From: an uncultured Eubacteriales bacterium
GTDB lineage: Bacteria; Bacillota_I; Bacilli_A; RF39; UBA660
NCBI GenBank assembly: GCA_905188025.1
Contig: CAJJKI010000004.1
Location: 8,629 to 72,628 of the forward strand
DNA length: 64,000 bases
Direction of reading: 5' to 3'
The translations under genes were made by a program, and so were the position numbers. Every line of letters begins with the position of its first letter. The first letter of the stretch is position 1. Below the pieces are notes generated by a model. The model saw only the letters and a list, made by a program, of their open reading frames with translations, was not told the origin of the DNA and did not search any database. This document shows positions 1 through 64,000 of this stretch, one piece after another.

Positions 1-463
1 TGGCGGTTATTATGACTAAGTAGATAAGATTAAAGTCTTTAATGACAGCATATGAGGCAAGGAAAGAAGCAAGATAACTTAGAATTAATGATGAACTAAT
101 TTTTTTCTTTTCATTTAGCAAAGTCATACCATAATAGTGCCTTATTGGATGATAGGTAAAAATTGATAGTGATAAACTTATAGCAATTAAATATGGATTT
201 TGAGAGGTTTTAATTAAACAAAAGGCAATGGCGGAGACGATAGTTGATAGAAATAAGATATATTTATACCCTATTCTATTGCCAATTTTTATAGATAATG
301 AACTGATAATAGAGCCAAGGAAGTAAATTATAGCATATAAACCTATTATTGTATGAAATGACATGCCCTTTTGATAAAGAAATACCACCGAATATATATC
401 TAAAATATTTCTAGAAAATGTAGATATAAAAAGATATGTGTTAAAGAATTTTATATTTTTCAT
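1..463 (-). CDS. MFS-type transporter, N-terminal part (gene runs off the window start)
   Basis: Not in the ORF track because there is no stop in the window. Own translation from ATG (463-461) gives MKNIKFFNTYLFISTFSRNILDIYSVVFLYQKGMSF...SIKIGNRIGYKYILF... and stays open to position 1. It shows successive hydrophobic helices and a GNRxGxK loop resembling MFS motif A. Confidence 0.45.
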   Translation of the reverse strand, partial: MKNIKFFNTYLFISTFSRNILDIYSVVFLYQKGMSFHTIIGLYAIIYFLGSIISSLSIKIGNRIGYKYILFLSTIVSAIAFCLIKTSQNPYLIAISLSLSIFTYHPIRHYYGMTLLNEKKKISSSLILSYLASFLASYAVIKDFNLIYLVIITA

Positions 464-650
464 ATTTATTATTATGCATTGTTTTTTAAAAATAATAATA
501 TTTTTCTATATATTTTGATCATTTTATTGAATTTCGGAGAATTTTTGAATAGATTTTAAAATTATGAATATGGACATAAAAAAATCCTAAACTTTGTTAT
601 TTAGCATATATTAAGATGCCTTTAACTTTTTAGGACTTTTTATTTTATCG

Positions 651-3353
651 TTATTTTAAATTTTTAAAAATTTCTTTTACTTCTTTTAGGTAAGTAATTA
701 TATTTTTGGCATTAGAACCGCCACCTTGAGCAAAGAATTTATTGCCGCCACCATTACCTTCACACTTTGTACATATATCTTTTATTATATTTCCACAGTG
801 AATTTTATCGTTGTCAATATTTGTTTTGCAGATTATATTAACATTAGATTTATTCATGTTAGCAATTAATACAAAGATATTTTTTTCTTGATTTGTAATG
901 TTATCAACTAGTTGTTTTAATGTTGGTATGTCATAATTACTTGTAGTAGCGATAATTGTATTGTAACCATTTATTTCTTCTTTTACTTTTAAGAAATCTG
1001 TAATATTTTCTAGAGATTTATTAGTTAACTCTTCGTTAATATTTTTTTCTAATTTCTTTATTGATATTTTTAAGCGTTCTAGTTGTTCTTTATAGTATAC
1101 AACGTCGGCATAGCTATCTAATTCTTGGTATTCTATATCAAAATCAAAGCAACATTTTACTTTTTCAGCAGTAGCTTGTTTAATTAGTGTTTTTGATTTT
1201 TCTAGAAGTTTTGTTATTTCTTCGGTGTATGGTTTTGTTATTTTCTTTAGTTCTTCAGGAATTAGGTTATCAGTTGTTCCTTCGATACGATAAGTATCAC
1301 TACCTTTGTTTTCTAGTTTTAGGATTGCTATTTTTTCTATATCTTTGGTATTTTTGACGTGAGTACCTCCACATAATTCAATAGAATCTCCCATCATTAC
1401 TACTCTAACAATGTCATCATATTTATCTTCAAATAAAGCCATTGCTCCTTTTTGCTTAGCTTCTTCTAGAGACATATACTCTATTTTGCTTGGAGAAGAT
1501 GATTTTACTTTTTCATTAGCTAGTTGTTCTATTTCTACAATCATTTTATCAGAAAGTTTTCCACGGTAAGTAAAGTCAAATCTGAATGTGTTGTTGTCTA
1601 CTCTACTTCCGGCTTGGTGAACACTGTTACCTAACAAATCTTGAAGAGTTCTTTGTAGTAAGTGGGTAGCTGAGTGATTTCTTGTTGTAGCAGCACGAAA
1701 TTCTGGATCTACGCTAGCAATAATACTTTCTCCTTTTATGATTGTTCCTTCAATAACTTTAACTTTTAGGAGGTGCTGTTTGTTAGGACATTTAATGACG
1801 TCTAAGACTTCTAGTTGACAACTGTTATTTTTCAAGGTACCTTTATCGCTTACTTGGCCACCACTTTCAGCATAGAATGGATTTTCGTGAATGAAAATAT
1901 AACATTCAGTATTACATTTATTTACAAATTTATCATTTTTAATTATTTCTTGGATGAATGTTTTTACTTCGAGGGTCTCATATCCTACAAATTTGCTTGG
2001 TTCTTTGTAGTTTAAGAGAAGCTCATTTTGGACATTCATGCTTGAATCAACTTTACGATTACGACGAGCTGTCTCTTTTTGCACTTCCATATATTTTTTG
2101 AAGCCTTCGTTATCAACGATAAAGCCACGCTCATTGGCACATTCTTCTGTTAACTCAATTGGATAACCATATGTATCATATAGTTTGAAAGCATCATTAC
2201 CACTAATCATATTATTTTTTGAAGTTGTAAATATTTCTTCAAGCTTCTTTTCACCTTGAAGTAATGTTTTTTGGAATAGTTCTTCTTCTTTAGTTATAAG
2301 TTCTTTGATCATATTACGATTAGTTTCTAGTTCAGGGTATATTTCCTTGTAGTTATCTACGACAATATCAGCAAGAGAGGCCATAAATGTGTGAGATATA
2401 TTTAGTTTGCGACCCATGCGTGCTGCACGACGAAGTAATCTTCTTAGGACATAGCCACGGCCGTAGTTTTCAAATGAAGCACCATCTGACAAGGCAAAAG
2501 TTAAGGTTCTTACATGATCAGCGATTACTTTAAACTCCATTTGACCTAAATATTTGATTAGAGCTTGTTCTTCAATACCATGCATGATTGGTAAAAATAA
2601 ATCTGTTTCGTAATTTGTTTCAGCGTTTTGCATGATACAAGCCATTCTTTCAACGCCCATTCCTGTATCAATATTTTTGCTTGGTAGTTCTTGATATTTG
2701 TCTCTTGGAACACCTTCTTTGGCATTGTATTGACTGAAAACATTATTCCATATTTCTATATAACGATCATTTTCAATTTCTTTTTCTAATAATTTTATAC
2801 CTAATTTTTCTTTATCATATTTTGGACCACGATCATAGAATATTTCAGAATCTGGGCCACATGGACCTTCTCCAATTTCCCAGAAGTTGCCACGTAATTT
2901 GATTATGTGATCTTTAGGCATTCCTAGAGAAAGCCATTTGTTATAAGCATCGGTGTCACTTGGATATACTGTTACATATAATTTTTCTTTATCGAAGCCA
3001 AAGTATTTCGGACTGGTTAGTAGTTCCATAGCCCATGTTAATGCTTCGTCTTTGAAATAATCTCCGATAGAGAAATTTCCTAGCATTTGGAAAAATGTGT
3101 GATGTCTTGCTGTTACTCCTACTGATTCTATATCACCAGTTCTAATACATTTTTGACAACTAGTTATTCTTCTATTTTGGGGAACTATTGTACCATCAAA
3201 ATATTTTTTTAGTGGAGTTACGCCAGCGTTTATCCATAATACTGTAGGGTCATCGTGTGGAATTAGACTAGCGGATTCTATTTCTGTGTGTCCGTGGGCT
3301 TTAAAAAAGTCTAGGTACATTCTAATTATTTGATTCCCGGTTAATTTTTTCAT
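651..3353 (-). CDS. alaS: alanine--tRNA ligase
   Basis: 900 aa. Class II AlaRS hallmarks are present: FFQMLGNFSFGDYFK-like FFQMLGNFSIGDYFK, the editing-domain HSATHLL and CGGTHV motifs, and a C-terminal DHHA1-like GGGG tail. Confidence 0.97.
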   Translation of the reverse strand: MKKLTGNQIIRMYLDFFKAHGHTEIESASLIPHDDPTVLWINAGVTPLKKYFDGTIVPQNRRITSCQKCIRTGDIESVGVTARHHTFFQMLGNFSIGDYFKDEALTWAMELLTSPKYFGFDKEKLYVTVYPSDTDAYNKWLSLGMPKDHIIKLRGNFWEIGEGPCGPDSEIFYDRGPKYDKEKLGIKLLEKEIENDRYIEIWNNVFSQYNAKEGVPRDKYQELPSKNIDTGMGVERMACIMQNAETNYETDLFLPIMHGIEEQALIKYLGQMEFKVIADHVRTLTFALSDGASFENYGRGYVLRRLLRRAARMGRKLNISHTFMASLADIVVDNYKEIYPELETNRNMIKELITKEEELFQKTLLQGEKKLEEIFTTSKNNMISGNDAFKLYDTYGYPIELTEECANERGFIVDNEGFKKYMEVQKETARRNRKVDSSMNVQNELLLNYKEPSKFVGYETLEVKTFIQEIIKNDKFVNKCNTECYIFIHENPFYAESGGQVSDKGTLKNNSCQLEVLDVIKCPNKQHLLKVKVIEGTIIKGESIIASVDPEFRAATTRNHSATHLLQRTLQDLLGNSVHQAGSRVDNNTFRFDFTYRGKLSDKMIVEIEQLANEKVKSSSPSKIEYMSLEEAKQKGAMALFEDKYDDIVRVVMMGDSIELCGGTHVKNTKDIEKIAILKLENKGSDTYRIEGTTDNLIPEELKKITKPYTEEITKLLEKSKTLIKQATAEKVKCCFDFDIEYQELDSYADVVYYKEQLERLKISIKKLEKNINEELTNKSLENITDFLKVKEEINGYNTIIATTSNYDIPTLKQLVDNITNQEKNIFVLIANMNKSNVNIICKTNIDNDKIHCGNIIKDICTKCEGNGGGNKFFAQGGGSNAKNIITYLKEVKEIFKNLK

Positions 3354-3919
3354 TATCTTCTCATCTCTTCTTTCTTGGACATATAGCCTAAGATATCAGT
3401 TAATTGGTCTACTGCTTCTACTACCCCTTTGTTGTTGCAAATGAAGTAATCGGCAAAAGCAATTGGTTGTGCTTTTTCAAGTTTTTCTAGTTCTGATATA
3501 TCTCTATATTCGGCTTCACTATTTGATAGTGGTCTTGCAGGTCTTTGAATTAATCTTTTATATCTAAGTTTTTTGTCAGTAACGACAGCAATTACTTTCA
3601 TGTTAGGAAGTTCATCAATTAGATATTTGTATTCTGCCCATGAGTATAAGCCATCAAGTACGACGTTATCAGTCTTGGCTAATTCTTTTATTTCTGGTAA
3701 TAATACTTTGGCATAAGCAGACATTCCTAATTCTTGACGTAATTTTTCACGAATTTTTCTTTCATTATCAGGATTTACTTCAAGATTGGCTTCGGCTAAT
3801 TTTTTCATAGTTACGCCTCCAAAATATACTCTTTTGTATCCTAAGTATTCCTCTAAATAATTGGCAACTACACTTTTTCCAGCGCCACACATACCTACTA
3901 CTGCGATTATTTTTTTCAT
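3353..3919 (-). CDS. P-loop nucleotide/dephospho-CoA-kinase-like protein
   Basis: 188 aa with Walker A GMCGAGKS at the N-terminus and small-kinase size. Its stop overlaps the alaS start (TAATG), so the two genes are translationally coupled. Confidence 0.55.
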   Translation of the reverse strand: MKKIIAVVGMCGAGKSVVANYLEEYLGYKRVYFGGVTMKKLAEANLEVNPDNERKIREKLRQELGMSAYAKVLLPEIKELAKTDNVVLDGLYSWAEYKYLIDELPNMKVIAVVTDKKLRYKRLIQRPARPLSNSEAEYRDISELEKLEKAQPIAFADYFICNNKGVVEAVDQLTDILGYMSKKEEMRR

Positions 3920-3989
3920 ATTTTTTTCCTCCTCTTATAAATAATCTATTTTTTTCTTTTAATTATTTCCTTTTAAATAAATTTTCTTA

Positions 3990-4205
3990 AATAAAAAAGC
4001 GAACTAATTCATTTCTAGGAACGAATTAATCCGCGGTACCATCCTAATTATATATTTTGTATATATAACCTTAATTTTGATAACGGTTCTAGCCGGTGAG
4101 GATTGGTCACATTAATAGAAGGAGCTTTCAAATAAATTTCTTATCCATTTACACCAACCATGGATTCTCTATGAAGAATTTTTATTTTACTTATCTTCTA
4201 CATTT
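3990..4205 (-). promoter_or_regulatory. T-box leader (probable Ala specifier) with terminator/antiterminator
   Basis: The minus strand reads AATTAGGATGGTACCGCGG (4049-4031), matching the conserved T-box sequence. Downstream is a 12-bp terminator stem, GCGGAUUAAUUC...GAAUUAGUUCGC, followed by U6 (about 4036-3993), whose 5' arm overlaps the T-box. Upstream there is an AGAGA element (4170-4166), GGUUGGUG, and a GAAAGCUCC loop containing GCU (4125-4123). Confidence 0.8.
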
Positions 4206-4212
4206 TTTATTA

Positions 4213-4422
4213 TTACATAAATTTATTCATTTGTTTCATCATTTGATTTATTTGTTTTTGTGATGGTGTTCTCCCCATACCACTCATCATTGCTTTAATC
4301 ATTTGTTCATTTATTGGGGGATTCTTTTTTAAATATTTTTTCATATATGTTCTAGCAATGAAGAATCCTGCAACTCCTCCTGCTATTAAGCCAACTAATA
4401 AATATAAAATATCTTTTAGCAT
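4213..4422 (-). CDS. yneF: UPF0154/YneF-family small membrane protein
   Basis: 69 aa with one N-terminal TM helix followed by the [28 protein letters not shown] motif typical of YneF. The tkt-sirA-yneF synteny matches Bacillus. Confidence 0.75.
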
Positions 4423-4447
4423 ATTAATACGTCCTTTCTTTAGTTAA

Positions 4448-4885
4448 TTATACTAAACTTAAGTTATTTTGTCTATCTTTATTTAACAAATCTAGCCAAA
4501 AATAGTCTTTATTTTTGAAATCACATACAAATATGTTATCAAGAGTGCTGTTTAAATCATTTAAAAATACAGAATATATATCATTTGTTTTGAGGATTAA
4601 GCATGTAGAAGTTATTGTTAAAATATTGTATTTTCCATTATTTAGAAAATGGATATTGTTATCACGTGTATAGTTTTGACTTGATTTATTAATGTTATAT
4701 ATGTATTCATTTAGAGCTAATTTATTAAATTCAATGGCAAATTTCTTGTAGTATCTATAGCTTAGTAATTCATCATATTCTTTTGTATAGTATAATTCTT
4801 CAATTATTTTGTACATTTTGTAAGGCCATTTTTTATATATGTAAGCAAAATATTTATTAATTTTAAAGATATAATATGTTCGCAT
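4448..4885 (-). CDS. SirA-like sporulation inhibitor of replication
   Basis: 145 aa. The N-terminus MRTYYIFKINKYF and C-terminus FVCDFKNKDYFWLDLLNKDR resemble B. subtilis SirA/YneE as I recall it (MERHYYTYLIKEEF... and ...MDFNSKRYGWLNPVKERNFV). It occupies the same position between tkt and yneF. Confidence 0.5.
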   Translation of the reverse strand: MRTYYIFKINKYFAYIYKKWPYKMYKIIEELYYTKEYDELLSYRYYKKFAIEFNKLALNEYIYNINKSSQNYTRDNNIHFLNNGKYNILTITSTCLILKTNDIYSVFLNDLNSTLDNIFVCDFKNKDYFWLDLLNKDRQNNLSLV

Positions 4886-4945
4886 AGTATCACCATATAA
4901 TATCTTAGCTTTTTAACTATGTATTTTTTGTCGAATTATGAGCTA

Positions 4946-6916
4946 TTATATACTATTTTTTATCTTTATGATAATGCTGGCTAGGTCTAGTTCAAACTCA
5001 TTTTGTAGTTCTTCAGGGGTTCCACTTTTTCCAAATGTGTTTATGTTAATTATATCTTCATCATTTTTTACTAGACGATATAGTGTTGGGTCATTTGAAA
5101 ATTCTATTACCATACGCTTATATCCTTTTGGTAAGACTTGATTTTGATATTCTTTTGACTGCTTGAAAAATTCTTTTATATTTGGCATTGATACAATTCT
5201 TGCTTCAATAAAGTTTTTTAATAATTCTTGTTTTAATTTCATGGCAAGAGTAACTTCAGAGCCGGATGCAATTAAGATTACGTCTAGGCGATTTTTTACT
5301 TCGCTAATAACATAACCACCTAAAGATGTTTCTTCGATTGAAGTGTATTTGTAGCTTTCTGTTGGATTTTTAGAGATAACTAGAGCTGCTGGCTTTTTAT
5401 TTTTTAATATCAATTGCCATGAACCAATTAATTCTTTATAATCACAGGGACGATATACTTCTAAATTAGGAATTGTACGTAACATTGATAATTCTTCAAT
5501 TGGTTGATGAGTTTTACCATCTTGACCTATCATAAAACTATCATGAGTGAAAATATATGTTACCGGTAAGTTCATGATGGCAGTATTTCTTATTGATGGT
5601 TTCATATTATCTGCGAAGGTTAAAAATGTTGATCCAAAGCAGCGAATATTGGTCAAAGCGATACCATTTAATATTGCTCCCATGGCATTTTCTCTAACTC
5701 CAAAAGCAATATTTTTATTTTGATAACTATCAGCTGTATAATTGCCTCCATTTTTTAAATAAGTTTTTGTGGATGAAACTACGTCTGCAGAGCCACCGAT
5801 AAAACGGTCAATAAAGGTTGATATTACATTCATTATTTGAAAATTAATATCACGCATTGTTTTATCTAAAAATAGTTTTTCTTTATCAATTACTTTTTCT
5901 AAATCTAAGATAATATCTTCATCGTTTATAAGATCATTTAGTTTTTCCACTTCACTTTCACTGGCTGTATTAACATATTCTTGGTAATCTTTATACCAAT
6001 CGCTATAAGCAAATTCATTTCTTTCTTTAATGCTTCTACGAAGATGGCGAAGGTTATCTTCATCAATTTCAAATGGTCCTGTTCCTTTTAGTTTTTCTCT
6101 AATTTGATGCAAATCATCGTCTTCTAGTTTACTATGAATTTTATTGGTGTTTTCATATTCTGAACCTTTTCCTAGAATTGTATTTACTATTATTAGAGTT
6201 GGTTGTTTACTTTTGTTGGCGGCTTCTAAGGCTTTATTTATTTCAGATAGTTTATCACCGTTTTTAACTGTTAAAACGCACCAGTCAAGAGCGGCATACA
6301 TATTGGCTATTTTTTCATTATAATCTTTATCTAGGGCGCCATCTAGGGTCATCTTGTTAGCATCATACAAAACAATTAGATTATTTAACTTGTATTCGCC
6401 GGCAAGGGATGCTGCTTCATAAGATATTCCTTCCATTAAATCTCCATCACTGCAAAGGCAATATGTATTATAGTTAAATAGAGTTAATTTTTTAGTATTA
6501 TATTTGCTTTCTAAATGCTTTTCTGCTATAGCCATACCTACTGCAGTGGCAAATCCTTGTCCTAGTGATCCAGTGGTTGCTTCAATTCTTTTCTTTATGT
6601 TTAGTTCTGGATGACCTGGAGTTTGGGAATTTATATGGCGATATTTTTTTAAGTCATCAATGCTAAAATCACCGGTTGTGGCATATATTGTGGCATATAG
6701 TAAGGCAGACCCATGCCCTGCTGAGAGAACAAAGCGATCTCGATTACACCATTCTGGCCTATCAATGTCATAAACCATGTGGTTGGCAAATAATGTATAT
6801 ATCATTGGAGCGGCACTTAGACAAATACCTGGATGACCACTGCCGGCATTTTGTATCATATCAAGGGATAATAATTTTATATCATCAATCATTCTTTTTT
6901 CATCTAATTTTGACAT
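4946..6916 (-). CDS. tkt: transketolase
   Basis: 656 aa with the N-terminal SGHPG thiamine-diphosphate motif and GDGxxxEG-like SDGDLMEGISYEA. Length and domain order are typical. Confidence 0.95.
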   Translation of the reverse strand: MSKLDEKRMIDDIKLLSLDMIQNAGSGHPGICLSAAPMIYTLFANHMVYDIDRPEWCNRDRFVLSAGHGSALLYATIYATTGDFSIDDLKKYRHINSQTPGHPELNIKKRIEATTGSLGQGFATAVGMAIAEKHLESKYNTKKLTLFNYNTYCLCSDGDLMEGISYEAASLAGEYKLNNLIVLYDANKMTLDGALDKDYNEKIANMYAALDWCVLTVKNGDKLSEINKALEAANKSKQPTLIIVNTILGKGSEYENTNKIHSKLEDDDLHQIREKLKGTGPFEIDEDNLRHLRRSIKERNEFAYSDWYKDYQEYVNTASESEVEKLNDLINDEDIILDLEKVIDKEKLFLDKTMRDINFQIMNVISTFIDRFIGGSADVVSSTKTYLKNGGNYTADSYQNKNIAFGVRENAMGAILNGIALTNIRCFGSTFLTFADNMKPSIRNTAIMNLPVTYIFTHDSFMIGQDGKTHQPIEELSMLRTIPNLEVYRPCDYKELIGSWQLILKNKKPAALVISKNPTESYKYTSIEETSLGGYVISEVKNRLDVILIASGSEVTLAMKLKQELLKNFIEARIVSMPNIKEFFKQSKEYQNQVLPKGYKRMVIEFSNDPTLYRLVKNDEDIININTFGKSGTPEELQNEFELDLASIIIKIKNSI

Positions 6917-7090
6917 TTCTCTTACCTACTTTCAAGTAAATTATATCATAATTCTGTTACGATTGAAAGTTTTTTAATTAAATTGATGATTATTGTATCT
7001 TTATTTTACTTATATGGCATTAATATGTGATAATGATCAAATTTTATTTTAGCTTTGTTGAAGTTTTTTTAATTTAATACTTTTATACAT

Positions 7091-7119
7091 AAAAAACCAC
7101 CAACGTAGTTAGTTGATGG
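7091..7119 (-). terminator. rho-independent terminator after rpmF
   Basis: The minus strand has the hairpin CCATCAAC-loop-GTTGGTGG followed by a T6 run. Confidence 0.7.
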
Positions 7120-7135
7120 AATCTATTATTTTAAA

Positions 7136-7315
7136 TTAGTTAGCTTTTTCTAATTTATTTGCTCCTTTATAAAATCCGCATTTGGGACAAACTCTATGTG
7201 GTCTTATCATTTCACCACAATTTGTACATTTTACTAAACCGTTTGCGGTAACTTTATAATGAGTTCTTCTCATGTTTTTTCTAGTTTTACTAATTTTTCT
7301 AAATGGAACTGCCAT
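7136..7315 (-). CDS. rpmF: 50S ribosomal protein L32
   Basis: Below the ORF-track size cutoff. Own translation gives MAVPFRKISKTRKNMRRTHYKVTANGLVKCTNCGEMIRPHRVCPKCGFYKGANKLEKAN (59 aa), with the canonical L32 N-terminus and a CxxC...CxxC zinc ribbon. Confidence 0.93.
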   Translation of the reverse strand: MAVPFRKISKTRKNMRRTHYKVTANGLVKCTNCGEMIRPHRVCPKCGFYKGANKLEKAN

Positions 7316-7316
7316 G

Positions 7317-7793
7317 TTATTTTTCCTCCTTTGCGTTTATTAAATTTTTTAAGTTGGCAAATGGATTGTTAGCAGTATTTCTTTCTTCTTGGTATTTTTC
7401 TTCAGAAATTACTCGCCAGCCATCTCCACTTAATTCAACATCTTCATTAGTGCTACGCACCTTTGAAGGAATTTCTACTAATATGTTTTGCCATGAAACA
7501 TCTATAAGATTTAGTTCTGTTTTGTCTTTGTCTAGTATTTCATCTAATTCACTGTCAAATTCATATTCAACAGGTTCTAGAGTTATGTCATCTTGAAGGG
7601 TCATACTTCCTTTAATGTTACCAGTCATGATTAATTCATTTTCTTCATCAATTTTTATTTTGGCGTTAATAGAAACATTATGCAATTCTTTAATTAGGGA
7701 GCCTTCTATATATTCATTTGGGATTGTAATGTTTTCGTTAATACTTATATATGGTACCCTATTAGTTATTAGTTTTGTTAAATCTATTTTCAT
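7317..7793 (-). CDS. YceD/YlbN (DUF177) family protein
   Basis: 158 aa acidic protein immediately upstream of rpmF, which is the conserved ylbN-rpmF arrangement. Confidence 0.75.
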   Translation of the reverse strand: MKIDLTKLITNRVPYISINENITIPNEYIEGSLIKELHNVSINAKIKIDEENELIMTGNIKGSMTLQDDITLEPVEYEFDSELDEILDKDKTELNLIDVSWQNILVEIPSKVRSTNEDVELSGDGWRVISEEKYQEERNTANNPFANLKNLINAKEEK

Positions 7794-7811
7794 TTTATCA
7801 CCTATAATCCT

Positions 7812-8654
7812 TTAATTGGGATATTCATCAAAAGTAATTTTTCCAAGATATCCATCACGTAAATCTTTAATTACTGTGGTGTAAACTTTTTCATAATTTA
7901 CTTCTTGATTTTTTATGGCTCCAATCTTTTTACCAATTGAATCAATAATTTCTATGATATCTTTACTTGTTGGTAAATTATATCTAGATATTATGTTATT
8001 TGGATAATATTTTAGCATGTTTTTAATGATATAGATTGCTACTTCTTCTGTATCTAATATTTCTTCTTTTATTGCAGTCATTGCTGCTAAATTTAAAGCA
8101 GTTTTTTCATCGTCTAATTTTGGCCATAATATTCCAGGAGTATCAAGCAGTTCAATTTGATTATTTATTCTAATCCATTCTAACTTTTTTGTGATTCCTG
8201 GTTTATTTCCAACATTAGTTGCTTTTTTGCCTACCAAACGATTGATTAAAGTTGATTTTCCGACATTTGGAATACCTAAAATTAATACTCGAAGTTTTCG
8301 TGGCATTAATCCCTTTTTTGCTCTTTTTTCATTTAACTCTTTTGTTAGTTTATTGGTCTCTTCATAAATTTTGTGAAGATTTGGATTGTTTATTAAATCT
8401 ACTGGAATTACATTATACCCAGCATGTTCGTAGTGTTCAATCCATTTCTGAGTCTTTTGCTGATCACACAAATCATATTTAGTCATTATAAGTATTCGAG
8501 GTTTGTCTTTAATTAATGCATCTATGTCTTTATTTTTTGATGATCTAGGAATTCTGGCATCTATTACTTCAAAAACAATATCAATCAAATCTATTTTTTC
8601 TTTGATTTCTCTTTTGGTTTTTGCCATATGCCCAGGATACCAATTTATTGCCAT
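7812..8654 (-). CDS. rbgA: ribosome biogenesis GTPase A
   Basis: Begins INWYPGHMAKTKREI. It has a circularly permuted GTPase with G4 TKYDL placed before G1 GIPNVGKST. I chose the ATG at 8654, preceded by GAGGTG, over the track's GTG at 8663. Confidence 0.9.
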   Translation of the reverse strand: MAINWYPGHMAKTKREIKEKIDLIDIVFEVIDARIPRSSKNKDIDALIKDKPRILIMTKYDLCDQQKTQKWIEHYEHAGYNVIPVDLINNPNLHKIYEETNKLTKELNEKRAKKGLMPRKLRVLILGIPNVGKSTLINRLVGKKATNVGNKPGITKKLEWIRINNQIELLDTPGILWPKLDDEKTALNLAAMTAIKEEILDTEEVAIYIIKNMLKYYPNNIISRYNLPTSKDIIEIIDSIGKKIGAIKNQEVNYEKVYTTVIKDLRDGYLGKITFDEYPN

Positions 8655-8667
8655 AAGAGTCACCTCG

Positions 8668-9183
8668 CTATCTTATTTTTTTTATTGGCCAAAGACTTAT
8701 TGTTGTTTTTCCTTCAATGTCTTTTTTATCAATTAATCCAATAATTCTACTATCTGAAGAAACTTGTCTATTGTCTCCTAATACTAGATATTTATCTTTG
8801 GGAATTTTATCGCAATTGCAAATACTTTTTAATGTAAAGTCTTCAGTATCAAAATTATACTCTTCAGTATTTACTTCATGACCGTTTATATATAAAGTAT
8901 TATTACGATATTCTACTGTTTCTCCAGGCAAACCGATTACTCTTTTAATTATTTCGCTTTTACCAATATTTATAACTACTATATCATTTCTTTTTATATC
9001 GCTAAAGTGATAACCAATTTTATTTAATAATAGTACTTGACCATCTTTTAAAGTTGGTACCATTGAATCTCCTACTACAATAACCGGGGTTACGATAAAG
9101 GTTCTTATTAGTACTACTACTATAATTATGACAGCATAAGGAATTAGATTTTTTATTTTCTCTTTCACTTTACCTCCACACAA
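8668..9183 (-). CDS. lepB: signal peptidase I (bacterial P-type, Ser/Lys)
   Basis: Contains the GDSMVPTL Ser box, the KRVIGLPGE Lys box and GDNRQVSSDSR. The start codon is uncertain (TTG at 9183 or GTG at 9168). Confidence 0.9.
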   Translation of the reverse strand: MCGGKVKEKIKNLIPYAVIIIVVVLIRTFIVTPVIVVGDSMVPTLKDGQVLLLNKIGYHFSDIKRNDIVVINIGKSEIIKRVIGLPGETVEYRNNTLYINGHEVNTEEYNFDTEDFTLKSICNCDKIPKDKYLVLGDNRQVSSDSRIIGLIDKKDIEGKTTISLWPIKKIR

Positions 9184-9218
9184 TATACAATATAAAGAAA
9201 ATAAACTCGAACAGTTTA

Positions 9219-9575
9219 TTATCTTTCTTCTTTGATGTTATAACGACCTTCTCTGTTTCTCAAGAAATATAATTTTGCTCTTCTAACAACGCCTTTTTTA
9301 ACTACTTCGATTGAAGCAATGTTTGGGCTATGGATTGGGAACGTTTTTTCAACACCAACACCAGAAGATATTTTTCTAACTGTAAATGTTTCTGTTGCAC
9401 CTGTTCCTTTTCTTGAAATGACTACTCCTTCAAAGTTTTGGATTCTTTCTTTTTCTTTTCCACCTTTTACTTCAGTGATTTTACAACCTACATTAACAGT
9501 GTATCCAACTCTGAATTCAGGAATGTCTTTCTTGATTTGCTTTTCATTAATTTTTTCAATTAAATTTTTAGCCAT
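9219..9575 (-). CDS. rplS: 50S ribosomal protein L19
   Basis: Reads [27 protein letters not shown]...[10 protein letters not shown] chose the ATG at 9575, preceded by AAGGAGAG, over the track's GTG at 9584. Confidence 0.95.
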
Positions 9576-9840
9576 CGTATTCACTCTCCTTTTCTTTTAA
9601 CCACAATCATAAATCAGTAATAAATAGATCTAGCGGATTGCTTCATTTATAAATGATATCACAGTTATTTAAAAAATACAAGTTTTTTTTGTTTTATCAA
9701 GGCTTTTTGTAGAAATATTTAAGAAATACTAGTTTTTTATAGTGATTTTTTTAATACTTAAGAAATAAAAGTTTACTGTTTTTATGTGGACTCTGAATAA
9801 GAGACATAGTTTTGCAGTAAACTTTTTCAATATTTTATAA

Positions 9841-10368
9841 TTAAAGATTATCTTTTATTTCATCTTTTTCATAATACTTAACTATTTCATCGCCTGAGAT
9901 TTTTATTAATGTTGGTGCTGACACTTTTAAATCTTCTAGTGTTTTTGCTGATTTGTTACTTTCTTCTGATACATAGTTAGCATTTAAGGCTGATGATGTA
10001 TCAACTTTATAAACTTTAGAATCTGACAATTTTGAATTTATAATATTGCTTATAGCAGTATCTTCTTTATTGAAATCATAAAAATAAACATAGTATTCTT
10101 CTTCTGATTGTTTAAAAATTGAAGATGCTAAAATTGAATTTTTGACACTTGAAGTGTTTTCATTTGTATTATTATCTTTTTTTGTGTTAAACCAATTGGC
10201 TTCTTTAGTAATAAAGTTTACGGAAATTATATATATCAATGCTACTATAAATACTAATATACATGTTATTTTCACTAAATTCTTTATTTGATTCTTTTCT
10301 TTTATTTGCTCTTTTTCTAGGCTTTTTCCTTCTCTTTTCGCTTGTTTTCTTCTTAATTCTCTTCCCAT
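9841..10368 (-). CDS. hypothetical membrane-anchored protein
   Basis: 175 aa with a Lys/Glu-rich N-terminus, one TM helix (ITCILVFIVALIYIISV) and an extracytoplasmic domain. I recognise no family. Confidence 0.5.
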   Translation of the reverse strand: MGRELRRKQAKREGKSLEKEQIKEKNQIKNLVKITCILVFIVALIYIISVNFITKEANWFNTKKDNNTNENTSSVKNSILASSIFKQSEEEYYVYFYDFNKEDTAISNIINSKLSDSKVYKVDTSSALNANYVSEESNKSAKTLEDLKVSAPTLIKISGDEIVKYYEKDEIKDNL

Positions 10369-10493
10369 GTTATTTCCTCCAAGTTAATTATATAAAAAAA
10401 GAAGAAATTTGTAAAGTTATATATTTGTTTTATTTCTTCTATACATTATTCTTCTATATCATTGTATGTATTTATTATGATGAATATATTTTG

Positions 10494-10877
10494 CTATAAC
10501 CACTTTGCTACTTTAACTTCGCGGACCTCTTTTTTTTCATAACTACTAGTAAAATCAATTAACTTTTTTATTACTTCTTTGATGATACCTTTATTTTCAA
10601 ATGTTAATTCATCAACATTGACTATTTTTCTTAGACCTCTTTTGTATCTATTGTCTTTTATATATAAGTATAGGCTTCGATCTAGAGCTCTTATTAGCAT
10701 TAATTGATTTTCATTATTACCGTTGGCTGAAAAAATCAGCTCACGATACCAATCTATTAATTTTTTTGACAATATATCTCCATATGGGTATTCATAGTTT
10801 ACTATCTTATCATAATTTGGGCAATTCTCTAAAATCTTTTTTACATATTGAATATCTATTGTTTGTGTTTGTATCAT
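10494..10877 (-). CDS. hypothetical protein
   Basis: 127 aa clean ORF with no recognisable motif. Confidence 0.45.
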   Translation of the reverse strand: MIQTQTIDIQYVKKILENCPNYDKIVNYEYPYGDILSKKLIDWYRELIFSANGNNENQLMLIRALDRSLYLYIKDNRYKRGLRKIVNVDELTFENKGIIKEVIKKLIDFTSSYEKKEVREVKVAKWL

Positions 10878-10995
10878 ATCTTATCACCTATCTTATACGC
10901 TTATTATATAATAAGTTTCATTTGAAGTAAATATATTTTAAATTTTTTGTTTGCTTTTTTGTACATTTTATTTGATTTATTTTCTATGTTAGAAG

Positions 10996-12153
10996 TTATT
11001 CTTCTTGTTCCTGAATTATTTCTACTACTTTTGTAATGTCTTCTATTACTGAGATGAATAATTCTAATTTTATTTTTGAGTTTTGATTTTCTTTTTTTAA
11101 AACCATAAAATCATTAAACTTTATTATTTTGTCATTACCATTTTTCATCTTGTTTTTGGATATTTCAATGGCTTTGTTTACCGCGGTTTCTTCAGTATAT
11201 ATATCTTCCTCTAAATGCAGTTCATATATCTTTTCCTTAATCAATTTTATAGGTATGATATTATTTTCTAATATAGTAGTTGTTGTAGACTTGAATTGTT
11301 TATACTTTTTGTATGGCAAGATTGGTATTTTTTTATTAAATATTTGTATTGCCACAATTTCTTTACTTTTTCCTGTTAGCTGTTCTTCTTTGTAATATAA
11401 TGGGTATTCTATACTGACTTTGTACCAAACTTCTCCTAGTACTTGGCCTTTTGCCTTAGTATATATTTGTGTGCCATCAGGTTTTGTCATAATACCACTA
11501 ATTATTGTGTCATCTTTTTTCACATATTGATCTATTAGTTGTGTTTTTTCACCGTTATAGGCTTTTATGCTTTTTATAATGGCATTTTTATTTGATACTA
11601 TAGACTGATAATCATACTCTTTCGTAATGTTTTCTTTTTTTCTTTCTACTAGTTTAATAATATATTTAGTACCACTTTCTTTTATTTCAATCCATTCTAA
11701 AATATCATTATTTTTCTTTAAAATGTTTTTCTTAACTTCATCTAAGTATTGATATTTTTTTTTGAATGTATACTCTTTGATATCATATTCAGCTAATTCT
11801 TTTTTTATTAGGTTTGATAATTTTTGATCATTATATACTATATCGATTGAGAATATGCAATTTGATAAAAAGTATAGTAATAATACTGATAAAATTAAGC
11901 TTGTCAGGATGATAATATTTTGATTAATAAACTCCTTTATCCTAATAACTCCATACTTTTTTAAGATTGTAATTTTATATGTAATTGAATATTTACTTAA
12001 TTTATAATAATCCTCATAATAGACAATTAAATTCAGTTCACTGCTATTTATCTTTTTCATTTCTATTATAGGAATTTTTTCTTTTATTAACCATTTCACA
12101 TAGTTATTTATATGCTTACCAACTACTTTTACTTTTAAATAGTTTTTTTTCAT
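10996..12153 (-). CDS. yqfD: sporulation protein YqfD
   Basis: 385 aa. The N-terminal domain, a single central TM helix (IIILTSLILSVLLLYFL) and its position directly after a YqfC/YabP-domain gene match YqfD. Confidence 0.75.
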   Translation of the reverse strand: MKKNYLKVKVVGKHINNYVKWLIKEKIPIIEMKKINSSELNLIVYYEDYYKLSKYSITYKITILKKYGVIRIKEFINQNIIILTSLILSVLLLYFLSNCIFSIDIVYNDQKLSNLIKKELAEYDIKEYTFKKKYQYLDEVKKNILKKNNDILEWIEIKESGTKYIIKLVERKKENITKEYDYQSIVSNKNAIIKSIKAYNGEKTQLIDQYVKKDDTIISGIMTKPDGTQIYTKAKGQVLGEVWYKVSIEYPLYYKEEQLTGKSKEIVAIQIFNKKIPILPYKKYKQFKSTTTTILENNIIPIKLIKEKIYELHLEEDIYTEETAVNKAIEISKNKMKNGNDKIIKFNDFMVLKKENQNSKIKLELFISVIEDITKVVEIIQEQEE

Positions 12154-12185
12154 AATACACCTATAAATACTTATGCTTAAAGAAT

Positions 12186-12674
12186 CTATTTTATGAAAAT
12201 GTTTTTGGAGTTACCAATTACTAGTAATTCATTATCAAGCATTTTTACAATAGTTAAATCTGTGCCCTCAATAATATATATTTTATCTTCACACCTTACA
12301 GTTATTTTTTCTGGGGAAAAATCTAATATTTCTTGATAATTATTTATATTTATTTTATTTTTCTTTATTGTTATTTTACAATCATTATCATTTAAATAAT
12401 TTTCCATTCTATTAACTAATTTCATGTTATAGTATATGTTATTATTTTTCAATAAATTCTCAAGTGGAATATTTAATGCTATAGAAATGTTGTATATTGT
12501 TTGAAGAGAAAAATCTTTTGAACAATTAGGAGCTTCTATTCTTCTAATATATGCATATGAATATCCACATTTCCTGGCTAATTCATTTTGTGTCATACCT
12601 TTTAATTTACGATATTTTTTTATATTTTTAGAAACTAATTGATAAATATTACTTTCAATTACCAATACTATCAC
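12186..12674 (-). CDS. XRE-type HTH domain fused to a YabP/YqfC sporulation domain
   Basis: The N-terminus IKKYRKLKGMTQNELARKCGYSYAYIRRIE...IALNIPLENLL is a classic XRE helix-turn-helix. The C-terminus ILDFSPEKITVRCEDKIYIIEGTDLTIVKMLDNELLVIGNSKNIFI matches the YabP/YqfC pattern. The start overlaps the sigma gene end by 20 nt. Confidence 0.6.
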   Translation of the reverse strand: MIVLVIESNIYQLVSKNIKKYRKLKGMTQNELARKCGYSYAYIRRIEAPNCSKDFSLQTIYNISIALNIPLENLLKNNNIYYNMKLVNRMENYLNDNDCKITIKKNKININNYQEILDFSPEKITVRCEDKIYIIEGTDLTIVKMLDNELLVIGNSKNIFIK

Positions 12675-13311
12675 GAAGTTTCTGAAGTATTTTCTTTTCT
12701 TTGCGTGACACTTCTACTTGATGAATTCCAAGATATTCACCTACTTCTCTTTGAGATAGTTCTTCATAAAATCTTGACTCTATAATTTGTTTTTCTTCTG
12801 GCATTAGGCTATTTATAGCTTCTTTTATATGGTATGACTCAATGTTTTTGTCGTAGTAACCTATTGTGTCATATAATTCCATGCTCTTGTCACTGTTACT
12901 AACCATTTGATCTAAACTGTTAACTTTTGAGTTAATAATTATAGTGTTTTCGATAATTTGTTCATCTATTTCTAGAAATTGCGATAACTCATGAATAGAT
13001 GGTACTTTCATCAACTGCTGAGATAACAATTCTTTTGCTTTTAATATTTTTAGATATAGAATTTTATTTTTACGACTAACTTTTATTGAACGAGAACTAT
13101 TAATATATTTGGTAACCTCTCCGATAATATACGGATAGGCATAAGTAGTAAACTTGGTGTTATACTCTACTTTGTAATTTTTACTTGCCTCGATTAGCCC
13201 GATTGCAGCTACTTGATATAAATCTTCTAATTCAAAATATGATTGATAACGCTTTATTACTGAATAAATTAATCTTTCATTTTCTAATATTATTGATGAT
13301 ATATCGTTCAT
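12655..13311 (-). CDS. sporulation-type group 3 sigma factor (SigF/SigG-like)
   Basis: 218 aa. Region 2 reads DLYQVAAIGLIEASKNY...FTTYAYPYIIGEV. IKVSRKNK aligns with SigF VKVSRSLK. Region 4.2 reads SQREVGEYLGIHQVEVSRKEKKIL. A STAS gene lies directly upstream. Confidence 0.75.
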   Translation of the reverse strand: MNDISSIILENERLIYSVIKRYQSYFELEDLYQVAAIGLIEASKNYKVEYNTKFTTYAYPYIIGEVTKYINSSRSIKVSRKNKILYLKILKAKELLSQQLMKVPSIHELSQFLEIDEQIIENTIIINSKVNSLDQMVSNSDKSMELYDTIGYYDKNIESYHIKEAINSLMPEEKQIIESRFYEELSQREVGEYLGIHQVEVSRKEKKILQKLRDSIGN

Positions 13312-13321
13312 TTTAGCTCCT

Positions 13322-13636
13322 TTATAATACTTCAGATTCGTCTTTTATACTTGGCATTAGTCCTAAAAATATTTTATTGATTATACTGCTCTTGTCACAT
13401 ATTATTAATTGACTATCAGCACTTTTAGAGGTGTTGTATATTTCTAAAATATAATTTAGTCCATTTAAATCAATTTTATTTATATCATTGGTATTTAAAA
13501 CAATATATTTAAACTTGTTAACTTTTATTAATTCTTCTAAATGTGCTTTTACATTGGAATAGTTTTTATCATTCATTTCTCCTATTAACCGAATGAAAAA
13601 GATACCTTTTCTAAACTCATAGTTTATATCTAACAT
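13322..13636 (-). CDS. STAS-domain anti-sigma-factor-antagonist-like protein (SpoIIAA-like, phospho-Ser replaced)
   Basis: 104 aa that aligns by eye to B. subtilis SpoIIAA: IFFIRLIGEMN with VLCIRLTGELD, and YIVLNTNDINKIDLNGLNYIL with HIVLNLEDLSFMDSSGLGVIL. It ends 10 nt upstream of the sigma gene. Confidence 0.7.
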   Translation of the reverse strand: MLDINYEFRKGIFFIRLIGEMNDKNYSNVKAHLEELIKVNKFKYIVLNTNDINKIDLNGLNYILEIYNTSKSADSQLIICDKSSIINKIFLGLMPSIKDESEVL

Positions 13637-13700
13637 TTTGTTGTTCCTTTCTCTTAAAATTTAACACTTTTTTTGACTTTTGCCTACTGTTTCGACAATA

Positions 13701-14798
13701 CTAGTCAATTGTTTTGCTCGACTTTTTTCGCATACGTTTTATGGCTTGAATTATGTTTGCAATGACTAGTAAAGCTAAGATAATATAAATTTTTAGGGGA
13801 ATATATTTTTCTTTTTCGGTTATTTTCTTTTCAATATATTTTGTCTTAGTTATCTGTTTTTGTGGTTGCTCAGTTACTTTATTTCCATTTTTATTGTCGT
13901 TATCTTTAGTAGAATTATCATTTTCTAAATAAATATATTCTTTTATTGGAGTGATTTCTTTGACTGTCTTTGTTATATTAATGATTCTTTCTGGAAGTTC
14001 TCCAGTATATTCTACTATGTAATCACTAGTATCAGGTATATAACCTTCAATGTATTCATGATAGTTGTTGTCATAGTATTTCTTTTTTAATTTATAATGA
14101 TATGTTAAGATCTCTTTGATACGACAAGAAGTTCTAAAAGCAGTAAATTTCCTAAATTCGTTTTCAGGAACATTTTCATGCAAGTAATCTACGGCATATG
14201 TTGTTTTATCTGTAATCCATGTTTTGTCTGGTTTTATTAATCTTTCATTTACTACGTGTTTATATACTGATAATGCTAATATTGCTTCACTAGAAGACAT
14301 ATATATATCATATTCTCCAAGAGTGTCAATATATATTTGAATATTTTCAATATCAATCATGTTTTTTAGGTCTATAATTACTGTGTTATTGGATACTAAT
14401 TTTTTCTCCGATGGTATTTCATATAAATTTCTGAACACCCTAACAACATTTGGATTAGATAAATTAACAATCTTAATATACCTTGCTGCTTGAACTTTTT
14501 TGTATATTCTTTCAGTGTTTACATCAACAATATATTTTTCTCGGGATGAACTGCATAAGTCATAACTCCAGTTGCTATATTTACCATATTTTACATCGTA
14601 AGGATTCTCTAAATACTCAGTTAATTGACTTCCTTTTGGTAAGTATGTTTCATCCACTTTTTCTTCGATATACCACTTGTATTTTATTTTGGTATTTTCA
14701 GTGATGTTAATACTCTCCTCTGCTTTGACTAATTTTGGAGAGATAATAATTAGCATTAGTGCTATTATTATATTTATTTTTATTAATCTTTCATGCAT
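13701..14798 (-). CDS. hypothetical secreted protein with C-terminal membrane anchor
   Basis: I chose the ATG at 14798, preceded by AAAGGAG. It has a signal peptide (MHERLIKINIIIALMLIIISPKLVKA) and a C-terminal TM helix followed by a basic tail (IYIILALLVIANIIQAIKRMRKK). Confidence 0.55.
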   Translation of the reverse strand: MHERLIKINIIIALMLIIISPKLVKAEESINITENTKIKYKWYIEEKVDETYLPKGSQLTEYLENPYDVKYGKYSNWSYDLCSSSREKYIVDVNTERIYKKVQAARYIKIVNLSNPNVVRVFRNLYEIPSEKKLVSNNTVIIDLKNMIDIENIQIYIDTLGEYDIYMSSSEAILALSVYKHVVNERLIKPDKTWITDKTTYAVDYLHENVPENEFRKFTAFRTSCRIKEILTYHYKLKKKYYDNNYHEYIEGYIPDTSDYIVEYTGELPERIINITKTVKEITPIKEYIYLENDNSTKDNDNKNGNKVTEQPQKQITKTKYIEKKITEKEKYIPLKIYIILALLVIANIIQAIKRMRKKSSKTID

Positions 14799-14885
14799 CT
14801 TGCTCCTTTCTTGGCCTTCACTAATATTATTAAAGAAGGACATATCATTTTACTTTTTTTGTTGAAAATTTAGACAAGATTGCAT

Positions 14886-14914
14886 TAAAAAACACCTAAA
14901 GTTACTTTTAGGTG
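14886..14914 (-). terminator. rho-independent terminator
   Basis: CACCTAAA-loop-TTTAGGTG hairpin flanked by an A-run and a T-run, downstream of the 14930 gene. Confidence 0.7.
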
Positions 14915-14929
14915 AATTTTTATTATTAA

Positions 14930-15511
14930 TTATTTATTACATTCGCTACATTTATTTTCTACTACTGGTGATATCATATTTGTTAATTTTAATTTTAGAT
15001 TTTTAATTCTTTCTTCTGTCCAGTAATCTTTTGGATCGTTAAAACCTAGGGTATCATATGAACTTTCATCATCAAAACCAGTTATTTTTCCTTCTACAAC
15101 TGATATTACGGCTGGGACATAAATTCTCTTGTTTCCCTCTTCATCGTATCTTAAATTATCTGATAAGATGCTCACAAGTTTTTGATAGAACTCTGTGTTA
15201 TCTTGACGGTCTTTTAAAATATTGTAGTAATATACTTTGTCAAGTCCTTCAATATCAGCTACTTCATTTAGAATTGGAACATAGGCTTGACACCAAGGAC
15301 ATTCAGGAAATCCTAGATATACGATGCCAGTGCCATGTTCTAATATTTTGATAATCTCATCTTCACTTCGATAAGTAAAGACATTGTATTCTTGGACTTG
15401 AGTATATTCACTAGCGAATTTTTTGCTATCACTTATAGTCTCTTTACCTTTACATGAAGTTAAGAGTAATACTGATAATATAAGTGTTATAATAAGCATT
15501 TTTCTTTTCAT
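14930..15511 (-). CDS. thioredoxin-fold lipoprotein (CPWC active site)
   Basis: Lipobox LLLTSC after a signal peptide. FPECPWCQ is a thioredoxin-like CxxC motif. Confidence 0.65.
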   Translation of the reverse strand: MKRKMLIITLILSVLLLTSCKGKETISDSKKFASEYTQVQEYNVFTYRSEDEIIKILEHGTGIVYLGFPECPWCQAYVPILNEVADIEGLDKVYYYNILKDRQDNTEFYQKLVSILSDNLRYDEEGNKRIYVPAVISVVEGKITGFDDESSYDTLGFNDPKDYWTEERIKNLKLKLTNMISPVVENKCSECNK

Positions 15512-15577
15512 TTTATCACTCCATATGCAATATATTTGCTAAACAACTATGTACTTTAATTAATTTTATTGATTAGA

Positions 15578-15790
15578 CTATAGAAAAGATATGAATGTAC
15601 ATAGTACAAAGAAAGTAAAGCCAAGGATAAAAGTTAAACGACTTATTAGTAACTCTGTGCCACGCTCTTTTCTATTTTGAAATAATTCTGAACCGCCAGA
15701 TTGAATTATACTAGCACTTTCAGCTTTGCCACTTTGTAATAAAACGATGGCAATTAACAATATTGATATTATTACAACTGCTGTTTCCAT
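15578..15790 (-). CDS. secG: preprotein translocase subunit SecG
   Basis: 70 aa with two TM helices and the LLQSGKAE...LFQNRKERG pattern typical of SecG. Confidence 0.85.
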   Translation of the reverse strand: METAVVIISILLIAIVLLQSGKAESASIIQSGGSELFQNRKERGTELLISRLTFILGFTFFVLCTFISFL

Positions 15791-15843
15791 ATTTTCCTCC
15801 TTAATTTATTGTTATTGTATCATATATTTTATTTTTTTTCAAC

Positions 15844-17265
15844 TTAATATTGAATGCCCCATACGACAGTGTATTTTGAAGTTTTTCCGCATACTGGGCA
15901 TTTATCATGATCATTTTCTTCGGTGATGCATCTTGACTTCAAACCATTTATTTCTTTCATTTTTAATTCACACTCAGTGTTACCACACCATGGTGCATAA
16001 ATGAAGCCTGGTTGAGTTGACATTATCTTCCTTATTTCATCAATTGTTTTAGCTTTATATGTCATACTATCTCTTCTAGCTTTTGCACGTTCGTATAGAT
16101 TTTTTTGAATTTTTTTCATTAAATCTTCAATATACTCTACGATATTTTCGTTTATAGAAATAGTATTTTTTTCTAATGTATCTCTTCTAGCAATGGTTAT
16201 TTGATTATTTTCAATGTCCCTTTTTCCTAATTCTATTCTAACTGGAATGCCATTTACTTCGGCTTCAGCTAATTTATATCCAAATGATTTTTCAGTTTCA
16301 TCAATGTATGATGTAATGTTGGCTTTATCTAGTGTTTGATGAATCTTTTCAGCTAGCTCATTGGTTTTTTCGTCAGTTGTAGCTTTAATGATGGCAACTT
16401 GTACAGGAGCTATTTTTGGTGGAAGGATTAGTCCATTATCGTCTCCATGCACCATTATTAGGGCTCCGATCATTCTATTTGAGGTTCCCCAAGAAGTTTG
16501 ATAAGCATAATCATATTTATTGTCTTTGTTTACAAATTTTATATCATATGCTTTAGAAAATTTTTGTCCAAAATAATGACTTGTACCTGATTGTAATGAT
16601 ACACCATTATACATTAGAGCTTCGATTGTTAAAGTATATTCTGCTCCGGCAAATTTTTCTTTTTCAGTTTTGCGGCCACTTAAAACGGGGATAGCAAGAT
16701 ACTCCTCAAAGAAATTTTTATATACTTCCAACATTTTTTGAGTTTCAGCTTCAGCTTCTTCGCGAGTAGCATGAACTGTGTGGCCTTCTTGCCAGAAAAA
16801 TTCTCTGCCTCTTAAAAATGGTCTTGCTTCTTTTTCCCAGCGCATAACATTGCACCATTGATTGTATTTTAACGGTAAATCTTTATATGATTTAACTACT
16901 TCATGATAGTAATCACTAAATAATGTTTCGCTAGTTGGACGAATGCACATTCTTTCATCAAGTTTCTTTTCTCCGCCTTGTGTTACCCATGCTACTTCAG
17001 GAGCAAAACCTGCTACTAGTTCTCCCTCTTTTCTTAGTAAACCTTCAGGAATTAACATTGGCATTTGAACATTTTTATGGCCTGTTTCTTTGAATTTTTT
17101 ATCCATTACAGATTGAATTTTTTCCCAAATTGCAGTACCATTTGGTTCATATATAATGCATCCTTTTACATTTGAATATCTAGCAAGTTTTGCAGCAGTT
17201 ACTACGTCGGTATACCACTTGGCAAAATCTATATCTCTTTTTGTTATTGCTTTATTTCCATTCAT
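15844..17265 (-). CDS. proS: proline--tRNA ligase (archaeal/eukaryote-like type with C-terminal zinc-binding domain)
   Basis: About 473 aa from the ATG at 17265 (AGGTG upstream). It reads FAKWYTDVV...IRPTSET...FRGREFFWQEGHT and has the C-terminal WCG...CE...C..CG domain of the short ProRS type, with no INS editing domain. Confidence 0.92.
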   Translation of the reverse strand: MNGNKAITKRDIDFAKWYTDVVTAAKLARYSNVKGCIIYEPNGTAIWEKIQSVMDKKFKETGHKNVQMPMLIPEGLLRKEGELVAGFAPEVAWVTQGGEKKLDERMCIRPTSETLFSDYYHEVVKSYKDLPLKYNQWCNVMRWEKEARPFLRGREFFWQEGHTVHATREEAEAETQKMLEVYKNFFEEYLAIPVLSGRKTEKEKFAGAEYTLTIEALMYNGVSLQSGTSHYFGQKFSKAYDIKFVNKDNKYDYAYQTSWGTSNRMIGALIMVHGDDNGLILPPKIAPVQVAIIKATTDEKTNELAEKIHQTLDKANITSYIDETEKSFGYKLAEAEVNGIPVRIELGKRDIENNQITIARRDTLEKNTISINENIVEYIEDLMKKIQKNLYERAKARRDSMTYKAKTIDEIRKIMSTQPGFIYAPWCGNTECELKMKEINGLKSRCITEENDHDKCPVCGKTSKYTVVWGIQY

Positions 17266-17333
17266 TTTGCACCTCACATGTATGAATTATATCACATAAT
17301 TTAAAATATTTGAATAAATTTTATAATTTTTCA

Positions 17334-17362
17334 TTGACAAACGTTTTTTTTTAATATATAAT
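17334..17362 (+). promoter_or_regulatory. sigma-A consensus promoter for the tRNA-Ala/tRNA-Pro unit
   Basis: TTGACA (17334-17339), a 17-nt spacer, then TATAAT (17357-17362), 13 nt upstream of the tRNA. Confidence 0.8.
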
Positions 17363-17375
17363 TTATATTGCTTGT

Positions 17376-17452
17376 GGGGAATTAGCTCAGTTGGCTAGAG
17401 CATCACGTTTGCACCGTGAGGGTCAAGGGTTCGAGTCCCTCATTCTCCACCA
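17376..17452 (+). tRNA. tRNA-Ala (UGC)
   Basis: Hand-folded cloverleaf with acceptor GGGGAAT/ATTCTCC showing the G3:U70 identity pair, anticodon loop TTTGCAC, T-arm GGTTCGAGTCC and encoded CCA. Confidence 0.93.
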
Positions 17453-17457
17453 GTTTT

Positions 17458-17534
17458 CGGGAAGTGGCTCAACTTGGTAGAGCATTTGGTTTGGGACCAA
17501 GGGGTTGCAGGTTCAAATCCTGTCTTCCCGACCA
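17458..17534 (+). tRNA. tRNA-Pro (UGG)
   Basis: Cloverleaf with acceptor CGGGAAG/CTTCCCG, anticodon loop TTTGGGA, T-loop TTCAAAT and encoded CCA. Confidence 0.93.
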
Positions 17535-17544
17535 TTTAGATTAT

Positions 17545-17571
17545 AAAGCCTTGTATTTCGAGGCTTTTTTC
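17545..17571 (+). terminator. rho-independent terminator after tRNA-Pro
   Basis: AAAGCCT-loop-AGGCTTT hairpin followed by a T-run. Confidence 0.75.
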
Positions 17572-17714
17572 TTTTGCCTTTTTTTATTTTGTGTAACATT
17601 TACATACCAAAATAGAAAAATCTATATTGATTTATTTTTGTTATATTTTGAGTAAACATTTAAACTACGTGTTTAGTTTTTAATTTGAATTACTTATCTT
17701 ATAAAGATAAGATG

Positions 17715-17747
17715 AAAAAGCCAATTATGAATTTACATAACTGGCTT
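17715..17747 (-). terminator. rho-independent terminator after topA
   Basis: The minus strand has AAGCCAGTTAT-loop-ATAATTGGCTT followed by TTTTC. Confidence 0.7.
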
Positions 17748-17751
17748 ATTA

Positions 17752-19779
17752 TTATCTTTCATAATTACAACTAGAACATTTGATTTTTTTGCCTTTTTCT
17801 GTTAGAAAATTACCACAATTTGGGCATTTTTCATTTATTGGTTTATCCCAAGTTGCAAAATCACATTTTGGATAATTATTGCATCCATAGAATTTCTTAC
17901 CTTTTTTGGTAGTCTTTTCAATTATTTTTCCATCACATTTTGGACAATCCATTATTTCTTTTGGTGATTCTTTATCATTTTTTATGTATTTGCATTCTGG
18001 ATAATTTGAACAAGCCACAAATGAACCATATCTACTTCTTTTGATAACTAATGGGCTACCACAATTTGGACACAACTCCCCTGTTTCTTCAGCTGGTTTC
18101 TTTTCCATATTAGTAAATGCTGTTTTTACTTTTGGCTCGAATTCATTATAAAATCTAGAAAGTAATTTTGTATATTCTAAATTGCCATCGGCTATTTTAT
18201 CTAAATCTTCTTCCATTTCTCTAGTGTAGTCAACGTTGATAATATCTTTAAAATATTCTTGAAGTTTATCTGTTGTCTCAATTCCTATTTCAGTAGGATA
18301 GAATTTTTTATCATTGATTTTAACATATCCTCTTTCAGATAATATTCCTACTGTAGTTGCATATGTTGATGGACGCCCTATTCCTAGAGTTTCCATATCT
18401 TTTATCAACTTACTTTCAGTATATCTTACTGGAGGTTTTGTTGTATGCATTGTATAGATTATATCGTTGGCAGCAATAACTTTTGTTTTGTAAGTGCTAA
18501 AGTCTGGGAGTATTTTTTCTTTGCTGTCTTCATAATCATTATATACTTTTAGGTAACCATCAAATAATAGGACACTACCAGTTGCCTTGAATTGATAATT
18601 GTTATTGTCTAAGGTAATAGTAGTTGATTCTACTTTGGCATCAGCCATTAATGATGCAAGGGCACGATAATATATCATGCTATATAGTTTATATTCATCT
18701 TGGTTTAGATATGCTTTTACTGATTCTGGAGTTCTATTTATACTTGTTGGCCTGATGGCTTCGTGGGCATCTTGAACATTGTCAGTTTTTTTAGTTTTTT
18801 TGACATATCCTAAATAATTTTCACCATAGGTATTTCTAATATAGCCATATGTTGATTTGATGAACTCTTCTGATAATCTAATTGAGTCAGTTCTCATATA
18901 TGTAATTAAGCCAACAGTTTCATCTTTTAGGGAAACACCTTCATACAATTTTTGTGCAAGCATCATGGTTTTTTTACCAGGAAAATTTAATTTATTTGAG
19001 GCGTCTTGTTGAAGTGTTGAAGTTATATACGGTGGCTTAGCTTTTCTTGCTTTTTCTTGCTTTTCAACACTTTCAATGTTAAATGCTTTGGATAGTTTTG
19101 ATAGTATTTCTTTAGCCTCAAACTCAGTTTTAATTTCTATCTTTTTATGATTATATGTATCTAATTTGGCAGAAAACTCTGAAAACATGGCCTCTATTTC
19201 ATAATAATCTTCAGGAACAAAGGCTTCAATTTCTCTTTCCCTATCTACTATTAACTTTAGGGCTACGCTTTGAACACGGCCAGCAGACTTTCCTCCGGTT
19301 TTTGATTGCATTAATTTGCTTAATCTAAAACCAATGATTCTATCTAGCATTCTTCTTGTTTCTTGGGATTTTACTAAATTTTCATCGATGTCGCGGGCTT
19401 TTGAAAAGCTGTCTAAAATAACATTTTTGGTAATTTCGTTAAATACGATTCTTTGATATTTACCTTTGGCAAGTCCTAGGGTGTCATATAGATGCCAAGA
19501 AATAGCCTCCCCTTCACGATCGGGGTCGGTTGCAAGATATACAAAGTCTGAATTTTTGACATCTTTTTTTAATTCATTAACTAATTTTTTCTTTCCTTTA
19601 ATTATTTCATATGTTGGTTTGAAATTGTTCTCAATATCAATACCAAAGCCATATTTTCCGGTTGTTGATAAATCTCTTATGTGACCTAGTGATGATACTA
19701 CTTTATAATTTGAACCTAAATACTTTTCGATTGTCTTACTCTTACTAGGAGATTCGACAATTACTAATTTTTGTGACAT
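17752..19779 (-). CDS. topA: DNA topoisomerase I
   Basis: Starts MSQKLVIVESPSKSKTIEKYLG (Toprim domain). It also has DPDREGE, the active-site region, and three C-terminal C4 zinc ribbons (CPNCGS..., CPKCDG..., CPNCGN...). I chose the ATG at 19779 over the track's upstream start. Confidence 0.95.
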   Translation of the reverse strand: MSQKLVIVESPSKSKTIEKYLGSNYKVVSSLGHIRDLSTTGKYGFGIDIENNFKPTYEIIKGKKKLVNELKKDVKNSDFVYLATDPDREGEAISWHLYDTLGLAKGKYQRIVFNEITKNVILDSFSKARDIDENLVKSQETRRMLDRIIGFRLSKLMQSKTGGKSAGRVQSVALKLIVDREREIEAFVPEDYYEIEAMFSEFSAKLDTYNHKKIEIKTEFEAKEILSKLSKAFNIESVEKQEKARKAKPPYITSTLQQDASNKLNFPGKKTMMLAQKLYEGVSLKDETVGLITYMRTDSIRLSEEFIKSTYGYIRNTYGENYLGYVKKTKKTDNVQDAHEAIRPTSINRTPESVKAYLNQDEYKLYSMIYYRALASLMADAKVESTTITLDNNNYQFKATGSVLLFDGYLKVYNDYEDSKEKILPDFSTYKTKVIAANDIIYTMHTTKPPVRYTESKLIKDMETLGIGRPSTYATTVGILSERGYVKINDKKFYPTEIGIETTDKLQEYFKDIINVDYTREMEEDLDKIADGNLEYTKLLSRFYNEFEPKVKTAFTNMEKKPAEETGELCPNCGSPLVIKRSRYGSFVACSNYPECKYIKNDKESPKEIMDCPKCDGKIIEKTTKKGKKFYGCNNYPKCDFATWDKPINEKCPNCGNFLTEKGKKIKCSSCNYER

Positions 19780-19900
19780 ATATCTTCGTCCTTTCTTACC
19801 AATTATATACATGTTTTTTTGTTTTTGTCAAACTTTTTTACTACTAAGTTATTTTTACATTATTTTGTAAATTAAGCATAGACTTAAGTGAGGGATATTG

Positions 19901-20806
19901 ATGAAAAATTTTATAGAATATTTTTATAATGTTAAGATAGATAATATAACGATGGAAGATAAATTTTATACTTTTTATAGTAATGACTCTTTATATAAAT
20001 TATATGTATATGAGGACTATGGAGATATTAATTTGATATATAACATTAATAGAAAGATGATAAATAATACTTTAGTTAGTGAAATTATTGTTAATAAAGA
20101 TAATGAAATAGTCAGTATTTATAATGGGGTTAAATATATTCTACTTAAAATATATGTCAATATTAAGAATGATATTTCATTAAAGGAAATTGTTTTATTA
20201 TCTAAAAGTGATGCTACTGGTGACTTAAATATTAATTGGGGAAGTTTATGGGAAAAGAAGATAGATTATTTAGAGAATTTAATTAATGAAAACGGAAAGA
20301 AATATCCTTTGATTGTTGATAGTTTTAATTATTTTGTTGGTTTAGCAGAAAATGCAATTAGCTACTATAATATGATTGAAATTAATAAAGGATATCAGTA
20401 TGTAATTAGTCACAAGGAGATCAGATTTAACGATACGCTGGAGGACTTATATAATCCATTAAATATTATATATGATTATAGGGTTAGAGATGTAGCTGAG
20501 TATATAAAGAGAGCCTTCTTTGTTAATAATATGTTTATTTGGGAAGAGTTAAAAGTTTTTTTTAAGGATGCAATGATAACAGTATTTGAAGCTAAACTTT
20601 TAATTGCAAGATTGCTTTATCCTAGTTTTTATTTTGAAATGTATAATGATATTTTGATTGATAATGCTGAAGAGAAAATATTAATTGATATTATATCAAG
20701 AATAGATGATTATGAGACTTATTTGGAAAATGTAATAGGATTTGTGGCTCATTATTATAATCTTGAGGAAATTGAGTGGCTAAAAAAAAATCATAGTAAT
20801 ATATGA
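19901..20806 (+). CDS. hypothetical protein, possibly YutH/CotS-like spore-coat kinase-fold protein
   Basis: About 301 aa. This is a weak call based on size, Tyr/Asn-rich composition and adjacency to a yutI-like NifU gene, as in Bacillus yutH-yutI. I could not verify any catalytic motif. Confidence 0.3.
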   Translation: MKNFIEYFYNVKIDNITMEDKFYTFYSNDSLYKLYVYEDYGDINLIYNINRKMINNTLVSEIIVNKDNEIVSIYNGVKYILLKIYVNIKNDISLKEIVLLSKSDATGDLNINWGSLWEKKIDYLENLINENGKKYPLIVDSFNYFVGLAENAISYYNMIEINKGYQYVISHKEIRFNDTLEDLYNPLNIIYDYRVRDVAEYIKRAFFVNNMFIWEELKVFFKDAMITVFEAKLLIARLLYPSFYFEMYNDILIDNAEEKILIDIISRIDDYETYLENVIGFVAHYYNLEEIEWLKKNHSNI

Positions 20807-20807
20807 T

Positions 20808-21035
20808 TTATTCTACATTGACAACTTTTATGATTTCTGGTATCTCATTTATTAGAGCTGTTTCAATGCCACTTTCTAAGGTATGATCTGCTAGTGGACA
20901 ATTGCTGCATGCACCGATTAGTTTGACATATGCTACACCATTTTCATATTTAACAAATTCAACATTGCCACCATCATTTTGTAAGTATGGTCTTATTTTA
21001 TCTAATACTGTGATAATTTTTTTCTCTATATCCAT
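20808..21035 (-). CDS. NifU C-terminal-domain (Nfu/YutI-like) Fe-S scaffold protein
   Basis: 75 aa reading IRPYLQNDGGNVEFV...GACSNCPLADHTL, with the CxxC motif typical of the family. Confidence 0.85.
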   Translation of the reverse strand: MDIEKKIITVLDKIRPYLQNDGGNVEFVKYENGVAYVKLIGACSNCPLADHTLESGIETALINEIPEIIKVVNVE

Positions 21036-21138
21036 TTTTTCACCCCATATAAATTATAATATTTTTTTTAACTTTTTTCAATTATAACTTTGAATTTATA
21101 AAAAATAATGTTATAATATGGCTGGAAGTGGAAATATT

Positions 21139-21498
21139 ATGGATGAAATTAAAGTTAATGATATAATTGAAGTAGTAGTTACTGGTATTCAAAAATATGG
21201 AGCCTTTGTACTTATTAATAATAAATATGATGGATTAATTCATATATCAGAGATTTCTAGTGGCTATGTTAAAAATATTAATGATTACATTAAGATTAAA
21301 GATAAGATATACGCACAAGTTGTAGATATTGATGAAGAAAATAATAAATTTAAGTTAAGTATTAAAAATATCGATTATAGAAATAGTGGTAAGGTAATTA
21401 GTGAAGATAATGAGTTTACTAACGGGTTTGAACCACTTAAAGAACATTTAGATTTATGGATTAATGAAAAAATAAAAGAAATTATGGATAAAATGTAA
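21139..21498 (+). CDS. S1 RNA-binding domain protein (YugI/general stress protein 13-like)
   Basis: IIEVVVTGIQKYGAFVLINNKYDGLIHISEIS is an S1 OB fold. I chose the ATG at 21139 (GGAAGTGGA upstream), because the track start at 21118 directly abuts a TATAAT box. Confidence 0.8.
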   Translation: MDEIKVNDIIEVVVTGIQKYGAFVLINNKYDGLIHISEISSGYVKNINDYIKIKDKIYAQVVDIDEENNKFKLSIKNIDYRNSGKVISEDNEFTNGFEPLKEHLDLWINEKIKEIMDKM

Positions 21499-21507
21499 AA
21501 AAAATAG

Positions 21508-21536
21508 TTGACACATGGCAAAACTCGTGGTATATT
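21508..21536 (+). promoter_or_regulatory. sigma-A promoter for the five-tRNA operon
   Basis: TTGACA (21508-21513), a 17-nt spacer ending in TGG, then TATATT (21531-21536). Confidence 0.75.
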
Positions 21537-21587
21537 ATTAAATGTCAGTGCGAAACAATGTCGCAATGGTAAAAACGAGTGATTTGT

Positions 21588-21664
21588 GGGCGATTAGCTC
21601 AGTTGGTTAGAGCACCTGCCTTACAAGCAGGGGGTCATAGGTTCGAGTCCTATATCGCCCACCA
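21588..21664 (+). tRNA. tRNA-Val (UAC)
   Basis: Cloverleaf GGGCGAT...ATCGCCC with anticodon loop CTTACAA and encoded CCA. Confidence 0.93.
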
Positions 21665-21671
21665 TTGTATT

Positions 21672-21747
<76 letters not shown>

Positions 21748-21757
21748 TCTTTTTTTT

Positions 21758-21841
21758 GGAGGGATAGCGAAGTGGTCAAACGCGGCAGACTGTAAATCTG
21801 TTCCTTAGGGTTCCATGGTTCAAATCCATGTCCCTCCACCA
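21758..21841 (+). tRNA. tRNA-Tyr (GUA)
   Basis: 84 nt, GGAGGGA...TCCCTCC, with anticodon loop CTGTAAA, a long variable arm and encoded CCA. Confidence 0.93.
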
Positions 21842-21863
21842 CTTTGTTTTGGTTAGATATCAT

Positions 21864-21938
21864 TGCCTCGTAGCCAAGCGGTAAGGCATCACACTTTGAC
21901 TGTGACATTCGCTAGTTCGAGTCTAGCCGAGGCAACCA
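21864..21938 (+). tRNA. tRNA-Gln (UUG)
   Basis: TGCCTCG...CGAGGCA with a U1:A72 pair, anticodon loop CTTTGAC and encoded CCA. Confidence 0.9.
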
Positions 21939-21945
21939 TATTAAT

Positions 21946-22021
21946 GTTCCGTTAGCTCAGCCGGTAGAGCATTTGACTTTTAATCAAAGGGTCATGCGTT
22001 CAAATCGCATACGGGACACCA
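21946..22021 (+). tRNA. tRNA-Lys (UUU)
   Basis: GTTCCGT...ACGGGAC with anticodon loop CTTTTAA and encoded CCA. Confidence 0.93.
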
Positions 22022-22031
22022 TTTAGAAATT

Positions 22032-22069
22032 AACAAACTTTTATGATTTAAGAGTTTGTTTTTTTTTGT
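22032..22069 (+). terminator. rho-independent terminator after the tRNA operon
   Basis: ACAAACT-loop-AGTTTGT hairpin followed by a T10 run. Confidence 0.75.
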
Positions 22070-22169
22070 TGTCTTTCTACCCTATTTTTGTTGTGATACA
22101 ATTTTAAAATTTAATTCTCTTTATTTTATTTTCTAATACAAAAAACTCATTTGTTTTGAAATGAGTTCA

Positions 22170-22832
22170 TTATTTATAAAAATCAAGTTCTTTTTTTATT
22201 TTATAACACTCCATAAATTTTCTTTTAGGAATAGACTTTTTTATATTTTTTAGTTTTTGATATTGAGCATTTTTATATTCTTCAAATATTTTACTTGAAT
22301 TTGATAAAAGCTTTGGGCCAAAATATAACTCTTTTTTAGTATACTTTTGATATCCTTTTGTAAATTTTATAATTGTATAATATTTATTATTATCTTTGAC
22401 TATTTTTTCTTCTTCGATTAGATAATTCATTTTAGTTATTTCTTTACGAAGGTAATAGTTTTTGGTATTACTTTGAATGATAATTGTACTAATAGTCGAT
22501 AATATTTCTGGGTTATTTTTTAGTATTTCTACTATGGTATATGCTCCCATACCAGATATTATTATAGTGTCTATTTTGTCATTTAAGTTTATAACTTCTA
22601 AGCCACTGCCTAAACGAGTTTCGATGATATCTTCCAAGTTATTATTTTTGATATTTTCTTTAGCATTGCTTAAGGCTTTTTCATTTATATCACTAGCTAT
22701 TATTTTGGATACTATACCATTTTGATACAGATATATATCAAGTAATCCGTGATCACAACCAATATCTACAACTCTTGCTTTTAAAGGAACAAGACTAGAT
22801 ATTTCTTCTAGTCTTTTTGATAGTTTAATCAT
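22170..22832 (-). CDS. trmK: tRNA (adenine22-N1)-methyltransferase
   Basis: [15 protein letters not shown]...ASDINEKAL is a SAM-binding fold. Its position after sigA matches the Bacillus dnaG-sigA-yqfN/trmK order. Confidence 0.8.
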
Positions 22833-23928
22833 TTAAGAAATCCTTTAATTTTCTACTTCTTGATGGATGACGTAATTTTCTTAGGGCTTTAGCTTCTATT
22901 TGACGGATTCTCTCACGAGTTACTCCGAACATTTGCCCTACTTCCTCAAGAGTTTTGCAGCAGCCGTCATCAAGGCCAAATCTTAAACGTAATACTTGCT
23001 CTTCACGTTCAGTTAATGTTAGTAATACGTCAGAAATTTCATCTTTTAATAGTTCATGAACGGTATATTCTTCAGGTGACATTGATCTCTCATCTTTGAC
23101 AAAGTCTCCTAAATGAGAATCATCTTCTTCTCCTATTGGAGTTTCTAATGATACTGGCTCTTGGGCTATTTTTATTACTTCTCTTATTTTATCTAATGAC
23201 ATATGCATTTTTTTTGCTAGTTCTTCTTCAGTTGGTTCACGATTTAATTCTAGAGTTAATTGTCTTTGATATCTTGATAATCTATTTATAGTTTCTACCA
23301 TGTGAACAGGAACTCTAATAGTGCGGGCTTGATCGGCAATGGCTCTTGTGATAGCTTGTCTAATCCACCATGTAGCATAAGTTGAAAATTTATAACCTTT
23401 GCTGGCATCGAATTTTTCAACTGCTTTCATTAGACCAATGTTTCCTTCTTGAATTAAGTCTAGGAAAAGCATTCCACGGCCAACATATCTTTTAGCTATT
23501 GATACTACTAGACGTAAGTTAGATTCTGCTAATTGATTTTTTGCTTCTTCGTCACCAGCAACAATTCTAGCTGACAGTTCCATTTCTTCATCAAGTGTTA
23601 ATAAGCTAATCTTTCCTATTTCTTTTAAATACATTCTAACTGGGTCACTAATTGTTAGCTCTTTAGCTAGTGTACTATCTTTTAAAAGGTCATCAAAATT
23701 ACCTCCAATGTCAGCATCGCCAGAATCTTCTCCTGATAAATCATCATCAGTTACAACTTGAATATTTGCTTCCATTAAACTGTTATACAAATCATCTAAT
23801 GAATCGCTATCTAAATCTAGACCTTTTAAGGCAGTGGCTAATTGTTCATAAGTAACGTAACCACTTTCAGTTCCTTTAGCAATTAATTCTTTTTTTCTTT
23901 CCTCATATGGTTTTATTTCTTCTATCAT
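22825..23928 (-). CDS. sigA: RNA polymerase primary sigma factor
   Basis: 367 aa with an acidic region 1.1, [47 protein letters not shown] and region 4.2 [20 protein letters not shown]. Confidence 0.97.
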
Positions 23929-25658
23929 TCTTTCACTCCTCTTAATGATAATAGTAATTCATTCAATAGTTTTGCTTGTTCTATTGGATCTTTTTCATTT
24001 TTTATTTTATTTTTTAATTCTTCATTTTTCTTTTTTATAGGATATGAGTTTACAACCTTTATATAATCATCTATCTCTTCTTCAAGATAATTATCTTTTA
24101 ATTGTAAATTCATAATATTATTAAATAATTTCATTTCAGATTCTTTGTCAGAAATATAACTAATAAAATCAGCAATATTTATAGTTTTATATTTATGATA
24201 ATATGAAATAATCTCATTTGATAAAGCTCTTATTTCGGTGTTGGGAAAATACGTAATGTTGTGTTCTACTAGACTAATTATTTTGGAATCTCGCAACATG
24301 TAATATATTAGACTTATTGAAGCGTTATCATACTGATTAATCTTTTCTTTTTTAGGATAATCATTTTTTTGATTTTTAGTCTGTTCTTTTTGTGATTTTG
24401 TTTTAAGTAAGGTATATTTGTCTTTTAGTATTTGATATCCTATTTTGTATTCTTCTGATAATTTGTTGAGAGTTAATTCTACTATAACTTGATTTGGTTC
24501 TATTAGTAGATCATTTATGGCCTCGTCTAGATATTTTGAAATGTCTTCAATATCAGTAAGATTTTTAGAGTTTTTATGAATTTTCATCATAAAATCAATA
24601 GCACTTTCAGGAAAATCTACTTTATTTTTGAATTTTTCTTGGCCATATTTTAGAATATACTCATCGGGATCTAAATCTTCTTCAAGACGAATTACTTTAG
24701 GATTAACGTCTATTTCTTTTAAAATGCTTATGGCACTGATAGTGGCTTCTTCGCCCGCTTTATCGCCATCAAAACATAAAATGATATTGTTGGCTGTTTT
24801 CTTTAGCAAGTTAGCATTTTGTTTGGTTAAGGCAGTACCCATGGTTGCAACGCAATTTGTGACACCTATGGTGTTAGCTCTAATTACATCCATAAAGCCT
24901 TCCATAACAATGATTGAATCATTTTTCTTTAAAAGCTCTTTAGCATTGTGATAATTATATAATATAGTTCCTTTTTTAAAGATTGCTGTTTCTTTAGTAT
25001 TAATATATTTGCTGGAATCTTTGGTATTATAGATTCTACCTGAAAAGGCTATTACTTTTCCTTCAAGATCATACAAAGGAAACATGATTCTATTGGAAAA
25101 TAAGTCAGTACCATTTTCATGACTAAGACCTAAATCAACTAATTTAGTTAGTGGAATGTTTTTACTTAGGAGATAGTCAGTTAAAGAAGTTTTAGGCATT
25201 GATAGACCAATTTTAAATTTCTTAATGCTTTCTTTATCTATTTGTCTTTTCTCTAAGTATTCTTGTGCGTTAAGACCTAAGTTTGTATTTAAATTATTTT
25301 GATAAAATTTGCATGCTAAGGCGTAAATTTCATATGATTCATCATTTTTATTTTTTACTACTTGATAGTCGCCAAGATCGTAACCTACTTTTTTTCCTAG
25401 AAGTCTTACGGCATCATAAAAACTAATATGTTCATAATCTGCTACGAAGGTAAAAACATTACCAGTCGCGCCACAGGAAAAGCAAGTAAAGATTTGTTTT
25501 TCTTTGGAGACACTCATGCTTGGGGAATGATCATCATGAAATGGACAAACTCCAAAGTAGTTTTTTCCACGTTGTGTTAATGGTAGATAATTTGATATTA
25601 CTTCAACGATATCTGTTTTATTTCTTATTTCGTTTATCATTTCATTTGTAATCTTCAT
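23925..25658 (-). CDS. dnaG: DNA primase
   Basis: Contains the zinc ribbon [13 protein letters not shown]...[15 protein letters not shown] and the Toprim motifs VMEGFMDV...CFDGDKAG. I chose the ATG at 25658, preceded by GGAGGGGAT. Confidence 0.95.
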
Positions 25659-25777
25659 TTTATCCCCTCCAATAATGATATTGTAAAAAAACTTGTAGAT
25701 TACTTTTATTTTTATTAACTTTTTGTTAACTTTACGCAAATTTTACACATGTTGTTTATTTTTTGAAGGATTTTGAG

Positions 25778-26800
25778 CTATTTTATGAACATTGCATCGC
25801 CAAACGAAAAGAAGCGATATTCCATTTTTACGGCCTCATTATAAGCAGCCATTATATTTTCTTTACCGGCAAGGGCACTGACAAGCATTATTAGAGTGGA
25901 CTTTGGTAAGTGAAAATTTGTTATTAGAGCATTTATTGCTTTAAACTCATATCCTGGATAGATAAATATTTCTGTCCAACCTTGGCATTCTTTAAATTCA
26001 CCATATAGATTGGCGATTGTTTCTAAGGTTCTTGTTGAAGTCGTTCCAACACTAATTATACGACGATTTTCTTTTTTTGCTTTATTTAAGACTTCTGCTG
26101 TTTCCTTGCTCATACAATAAAACTCACTGTGCATTTTGTGTTTTGTAACGTCTTCTACGGCTACTGGTCTAAATGTTCCAAGTCCAACATGAAGAGTTAT
26201 ATATTCTATTAATACACCTTTTTCTTTTGCTCTTTCTAATAGTTCTTCAGTAAAATGAAGTCCAGCAGTCGGAGCGGCAGCACTGCCTATATTTTTGGCA
26301 TATACTGTTTGATATCGATCTTTATCTTTTAGTTTTTGATGAATATATGGTGGTAAAGGCATTTCTCCCAATTCATCTAAAATTTCATAAAAGATACCAT
26401 CATAGATAAATTGCATTATTCTTATGCCATCTTCGCCAATGCCAACACATTTGGCTTTTAATTTATCACTAAATACTATTACACTACCCTCTTTTACTCT
26501 TTTAGCAGGTTTAGCTAAGCATGTCCAAGTATTTGTAGAATTTTCTTTTAACATTAATATTTCAATAGCGGCTTTTGTTTCTTCTTTGGTACCATATAAT
26601 CTAGCAGGCATTACTTTTGTATCATTTAAAACGAGAACATCTCCTTTATTTAGATAATCAATGATATCAGAGAAATGCTTATGCTCTATTTGACCTGTTT
26701 TTTTATCTAAAATAAGTAAACGTGAAGCATCTCTTTGTAACAATGGTGTTTGTGCTATTAAGTTTTCTGGTAAATAATAATCAAAGTCGTCAGTTTTCAT
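25778..26800 (-). CDS. queA: S-adenosylmethionine:tRNA ribosyltransferase-isomerase
   Basis: Reads [20 protein letters not shown]...RLL...PPYI...[10 protein letters not shown]...[10 protein letters not shown]. The ATG at 26800 gives the canonical N-terminus. Confidence 0.95.
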
Positions 26801-26986
26801 TTTATTATCACTCCTAAATCGGACTATATTATAACACATTTTTTTAACTTTGTGTTGACTTTTGTAACTTTTTTGTTTATTTAAAAAAGCTATCTACTAC
26901 AAACGAGTGATAACTTATTTTTCCTATTACTTATATTGTTTATCTTGAAGGATATTATTTGGATTAAATGTAGATTAATTTTATAA

Positions 26987-27655
26987 TTAATTAGCAATTG
27001 TATCATCAGTTTTAGTGCCATCTCCGGATATGTGATAAGTTTCTCCTAGATAAGTAGATGATGGCTTGATAATGCATTTAAAGAAGTCTTTTATGCGGGC
27101 AAAGAATTCTCTTATATCTCTTTTAGACTGATTAACATATGCTTTTTTATCGGATGCAATGCCATATACTTCATCAAACCCTAATTTGTTAGCAATATAC
27201 AATGAACGGTAAAGGTGATATTTTTGGGTTACGATGATTATTTTATTAGCTTTATATATTTTGTTTGCACGATAAATACTATCATATGAGGAAATACCAG
27301 CGTGATCCATGAAAATATTTTCTTCGGGAATATCATGCTCTAATAGATAATTTTTCATAACAACTACTTCATTATAATCTTCTTTAGTGTGATCACCGCT
27401 AACAATGATTTTATTTGTGGGTGTTTTGTTATATACTTCTATTCCAGTTGTTAAACGGTCTTCTAGCATAGGACTTGGTTTATTACGCCTGATTCCTGCT
27501 CCTAGAATTAATATACAATCATATTTGTCGTTTGAAATATCTGAGATAGAAATAATCTGATCTTTGACACTAATAATCATATATATATTTATTGCAATAG
27601 CAACAAATAGCAATAATAAAAATGTTTTAATAATTAATTTTATAAATTTTCTCAT
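26987..27655 (-). CDS. SanA/YdcF (DUF218) family membrane protein
   Basis: N-terminal TM helix, then ILGAG...SGDH...YNEVVVMKNYL...DHAGISSYDSIYRA...IIVTQKYHLYRSLYIA, which parallels E. coli SanA. Confidence 0.75.
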   Translation of the reverse strand: MRKFIKLIIKTFLLLLFVAIAINIYMIISVKDQIISISDISNDKYDCILILGAGIRRNKPSPMLEDRLTTGIEVYNKTPTNKIIVSGDHTKEDYNEVVVMKNYLLEHDIPEENIFMDHAGISSYDSIYRANKIYKANKIIIVTQKYHLYRSLYIANKLGFDEVYGIASDKKAYVNQSKRDIREFFARIKDFFKCIIKPSSTYLGETYHISGDGTKTDDTIAN

Positions 27656-27768
27656 TTTATACCTCTATTTTTAGTATAACATTAAATAGAAAAAAACACA
27701 ATTCCTGTGTTTTATCTATCACATATAGTGACACTATAATATATTCATTTATTTTGATATTATGACTT

Positions 27769-28926
27769 TTAACGAGGAATTTTTAAATTTTGATCGGGAC
27801 TTAAATTATTGGTAGTAAGATTATTTAGTTTTTTGATTTCTGCGACGGTGGTGTTATATTTTTGGGCAATTTGATAGAGAGTGTCTCCTTTTTTGACTGT
27901 ATATATAAAGTATTCTTTTACAGGTGCAGGGATATTTAATACTTGACCTATTGTTAAGTTATTGTTAGTAAGATTGTTATTTTTCTTTAATTCTGCGACG
28001 GTGGTATTGTATTTTTGGGCAATTTGATAGAGGGTATCTCCTTTTTTGACTATATAAATATCAGAGTTAGCATTTGATGGTGGTAGTGTGGACGAAGTTT
28101 CGGAATTAGCTTTTGGTATTTTGATAGTGTCTCCTATTGTTAGAGTATTGGAAGTTAAGTTATTGGCAGTTTTGATGGCTTCAGGAGTCGTATTGTATTT
28201 CTTGGCAATTTGATAGAGGGTGTCTCCTTTTTTTATTGTATATGTATAATAATTGCTAGTAGAAGGTGTCTCTTTTGGTATAGACGGAGTTTTAAGTATT
28301 TGACCTGGTGTTAAATTATTAGATGATAAATTGTTCAATTTCTTGATTTCTGCTACAGTAGTGTTATATTTTTTAGCAATTTGATATAAAGTGTCTCCTT
28401 TAGCGACAGTATACTTTTTTTGTCCGTTTAGGCTTTCTACAATAGTATCTACAATTATATCTACAGTTAACTTATAATTTTCACTTGGAGGATACTCTAT
28501 TATAATGGTTTCATTTGGAGAGGTATTTCTAATTATATTATAATAATCAAGGATAGTATTAGTTGGTAAACGGCGCTGGTAATATTTGTTAACATTTATA
28601 TTGTTACTTTCTAGATTACTACTAATCATACTAGGTAACTTATCAGTGCTTCGCAAGGGATAGATAATATCAAATTCATTACCTTCAGAAATTCTATTTT
28701 GAATTATTAGATCATTATTATTTTTAATTTCATTTATAATGCTGTTACGCTCATCGTCACTTAATTGAACGTCGTTAGTACGGACTAGTTCAGTATCTAT
28801 ACCTTGTTTATTAAATTCTTCGGACATGTATTTTGAAAGTTCAAGTAGAAGATTTTTTTCATATTTATTATTTATATTTTGCCCAGTATCCTGGCCTCCA
28901 CGATATGGATCAATAATTATTTTCAT
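27769..28926 (-). CDS. CwlC-like Amidase_3 domain (zinc ligands substituted) fused to four LysM repeats
   Basis: There is no signal peptide. The N-terminus MKIIIDPYRGGQDTG aligns with CwlC VKIFIDPGHGGSDPG, and LIIQNRISEGN aligns with FLSIHVNSGG. Four copies of Y[TI]VKKGDTLYQIAxKYNTT...NNL follow (aa 172-384). Confidence 0.75.
   Translation of the reverse strand: MKIIIDPYRGGQDTGQNINNKYEKNLLLELSKYMSEEFNKQGIDTELVRTNDVQLSDDERNSIINEIKNNNDLIIQNRISEGNEFDIIYPLRSTDKLPSMISSNLESNNINVNKYYQRRLPTNTILDYYNIIRNTSPNETIIIEYPPSENYKLTVDIIVDTIVESLNGQKKYTVAKGDTLYQIAKKYNTTVAEIKKLNNLSSNNLTPGQILKTPSIPKETPSTSNYYTYTIKKGDTLYQIAKKYNTTPEAIKTANNLTSNTLTIGDTIKIPKANSETSSTLPPSNANSDIYIVKKGDTLYQIAQKYNTTVAELKKNNNLTNNNLTIGQVLNIPAPVKEYFIYTVKKGDTLYQIAQKYNTTVAEIKKLNNLTTNNLSPDQNLKIPR
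27775..28413 (-). repeat. four tandem LysM-coding repeats (about 130-170 nt period)
   Basis: Near-identical DNA blocks recur, for example ttgggcaatttgatagag[ag]g[tg][ga]tctcctttttt at about 27860, 28015 and 28205 and a variant at about 28375. They encode KKGDTLYQIA[QK]KYNTT. Confidence 0.85.
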
Positions 28927-29042
28927 TTTAATTCACCTATTAAATTATATTTTTATTTATGAAAAAAATAACATATTGAGTCAAACTGTTCATCTTTTGG
29001 ATGAGTTAGCTTTCTAATATGTTATTTTATATAACTAAATAA

Positions 29043-29603
29043 TTATTTTACTGTTGCACCAGTAAAGTTCTCTGTCTTTGCTCCAATGTATCCTTGAAAT
29101 TCGGCATTTACAATATTATTGTCCACTTTATTGCCATCTATCCATAAGTATACGGTGAAAGAAGTATTTTCTTCTGATAATTTATAATTTTCAACGATAT
29201 TTACGATATTCTTTGTTGTATCATTGGTACCAACGAAGTTACCTTTGTTATAGTATACTTGAGTATTATTTTTAGTTCCGATTACTTCCCAGACGAATCC
29301 TTCGGTTGCTAAGTTTGAAGTTATTTTTTCGATATTTATGTATAATGTAGCTGTTGCTAAGGCACTTCCTTCTGCCATCTTAATATTAACAGTAGTGTTT
29401 AATCCATCTTCTTTTTTGCTTCCAAGATTTAGAGGACCACTAATAGTAGTTCCACCAGTATAAATTACATCGAACGTTTTACTTGTTCCTTCGACGTTTT
29501 CATTGCTACTGGCTGAGGCAGAAAAATAAGCATATGTTGAACCTATTACAGCAATAGTAAGTAACAATATTGACATTATAGAGTATAATACTTGCTTTCT
29601 CAT
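29043..29603 (-). CDS. secreted protein with SipW-cognate (TasA/CalY-type) signal peptide, paralog P1
   Basis: 186 aa. The N-terminus MRKQVLYSIMSILLLTIAVIGSTYAYFSASA carries the signal motif. The C-terminal family block is TVYLWIDGNKVDNNIVNAEFQGYIGA. Confidence 0.7.
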   Translation of the reverse strand: MRKQVLYSIMSILLLTIAVIGSTYAYFSASASSNENVEGTSKTFDVIYTGGTTISGPLNLGSKKEDGLNTTVNIKMAEGSALATATLYINIEKITSNLATEGFVWEVIGTKNNTQVYYNKGNFVGTNDTTKNIVNIVENYKLSEENTSFTVYLWIDGNKVDNNIVNAEFQGYIGAKTENFTGATVK

Positions 29604-29638
29604 TTCTTTACCTCATTTCATTTATCAACAACTTTTGG

Positions 29639-30211
29639 TTATTTTCTTTTTAATGCACTGTTAACTTTTATTTTAGCATTGAATCCTTTATTCATTAAAT
29701 AGTTTTGATCAGTGTTGTCTTCACTTAACCAAATATACAACTCATAATTATATGTTTCGGGATATGTTGTTGGTTCAATTATGGTTGTTGGAAGTACTAT
29801 TAAGCTAGCACTGTCTCCCAGAGTACTAAAATCTCCTTTTGCTACTACTTTATTATTTTGAACTAGTTCATATTTATAATTAGGAATTTTTAATTCACTG
29901 GCCATATTTATGTTTGTTAACATTATTTCAAGACCGATTTGATATTTTTTTAAGTTTTCATTAAATGTAATGTTGAAACTATTCTTATTAGCATATGTAT
30001 ATCTATCTTCATCATAAATTGGCATAGTGGTAGTGGAGCTGATAAATTCAGTTTGGGTGAATATTACTGTCGGAGTTTCTTTGATTGTTGTACCATTGAT
30101 ATTTGTTTCGGCATTTGAATATGCGTACCAAGCATAACTAACGCCAAACATTAAACCAAAGATTGCTATTATAGTGACAGTAAGTATAATTATTATTTTT
30201 TTAAATTCCAA
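29639..30211 (-). CDS. secreted protein with SipW-cognate signal peptide, paralog P2
   Basis: 190 aa. The N-terminus is MEFKKIIIILTVTIIAIFGLMFGVSYAWYAYSNAE and the C-terminal block is ELYIWLSEDNTDQNYLMNKGFNAKIKV. Confidence 0.7.
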   Translation of the reverse strand: MEFKKIIIILTVTIIAIFGLMFGVSYAWYAYSNAETNINGTTIKETPTVIFTQTEFISSTTTMPIYDEDRYTYANKNSFNITFNENLKKYQIGLEIMLTNINMASELKIPNYKYELVQNNKVVAKGDFSTLGDSASLIVLPTTIIEPTTYPETYNYELYIWLSEDNTDQNYLMNKGFNAKIKVNSALKRK

Positions 30212-30439
30212 CTTATATCACCCGCATTTCCTATTCTATTAACTATTATATATATTATAATATCATATTTTTTTGATAATATCAATCATAAAATTGGGTT
30301 CTATGAGACTTTTTGATTTGTATTTTAAATTTAGAGTTATTTTTGATAATTATTTTATATTAATAATATTCTTAAGGTATGTTTTTAGTATGATATTTTT
30401 TTATATGAATATTAATTGTATTTTGATTTGGTGAGTCAT

Positions 30440-30478
30440 GCAAGAAAAAGAACTCTATAATTCTCTTAGAGTTCTTAC
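30440..30478 (-). terminator. rho-independent terminator overlapping the gap stop codon
   Basis: The minus strand has AAGAACTCTA-loop-TAGAGTTCTT followed by TTTTTC. The TAG stop (30457-30455) lies inside the 3' arm of the stem. Confidence 0.75.
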
Positions 30479-31447
30479 CATTTGATATGAATAACCCATT
30501 TCATTATCATACCATGCTACAACATGAATTAATTGTTTTCCATTTACTTCAATTATATTTGTTAGATTTCCATCAATGGTAGCTCCACAGGTAGAAGAAA
30601 TGATATCTGATGATACAATAGGATCTTCAGTATATTCAAGTGTTTCATTGGAATTTTTCTTGAATGTTTCATTAATTTCTTCTTTAGAAGTGTGCTTTTC
30701 TACTTCTACTACTAGGTCAACAAGTGAACCGTCTGATACTGGTACTCTTATGGCTGATCCTAGAATTAATCCTTCTAATTCAGGCAAGACTTTGCCAATT
30801 GCTTTGGCGGCTCCGGTAGAAGTTGGCACCATATTCATTGCACAGGCTCTTCCACGTCTTTCCATAATTCCTTTTTTGTGAGCAACATCGAGGGTAACTT
30901 GATCGTTTGTATAAGCATGAATTGTAGTCATGTTACCTTTTATTATTTTGAAGTTATCATTTAATACTTTTAGTACAGGAGCAAGGCAGTTGGTAGTACA
31001 AGAAGCTGCGGATACTATGATGTCATCTTTGGTTAGGATATCGTGATTTACATTGTATACCACTGTTTTCATTTCACCTTTTCCTGGGGCTGATATTAAA
31101 ACTTTCTTGGCTCCGGCTGTAATGTGTTCGTTAGCTTTTTCTAAGCTGGTAAATTTTCCGGTACACTCTAAGACAACGTCAATATTTAATTCTTTCCACG
31201 GAAGATTAGTTGGTTCCATTTCTTTGTAAACTTTTACTTGGCGTCCATTTACATAAATATTGGCATCATCGTGAGTAACGTTTTTGTTATATCTTCCATG
31301 ATTGGTATCATATTTTAGTAAATATGCTAATTCTTCAGGAGTTGATAAGTCATTTACTGCTACTACTTCCATGTCATCTAATTCTTCAATAATTCTAAAA
31401 ACTAATCGACCAATTCGGCCAAATCCATTAATGGCAATTTTTTTCAT
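30455..31447 (-). CDS. gap: type I glyceraldehyde-3-phosphate dehydrogenase
   Basis: 330 aa with INGFGRIGR, active site SCTTNCLAP and WYDNEMGYS. Confidence 0.96.
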   Translation of the reverse strand: MKKIAINGFGRIGRLVFRIIEELDDMEVVAVNDLSTPEELAYLLKYDTNHGRYNKNVTHDDANIYVNGRQVKVYKEMEPTNLPWKELNIDVVLECTGKFTSLEKANEHITAGAKKVLISAPGKGEMKTVVYNVNHDILTKDDIIVSAASCTTNCLAPVLKVLNDNFKIIKGNMTTIHAYTNDQVTLDVAHKKGIMERRGRACAMNMVPTSTGAAKAIGKVLPELEGLILGSAIRVPVSDGSLVDLVVEVEKHTSKEEINETFKKNSNETLEYTEDPIVSSDIISSTCGATIDGNLTNIIEVNGKQLIHVVAWYDNEMGYSYQMVRTLREL

Positions 31448-31475
31448 TTTATTCCTCTTTTCTTTTATATATTTT

Positions 31476-31955
31476 TTATTTTATTAATACTTCTCCATTT
31501 TGAACAAGATCCTCAATTTTACCTTTTTCAAATCCTACTAGGGCTCCTAAAATAATTTCTACTTGTTGTGTGCTATTATTAGTTAATTTTATTGATACTG
31601 TCCTAGTTTGAGATGGTTTTATTATATTTGTTAGGACGTCTTGTGAATCTTCTGATAATGATGCTGTAAAGCCATTTGGGGTGGTTACAGGACTTATCAT
31701 GTAATAATACATACCATATTTTATCGTTGAAGTGTATGGATTTTCAAGAGTTATATCAACAAATTTCACTTCATTTTGAGAGACTATAATTTGTTTACTG
31801 GTAGTTTCTTTTAGAGAGTAAATTAAGTTGTGGTCAGCAGTTGAGTTATCTAATTTGGTATTCTCTTCATTGTAAGCAAAAGTGGTATATAGTGAAACAA
31901 TTCCTAGTGATAATAGACACATTATGATTATTATACTGATAGTTCTTTTTTTCAT
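31476..31955 (-). CDS. small secreted protein with SipW-cognate-like signal peptide, divergent paralog P3
   Basis: 159 aa starting MKKRTISIIIIMCLLSLGIVSLYTTFAYNEEN. The mature part looks beta-rich but lacks the YxWxD C-terminal block. Confidence 0.55.
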   Translation of the reverse strand: MKKRTISIIIIMCLLSLGIVSLYTTFAYNEENTKLDNSTADHNLIYSLKETTSKQIIVSQNEVKFVDITLENPYTSTIKYGMYYYMISPVTTPNGFTASLSEDSQDVLTNIIKPSQTRTVSIKLTNNSTQQVEIILGALVGFEKGKIEDLVQNGEVLIK

Positions 31956-31993
31956 ATTTTACCTCTTTTCTATATGATCTGAATTTTTTAAAA

Positions 31994-32758
31994 TTATGTA
32001 ATTATAAAATTGATTATATCTGCAAAGGTTAATCCCCATATGTAGAGAATTATTCCTGACATACTTAAGAATGGTCCAAAGGGAATAATGTTATCTTTTT
32101 TGAATATTAAAAGGAATAAGGCAATTGGAAAAGCAATGAAGGTAGCAAAGAAAATATTGCATACAGCCATCGGATATCCTATTACTAGACCTATTAAAAA
32201 CATTAGTTTTATATCTCCACCACCTAAGGACTCTTGTTTGAACATTAAATCACCAGCTTTTTTTACAAGGAGCATCGTTAGAAATGCACCAATTCCGGCA
32301 ACAACTCTTAGTGAAGTTTCATAGGCTCCTATAGAGAACAAGTCTACTATAATTATGCCAAACGAAGCTATTATTAATACTTCATCTAATATTATCATGT
32401 GCTCAATGTCACTTATTATGATAATTATTAGGCTAGATACAAAAATGATAGCAGTGATTAATTCAAGTGTAAAGCCAAATACGTGATAACAAACAGCAAA
32501 TAATATACCGGTGCATATCTCTATTAAAAGATAACTTATTGGTAATTTCGTGTGGCACTTACGGCACTTTCCACCTTGAAAAATGTATGATAATATGGGA
32601 ATTAATTCATACCATTTCAATTGATGCTGACATTTTTCACAATGGGAAGCTGGGCTTACAATCGAACCGCCTTTAGATAATCTAGTGGCAATTACGTGGT
32701 AAAATGAACCCATTACGCTTCCAAAGATGAAAAATATTAATAAATATATTTTTTCCAT
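31994..32758 (-). CDS. prepilin peptidase (A24 family, PilD/ComC-like)
   Basis: 254 aa with an N-terminal CxxC...CxxC (SHCEKCQH...GKCRKCH), a multi-TM body and both catalytic Asp contexts (ISDIEHM and GGGDIKLMF). Confidence 0.88.
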   Translation of the reverse strand: MEKIYLLIFFIFGSVMGSFYHVIATRLSKGGSIVSPASHCEKCQHQLKWYELIPILSYIFQGGKCRKCHTKLPISYLLIEICTGILFAVCYHVFGFTLELITAIIFVSSLIIIIISDIEHMIILDEVLIIASFGIIIVDLFSIGAYETSLRVVAGIGAFLTMLLVKKAGDLMFKQESLGGGDIKLMFLIGLVIGYPMAVCNIFFATFIAFPIALFLLIFKKDNIIPFGPFLSMSGIILYIWGLTFADIINFIIT

Positions 32759-32777
32759 TTAAAACTCCCCTTACCTA

Positions 32778-34166
32778 CTATAAAATTGTACTATATATGT
32801 CAAACATCGGTACTACAACTGCTAAGAGGATGACACCTACTATAACAGCTAATAAAACTATCATGATTGGCTCAATTAAACTTTTTAATCTTGATACAAT
32901 ATTTGTTTGTTCTTCTTGATAATAAGCTGCTACATGTTCCATCATTTCTCCTAGCTTACCTGTTTTTTCACCAGTTACTAACATTTCATAAGCTGTTTCT
33001 GGGAAAGCCCATTGTCCTTTAAAAGCTACGGATACGCCATTTCCTTTACTTAGGTTAACTATGGCATCATTAATCATTTTTTTATATATTTCATTTTCAG
33101 TTATCTTACTTAAGATATCCATACTATCTGTGATAAAAACGTCGTGTTTGATAAGCGTAGAAAAAGTACTTGTAAAGGTTACTAGTTGATTATATTTAAC
33201 AATATCTTTAACAACTGGAATATGCATAATTAGATACTGTACACCGTATTTAAATTTATTTGATGAATGGTATAAGAGATAAAATATGATTACTACAAGA
33301 GCGATAACTCCAATGATATAGTACCAATTTCCAGTAATGAAATCACTAATATTTATGATGGCTACGGTTATGCCTGGTAAATTTGATCCGGTTGATTCAT
33401 ACATTGAGGTAAATGAAGGCACTACATAGGTTATAACGAAAGTCAAAACGGCAACGGCAAAAACCATTAATACTGAAGGGTATGTCATGGCATTAATTAT
33501 TTGTTTACGATTACTATCTTGTCTTTTATAGTATGCAGCCATATCATCTAGAACGCCTGTTAAATCTCCAGTCATTTCAGAGGTTTTTAGCATATTTATT
33601 AGCATTTTAGGGAACACTTTACCTTGTTTTTCAAGACATTCGCTAAATGATAATCCTCTATTTAAATCAAATACTATTTTTCGATATAGCATTTGAGTAT
33701 TTTTCTTTTTGGCTTGACGACTAAGTATTTCCATTGAATCCAAGAGAGGTATTCCGGCTTTTACATAAGTTGATAACTGTGTCAAAAAGAAATTTAAATC
33801 TTTTGATTTCATTTTTGTTGATGATGACATATTGGCTAAGCCTAATTTTGTTGATAGTTTATCTTCATCAATAGAGATGATTGTTAAACCTTTATTTATA
33901 AGAAATGATTCAACATCTACTTTGTTCTCGGCATCAAAATAGCTTTCAATGGTGCTTCCTGTTTGATCTTTTACTTTATATTTAAATCTTTTTAGTTTTA
34001 CTGTTGTTTTTTTGTCGGCACCTCGATCAGAAAAATCTTTTTTTACTTGTGCTGTGACCTTGTTTTGATTTTGATTAGAAGCCACTTGAGGTGTAAGATT
34101 ATTTGAATTTTGTTGATTATGATTGCCTTGAGAATTAATTTGATTATTGTTCAAGTCATTCACCAC
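32778..34166 (-). CDS. type IV pilus/T2SS platform protein (GspF/PilC/ComGB family)
   Basis: It has two T2SSF repeats (FLTQLSTYVKAGIPLLDSMEIL... and FTSTFSTLIKHDVFITDSMDIL...), three TM segments and the C-terminal EPIMIVLLAVIVG...PMFD. The N-terminal extension is Asn/Gln-rich. The start is uncertain (GTG at 34166 or TTG at 34154). Confidence 0.88.
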   Translation of the reverse strand: MVNDLNNNQINSQGNHNQQNSNNLTPQVASNQNQNKVTAQVKKDFSDRGADKKTTVKLKRFKYKVKDQTGSTIESYFDAENKVDVESFLINKGLTIISIDEDKLSTKLGLANMSSSTKMKSKDLNFFLTQLSTYVKAGIPLLDSMEILSRQAKKKNTQMLYRKIVFDLNRGLSFSECLEKQGKVFPKMLINMLKTSEMTGDLTGVLDDMAAYYKRQDSNRKQIINAMTYPSVLMVFAVAVLTFVITYVVPSFTSMYESTGSNLPGITVAIINISDFITGNWYYIIGVIALVVIIFYLLYHSSNKFKYGVQYLIMHIPVVKDIVKYNQLVTFTSTFSTLIKHDVFITDSMDILSKITENEIYKKMINDAIVNLSKGNGVSVAFKGQWAFPETAYEMLVTGEKTGKLGEMMEHVAAYYQEEQTNIVSRLKSLIEPIMIVLLAVIVGVILLAVVVPMFDIYSTIL

Positions 34167-34268
34167 CTTTTTATTTTTCCATATATTATAATTGTATCAC
34201 AAATATTTATATTTTTAAAAACTTTTTTACATTTTTTACATATATTATGTTAGGAAGGGATATTAATT

Positions 34269-34731
<463 letters not shown>

Positions 34732-34733
<2 letters not shown>

Positions 34734-34776
34734 AAAGACTTCATAAGTGTATAAACTTAATTGAAGTCTCTTTTTT
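34732..34776. terminator. bidirectional rho-independent terminator
   Basis: AGACTTCA (34736-34743) pairs with TGAAGTCT (34762-34769), flanked by A5 on the left and T6 on the right. It sits between the convergent yqfQ-like and P4 genes. Confidence 0.75.
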
Positions 34777-34780
34777 GTTA

Positions 34781-35416
34781 TTATCCTGCTACTTGTACCA
34801 TTGATCCATCCCATTGAAGAGTAAAGCTTAAATTTTGCATTGGATCACTATTTACTTCACCAACATTTTGATGAGTATATGTGCTATCTAACCATACATA
34901 TAAATAATATGTTACAGTTTTTTCAGCAGTATTTGCTGGTACATCAAGATCTAGAGTAAGTACTGTTGAACCAGCTGTTAATTTTCCTGCAAATGTACCA
35001 GTTAAGTTTCCAGTACCGGCAGCACAACTAGTACTTGATGTCGTTAAAGCGTAATTTAATTTTCCTAACTCTGTGCTACTTGGAGTAGATACTCCAGCGG
35101 TTACATCAGTAACTTTTAAATTAGCAGTTAATTTTGCAGCTACGCTTGTAGCATTTGTATAAGTTATGGCTACAGTTTTTTTCATGGCATATGTTGAATT
35201 TGTGCATGTTGTTGGTGCTAAAGAAGAAACTGTTGATGTTCCATTACCTTCAATAGATGCACTCATATTGGGAGCATCCACTGTGAATCCTACATTTGTT
35301 CTTTGCGCAGTGTTACTTGTCCAAGACCAGTAGGCATATGTTCCACCAGCTACAATGGCTGCTATTAATAATACAGCAATTACTGAAATTATAATTTTAT
35401 TCTTATTTTCTTTCAT
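34781..35416 (-). CDS. secreted protein with SipW-cognate signal peptide, paralog P4 (Thr/Ser/Ala-rich)
   Basis: 211 aa starting MKENKNKIIISVIAVLLIAAIVAGGTYAYWSWTSN. It has two Cys, and the C-terminal block is YYLYVWLDSTYTHQN. Confidence 0.7.
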   Translation of the reverse strand: MKENKNKIIISVIAVLLIAAIVAGGTYAYWSWTSNTAQRTNVGFTVDAPNMSASIEGNGTSTVSSLAPTTCTNSTYAMKKTVAITYTNATSVAAKLTANLKVTDVTAGVSTPSSTELGKLNYALTTSSTSCAAGTGNLTGTFAGKLTAGSTVLTLDLDVPANTAEKTVTYYLYVWLDSTYTHQNVGEVNSDPMQNLSFTLQWDGSMVQVAG

Positions 35417-35441
35417 TTTTTCACCTCTTTTTAATTAGTTA

Positions 35442-36014
35442 TTATTGTGTTTGTGCAGCTGATGCGTGGATATATCCACTATATGCATTTTGATTATTAC
35501 TCATCATTTCATTTGTTACCTTGCTAGCATCAACCCAAAAATATACGAAATAGTATTTTGTACTTGTTGTTAGATCACTAGTATCAGTATATAATGTAAG
35601 ATTTCCTGATTTAGTAATAGTTCCACCAGCTACTTTATTATTAAAATTACTTGCACAAGATGATGTTGTTGTTGTACTTGTACATACGACATAATTGATA
35701 GCTCCTGATGTGGTTAATAGTGAAGTTGACTCTGTAGTTAATGTTATAGTTAATTTTCCTGCTACGGAATTATTAGCTAAGGCTGCACTTAATTGCTTTA
35801 CAGTGGCTGTTGCTGGTGTAGCTGTACTAAGTACTGGTACTGAACTGATTGTTCCGCCTCCAACGTAATTAATAACGAAGTTTTTGGTAGATACATTGTA
35901 TGTTCCATTAGTAACAGTTGCTGTTGCACTAAGCCAAGCAAAAGTTGCTCCAGCTATTAATACTACAAAGAATATTATACCAATAATAGTTCCAATTAAT
36001 TTTTTTTGATTCAT
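35442..36014 (-). CDS. secreted protein with SipW-cognate signal peptide, paralog P5 (Thr/Ser/Ala-rich, likely major subunit)
   Basis: 190 aa starting MNQKKLIGTIIGIIFFVVLIAGATFAWLSATA. It has two Cys (CTSTTTTSSC), and the C-terminal block is YYFVYFWVDASKVTNE...YSGYIHASA. AGGAGGA lies 7 nt upstream of the ATG. Confidence 0.7.
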   Translation of the reverse strand: MNQKKLIGTIIGIIFFVVLIAGATFAWLSATATVTNGTYNVSTKNFVINYVGGGTISSVPVLSTATPATATVKQLSAALANNSVAGKLTITLTTESTSLLTTSGAINYVVCTSTTTTSSCASNFNNKVAGGTITKSGNLTLYTDTSDLTTSTKYYFVYFWVDASKVTNEMMSNNQNAYSGYIHASAAQTQ

Positions 36015-36046
36015 ATTTTCCTCCTATTTATTTTATCTATAATTTG

Positions 36047-36075
36047 ATTTTATCACAAATGATTTTATTTGACAA
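36047..36075 (-). promoter_or_regulatory. sigma-A-type promoter of the P5-P4 operon
   Basis: The minus strand reads TTGTCA (36075-36070), a 17-nt spacer ending in TGA, then TAAAAT (36052-36047). Confidence 0.6.
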
Positions 36076-36095
36076 TATATTTGTGGCAAATATTT

Positions 36096-36383
36096 TTAAC
36101 TCTTGTTTTTTGATTCTTTTTTGGCTACAAAGTATTTGCAATCTGGGGCACAGTTTAATTTTAGGTATTTATCTAAATTTTTATAATTATTTATTTTATT
36201 AACTTTTTTAGACTTTTCATCATAAAAACCTTTCAATCTTAATTTGCCATATGCTATATCCCCTACTATGTAATCATAGTCGTAAAAATAATCAGTACAT
36301 TTTGATAAAAATTCTTCTTCTTCATAGGCATCTTTGTAGTTTTTAATTATTTCATATGTATTATTATTTATTTCTATTTTCAT
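36096..36383 (-). CDS. yutD: YutD (DUF1027) family protein
   Basis: 95 aa. YEIIKNYKDAYEEEEF...YDYIVGDIAYGKLRLKGFY matches the YutD signature. Confidence 0.75.
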   Translation of the reverse strand: MKIEINNNTYEIIKNYKDAYEEEEFLSKCTDYFYDYDYIVGDIAYGKLRLKGFYDEKSKKVNKINNYKNLDKYLKLNCAPDCKYFVAKKESKNKS

Positions 36384-36399
36384 TATATCTCCTTATTAA

Positions 36400-38094
36400 T
36401 TAATAGTCTTTTGAAAAAGCTGATTTTATTTGATTGTATTTATTTATGTTAGATGATGAATTCCATGTAATAAATCCACCTTTTAAGCCGGCATTTGATA
36501 ATGCTCTTGCTTGATCACTTATTTTAGTGGCATCATACGTAACTGTTGGGTTCCAATAAGGTGTATCGTAGGCTGTTATCCAAGTGCGAGCTACAGCTGG
36601 TGTAGGAATTTCTGTTTGTCTTTCAGCAGCGCCTTTTGCCCAGTTGTTGACTGTTTGATAAGCATTACTCCATGTGTCTACGCTTCTTCCAAAGTGATCG
36701 GTATATGGCATAGAACTAATGACATCGACGATATTTGAAATGGCTGGCCAATATTGACCATATGATGTTACATAAGTACCAGAACACTCTCCAAAAACGT
36801 CTACTGATAAATATACATTTTCTTTATGAATTTGATCGGCAGCATAATACAAGAAGTTTTGAACAGCTTCAGCTTTTTCTTCATTATATTTATTTTTAAA
36901 ATCAGTGCTGCTATTTTGTGACATGTTGTATGCATCTTCGGGAAATCTTACATAATCAAATTGTATTTCATTGAAGCCCATATCATCGATGGCTTGTTTT
37001 GATAGAGCAACATTATATTCCCAGGCTCCCCTACTGAAAGCTGATGGCCATAACCTTGATGAGACTGGCGAACTGATGCAATCTTCAGGATGATCTTTTC
37101 CATAATGAGGATCATTAAATACAACAATACGACCAATGACATATATTCCGGCTTTTTTAATTTTATCTATAGCTGATTTATAAGTATCATAACTGTTAAT
37201 AGCAGTCTCATATGCTGTTTTAGAATACTCTTTTGCAATTTCCATTGGATATGCAAGAGCACCATCTTTTAAATCTACAACGATGGCATTTACTCCACTT
37301 GATGTAGCTATCGATAAATATGAATCTATATTATTAATGACATTAGAGCCAGCATTCAAATACATTGCTTTAGCAGTTTTTTGAAGTGGGTTATCCGCAA
37401 ATTCTGGTTTTTCATATGGATAATAATCTAAGGTTGAGGCTTTTCCACCATATAATTCTCTACTATATTTTCTATCTTTATGAATATCATGGGTATTATT
37501 TTCATTATAATTAGCAGTAGCTTGTTCTTCGGTATCAACTAAATATTTAGCATAAACCCAACCAGTGATATCATCTTTTTTTATTTGATACATATTTACA
37601 GCACCTGTATCGTCTATTTTATCATAGTTAAGAATATCTATTTTATTTCCTTTTTTGATAAATGAATTTATTTTATAGTCTTTCTCATTTTCGTACACAG
37701 TTACTGAAGTTCTAATATATTTAGTAGTTTCTTGGACTATTTTTTTATTATCCTGTACTAAATACGCTTCAGGGATATAGTATGTATTTTCATCTATGGT
37801 AATTTCTTTATATTCAATATCACCTATAGTGATTGTTTTGTCTTTTGACTTTACTTTGGTTCCACGGACATATTCTTTAGCTTCAGTCATTTTATCATTT
37901 TCTTTATCGTAGGAGTACACTGAAACATTATTGGTAGTTGATGCTAAATAATAAGTTTTATTAACTATCGCAACGGGAGATGATTTCATTAATTTTGATA
38001 CTCCTAGGATGATAACAATTATTAGCAGCAAAGTTAAAATTATAGGAACTATTTTCAATTTTCTTTTTTTACGACTTCTCACTCTATTTGTCAT
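36400..38094 (-). CDS. membrane-anchored putative glycoside hydrolase (DUF4015-type TIM barrel) with SH3-like N-terminal region
   Basis: TM anchor, followed by VNAIVVDLKDG...GIYVIGRIVVFNDP...GFNEIQFDYVRFPED. I chose the ATG at 38094, preceded by TAGGTGAT. Confidence 0.65.
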   Translation of the reverse strand: MTNRVRSRKKRKLKIVPIILTLLLIIVIILGVSKLMKSSPVAIVNKTYYLASTTNNVSVYSYDKENDKMTEAKEYVRGTKVKSKDKTITIGDIEYKEITIDENTYYIPEAYLVQDNKKIVQETTKYIRTSVTVYENEKDYKINSFIKKGNKIDILNYDKIDDTGAVNMYQIKKDDITGWVYAKYLVDTEEQATANYNENNTHDIHKDRKYSRELYGGKASTLDYYPYEKPEFADNPLQKTAKAMYLNAGSNVINNIDSYLSIATSSGVNAIVVDLKDGALAYPMEIAKEYSKTAYETAINSYDTYKSAIDKIKKAGIYVIGRIVVFNDPHYGKDHPEDCISSPVSSRLWPSAFSRGAWEYNVALSKQAIDDMGFNEIQFDYVRFPEDAYNMSQNSSTDFKNKYNEEKAEAVQNFLYYAADQIHKENVYLSVDVFGECSGTYVTSYGQYWPAISNIVDVISSMPYTDHFGRSVDTWSNAYQTVNNWAKGAAERQTEIPTPAVARTWITAYDTPYWNPTVTYDATKISDQARALSNAGLKGGFITWNSSSNINKYNQIKSAFSKDY

Positions 38095-38301
38095 TTTATC
38101 ACCTATCATTAGTATAACACAGTTAGGCTTTTTTTACCATATTTTATTTATGAATGTTAAGACTTTTTAAAAAAATTAAACTTGAAAATAACTTACAATA
38201 ATCAATTCTATTTCTAATCATATAAATGTATAATTAATGTAAAATTAAATGTTGAATATTAAGCCGTTTTTTGATAAAATTTAGATAGGTAGTGATAGAA
38301 A

Positions 38302-38619
38302 ATGAAATTTATTTATAACAATAAAGAAATTGAGTTAATTAATTGTAAATCTTTTTATACTAGACTTATGGGAAATATGTTTAAAAAGAATATTTCTAAA
38401 GCCTTATTATTTGAAAAATGCAATAGTATTCATACTTTCTTTATGCGAGAGAAAATCGATGTAATAATGTGTGATAAGGATAATTGTATTAAAGTTGTTT
38501 TTAAAAATCTAGATAAAAATAGAATTATATGGCCTCAAAGGGGAGCAACTAAAACACTAGAGTTTCCAACTGGTTATTATGACTTTAAAGTTAATGATAA
38601 AATAAGGATGGTGAAATAA
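38302..38619 (+). CDS. DUF192 family protein
   Basis: 105 aa. The RLMGNMF...ALLFEKCNSIHTFFMREKIDVIMCD pattern matches DUF192. Confidence 0.6.
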   Translation: MKFIYNNKEIELINCKSFYTRLMGNMFKKNISKALLFEKCNSIHTFFMREKIDVIMCDKDNCIKVVFKNLDKNRIIWPQRGATKTLEFPTGYYDFKVNDKIRMVK

Positions 38620-39593
38620 TGAAAGTAGCAATACTTGGTGCTGGAGCTTATGGTTTGGCTTTGGCAAATACTCTTACTGATAATAATGTTACTGTAAATA
38701 TATGGACTAAAGTTAAGCAGGAATATGAATTACTATCAAATGAAGGAGAAAATGAAAAAGTTTTACCTGGTTTTAAGCTTAATGAAAAGATGCAACTATG
38801 TGAAAATATGGCGGATGCTATTAATGATGCAGAAATAATTTTTGTAGTTGTAGCTAGTAAATACTTAATGAATACCTTAGATGAAATAAAAAGATACTAT
38901 AACAAAAAACAAGTTATTTGTATTGCTTCTAAAGGAGTTTTACAAGAAAAGCTATTTTTTATGAGTAAGATTTTTAGTAAGGAATTAAATACTAAGAAAA
39001 TAGTTATTTTATCAGGAGGAACTTTTGCAAAAGATATGCTTATCAAAGAGCCAATGGGATTAATGATAGGTACTAAAGATAAATCTAGCGGTGTGCTTAC
39101 TAAGAAGAGCTTAGAAAATGAATATTTGAAGGCTGTTATATCACGTGATACTATTGGAATAGAAATTTGCGGAGCATTCAAAAATATTTTTGCTATTTCT
39201 CTTGGAATGATTGAAGGACTTCAGTACAATGAATCCACTAAGTGTATGTTTGTTACTAAGGCTATTAATGAACTTGGACAAATGATAAGTTTCTTTGGGG
39301 GAAATGAGAATACTATTTTAAGTTATGCAGGTATTGGTGATTTATGGCTGACAGGTACTTCTACTAATAGTAGAAATTATACTTTGGGGCTAATGATTGG
39401 TAAGAGACTTAATCAACAGGAAATTAAGCAATATATTAGTAATAACACTATTGAGGGGCTTGATTCTTTGGTAGCTATATACAGGATACTGGAATCTATA
39501 AAATGTAAGAGTAAGTTTATTTCTTGTCTATATAACATTATTTATAACAACGAATCATTAGAAGCATTAAAAAAATATTTGATTGACAATTAA
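38619..39593 (+). CDS. gpsA: NAD(P)H-dependent glycerol-3-phosphate dehydrogenase
   Basis: MKVAILGAGAYGLALA is a Rossmann motif. It also has KGV...GAFKNIFAI...GDLWLT...SRNYTLG. Confidence 0.88.
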   Translation: MKVAILGAGAYGLALANTLTDNNVTVNIWTKVKQEYELLSNEGENEKVLPGFKLNEKMQLCENMADAINDAEIIFVVVASKYLMNTLDEIKRYYNKKQVICIASKGVLQEKLFFMSKIFSKELNTKKIVILSGGTFAKDMLIKEPMGLMIGTKDKSSGVLTKKSLENEYLKAVISRDTIGIEICGAFKNIFAISLGMIEGLQYNESTKCMFVTKAINELGQMISFFGGNENTILSYAGIGDLWLTGTSTNSRNYTLGLMIGKRLNQQEIKQYISNNTIEGLDSLVAIYRILESIKCKSKFISCLYNIIYNNESLEALKKYLIDN

Positions 39594-39691
39594 TATTTAA
39601 TATTGTGATTATTATTTGGCATAGAAAAACTGTCCTTTATACATATACATAGATTTAAGTAAATGGATATAGGACAGTTTTTTACATATAA

Positions 39692-40375
39692 TTAACTTTT
39701 TATAATTGACTTTAATTTCTTTATTACTTTTTTTTCTATTCTTGAAATATATGATTGACTAATTCCTAATAAACTGGCAACATCTTTTTGAGTCATTTCT
39801 TTTTTACCATTTAAACCATATCTTAATTCAATAATTTCTTTATCACGAGGAGATAATTTTTCAATTTCTTCTAGCAAAATACTTTTATCTAATTCATCGT
39901 CAAGGCCTTTGGTAACAATATCTTTTTCAGTTCCTAGAACGTCTTCAAGATGAAGCTCATTGCCATCTGAGTCGTAACTTAAACTATCTTCAAAACTAAC
40001 TTCCGTTTTTTTGCGTTTTATTTTTCTTAAGTGCATCAATATTTCATTATCTATGCACCTAGATGCATAAGTGGCTAGTTTTATATTTTTATCCAAACGA
40101 TAAGTGTTGACTGCTTTAATTAGACCGATGGTTCCAATAGACACTAAATCTTCTAGATCAGTCCCAGTATTATCATATTTTTTGGCTAAAAATACTACTA
40201 GTCGAAGATTGTGTTCAATCAACTTATTTCTAGCTTTGGCATCATTGTTCATAGATTTTTCAACATACTTCATTTCTTCTTCTTTAGTTAGTGGTTCTGG
40301 TAAGATATCAGTGCTTCCTACAAATAATATTCTTTGATACTTCTTCATTATTTTTATAAATAATTTTTTTAACAT
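39692..40375 (-). CDS. sigE: sporulation sigma factor SigE (pro-sigma-E)
   Basis: The N-terminal pro-sequence is followed by LPEPLTKEEE...NKLIEHNLRLVVFLAKKY...DLVSIGTIGLIKAVNTY...ATYASRCIDNEILMHLRK. It lies directly downstream of, and overlaps, spoIIGA. Confidence 0.9.
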   Translation of the reverse strand: MLKKLFIKIMKKYQRILFVGSTDILPEPLTKEEEMKYVEKSMNNDAKARNKLIEHNLRLVVFLAKKYDNTGTDLEDLVSIGTIGLIKAVNTYRLDKNIKLATYASRCIDNEILMHLRKIKRKKTEVSFEDSLSYDSDGNELHLEDVLGTEKDIVTKGLDDELDKSILLEEIEKLSPRDKEIIELRYGLNGKKEMTQKDVASLLGISQSYISRIEKKVIKKLKSIIKS

Positions 40376-41139
40376 AATTGTCTCCCCTCTAATATTTTTT
40401 TATTTAAGATACAATCTGCTCCTTCAATACCCACTTCATCAATCAATCCAATTAAAACATTTTTTACTTCCCCTACTTTATCAAGATATATTTTTTCTGG
40501 TTTGAAACACTCCATTATTCCGTGACTGTCAATAGTATTGTAGGGAACAATAATTATTTTTTCATCTTGGTAATTAATAAGATCTTTTTTTATCAAAATT
40601 ATGGGGCGATGCTTATATGGATCTTTTAGAGTATTACCGGTATCTAAAAATGCACTTACTGTGATTTTTGGCTTGTCTTTTAAATATATGTCAAGAAGAT
40701 AATAATTAGAATATGTTATTTTTATTTTTTTAATACTCTTGATATAGGTAAAAGTAATTATAGGAAATATGATGATTAATGCTAAAAAGTTTAGAAATGT
40801 ATTATCTAACTTTGGTAGAAAGTATATATTAATTAAATATATTGAACCTGCTAAAAAAATACTTACAAGATATAGGTAAATAACATTTTTTATGGTGTAT
40901 ATAATATCTTTATACTTGAATGCTACTAATGACATAATAATAGAAAATATTATTGATATTAAAAATATAACTATTTTATCAATTTTAGTAAAGATAAATA
41001 TCAAAGGAATGCATCCTATTACTGAAGCAAGGAATATATTAGAAATTTTTGTATGACGATTTAGCAAAACACTTACTCCTAATAAAATGCAATAGTTGGA
41101 TATTAAATCTTCTAAGACCAATAAATCTACATACACCAT
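40369..41139 (-). CDS. spoIIGA: sigma-E processing peptidase SpoIIGA
   Basis: 256 aa with five N-terminal TM helices and the aspartic protease motif FLDTGNTLKDP. Confidence 0.88.
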   Translation of the reverse strand: MVYVDLLVLEDLISNYCILLGVSVLLNRHTKISNIFLASVIGCIPLIFIFTKIDKIVIFLISIIFSIIMSLVAFKYKDIIYTIKNVIYLYLVSIFLAGSIYLINIYFLPKLDNTFLNFLALIIIFPIITFTYIKSIKKIKITYSNYYLLDIYLKDKPKITVSAFLDTGNTLKDPYKHRPIILIKKDLINYQDEKIIIVPYNTIDSHGIMECFKPEKIYLDKVGEVKNVLIGLIDEVGIEGADCILNKKILEGRQLC

Positions 41140-41185
41140 TTAAATCACCTATTTAATTATAAAACTAATTAAAAGAATAAATTGT

Positions 41186-41213
41186 CAAAAAAGAGCTAAC
41201 AATAGTTAACTCT
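41186..41213 (-). terminator. rho-independent terminator in the comEC-spoIIGA spacer
   Basis: The minus strand has AGAGTTAAC-TATT-GTTAGCTCT followed by T6. It lies 165 nt downstream of the comEC stop. Confidence 0.7.
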
Positions 41214-41376
41214 TTATCTATATAAACGCAAGCTCTGCGAACTCACGGCACATTATATATTATGCACAAAATCATAAAAAGTTTACCTTATTGTGTGTTT
41301 TTTCTTTAGATATTTGCTTATGCAATCCATATTAAAACTATTTCTTACTGTGTTATATTTGTCAATTGTATTAATT

Positions 41377-43434
41377 TTATGGACTATAAGTTTTAATCAT
41401 ATATTTATTATTACTTATTTTTATTTCAATCGAACCATTTAAATCTGTTCTATAGACTTTGCTATTACTTAATACTTCTAATACTGATTCTTTTGGATGA
41501 CCATACTTATTATTTTTACCAACACTAATTAATGAATACTTTGGATGAATATTTGTAATAAATTCTTCACTACTACTGGTATTTGAACCATGATGACCTA
41601 CTTTTAAAAAGTCTATACTTTCTAGATTATATTTTTTTAATATATCTTTTTCTTTTGACAAACCAGCATCTCCCATAAATAAAAATCTATAATTATTATA
41701 ATTCGTATATATTACATTTGAATTATCATTCTCGTTATCATAATGTTTTGTATTCAAAAACTCTAATTTGTTATTTTTAATACTTATTTTATTTATACAA
41801 TAATAGGATGGAATTTGTTTTTCTTTCAACAATTTATTTAGTTCTTTTTCTAGGGTATTTATAGGGCCACAATTAAATACTACATTTTTGACTTTAAAAT
41901 TGTTTACTAGAACATTAGAATCTCCCATATGGTCATAGTCTCCATGAGTTAGTATTAAATAATCTAATTTAGTAACACCAAAACTTTTAAGATATGGTAT
42001 AGTTTTATTAATGGCTACTTGATAATCACTATTCACGATACCACCAGTATCAATTAAAATATTTCCTTGATTATGAGGATATTTTATAAAGATTGAATCA
42101 CCTTGTCCAACGTCTAAGTAAGTTACTGTAAATGATGAATCGATTAATGGATATAATTTATGGGATACAATAATAATTAATAAATATATATTTTTCTTAT
42201 TGTAAATAAATAAGTAGATAAGTATGTAATATATTAATACAATAATTATTGATGGCTTAGAAAAGACAATTTGACCTATTTTGTATTTATATATAGTTAG
42301 AGAAATGAATTGTAAAATAGAAGTAAAAATATTTAAGATAACGCTTAATTTTGGAATAATGAAACACACTAATGATAGTGGAAATATTATGATACTTACA
42401 AAGGGAATTAAAAATATATTTAAAATAATGGAGAAAACGTTTACTTGATAAAAGTTGTAAATACAAATGGGAAATGATACTAAGAATGAAATGAAAGACG
42501 TATATAGAGACTTCATTATTTTATTTTTAATATTTTTTAATTTATAACTGAATAGTACTAGTGAGAAAGAAATGAGATATGAATATTGAAAAGAAATGTT
42601 ATATAGATAATATGGGTTTATAATTAGCATTATTGTTAGTACAAAACACATGATATCCAAATTCTTTATTTTCAAATTAAAAAGTTTATTTATAGCAAAT
42701 AATATATACATAGTTAAACTACGAATAACAGATGGTGAAGAACCTACAAGGAGGGAATAAAATATAAGAAATGAGATGACTATACTATAATTATAATAGT
42801 TATTATAAGATATTCTTTTCATGACATATAAAATAATAGCGGCAAATAAACTTATATGCATACCTGAAATAGAAAACAAATGAGAAACGCCATTTTGCTG
42901 GTAGCTTTTACTTGTTTCTTCATCTAAAGAAGAAGTATCCCCTAAAATGAAAATTTTTAAATATTCATTGGCATAAGTTATTTTATCGATTCGTTCATTA
43001 ATCTTACCTTTTAAGTAATATATTACATTAGTATTATTAGCAGTTTTAGTTACTGACTTGGCTGTAACAGTATAAAATATATTATTGTTAAGGAGGTATC
43101 TCTTATAATTGAACTGATTGGGAACAGTATTATTACTTGGTACTTTTATTTTTCCTGATACAGATATTTCGTCACCTAAATTAATATCTTCTAATAATTC
43201 TTGGTAGTAGTTTATTACTATTTTTTCTTTACCTTTAATATAAAATGCAGTTTTATCGTTATTGATTTTCTTTTTATAGACTATACCTTTAAATTTTATT
43301 TCTGACTTATCATAAACGCTTTTTTGTGGATAAAAAATGGTAAAAATTATTGCAACTATTAAAGATAAAACAGCTAATACCTTGAAGATATATCTATTTC
43401 TTAAAACATATTTTAAATAATTTATACTTAACAT
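41377..43434 (-). CDS. comEC: DNA internalization-related competence protein ComEC/Rec2
   Basis: 685 aa with an N-terminal OB-like region, a polytopic competence domain (GVSHLFSISGMHISL) and a C-terminal metallo-beta-lactamase domain (LDVGQGDS...THGDYDHMG...GHHGS). Confidence 0.9.
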   Translation of the reverse strand: MLSINYLKYVLRNRYIFKVLAVLSLIVAIIFTIFYPQKSVYDKSEIKFKGIVYKKKINNDKTAFYIKGKEKIVINYYQELLEDINLGDEISVSGKIKVPSNNTVPNQFNYKRYLLNNNIFYTVTAKSVTKTANNTNVIYYLKGKINERIDKITYANEYLKIFILGDTSSLDEETSKSYQQNGVSHLFSISGMHISLFAAIILYVMKRISYNNYYNYSIVISFLIFYSLLVGSSPSVIRSLTMYILFAINKLFNLKIKNLDIMCFVLTIMLIINPYYLYNISFQYSYLISFSLVLFSYKLKNIKNKIMKSLYTSFISFLVSFPICIYNFYQVNVFSIILNIFLIPFVSIIIFPLSLVCFIIPKLSVILNIFTSILQFISLTIYKYKIGQIVFSKPSIIIVLIYYILIYLFIYNKKNIYLLIIIVSHKLYPLIDSSFTVTYLDVGQGDSIFIKYPHNQGNILIDTGGIVNSDYQVAINKTIPYLKSFGVTKLDYLILTHGDYDHMGDSNVLVNNFKVKNVVFNCGPINTLEKELNKLLKEKQIPSYYCINKISIKNNKLEFLNTKHYDNENDNSNVIYTNYNNYRFLFMGDAGLSKEKDILKKYNLESIDFLKVGHHGSNTSSSEEFITNIHPKYSLISVGKNNKYGHPKESVLEVLSNSKVYRTDLNGSIEIKISNNKYMIKTYSP

Positions 43435-43435
43435 A

Positions 43436-44128
43436 TTATACAGTTATGCTGTCTTTAATTTCTTCATATAGTTTTTCCCCTATTCCATCTACTTCTAATA
43501 ATTCATTAATGCTTTTAAACTTTCCTACTTTTTCACGATATTTTATAATAGACTCTGCTTTTGAAGCTCCAATTCCTGATAATTTTTGGAGTTCTTCTAA
43601 CGAAGCTGTATTAATATTTATTATGTTACTTGTACCAGTGCCATTGCCTATTTCTCCTGTTATTTTGTCGTTAATACAACCATCATTCTTAATATTAGGA
43701 CAATTGCACTCTTTATCAATATACTTTACGACAGTGTCAACAATGTTAGAGTTTTTTATTTCTTCATCAGTATAGATAATTATTACCATTTCATCAGTTA
43801 CTTTTTTAGCAAGATTATTTACTGAAGTATTGGCATTCTCAGTTAAACCACCTGCTAATGATATGATATCATTGATTGTTTTGTTGCATTCAACCGAATA
43901 TACTCCAGGATTTGATACGGCTCCTTTTATGTCTACATTGCATAGAGTTTGCTTATCCTCTGGAGACTCTTTTTCAGAATTGGTAATAGTTAATTCATTA
44001 TTGTTGTTGTTTGTATCTAAAACATATTTCTTACTATTTAACTTATTTTTAATAGCAACAAAAGACACTATTAGTAGTACTATTATAATGATTGTGATGG
44101 GATATTTTATTTTTCTTATAAATTTCAT
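43436..44128 (-). CDS. comEA: competence protein ComEA (SLBB plus helix-hairpin-helix DNA receptor)
   Basis: TM anchor, SLBB region (DIKGAVSNPGVYSV) and the C-terminal INTASLEELQKLSGIGASKAESIIKYRE...GIGEKLYEEIK. I chose the ATG at 44128, preceded by AAAGGAGGAG. Confidence 0.88.
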   Translation of the reverse strand: MKFIRKIKYPITIIIIVLLIVSFVAIKNKLNSKKYVLDTNNNNNELTITNSEKESPEDKQTLCNVDIKGAVSNPGVYSVECNKTINDIISLAGGLTENANTSVNNLAKKVTDEMVIIIYTDEEIKNSNIVDTVVKYIDKECNCPNIKNDGCINDKITGEIGNGTGTSNIININTASLEELQKLSGIGASKAESIIKYREKVGKFKSINELLEVDGIGEKLYEEIKDSITV

Positions 44129-44312
44129 TTTTACTCCTCCTTTTTGGCCCTTCACTATTATTATTGTGGGAATTTTGATGATTTACTTTTTTTGGATACA
44201 AATTTAGACAACTTTGGTAAGATTTTGAGAGATAATTACTATATAGTTATTTTTTATTGATTTGACAAGTTGAAAATTAATACAATTAAATTTAATTACC
44301 ACAAAAAAATGT

Positions 44313-44341
44313 TTGACTTTTTGAAATAATAAATGTATAAT
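44313..44341 (+). promoter_or_regulatory. sigma-A consensus-like promoter upstream of the sortase gene
   Basis: TTGACT (44313-44318), a 17-nt spacer ending in TG, then TATAAT (44336-44341). Confidence 0.7.
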
Positions 44342-44391
44342 ATTTAGTCGACTAAGGGATTGACTGGACTTATATTGGAAGGTGATATTTT

Positions 44392-45144
44392 ATGAAGAAA
44401 AAATATTTACTATTAGGATTAATATTTGTTTTACTTATAGGAGTTATTGGCGGAGGATACTTTTATTTTAGTACTAGAAATAATGATAAAACTCCTCATG
44501 AAATTACTGAACCTAGTAAGGAAGTAATTAAGAATGATGGGGATGAAAATGATGAGAAAGATAAATATAAAGAAATTATTCAGGGATATAAAAACGAGTT
44601 TAATAATAATGACGTTGTTGGGGAAATAACAATAGTTAATACTGATTATAAAAAAGCCATTATGCAAGCGAGTGATAATGACTATTATTTGAATCATACT
44701 GAAGACAATACTAGTAGTTATATGGGAGCAATATATTTAGACTTTAGAGTTGATATTGATAGTGGGCGTAAGTTACTTATTTATGGACACAATTCTGCTA
44801 ATATAGATATGCCATTTAAGGTGTTAGAAAAATATTATGATTATAATTATTACAAAGAACATGAATATATAAAAATTACTACTGAAAATAAAGTTAGATT
44901 ATATAAAATATATGCTGTTTATGTGGAGCCAACGGATTTTAGTTATATGCAAACTGACTTTAATAATGATGATGAATGGTATGAACATATTAAGCACTTT
45001 AAAAATAAAAGCATGTATGATACTGGTGTTGATATAAGTAGTAATGATAATATTTTGATTTTACAAACTTGTAGTACACATAGAGACTATATAAATTATA
45101 AACGTAAATTTATGCTAGTAATTGCTAAGGAAGTTAATGAATAA
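44392..45144 (+). CDS. srtB: class B sortase
   Basis: N-terminal TM helix, then YLNHT...GAIYLDFR...LIYGHN and the catalytic LILQTCS. Confidence 0.8.
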   Translation: MKKKYLLLGLIFVLLIGVIGGGYFYFSTRNNDKTPHEITEPSKEVIKNDGDENDEKDKYKEIIQGYKNEFNNNDVVGEITIVNTDYKKAIMQASDNDYYLNHTEDNTSSYMGAIYLDFRVDIDSGRKLLIYGHNSANIDMPFKVLEKYYDYNYYKEHEYIKITTENKVRLYKIYAVYVEPTDFSYMQTDFNNDDEWYEHIKHFKNKSMYDTGVDISSNDNILILQTCSTHRDYINYKRKFMLVIAKEVNE

Positions 45145-45188
45145 TAATTAAAAAGCCATATTATGACTATATGTTAATAATATGACTT

Positions 45189-46832
45189 TTATTTTTTGCG
45201 ATTTTTGATTATCATTCTAATAATATTTAAAAGTAAAAGAAATGAAATAGCTCCAATAAAATATATAGTATAATTAGTTTTCTTTTTGATATTAATAATA
45301 TACGTGGTTGGAGTATCATTATTTATAGTTATTGTTATGATACTACCATCTTTTAAGTCACGGTTACCATTAATGGTTATTTTATCGTAATCTTCATTGA
45401 TATCAAACTCTAATGATGATTCATCGCCTATTTTTAAAGTATAATCTAATTTTGATATATCAAAGTTTAAATCATAACCTTTTACTTGAATTTTCAAAGG
45501 ATCTTTTGGCTTTTCAATAACGGTAATAATGGTACTTGCAGTTATGGTGCCTTCTTCATTTGATACGGTAATAGTTGTTGTACCTTTGCTAAGAGCTGTT
45601 AGAACGCCATCTTTAATAGTGGCTACTTTTTCATCACTACTTGTCCAAATTGGATTATTGATTGTGGAAGACTCAGGAGTGCTAATTGTTTCAAGAGATG
45701 TCTTACTTCCTACATAGACTGTTTCTTTGTCATTTTTAAATTTTATTGATTCAATTGGTGGACCAATAACTGTCAGTTTACATATAACTTCTTTTTTTCC
45801 TTCATCACTGATTACTTTTATTTCAGCAGTACCTGGCTTTATAGCAGTAATTACACCTTTTTCTACAATAGCTACTTTTTCATTACTACTTTTCCAAGTG
45901 ACTTTTTGGTTAGCGGCATATGATGGTTCGAAATTTACAGTTAATGTTTCTTCTTTTCCGGCTACTAGTGTTAGTTCAGTTTTGTTAAGGGTAATATTTT
46001 TTAATTCTTTTGAAATAGCGTTAACTGTAACTTTACATTTGGCAACATAGCCTCCATCGTTGGCAATGGCTATTATTTCGGTGGTACCGGGGCTTTTTGC
46101 GGTGACGTTACCATTTGAATCAACGGTAGCAATGGCGGTATTGTTGCTTTTCCAAGTGACTTTTTTATCAGTGGCATTATTTGGAGAAAAGGTGACATTT
46201 AATTTAGACGAAGAATTTTCATTTATGGTAAGAGTATCTTTTATACTGATACTTTTTAGGGATATCTTATCAATAACTTCTACTTGCATATTAATATTTT
46301 TATTTGTTCCTGGAGCGGATATGGTTAAATATGTTTTTCCAGTTTTTCTTCCTGTAATAGTACCACTATTATCAATTGTAACAATATTTGTATCAGCGAT
46401 ATAATATCCTAATTTTTTATTGCTGGCATTATTTGGTGAAATACTAATACCTAAACTTCTACTTTCGTTTAATAAAATAGTTAGGCTAGTTGATGAAACT
46501 GAAATGCTGTCTATAGGAATATAGTCTCTACTAACAGTAATTGTACCATAGGCATGATTACCATTTCTATCAGTGACAGTGATATAAGCTTTTCCATAAT
46601 TTTTGGCAAGGGCGACACCATTACTAGAAATAGTTACAGTACTTGGGCTGCTACTTTCCCATGTGTAGTCACTTATAGAATTGCTACTTCCTATTACTTT
46701 TAAATTCATTGTATCGTTTATACCCATAATTAATTCATTGGGGGTTATTAAAAGTTGTTGTGAGCTTGCATAAACATATTTAGTATTAAAAAATGAAATT
46801 ATAGTTATGAGTGCTATTAGTATTTTTTTCAT
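45189..46832 (-). CDS. surface protein with tandem bacterial Ig-like (Big_2) domains and a C-terminal TM anchor
   Basis: Signal peptide MKKILIALITIISFFNTKYVYA (ATG at 46832). At least five repeats of the ...VTWKSSN..VATV...G.VTA...GTA.I pattern follow. The C-terminal anchor is FIGAISFLLLLNIIRMIIKNRKK. No LPxTG-like motif is present. Confidence 0.75.
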   Translation of the reverse strand: MKKILIALITIISFFNTKYVYASSQQLLITPNELIMGINDTMNLKVIGSSNSISDYTWESSSPSTVTISSNGVALAKNYGKAYITVTDRNGNHAYGTITVSRDYIPIDSISVSSTSLTILLNESRSLGISISPNNASNKKLGYYIADTNIVTIDNSGTITGRKTGKTYLTISAPGTNKNINMQVEVIDKISLKSISIKDTLTINENSSSKLNVTFSPNNATDKKVTWKSNNTAIATVDSNGNVTAKSPGTTEIIAIANDGGYVAKCKVTVNAISKELKNITLNKTELTLVAGKEETLTVNFEPSYAANQKVTWKSSNEKVAIVEKGVITAIKPGTAEIKVISDEGKKEVICKLTVIGPPIESIKFKNDKETVYVGSKTSLETISTPESSTINNPIWTSSDEKVATIKDGVLTALSKGTTTITVSNEEGTITASTIITVIEKPKDPLKIQVKGYDLNFDISKLDYTLKIGDESSLEFDINEDYDKITINGNRDLKDGSIITITINNDTPTTYIINIKKKTNYTIYFIGAISFLLLLNIIRMIIKNRKK

Positions 46833-47005
46833 ATTAATGTTCCTTTCGTGTGAAGAATATTTATTAAGATTTAACTCCACTACTCTATCTTAATTAAATT
46901 ATAGTATATTTCTTTCTAATAGTAAAGAAAAAAGAGTTAACTTTTATTAAACACATGTTAACTACATATATAGTTTTATGTATAAGTTCACTCTTTGTTT
47001 ATTAT

Positions 47006-48148
47006 TTATTTTTGATTTAACATTTTTTTGGATAATTTATATATTTTTTCAATTGACTTGTTATCATGATAAGCATTTAGTTTACGGCGCATATTAGGAA
47101 GTAAATGCTTTTTCTTTAGTATTTTTCCGACTGTTTTGGCTAGTTTTCTTGGGGTTTGGCAGTTATATCCATAGCCATTTTTGCATATAAATCTAGCATT
47201 ATATATTTCGTTACCGCCGTTTCCTGGTATTAATAGCATTGGGGTTTTCATTTCAAGGCTTTCTGTTATACTAAGACCTCCTGGCTTACTAATTACAATG
47301 TCAGAAATACTTAACAAATTGTTTACTTCTTTAGAGAATCCTAATGGATAAACATTTTCATAATGATTTTTGGCTATGAGTTTTTCAACTTTTTCTTTCA
47401 ACTTTTCATTTTTGCCACAAACATAAAGAATATTTATATCATATTCTTCTTCAAGAAGCCTTTTTAGGTACTTATAAGAAAATGATGAACCAATACTACC
47501 ACCAGCAAAAAATAGAAAAGTTTTTTTGCCATTATTTACGTGATACTTTTGTTTGATTAGTTCTGGATCAACGGTGTTATTAAATGTTTCTGAGATAGGT
47601 ATTCCATATGAATAAATTTTATTGCCATCTATTCCTTTACTTATTAAATCATTTTTGACTATATCGTTACTTACAATGAAAGCATCAATAGATTTTTCAT
47701 CTTTAATCCACATTTCATGAGATTTATAGTCAGTGATAATGCTAATAATTTTAGTATCAATTAAATTTCTTTTATTAAACATTCCTAGCATTATGTTGCC
47801 AAAAAAGTGAGTTGATATAAGTAAATCAGGGTTATATGAAACGATTTCTTCTTCTAGTTTTTTGTTATTAAAGACTGACTTGATAACTGCTTTATATGGA
47901 AGTGTGGTTGTTTTAAAATCAAATATTTCATATATTACACTAAAAATAGCACTACTACTACGATATTTAAAATTTTGTTCATATACTTTCTTACTAAGTA
48001 ACCCAATAAAGTTCTCATAATCCATGAGATCAATCATTTTTACTTCATAATCACTATACTTAATAAAATAATCATAAATGTAATTGGCAACAGTTTTATG
48101 ACCTGAACCATAGGTGGCATAAGTTATTAATACTTTTTTCTTTTTCAT
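47006..48148 (-). CDS. MGDG-synthase/UgtP-like diacylglycerol glycosyltransferase (GT28)
   Basis: Reads KVLITYATYGSGHKTVANYI...FFAGGSIGS...ISKPGGLSITESL. Confidence 0.75.
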   Translation of the reverse strand: MKKKKVLITYATYGSGHKTVANYIYDYFIKYSDYEVKMIDLMDYENFIGLLSKKVYEQNFKYRSSSAIFSVIYEIFDFKTTTLPYKAVIKSVFNNKKLEEEIVSYNPDLLISTHFFGNIMLGMFNKRNLIDTKIISIITDYKSHEMWIKDEKSIDAFIVSNDIVKNDLISKGIDGNKIYSYGIPISETFNNTVDPELIKQKYHVNNGKKTFLFFAGGSIGSSFSYKYLKRLLEEEYDINILYVCGKNEKLKEKVEKLIAKNHYENVYPLGFSKEVNNLLSISDIVISKPGGLSITESLEMKTPMLLIPGNGGNEIYNARFICKNGYGYNCQTPRKLAKTVGKILKKKHLLPNMRRKLNAYHDNKSIEKIYKLSKKMLNQK

Positions 48149-48283
48149 GGAGCCTCCTGTTAAGTTATTGTTATATTAATTTTTTATTCTTCTTACTTAT
48201 AATTATACCATATTATTGTTAAAATAAATATAAATATTTTTACAGTGTGGGACAGGCTATTTATAAAATAATGTCTTGTAATG

Positions 48284-49945
<1,662 letters not shown>

Positions 49946-50044
49946 TTATATCATGGATACAGGGCTATGCAAGTATTTTTGCTAAATTTGACAAATTTAT
50001 TCTTTTGTAGTAAAATTTTATAGTACTTTGAAGGGAATAAAAAT

Positions 50045-50551
50045 ATGGTTATAATTAATGATAAAAAATATAAAAATATGGTAAAGCCAATACTTAGAGA
50101 CACTAATTTCAAGATGACTTATAATATTGAGCATCATGGTATTAGTAGAATGGAACATTCTTTAAAGGTTTCTTACAAAGCTTATAAAATTGCTAAGAAA
50201 ATTGGGCTTGATTATGAGGCAGTGGCTAGAGGTGGCCTTCTACATGATTTTTATCTTGAAGGTGATGAAAGAAGTGCTAGTAAAAGATTTTTGGATACTT
50301 TTACTCATCCTAAGAAAGCTTTGATAACTGCTAGTAAATTTTTTGATTTAAATGATATAGAAAAAAATATAATTGTTAGTCATATGTTTCCAATATATTT
50401 CTCTTTACCTAAATATAGGGAAAGTGTGCTAGTTAATATAGTAGATAAAGTTATTGGTGGATATGAAATGCTAAGGAAGGTTAAGTGTAAAACTAGATAC
50501 AAATTCAATTTAGCATTTGTACTAATATTAGTATTTATTTCAAGTAATTAG
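50045..50551 (+). CDS. HD-domain phosphohydrolase with C-terminal TM segment
   Basis: HGISRMEHSLKVS...GLLHDFY are His and Asp motifs of the HD superfamily. Confidence 0.65.
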   Translation: MVIINDKKYKNMVKPILRDTNFKMTYNIEHHGISRMEHSLKVSYKAYKIAKKIGLDYEAVARGGLLHDFYLEGDERSASKRFLDTFTHPKKALITASKFFDLNDIEKNIIVSHMFPIYFSLPKYRESVLVNIVDKVIGGYEMLRKVKCKTRYKFNLAFVLILVFISSN

Positions 50552-50668
50552 AGAGATTATTAGTCTCTTTTTTTAGATAATTTAAATTTAAAATCTAGTT
50601 AGAATATATTTTTATATAATAAATAATTAATATGTACCTAAAATGTATCTAACTCATAAAAACAATAT

Positions 50669-50691
50669 AAAAACCCTTATTTGATAAGGGC
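50669..50691 (-). terminator. rho-independent terminator after tRNA-Glu
   Basis: The minus strand has GCCCTTAT-CAA-ATAAGGG followed by T5. Confidence 0.65.
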
Positions 50692-50703
50692 TAATTACAT
50701 AAA

Positions 50704-50779
50704 TGGTGACCTGTATGGGATTTGAACCCATGAATGTTACCTTGAGAGGGTAATGTGTTAACCATTTCACCAACAGGCC
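50704..50779 (-). tRNA. tRNA-Glu (CUC)
   Basis: The reverse complement is GGCCTGTTGGTGAAATGGTTAACACATTACCCTCTCAAGGTAACATTCATGGGTTCAAATCCCATACAGGTCACCA. The scaffold resembles Firmicute tRNA-Glu. Anticodon stem TTACC/GGTAA with loop C-U-CUC-A-A. Confidence 0.85.
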
Positions 50780-51045
50780 AATGTTTTTGTTGACATTATT
50801 AATTTTAGCATAATTTGTTTTGTTTGACAATAGATATTTTATAATTATGAGAAAAATTAGAGTTATAAGAATAATTTTGAAGACATAATAGACATAAGTA
50901 TAGTTTTAAAGACATAATTATCATATTGTTGTTATGTTAATATAATTTCTAACATGTATTGTTGTGTATTATTTGATAAGATAAGAAAAAAGAAAGCTTT
51001 ATATTGATATATTTTTATCAACTAGGCTTTCTTTATTTGATTATT

Positions 51046-52698
51046 TTATTTATTAATTACTTGATTGATTCTAGAAGTTATTCTTTCTTTTCCTAATAAT
51101 TTCATTATTTCATATAAATCTGGAGTCATTGAACTGCTAGTTAAAGCTACTCTTATAACTGTAGAGATATCAGCTACACTTCCCTTATAATTATCAGGAT
51201 TTTCTTTATACTCTTTCATATTTGAACAATATCCTAATTCATCAGTTAACTCTTTGATTTTATTGAACCAAGTATCTTTATCATCATTTTCTTGATAATA
51301 TTTTTCTAAATATGTTTTTAATATTTTAGATATTTCTTTATCATCAGTTATTTTTTGAAAATCATATTCTACATTAGTAAATAATTCATCATACATGTAC
51401 CAAATATTTTTTTTGATGCTTGACCATGATTCATAATCTTTACGGGGCTTTTTTTGATAACGTTCAATACTGAATATATTGATAGTGTATTCTTTATATT
51501 TCTCTAATAATTCATGTAATTCTTTATCATATGTTGCTGACCAGTTTAGTACATTTTCATATACTTCTTCAGCTGATAGGAAACTAATATAATTACGAGA
51601 AATGTTGATTAGTTTTTCAACGTCAAATAAAGATCCACTGGCAGATATTTTTTTGAAATCAAATTTAAAGTCATCAAGGGTTTTGTCTTTGTTTTGATCA
51701 TACCATTGTTCAAAGTTAGTATTAGCAATTGTCATTAAATATAAATGAACGGCTTTGATAGGAATACCTAATTCAGCATAATAACTCATGGCTGCTTCTG
51801 GGTCTTTACGTTTAGATAATTTACGTTTTGTCTCCCCTTCTTGTTTTAGAATTGGAGATAAGTGAGCATATTTAGGGGGCTCAAAGCCAAACATTTGAAA
51901 TAGTTGAATATGAACTGGTAGAGATGAAACCCATTCGTCTCCACGAGTAACATGAGTTGTACGCATTAAATGATCATCTACTAAGTGAGCAAAGTGATAT
52001 GTTGGAAGTCCATCTGACTTCATAATTACGATATCTAAATCATTTTCTGGAAATTCAATTTTTCCTTTTACTAAGTCATTAACTATAATTTTCTTTTCAA
52101 AATCGCCAGGTGATTTTAATCTAATGATAAACTTTTCACCATTTTTGATACGATTATAGGCTTCTTCTATTTTTAAATTACGACAAACTGCATAACGGCC
52201 ATAATAACCTATTCTTGATTTTGTAGCTTCTTGCATTTCACGGATTTCTTTAAGATGATCTTCAGAACAGAAACAAGGATATGCCATTCCTACTTCAAGT
52301 AAATGTTTAATAAATGCTTGATATATTTCTTTTCTTTCACTTTGAATGTATGGGCCATATGCTCCGATGGATTCAGTACGAGATAAGGCTCCCTCATCAA
52401 TTTTTATTTCAAAGTTTTGCAAATCTTTAACAATTCCTTCAATACCATTTGGCACTTCTCTTTTTTGATCGGTGTCTTCAATACGTAAGTAAAAAACTCC
52501 TTTGGTATCTTTGGCAGCTTTGCTAGATATAAATGAAGCTAATAAACTACCCATATGTACAAATCCAGTTGGACTTGGGGCAAAACGAGTAACCATTGCT
52601 CCTTCAGGTAGATCTCTTTTTGGATAGATTTTTTCATAATCTTCGATGGTTTTTGTAATGTTAGGAAATATTAGATCAGCTAAATCTTTATTTGTCAT
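51046..52698 (-). CDS. gltX: glutamate--tRNA ligase (long form, about 550 aa)
   Basis: Class I motifs RFAPSPTGFVHMGS (HIGH variant) and KLSKRK (KMSKS), plus the GluRS-type YLRIEDTDQKR rather than the GlnRS RFDDTNP. I chose the ATG at 52698, preceded by AAAGGAG. Confidence 0.88.
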   Translation of the reverse strand: MTNKDLADLIFPNITKTIEDYEKIYPKRDLPEGAMVTRFAPSPTGFVHMGSLLASFISSKAAKDTKGVFYLRIEDTDQKREVPNGIEGIVKDLQNFEIKIDEGALSRTESIGAYGPYIQSERKEIYQAFIKHLLEVGMAYPCFCSEDHLKEIREMQEATKSRIGYYGRYAVCRNLKIEEAYNRIKNGEKFIIRLKSPGDFEKKIIVNDLVKGKIEFPENDLDIVIMKSDGLPTYHFAHLVDDHLMRTTHVTRGDEWVSSLPVHIQLFQMFGFEPPKYAHLSPILKQEGETKRKLSKRKDPEAAMSYYAELGIPIKAVHLYLMTIANTNFEQWYDQNKDKTLDDFKFDFKKISASGSLFDVEKLINISRNYISFLSAEEVYENVLNWSATYDKELHELLEKYKEYTINIFSIERYQKKPRKDYESWSSIKKNIWYMYDELFTNVEYDFQKITDDKEISKILKTYLEKYYQENDDKDTWFNKIKELTDELGYCSNMKEYKENPDNYKGSVADISTVIRVALTSSSMTPDLYEIMKLLGKERITSRINQVINK

Positions 52699-53056
52699 AT
52701 TAATCACTCCTTTGTAAATAAATCTTAAATAAAATTAAGGACATTACTAATTTATATTTAACCACTTTTTAAGATATTAGTCAACGATTATTGGAAATTA
52801 GCACTAGATACATAAAAAAATAGATGACATAAGATTTTTATTGGAAATTGAAAAACTTATCAAATTTAAAATGATAATTACAAATAAAAGAATTCTATAT
52901 TTTATTATATTGTTATATTTTTAAAAGTAATGTTTTCTTGATGATATTTTATGTTGTATCTATTGAATATGCTATCTACACGTATGTACCTAAATTGTAC
53001 CTATTTTATAAATTTTAAAGTAAATATCTCATAAAACAAGAGATAAAGTGTTTTTG

Positions 53057-53085
53057 CAAAAGAAAATCCCTTATAAAATAAGGGA
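53057..53085 (-). terminator. rho-independent terminator after tRNA-Gln(CUG)
   Basis: The minus strand has TCCCTTAT-TTT-ATAAGGGA followed by TTTTCTTTT. Confidence 0.65.
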
Positions 53086-53096
53086 GTATTTCATAG

Positions 53097-53170
53097 TGGT
53101 TGCCCCAGCTAGATTCGAACTAGCGATGATGGAGTCAGAGTCCACTGCCTTACCGCTTGGCTATGGGGCA
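53097..53170 (-). tRNA. tRNA-Gln (CUG)
   Basis: The reverse complement is TGCCCCATAGCCAAGCGGTAAGGCAGTGGACTCTGACTCCATCATCGCTAGTTCGAATCTAGCTGGGGCAACCA. It has a U1:A72 pair like the UUG isoacceptor at 21864. Anticodon loop C-U-CUG-A-C. Confidence 0.85.
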
Positions 53171-53233
53171 ATAATTTTTACTGGCAATTAAGATTATATC
53201 ACAAAAAGAGAAGAAAAAAAAGACTTTCGTCTT

Positions 53234-54028
53234 TTAAAAGCAAAAATATTTAACTAAAATTATGATAGCAAAAATTATACGATAAATAGCGAAAATTGAA
53301 AAATCATGCTTTTTAACATAGTTTAGAAGAAATTTAATTGAGAATAATCCTACTAGGAATGACACTAGGACACCTACTATAGTTTCCCAAGTAAATGCAA
53401 TATGACCAATTTCAAGTATTGTGGCTCCGGCAATGATGGGAACGGATAAAAGAAATGTAAACTTAGTAGCAGCTGTTTTTGAAAGCCCTACTAGTCTAGC
53501 AGTAAGTATTGTTGTACCACTTCGAGAAAAACCGGGAATAATAGCGAGAGCTTGAGATAATCCAATAATTAAGGCTTGAGAAAATGATATGTGTTTGAAG
53601 TCCGTCTCAATGCGATAATGATTATCAGCCCACTTGTCTCCAATATAAATTAATATACCCATGACGGCAAGAGCTGTGGCAATTAACCATATTTTTTCTC
53701 GGAAAATGTTTTCAATAACGTCATCAAGAAGAAACCCTAAAACAGCTCCAGGAATAGTGGCTACTACTAGATACCAAAACATAGTGTTATCAAAGGAGTT
53801 TTTCTTTTGAGTTATTTTTTCATAGGCTCCGGTTAATAAATGCCACCAATCTTCAAAGAAAACTACCAATACAGCAAGTAATGTACCAAAGTGTAAGGCG
53901 ACATCGAATGCAAGGGTCGATTTTTCCCAACCAAAGAGATATGGTACTAAAATTAAATGAGCTGATGAAGAGATAGGAAGAAATTCTCCTATTCCTTGAA
54001 TAATTCCTAAAATTATACTTTTTAGCAT
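53234..54028 (-). CDS. uppP: undecaprenyl-diphosphate phosphatase
   Basis: 264 aa polytopic protein with GIGEFLPISSSAHL and PGFSRSGTTI, the BacA/UppP signature motifs. Confidence 0.93.
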   Translation of the reverse strand: MLKSIILGIIQGIGEFLPISSSAHLILVPYLFGWEKSTLAFDVALHFGTLLAVLVVFFEDWWHLLTGAYEKITQKKNSFDNTMFWYLVVATIPGAVLGFLLDDVIENIFREKIWLIATALAVMGILIYIGDKWADNHYRIETDFKHISFSQALIIGLSQALAIIPGFSRSGTTILTARLVGLSKTAATKFTFLLSVPIIAGATILEIGHIAFTWETIVGVLVSFLVGLFSIKFLLNYVKKHDFSIFAIYRIIFAIIILVKYFCF

Positions 54029-54055
54029 AAATACATCTCCTTGATTAATTATATT

Positions 54056-56401
54056 TTATTTTTGGTTAATAAATTCTAACAAACTAATAAACATATTAAT
54101 ATATTTAGGTTCTAGCCCTTGTCTTCTTAGTTTTCTTAGACCAATACGCTTTTTATTTATTGATAGATCACTAAAAATAATTTCATCTACGCTTTCTTTA
54201 ATAATCGTTTCTATTTTTAGATCATCAAGTATTCCTTCTATTTCTTTGTTGATAACGCTTATGGTTTCTATTTCTAAATTATTACCAAGTAAAAGTACTT
54301 CTAATGGTTCATAAACATTAATATCTTTTAGTTCAAGAAGGAGATCATTCTTTTCAACAATAGCTTGGCATTCTTTAGTTTGTCTTTGATATTTTACGAT
54401 TATTTTATCGGGATTTTTCATATTTTTAAAACGCAACAAATATGTACGATTAGGTACGTTTAAGTTGCCATCTTTTTTTGTGATTGTAAATTTATAACCA
54501 TTTTCAACACGATCTAAATTCATTTTGACAATTATGTAATTATAATTCTTATTTAGTGATATCCCATCATCTTCATATAATTCATAACTACTATAAAGGC
54601 CATTTTCTGCTGGAAAAATTTGTATTTCCATGTTTCGTGGAAGATCTGAGGTATCATCTAGAGACATAGGAATTATTGAGCCTTCTTTAACAAATATTGG
54701 ATAATCCTCATCTTTGTAGAAGTTTACATAGTACTTGTTTCCGGCAAATTTTTTACCTGAGAAATAATCATACCAAGTGCCACTAGGAATAAATATGCGC
54801 TGAACAACACGATTCATTTCTATATTTTTCTTTTTAATGATTGGACTTATCATGATACGACTGCCAAAGAAATATTGATTTACATAATTTGGCTCATCAT
54901 ATATTTTTGGATATTTATAATATAGTGGTTGTATTAAAGGAACTCCATATTCGTGATAATTATATCCTTCATTATATATGTATGGTATTAATTTATTTCT
55001 TAACTGCATATATGTTCTTATAACTGATAAATTTAATTGGTTCCATTTCCATGGCTCACGTTTGTAATATTTTCCAGTATCTCCCGCTAAAATGAAGATG
55101 GGATTGAAGACACCAAATTGGATATAGCGAAGATATAGTTCATCATCTTCAATACCTCCATAATATCCTCCAATAGCATGTGCGTGCCAAGTTATTCCAA
55201 GATTAGCGGCACTGTTATTGTATGTTGGAAGGGCTTTTAAGGTATCCCAACTAACACGTGTTTGTCCACTGTAGATAATGGGGTATCTATGAGGAGCTAT
55301 TCCTGGGTTTCTTGATAATATTACCCCTACTTCATTTAAATTGGCAATTACATAGTGATAGTGATTTAGGAGGAAAAGGCCTTGTTTATCTTTTTCATTA
55401 TTATAATCAATATTAAAAATATTTATACCGGTTGATTTTAAATTACTGATAACTGTATTTAAATAGATACTAATAGTATTGTTATTTAATGGTATGAAGC
55501 TTAAATATTTGTTATCGTAATTGTTTATGGCATTAGACAAAGTATTAAATAGTGGATCTTTAGGATAAATTGGTAATTCTGGATTTATAGTTAGTCCAAA
55601 TTTTACTCTTTTACTTTTGTAATATTTATTTAAAATATTTGTATCAAACAATGTACGATCATAAGTAAAATTTTCTTCTCTATTATGCCATTTGTCTCCG
55701 AGAAGAAAGACAGATATTGGTAAGTGATTATCATAAAATTCTTTTAAAATATTATCAATATCATACATATTGTAAGGATCATTTTTATACCACCAAGTAC
55801 CTAGAGTATAACGTGGAATCATTGGCGGGTATCCTGTTAGATTAAAATAGTCTTGGAGACAGAGGCCTAAATCTTTGTTGTATACGAAAAGATACATATC
55901 ATAAGTAGTTTCACGTGGAATAAAATTATCATTTTCTAAAACAAGATTAGTACTATCATCAAGGGTAGCAAATCCATCAAATGAATATAGGCCTTTATCT
56001 AACTTTAAATTATTTTCTAAATAATCTAATGAGTAATTAATGCTTCCTAGATTACGGATTTCTTTGTGAGATGGATACCATTCACGATCAGTACCATTTA
56101 CTTTTACTTTTAGATTTTTACTGTTCATTGGTGTACCTTTTACATATGTTAAGGTGAAATATTCGGTGGTTATTGTGAGAGATAGTTCTGTTTGTTCTAC
56201 AGTAAAATTAGTAGAACCAAAATTTCTTTTTACTACTAGTGATGTAGCACGATTTTCAAATTTATTATCTTTATTATATTCAATTCTTATGAGGCGTGGT
56301 GAGAGAATGCTAAAACGATATTTGTCACCAGTAATGATATTTTTTTGTTCTGGTATTAAATCACGATTATTTTTAATAAAATATGCACTTAAACTAGCCA
56401 T
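54056..56401 (-). CDS. glycoside hydrolase family 31-like protein
   Basis: About 781 aa with GH31-like blocks: NIDYNNE (nucleophile region), HRYPIIYSGQTRVSWDTL (WxGD region, with D apparently Q), AIGGYYGG and LRYIQFGVFNPIF. I chose the ATG at 56401, preceded by AAAGGGTGA. Confidence 0.65.
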   Translation of the reverse strand: MASLSAYFIKNNRDLIPEQKNIITGDKYRFSILSPRLIRIEYNKDNKFENRATSLVVKRNFGSTNFTVEQTELSLTITTEYFTLTYVKGTPMNSKNLKVKVNGTDREWYPSHKEIRNLGSINYSLDYLENNLKLDKGLYSFDGFATLDDSTNLVLENDNFIPRETTYDMYLFVYNKDLGLCLQDYFNLTGYPPMIPRYTLGTWWYKNDPYNMYDIDNILKEFYDNHLPISVFLLGDKWHNREENFTYDRTLFDTNILNKYYKSKRVKFGLTINPELPIYPKDPLFNTLSNAINNYDNKYLSFIPLNNNTISIYLNTVISNLKSTGINIFNIDYNNEKDKQGLFLLNHYHYVIANLNEVGVILSRNPGIAPHRYPIIYSGQTRVSWDTLKALPTYNNSAANLGITWHAHAIGGYYGGIEDDELYLRYIQFGVFNPIFILAGDTGKYYKREPWKWNQLNLSVIRTYMQLRNKLIPYIYNEGYNYHEYGVPLIQPLYYKYPKIYDEPNYVNQYFFGSRIMISPIIKKKNIEMNRVVQRIFIPSGTWYDYFSGKKFAGNKYYVNFYKDEDYPIFVKEGSIIPMSLDDTSDLPRNMEIQIFPAENGLYSSYELYEDDGISLNKNYNYIIVKMNLDRVENGYKFTITKKDGNLNVPNRTYLLRFKNMKNPDKIIVKYQRQTKECQAIVEKNDLLLELKDINVYEPLEVLLLGNNLEIETISVINKEIEGILDDLKIETIIKESVDEIIFSDLSINKKRIGLRKLRRQGLEPKYINMFISLLEFINQK

Positions 56402-56508
56402 TTCAATCACCCTTTATCTTTAGTTAATTATATCATATCTTGTAGAAAAAAGAAATATTTTTTTAGAATTTAAAAGCGCCTTGTAATGACACAAAGCGCT
56501 TAATGTTA

Positions 56509-58707
56509 TTATTTAATGATTATTCTAGTAGTTAAATAGTTACTTGCTGTATCAGTAGTAGCGCTATAACTAAAAATACTAGAATTTTTTTGATTAGCAA
56601 TGCCTCCCCTAGCTAACCAATTGTTAGTGGTATCAATCCATGTGCCAGTAACATTAGATAACTCTTTGGTAGCATCTCCTAAAATGAATGTGTCTTTATA
56701 ATATAAATCATAGTCTTTATTGCTGATTGGAATATTTGCAAAATTACTATTATCAAGTGATAACTCATTAAGCGTTTCAGTGTAATTTGACATTGTAAAC
56801 TCAGCAGCACTACCAGACATATCATATACTCCATAACTATTACCAGTAGTGGTATCGCTTAAATTTGTACCACTTACGTAAGTGTTATTTGGTGATATAG
56901 TTTGGCATGTATTATTATCACAAACACCATATTTGCTATGTGAAAGATATGCTATTGCTCCCCATTCGCTATTTTTTATCATGCTGTAATTAGTACCAAG
57001 TTTTTTGATTTGTTGATAGTAATCTGATAAATAATTATTGACCCAAACATTAGCATTTGGTTTTGATTCGATTTGGTTATTATTATTTGATACTTCGTAT
57101 TTGCTTACCCAAAAGCCAGTTAACTCGGTATCTATATTAGTAAATGCTGGATGAGTATAATATTTATCATTATCATTTTTAGTTATTTTAGTTATTAGTA
57201 AATCATCGCTATAGCAAGTATTATCTTTACAATGAATTACTCCTGAAGAATCGGTATTTTTTTCAAAGATTATATCGATACCAGTTTCTTCAGCATTGTA
57301 ACTAGAGATATTTTCTCCGGTAGCATTCCATAATTTATATTTAAAACGTGGAATCCATACATAATAAGAATTTATATCTTTATTATTAATAGTAGTGCCA
57401 AGTGGTTGTGATTTGTAGTATTCTTTTAGAGTCATTGGTGTAAATTCGTTATAACCTTCTATTAAGTTTTCATATACAACATCAATACTTGTTTTATAAT
57501 TGCTGTTTATAACATTTTCTGAAATAATATCGTTATAGATATAAATATCACCAACTGTAATATTAGATACGGTATTATCTTCTTTATTATTGCCTATTTT
57601 AAAGCTTGATGATGAAATTATATTTCCTCTTATATTTGTACTTGATATTTTTGCTCCGTTGGCATAGAAATTTAAATTGTTACCATCGTAAGTGAATCCA
57701 AGAATATACCAAGTATTTTCACTGATAGTATATGTTTCAGAGCTAACTGAAACTCCATCATTTTCAAAAACAAATTTCTTTGTTTCTAAATTATAATAAT
57801 AATTTATTTTATCATTTGTGATTAAAGCTATTTTTCCGCTTGCTAACTCATTTGCTTTTATTCTTAAAATTGCACTTATGTTAGAGTTGTTATAATTTGA
57901 TAAACCAATATCTAATGGTGAACCTTCAAGAATAAGATTGCCATTATTGATGGTAGGATTATTTAGTTTCAAATCATTGTTACGAGTTAAATCATAAATT
58001 ACTTTTTCACTATCATTGATAATTACACTGTTAGCCCAAATGCTAGCGTTATAATCATACCAACGATATGACTCGATTGTGTTGCTTTCATCAGCTTTAC
58101 GCCATACTTTAGCATTTTCATCATAATATATTGGAATCATTTTATCTGATTGATTTGGTCTATTAGCACCACTATTATCAAGAGTTTTATAGATAGCTGT
58201 TCCTGAAGATACTACTTTAGCAATAAACTTTTTGCCTAATTCAATATTTGGAGTATCCATATCTAACCAAATATTAATTTTGAATGTTTGTTCTTCTCCA
58301 GGATAAATTATTAAATCAGATGCAATCACATTATTTGTAGTAAATAAGGTATGTGGTAAATTATCGTTGACTTTTACTTTGATATATTTGTTATCAATAA
58401 CATTCTCATTATCACTTGATAGCATTTTTAGATCATACTTATATATTAGATTACCAGTATTTTTTATAGTTAAAGTGTATGGCTCTAGAATGGTACCAGC
58501 ACTATCGTTCATTGGAAATGCTGACTCTAGAGTTATTTGTTTATCTTCGGTGAATTTTAAATCAAGTAGTCCAGTATTATAGTTAAAGGTGTTAGTGGTA
58601 TCAGACTTGATGAATAATGAATATGTGGTTCCACTTAAACTAACGATTACGAATAAAACGGCTAAGGCCATAATATAATTCTTCTTAGCTTCAATAAATC
58701 TTATCAT
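56509..58707 (-). CDS. large modular secreted protein: SipW-cognate signal, TasA/BsaA-like N-domain, LamG-like jelly-roll and C-terminal FGE-sulfatase/C-type-lectin-like domain
   Basis: ATG at 58707 (AGAGGTGA upstream). The signal is KKNYIMALAVLFVIVSLSGTTYSLFIKSD. The family block is FKINIWLDMDTPNIELGKKFIAKVVS. The LamG pattern is NTWYILGFTYDGNNLNFYANGAKI...FKIGNN...VGDIYIYNDIISEN. The FGE-like pattern is GFWVSKYEVS...SEWGAIAYL...YGVYDMSGSAAEF...WLARGG. Confidence 0.7.
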   Translation of the reverse strand: MIRFIEAKKNYIMALAVLFVIVSLSGTTYSLFIKSDTTNTFNYNTGLLDLKFTEDKQITLESAFPMNDSAGTILEPYTLTIKNTGNLIYKYDLKMLSSDNENVIDNKYIKVKVNDNLPHTLFTTNNVIASDLIIYPGEEQTFKINIWLDMDTPNIELGKKFIAKVVSSGTAIYKTLDNSGANRPNQSDKMIPIYYDENAKVWRKADESNTIESYRWYDYNASIWANSVIINDSEKVIYDLTRNNDLKLNNPTINNGNLILEGSPLDIGLSNYNNSNISAILRIKANELASGKIALITNDKINYYYNLETKKFVFENDGVSVSSETYTISENTWYILGFTYDGNNLNFYANGAKISSTNIRGNIISSSSFKIGNNKEDNTVSNITVGDIYIYNDIISENVINSNYKTSIDVVYENLIEGYNEFTPMTLKEYYKSQPLGTTINNKDINSYYVWIPRFKYKLWNATGENISSYNAEETGIDIIFEKNTDSSGVIHCKDNTCYSDDLLITKITKNDNDKYYTHPAFTNIDTELTGFWVSKYEVSNNNNQIESKPNANVWVNNYLSDYYQQIKKLGTNYSMIKNSEWGAIAYLSHSKYGVCDNNTCQTISPNNTYVSGTNLSDTTTGNSYGVYDMSGSAAEFTMSNYTETLNELSLDNSNFANIPISNKDYDLYYKDTFILGDATKELSNVTGTWIDTTNNWLARGGIANQKNSSIFSYSATTDTASNYLTTRIIIK

Positions 58708-58745
58708 TAGTATCACCTCTTATTCTTATAATTTTATTTGTTATA

Positions 58746-64000: not shown

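Follow-up and report, generated by a model that had tools for sequence, protein, structure and literature searches.

Gene content of the locus

The window analysed here, a 64,000-nucleotide stretch of a contig from an uncultured Eubacteriales bacterium of the gut, carries on its minus strand five small ORFs (P1 to P5), which lie where an earlier note on this DNA had placed them and are each preceded by a Shine-Dalgarno-like sequence, together with genes of a type IV filament machine and a sipW-like operon. In the motifs given below, a vertical bar marks the predicted cut.

29043-29603, minus strand: P1, 186 aa, P-domain paralog, homologous to P5 over the full length
29639-30211, minus strand: P2, 190 aa, TTG start, the most conserved of the P-domain paralogs
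31476-31955, minus strand: P3, 159 aa, P-like N-terminus (..SLYTTFA|YNEE..), predicted Ig-like (PapD/MSP-like) beta-sandwich unrelated to the P-domain
31994-32758, minus strand: PilD-type prepilin peptidase/methyltransferase (Pfam A24_N_bact E 8e-31; Peptidase_A24 E 2e-11)
32778-34166, minus strand: type IV filament machine platform protein of the PilC/GspF type (Pfam T2SSF E 7e-51; NCBIfam GspF 293 bits, PilC 274 bits)
34781-35416, minus strand: P4, 211 aa, P-domain paralog, Thr/Ser-rich
35442-36014, minus strand: P5, 190 aa, small secreted P-domain protein, Thr/Ser/Ala-rich, AGGAGG ribosome-binding site
56509-58716, minus strand: 735-aa protein with an N-terminal signal (..SGTTYS|LF..), a P-domain, Laminin_G_3 (Pfam E 2e-8) and an FGE-sulfatase-like C-terminal region
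58746-60413, minus strand: 555-aa protein directly downstream of sipW, consisting of an N-terminal cytoplasmic tail, a single membrane-spanning segment and a P-domain at the C-terminus
60435-61091, minus strand: SipW-like ER/archaeal-type (SEC11-like) signal peptidase I (TIGR02228 96.5 bits, cutoff 51.85)

The TTG start of P2 is matched by ATG or GTG at the same position in its orthologs, which keep the start position at identities of 31-72%. P5 leads the P5-P4 pair, and its 149 homologs are all metagenomic and without annotation; the length of P4 varies between 187 and 391 aa across species. The small P genes are interleaved with type IV pilus genes, pilC and pilD lying between P4 and P3. The window also contains a class B sortase gene (44392-45144), and the presence of spoIIGA-sigE and a Sigma70-type sporulation sigma gene marks the organism as sporulating.

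The P-domain and its relatives

A beta-sandwich domain of roughly 160 residues, referred to here as the P-domain, occurs in six proteins of the window, namely P1, P2, P4 and P5, secreted proteins in which it stands alone, the 735-aa protein, where it is the N-terminal module ahead of adhesin-like extensions, and the 555-aa protein, where it forms the C-terminal module of a membrane-anchored protein. Profile comparison with hhalign aligned P5 with P1 over the full length (probability 99.5%, E 3e-22), and the pairs P5-P4 (98.8%), P2-P4 (97.9%) and P2-P1 (97.5%) were likewise matched, the alignment of P5 with P2 (85.6%) being limited to the C-terminal block. These comparisons bear out the internal and C-terminal blocks that the earlier note had seen in the P proteins, as well as their recurrence in both large proteins of the sipW operon: among the 110 ORFs of the window, the superfamily HMM matched residues 10-322 of the 735-aa protein (E 3e-10) and residues 409-551 of the 555-aa protein (E 3e-6). 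The small and large P-domain proteins are further bridged by a 618-aa protein of another locus (L007:7948-9804), in which a P4-like domain (99.5%) is fused to the C-terminal region of the 735-aa protein (E 5e-26).

The description of all five small proteins as paralogs thus applies to P1, P2, P4 and P5 (97.5-99.5%) but not to P3, which has only the N-terminal layout in common with them. P3 was rejected as a P paralog on the basis of its different Ig-like fold and the lack of profile similarity to P5 or P2. Its family comprises 332 homologs, all 120 of those listed being 156-160 aa long. Foldseek searches with the AF2 model of P3 (pLDDT 83.5) returned weak matches to GOLD/MSP/PapD-like domains, including the FaeE, FimC and CsuC chaperones (E 7e-4 to 2e-2, TM-score 0.3-0.5), and a weak match to Pfam WxLIP_PGBD (E 4e-4) was found that is also precomputed for two members of the family. 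Judged by its model, P3 is a separate Ig-like protein.

The P-domain superfamily comprises 1150 representative clusters, and the domain starts at about residue 27 in nearly all of those listed. Many of its members are large surface proteins of several domains, in which LRR_5, DUF285 or Flg_new occur. Peptidase_M73 matched eight of 125 representatives, two of the five that were re-scanned exceeding its cutoff, and these matches span only the signal and first strands (profile positions 3-77 of 196); the BsaA model TIGR04090 and the TapA model TIGR04087 each matched one representative (E 2e-5 and 6e-4, respectively). Within the window, TIGR04090 matched no protein, and the only Peptidase_M73 match, at the N-terminus of P4 (E 0.005), was under the cutoff. 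The AF2 model of P5 (pLDDT 81.5) consists of a beta-sandwich at residues 45-188 preceded by a disordered N-terminus (residues 15-41), and Foldseek gave weak matches to a Pyrobaculum bundling pilus (7ueg_A, E 1.2e-3, probability 1.0) and to the TasA fibre (8aur_A, E 1e-2, probability 0.97). However, the TM-scores were 0.37-0.41, generic jelly-roll and CBM folds scored alike, and no sequence match to solved structures, TasA included, was found. The TasA/BsaA-like nature ascribed to these proteins is therefore retained in a reduced form, through the weak structural match to TasA and the superfamily members above the Peptidase_M73 cutoff, with the window proteins themselves below it. As judged from profiles and predicted models, the link is remote but real, and it is weak at each single step.

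Signal peptides and the cleavage junction

The N-terminal motifs quoted earlier for P1-P5 are correct, and a six-frame scan of the window found this layout in these genes alone. The junction, [ST]-[YF]-[AGS] followed by an aromatic residue, is kept in orthologs from about 12-20 species in every family, and in all five ORFs the first two positions after the predicted cut are aromatic or bulky hydrophobic. With the SipW cognate-signal model TIGR04088 (cutoff 19 bits), P1 scored above the cutoff (20.9 bits) and P5 and P4 just under it (17.6 and 16.1 bits), whereas none of 13 members of the P2 family and none of 12 members of the P3 family were matched; SipW-type signals are accordingly indicated by the junction in all five proteins and by the model in P1, P4 and P5, with P1 alone above the cutoff. 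The model also matched 16 of 125 superfamily representatives (best E 4e-6). Because it fails on eight of ten proteins encoded directly beside sipW, it is insensitive in this lineage. The n- and h-regions of P5 (KKKLIGTIIGV...AGATFA|WL) resemble those of TasA and CalY.

The exclusion of a prepilin site holds, as G|FxxxE occurs in no P protein. A Gly at the n/h boundary is found only in P5, where Gly8 is invariant behind a Lys-rich leader. The N-terminal hydrophobic segment of P5 is conserved to a degree unusual for a discarded signal peptide, and thus it could be retained.

The sipW operon

In the PDB, the peptidase encoded at 60435-61091 is best matched by the eukaryotic SEC11C and SEC11A, with which it aligns at the SGSM-P, HRI and GDNN motifs; the Bacillus SipW model gave 85 bits, under its equivalog cutoff. 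Of 78 metagenomic loci that contain a sipW relative, 41 have P-domain ORFs, 74 in total, and every one of these is encoded on the strand of sipW and no more than 3 kb from it, often as two to four small paralogs plus one anchored protein directly downstream. Short proteins of the same design as the 555-aa protein occupy the position directly downstream of sipW in other metagenomes. The 555-aa protein is without a SipW-type cleavage motif; it is probably not a cargo that is cut but a partner anchored in the membrane. Since, in addition, P3 is not a paralog, the seven paralogous cargoes of the earlier note become six P-domain proteins and one unrelated protein. The central reading of that note stands, namely that secreted TasA/BsaA-like paralogs with signals of the SipW type are linked to the sipW operon.

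Proposed assembly and alternative explanations

The P-domain proteins probably represent a strongly diverged branch of the TasA/BsaA/camelysin superfamily that is specific to this lineage, and its SipW-processed members would build putative fibres or a matrix. The link to SipW is drawn from the TIGR04088 matches, the SEC11-like peptidase type, the junction motif and the metagenomic linkage of sipW to P-domain genes. In this proposal, the P pre-proteins would be inserted by Sec, and SipW (60435-61091) would cut after [ST]-[YF]-[AGS] to free an N-terminal segment rich in aromatic residues, for which the monomer model shows disorder. This segment could be inserted into the following subunit as a donor strand, so that surface fibres or a matrix would result; we infer such fibre formation from the precedent of TasA, BsaA and the archaeal bundling pili. 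P5 and P4, the first genes, which are fast-evolving and Thr/Ser-rich, may be the bulk or exposed subunits, with P5 as the candidate major subunit, and P1 and P2, which are more conserved, may act as minor or alternative subunits or as adaptors. As a candidate membrane anchor or nucleator, the 555-aa protein could form the fibre base, and adhesion or a place at the tip may fall to the 735-aa protein. That the small P genes keep their place around pilC-pilD suggests that the type IV filament machine may help subunits or fibres to cross the wall, as is reported for the Bsa proteins of C. perfringens; this is the weakest point of the proposal. Counting against the SipW-dependent fibre reading are the distance of about 25 kb between sipW and the small P genes and the presence of a separate, ordinary LepB-type peptidase in the window (8668-9183).

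That same gene order could be read differently, with the P proteins as clients or components of the type IV filament machine, either as cargo of a Gram-positive type II-secretion-like piston built with PilC and PilD or as non-canonical filament subunits, P3 as a PapD-like chaperone, and SipW of secondary importance or none to the small P proteins. Among the 20 species-representative loci recovered, the order P5-P4-(yqfQ)-pilC-pilD-P3-gapA-P2-P1 was found again in 12. In the window the spacing is tight, with gaps of 19 bp between pilC and pilD and 38 bp between pilD and the downstream P3; P5-P4-yqfQ-pilC-pilD is kept in two loci in which both flanks have changed (L022 and L023), and in a distant MAG (L024) P2-like and P5-like genes directly follow a complete Tad locus. 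The PapD/MSP-like model of P3, the invariant Gly8 of P5 behind its Lys-rich leader, and a C. perfringens preprint reporting that BsaC is secreted efficiently only with PilA3, PilB2, PilC1, PilD and PilMNO (PMC11580942) point in the same direction. However, the synteny block also holds the unrelated housekeeping genes gapA, yutD and queA, so that the adjacency may be inherited gene order, and the P5-P4 pair stands apart from pilC-pilD in one locus (L008). The window contains neither a PilB ATPase nor a canonical pilin, and the canonical pilin near pilD in L022 indicates that the machine has its own ordinary substrates. The lack of G|FxxxE, the confinement of the n/h-boundary Gly to P5, a beta-sandwich rather than an alpha-beta pilin fold, the weakness of the P3 matches, and the grouping of P-domain genes elsewhere with sipW rather than with pilus genes make this explanation unlikely.

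We regard it as similarly improbable that the P proteins are ordinary wall, surface or spore proteins of this clade, either exported by Sec or anchored by their N-terminus, cut by LepB or uncleaved and forming no fibres, with the motif being a family-specific end of the signal peptide. Such an account would fit the LepB-type gene, the unmatched P2 and P3 signals, the conserved and possibly retained hydrophobic segment of P5, the marginal structural similarity to TasA, the sporulation genes, and the large multidomain members, in which the P-domain could be a generic N-terminal surface module. It is opposed by the tight and repeated linkage to sipW, by the matches of TIGR04088, TIGR04090, TIGR04087 and Peptidase_M73 within the superfamily, and by a mature N-terminus that is disordered in the monomer model, as a donor strand would be. 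The bulky or aromatic residues after the cut also argue against LepB, since an aromatic P2' residue is reported to be poorly tolerated by, or to block, the E. coli enzyme (PMC10269814).

Comparison with known systems

P3 shares an Ig-like sandwich of comparable size with PapD-like chaperones and MSP-GOLD domains, and a weak Pfam match with the DUF916 (WxLIP_PGBD) proteins of WxL loci, all of these matches being under the usual thresholds; in contrast to these proteins it bears an N-terminal hydrophobic helix, and it has one domain whereas PapD has two. For P5, the archaeal bundling pili (AbpA, 7ueg), to which other TasA-like filaments of archaea are related, are one of the two best fibre matches, and they offer the likeness of a donor-strand fibre of small beta-sandwich subunits cut by an archaeal-type signal peptidase, although the TM-score is 0.37, sequence similarity is lacking and the host here is bacterial.

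The B. subtilis tapA-sipW-tasA and B. cereus sipW-tasA/calY loci likewise encode an ER/archaeal-type signal peptidase together with its clients, whose signals end in G-x-T-[WYF]-A followed by an aromatic or hydrophobic residue, whose mature part is a beta-sandwich with a free N-terminal segment, and whose domain also occurs in accessory proteins (TapA there, the 555-aa and 735-aa proteins here). Unlike those systems, no window protein reaches the Peptidase_M73 cutoff or matches TasA structures by sequence, the domain has about 160 instead of about 230 residues, and six copies of it occur where those loci have one or two; the small four are next to pilC-pilD, at about 25 kb from sipW.

The C. 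perfringens sipW-bsaA-bsaB-bsaC system (PMC11580942) also combines SipW with TasA-like paralogs and has a class B sortase gene nearby; its fibres are reported to be membrane-anchored, as those proposed here would be. The N-E-K isopeptide triad is not conserved in the P5 family, a VWA protein is lacking here, and TIGR04090 matches one superfamily representative but no window protein. Both systems are tied to type IV pilus genes, functionally in C. perfringens, where secretion of BsaC and BsaA is reported to depend on them, and here by a physical gene order that is absent from the neighbourhood analysis of that study. Operons that encode more than one TasA/BsaA paralog, and a wide distribution of the family, have already been described (PMC11580942), so the expansion is less exceptional than the earlier note held. 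The kind of system is known; what is new is the divergent branch and the gene layout, with four small genes around type IV pilus genes, far from sipW.

The P genes and their host

The earlier note had read five small ORFs, P1 to P5, on the minus strand, and all five were confirmed, each with a Shine-Dalgarno-like sequence on its 5' side; P2 starts with TTG, and its orthologs have ATG or GTG at the same position. Within the window, these genes lie around pilC and pilD, approximately 25 kb from sipW:

29043-29603, minus strand: P1
29639-30211, minus strand: P2
30455-31447, minus strand: gapA
31476-31955, minus strand: P3
31994-32758, minus strand: pilD
32778-34166, minus strand: pilC
34269-34733, plus strand: YqfQ-like ORF, 154 aa, containing an Asn run and N-terminally rich in Met/Gly/Ala
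34781-35416, minus strand: P4
35442-36014, minus strand: P5
56509-58716, minus strand: 735-aa protein of the sipW operon
58746-60413, minus strand: 555-aa protein of the sipW operon
60435-61091, minus strand: sipW

The window has a G+C content of about 28% and also encodes spoIIGA-sigE, a Sigma70-type sporulation sigma factor, comEA-comEC, and an amidase with LysM repeats. The host is an uncultured gut member of the "Bacilli" (also labelled "Tenericutes") that is seen in metagenome-assembled genomes only, and window protein is also present on many ENA and Logan contigs. Promoter-like sites are somewhat commoner in the window than expected (73 versus 48 in shuffles, sd 7), with good -35/-10-like sites 5' of P5, and terminator-like sites are no commoner than in shuffles; together, the two scans did not resolve the transcription units of the window.

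A domain shared by four small and two large proteins

The five proteins had been regarded as paralogs. Family alignments, consisting of syntenic orthologs from about 12-20 species-level genomes together with database matches, were compared pairwise with hhalign.

Table. Pairwise hhalign comparisons of the P families
Pair; hhalign; aligned region
P5 vs P1; 99.5%, E 3e-22; whole length
P5 vs P4; 98.8%; 157 columns, through the WLD block
P2 vs P4; 97.9%; nearly whole length
P2 vs P1; 97.5%; nearly whole length
P5 vs P2; 85.6%; C-terminal Y-x-[WI]-W-[LIV]-D ... F-x-G-x-I block only
P3 vs P2; 11%; no alignment
P3 vs P5; 1.2%; no alignment

These comparisons show that P1, P2, P4, and P5 have in common one domain, a beta-sandwich of about 160 residues (hereafter the P-domain), which is absent from P3. 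Paralogy thus holds for four of the five proteins, and P3, which also differs in fold, was rejected as a fifth member. The proposal that the shared block recurs in both large proteins of the sipW operon was borne out by a superfamily HMM built from 125 representatives, which, searched against the 110 ORFs of the window, matched residues 10-322 of the 735-aa protein (E 3e-10) and residues 409-551 of the 555-aa protein (E 3e-6). The N-terminus of the 735-aa protein, taken as a single sequence, gave no significant hhalign match to the P2 profile, and the link of this protein to the P family is drawn from the broader HMM and from a 618-aa fusion protein in a related locus (L007:7948-9804). This fusion joins a P4-like N-terminal domain (99.5%) to a homolog of the C-terminal region of the 735-aa protein (E 5e-26) and thereby bridges the small P proteins and the 735-aa protein. 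The latter carries LamG and FGE-sulfatase-like domains, and the 555-aa protein consists of a cytoplasmic N-terminal tail, a single membrane span, and the C-terminal P-domain, with no cleavable motif.

P3 has 332 homologs; lengths among the 120 listed run from 156 to 160 aa, and an aligned subset is approximately 50-70% identical to the window protein. In its AF2 model (pLDDT 83.5), a hydrophobic helix at the N-terminus and a second helix that is short and conserved (..ADYNLIYSLKE..) accompany an Ig-like sandwich; Foldseek returned weak matches (E 7e-4 to 2e-2) to GOLD, MSP, and PapD-like domains, including the pilus chaperones FaeE, FimC, and CsuC, and Pfam gave a sub-threshold match to WxLIP_PGBD. 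A role of P3 as a chaperone or adaptor is speculation. The gapA gene starts 28 bp downstream of P3, and the close spacing of pilC-pilD-P3-gapA suggests a single unit, an arrangement that is kept in relatives.

P5 and P4 vary in copy number and architecture, which suggests rapid diversification or recombination. A tandem duplicate of P5 is found in one related locus (L018:8927-10308), the metagenome-assembled genome RUG13428 carries a P5-P4 pair on each of three contigs (L010, L014, and L017), and a single gene at L025:5124-5777 joins a P4-type body to a P5-type N-terminus. P4 is between 187 and 391 aa long, and conserved Cys pairs are present in P5 and in P4.

Signal peptides and the SipW-type peptidase

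In each of P1 to P5, a short Lys/Arg-rich stretch at the N-terminus leads into a hydrophobic segment (about 18-20 residues) that ends in G-x-[ST]-[YF]-A, with an aromatic residue next, a layout confined to these genes in a motif scan of the six frames of the window. The P3 junction is slightly off this pattern (..SLYTTFA/YNEE.., with the slash at the predicted cut). In P5, residues 1-28 are conserved far above the mature domain, with K5, I7, G8, G12, F16, L19, A23, T24, and A26 invariant in 61 homologs that are 38-64% identical overall, which would not usually be expected of a signal peptide that is discarded.

The earlier note had assigned these N-termini to the SipW-cognate class. With the corresponding model, TIGR04088, P1 scored above the curated cutoff (20.9 versus 19 bits), but P5 (17.6 bits) and P4 (16.1 bits) fell below it (E 0.003-0.01), and P2 and P3 were unmatched, as were all 13 P2 orthologs and all 12 P3 orthologs. 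The same model matches only 16 of the 125 superfamily representatives at E<=0.01. Among ten P proteins encoded beside sipW in other metagenomes, TIGR04088 touches only two and Peptidase_M73 none, and Pfam and NCBIfam are nearly empty for them. Both models thus lack sensitivity for this lineage, so that the TIGR04088 misses of P2 and P3 weigh little and the near-absence of Pfam and NCBIfam matches leaves the link to SipW unweakened.

The predicted junction in all five families is [ST]-[YF]-[AGS]/[WYF], so that in each of the five proteins the first two residues past the cut are aromatic or bulky and hydrophobic. E. coli LepB is reported to cut poorly when P2' is aromatic, and the TasA site to be incompatible with LepB (PMC10269814). 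The enzyme encoded at 60435-61091 scores 96.5 bits with TIGR02228 (cutoff 51.85) and has human SEC11C and SEC11A as its closest solved relatives, with its SGSMxP, HRxI, and GDNN motifs aligned with those of SEC11C. It is thus a signal peptidase I of the ER/archaeal type, with Ser/His/Asp-type rather than Ser/Lys motifs. The Bacillus SipW equivalog model gives it 85 bits against a cutoff of 190, and it is accordingly described as SipW-type, not as a strict ortholog. Motifs read from the sequence identify a second enzyme in the window, so that the host has both peptidase types:

8668-9183, minus strand: LepB-type (Ser/Lys) signal peptidase I

The strongest new support for the SipW link is gene neighbourhood; the earlier note had proposed a survey of related genomes for co-occurrence. 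Eighty metagenomic loci with relatives of the window SipW (35-100% identity) were collected, and their ORFs were scanned with the P-domain HMM over flanks of up to 8 kb on each side; the sipW ORF could be placed in 78 loci. P-domain ORFs occur in 41 of these 78, and all 74 P-domain ORFs found share the strand of sipW and lie no more than 3 kb from it. In many loci, two to four small P paralogs stand directly upstream of sipW and a short anchored protein of the 555-aa type, with the same succession of cytoplasmic tail, membrane span, and P-domain, stands directly downstream. Examples from the metagenomic loci L046-L093 are L050:1966-5253, L055:137-2951, and L079:6597-8654, whose sipW products are 35-65% identical to that of the window. 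The junction ..GAT[FY]A[YW]F.. also recurs in sipW-adjacent P proteins of other metagenomes.

A sortase gene and an adjoining gene are further features of the window:

44392-45144, plus strand: class B sortase, 250 aa (phmmer against PDB sequences, E 8.5e-25 to Lmo2181/SrtB; IYGHN and LQTCS motifs)
45189-46880, minus strand: 563-aa protein with five Big_2 repeats

The sortase was missed by Pfam (E<=1e-3) and by the precomputed annotations of public contigs. The 563-aa protein ends in a hydrophobic segment and a KNRKK tail, in the manner of a cell-wall sorting signal, but a clear LPXTG or NPQTN motif was not seen in it. In C. perfringens, srtB adjoins the sipW-bsa operon (PMC11580942).

Relation to TasA and BsaA

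The description that fits the P-domain best is that of a remote, so far unmodelled branch of the TasA/BsaA/camelysin superfamily, and it falls below the formal thresholds of Peptidase_M73 and TIGR04090. The expected match to the Peptidase_M73 (PF12389) and BsaA models was found for a few superfamily representatives but not for the proteins of the window. No window protein reaches the Peptidase_M73 threshold of 22.5 bits, the one match being the N-terminal 68 residues of P4 (17.2 bits, E 0.005), and none matches TIGR04090 (BsaA). Among the 125 representatives, Peptidase_M73 matches eight, TIGR04090 one (E 2e-5), and TIGR04087 (TapA) one (E 6e-4). Two of five re-scanned representatives exceed the Peptidase_M73 gathering threshold (P0429, 31.6 bits; P0420, 25.2 bits), with matches that cover only model positions 3-77 of 196, that is, the signal and first strands. 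The N-E-K isopeptide triad of the "lock" BsaA subgroup was sought in the mature P5 family, in which no Asn, Glu, or Lys is invariant.

A word-indexed search with the superfamily profile returned same-clade P2 and P5 proteins only, and an exhaustive HMM search was needed. With the mature-domain profile, the latter yielded 1150 representative clusters (50% identity) at E<=1e-3, of which 300 reached E<=1e-10; in nearly all of the best 150 of the 1150 clusters the P-domain starts at about residue 27, and many of these 150 combine several domains in 350-1052 aa.

The AF2 model of P5 (pLDDT 81.5) is a beta-sandwich over residues 45-188, and residues 27-44, directly after the predicted cleavage site, are disordered in the monomer. 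The two known TasA-type fibres, the Pyrobaculum bundling pilus (7ueg; E 1.2e-3, probability 1.0, TM-score 0.37) and the TasA fibre (8aur; E 1e-2, probability 0.97, TM-score 0.41), are both among the Foldseek matches in the PDB, but these matches are weak and unrelated generic jelly-rolls score on par with them. Profiles of P5, the superfamily, and P3 gave no meaningful sequence match in the PDB.

Type IV filament context

The order DUF4015-yutD-P5-P4-(yqfQ, opposite strand)-pilC-pilD-P3-gapA-P2-P1-amidase is found in 12 of 20 species-representative loci and in two additional, divergent metagenomic contigs. Because this block is rich in housekeeping genes, its conservation may largely reflect inheritance of gene order, and in one locus (L008) the P5-P4 pair lies apart from pilC-pilD. 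On the other hand, P5-P4-yqfQ-pilC-pilD is retained in two loci in which both flanks differ (L022 and L023). In a distant "Tenericutes" metagenome-assembled genome (L024), a complete Tad locus (3933-8472; two TadE genes, a TadZ-like ATPase, a T2SSE ATPase, TadB, and TadC) is followed by P2-like and P5-like genes (9396-10546), with yebC alone intervening. A preprint reports that, of the sipW-bsa operon products of C. perfringens, BsaC requires type IV pilus genes to be secreted efficiently and BsaA does so in part; its neighbourhood analysis names no pilus genes (PMC11580942). Together, the order in L022 and L023, the Tad case, and the C. perfringens preprint argue for more than inherited order. 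The YqfQ-like ORF stands between P4 and pilC in all relatives, including L022 and L023.

That the P proteins are themselves prepilins was considered and rejected. They have no G/FxxxE site, their hydrophobic segment stands before, not after, the conserved motif, and their fold is all-beta. Strict and relaxed scans of the window returned no G/xxxxE site with a hydrophobic helix, and neither PilB nor a canonical pilin was found in its 64 kb; a true N_methyl pilin lies close to pilD in L022.

Proposed assembly mechanism

A mechanism of Sec insertion, SipW cleavage, and assembly of a fibre or matrix through a freed N-terminal donor strand is considered probable. The analysis shows the paralogy, the type of the peptidase, the linkage of the genes, the remote tie to the superfamily, and, by the junction motif and one of three model scores above the cutoff, the type of the signal; cleavage, polymerisation, the parts of the subunits, and any contribution of the pilus genes are inferred. 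The P pre-proteins would be inserted by Sec and cut by SipW after [ST]-[YF]-[AGS], and the freed N-terminal segment could then serve as the donor strand by which surface fibres or a matrix are assembled; for P5, the sole pointer to such a strand is the disordered mature N-terminus of the model. P5 and P4, which are first in the operon, Thr/Ser-rich, fast-evolving, and variable in copy number, may be the exposed bulk subunits, and P1 and P2 the conserved minor subunits. The anchored 555-aa protein could form the base, and the 735-aa protein may act as the adhesive subunit.

Help from pilus machinery would fit the gene order, and a stronger version may be envisaged as a hybrid apparatus of the clade, in which a PilC/PilD piston (Tad in the distant relative) extrudes or nucleates SipW-processed, TasA-like donor-strand fibres through the wall and P3 is a membrane-tethered, PapD-like chaperone that caps the subunits before assembly. 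This version is unlikely; if true, it would be a genomic signature of "Gram-positive type II secretion", which has so far been proposed from C. perfringens genetics only.

Comparison with known systems

Donor-strand fibres of the TasA/BsaA type are a major class of biofilm scaffold in Gram-positive bacteria and archaea. To our knowledge, the surface structures of uncultured low-GC gut Bacilli are essentially unknown. The P-domain branch, with its approximately 1150 clusters, is common in these bacteria and unannotated, and the Peptidase_M73, TIGR04088, and TIGR04090 models miss it almost wholly. A P-domain profile would annotate many "hypothetical" surface proteins, including large adhesin-like fusions with LRR_5, DUF285, and LamG. 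The placement around pilC-pilD and the Tad-adjacent case provide an independent comparative-genomic lead to type IV pilus export of TasA-like matrix proteins, a role that otherwise rests on one preprint in one species, C. perfringens. SipW-TasA/BsaA systems, operons with multiple paralogs, and a functional link to type IV pili were already known. New relative to these are a large unannotated branch of the superfamily, a split layout with the large members beside sipW and the small members 25 kb off around pilC-pilD, and a hint, from comparative genomics, of a connection with type IV filament machines.
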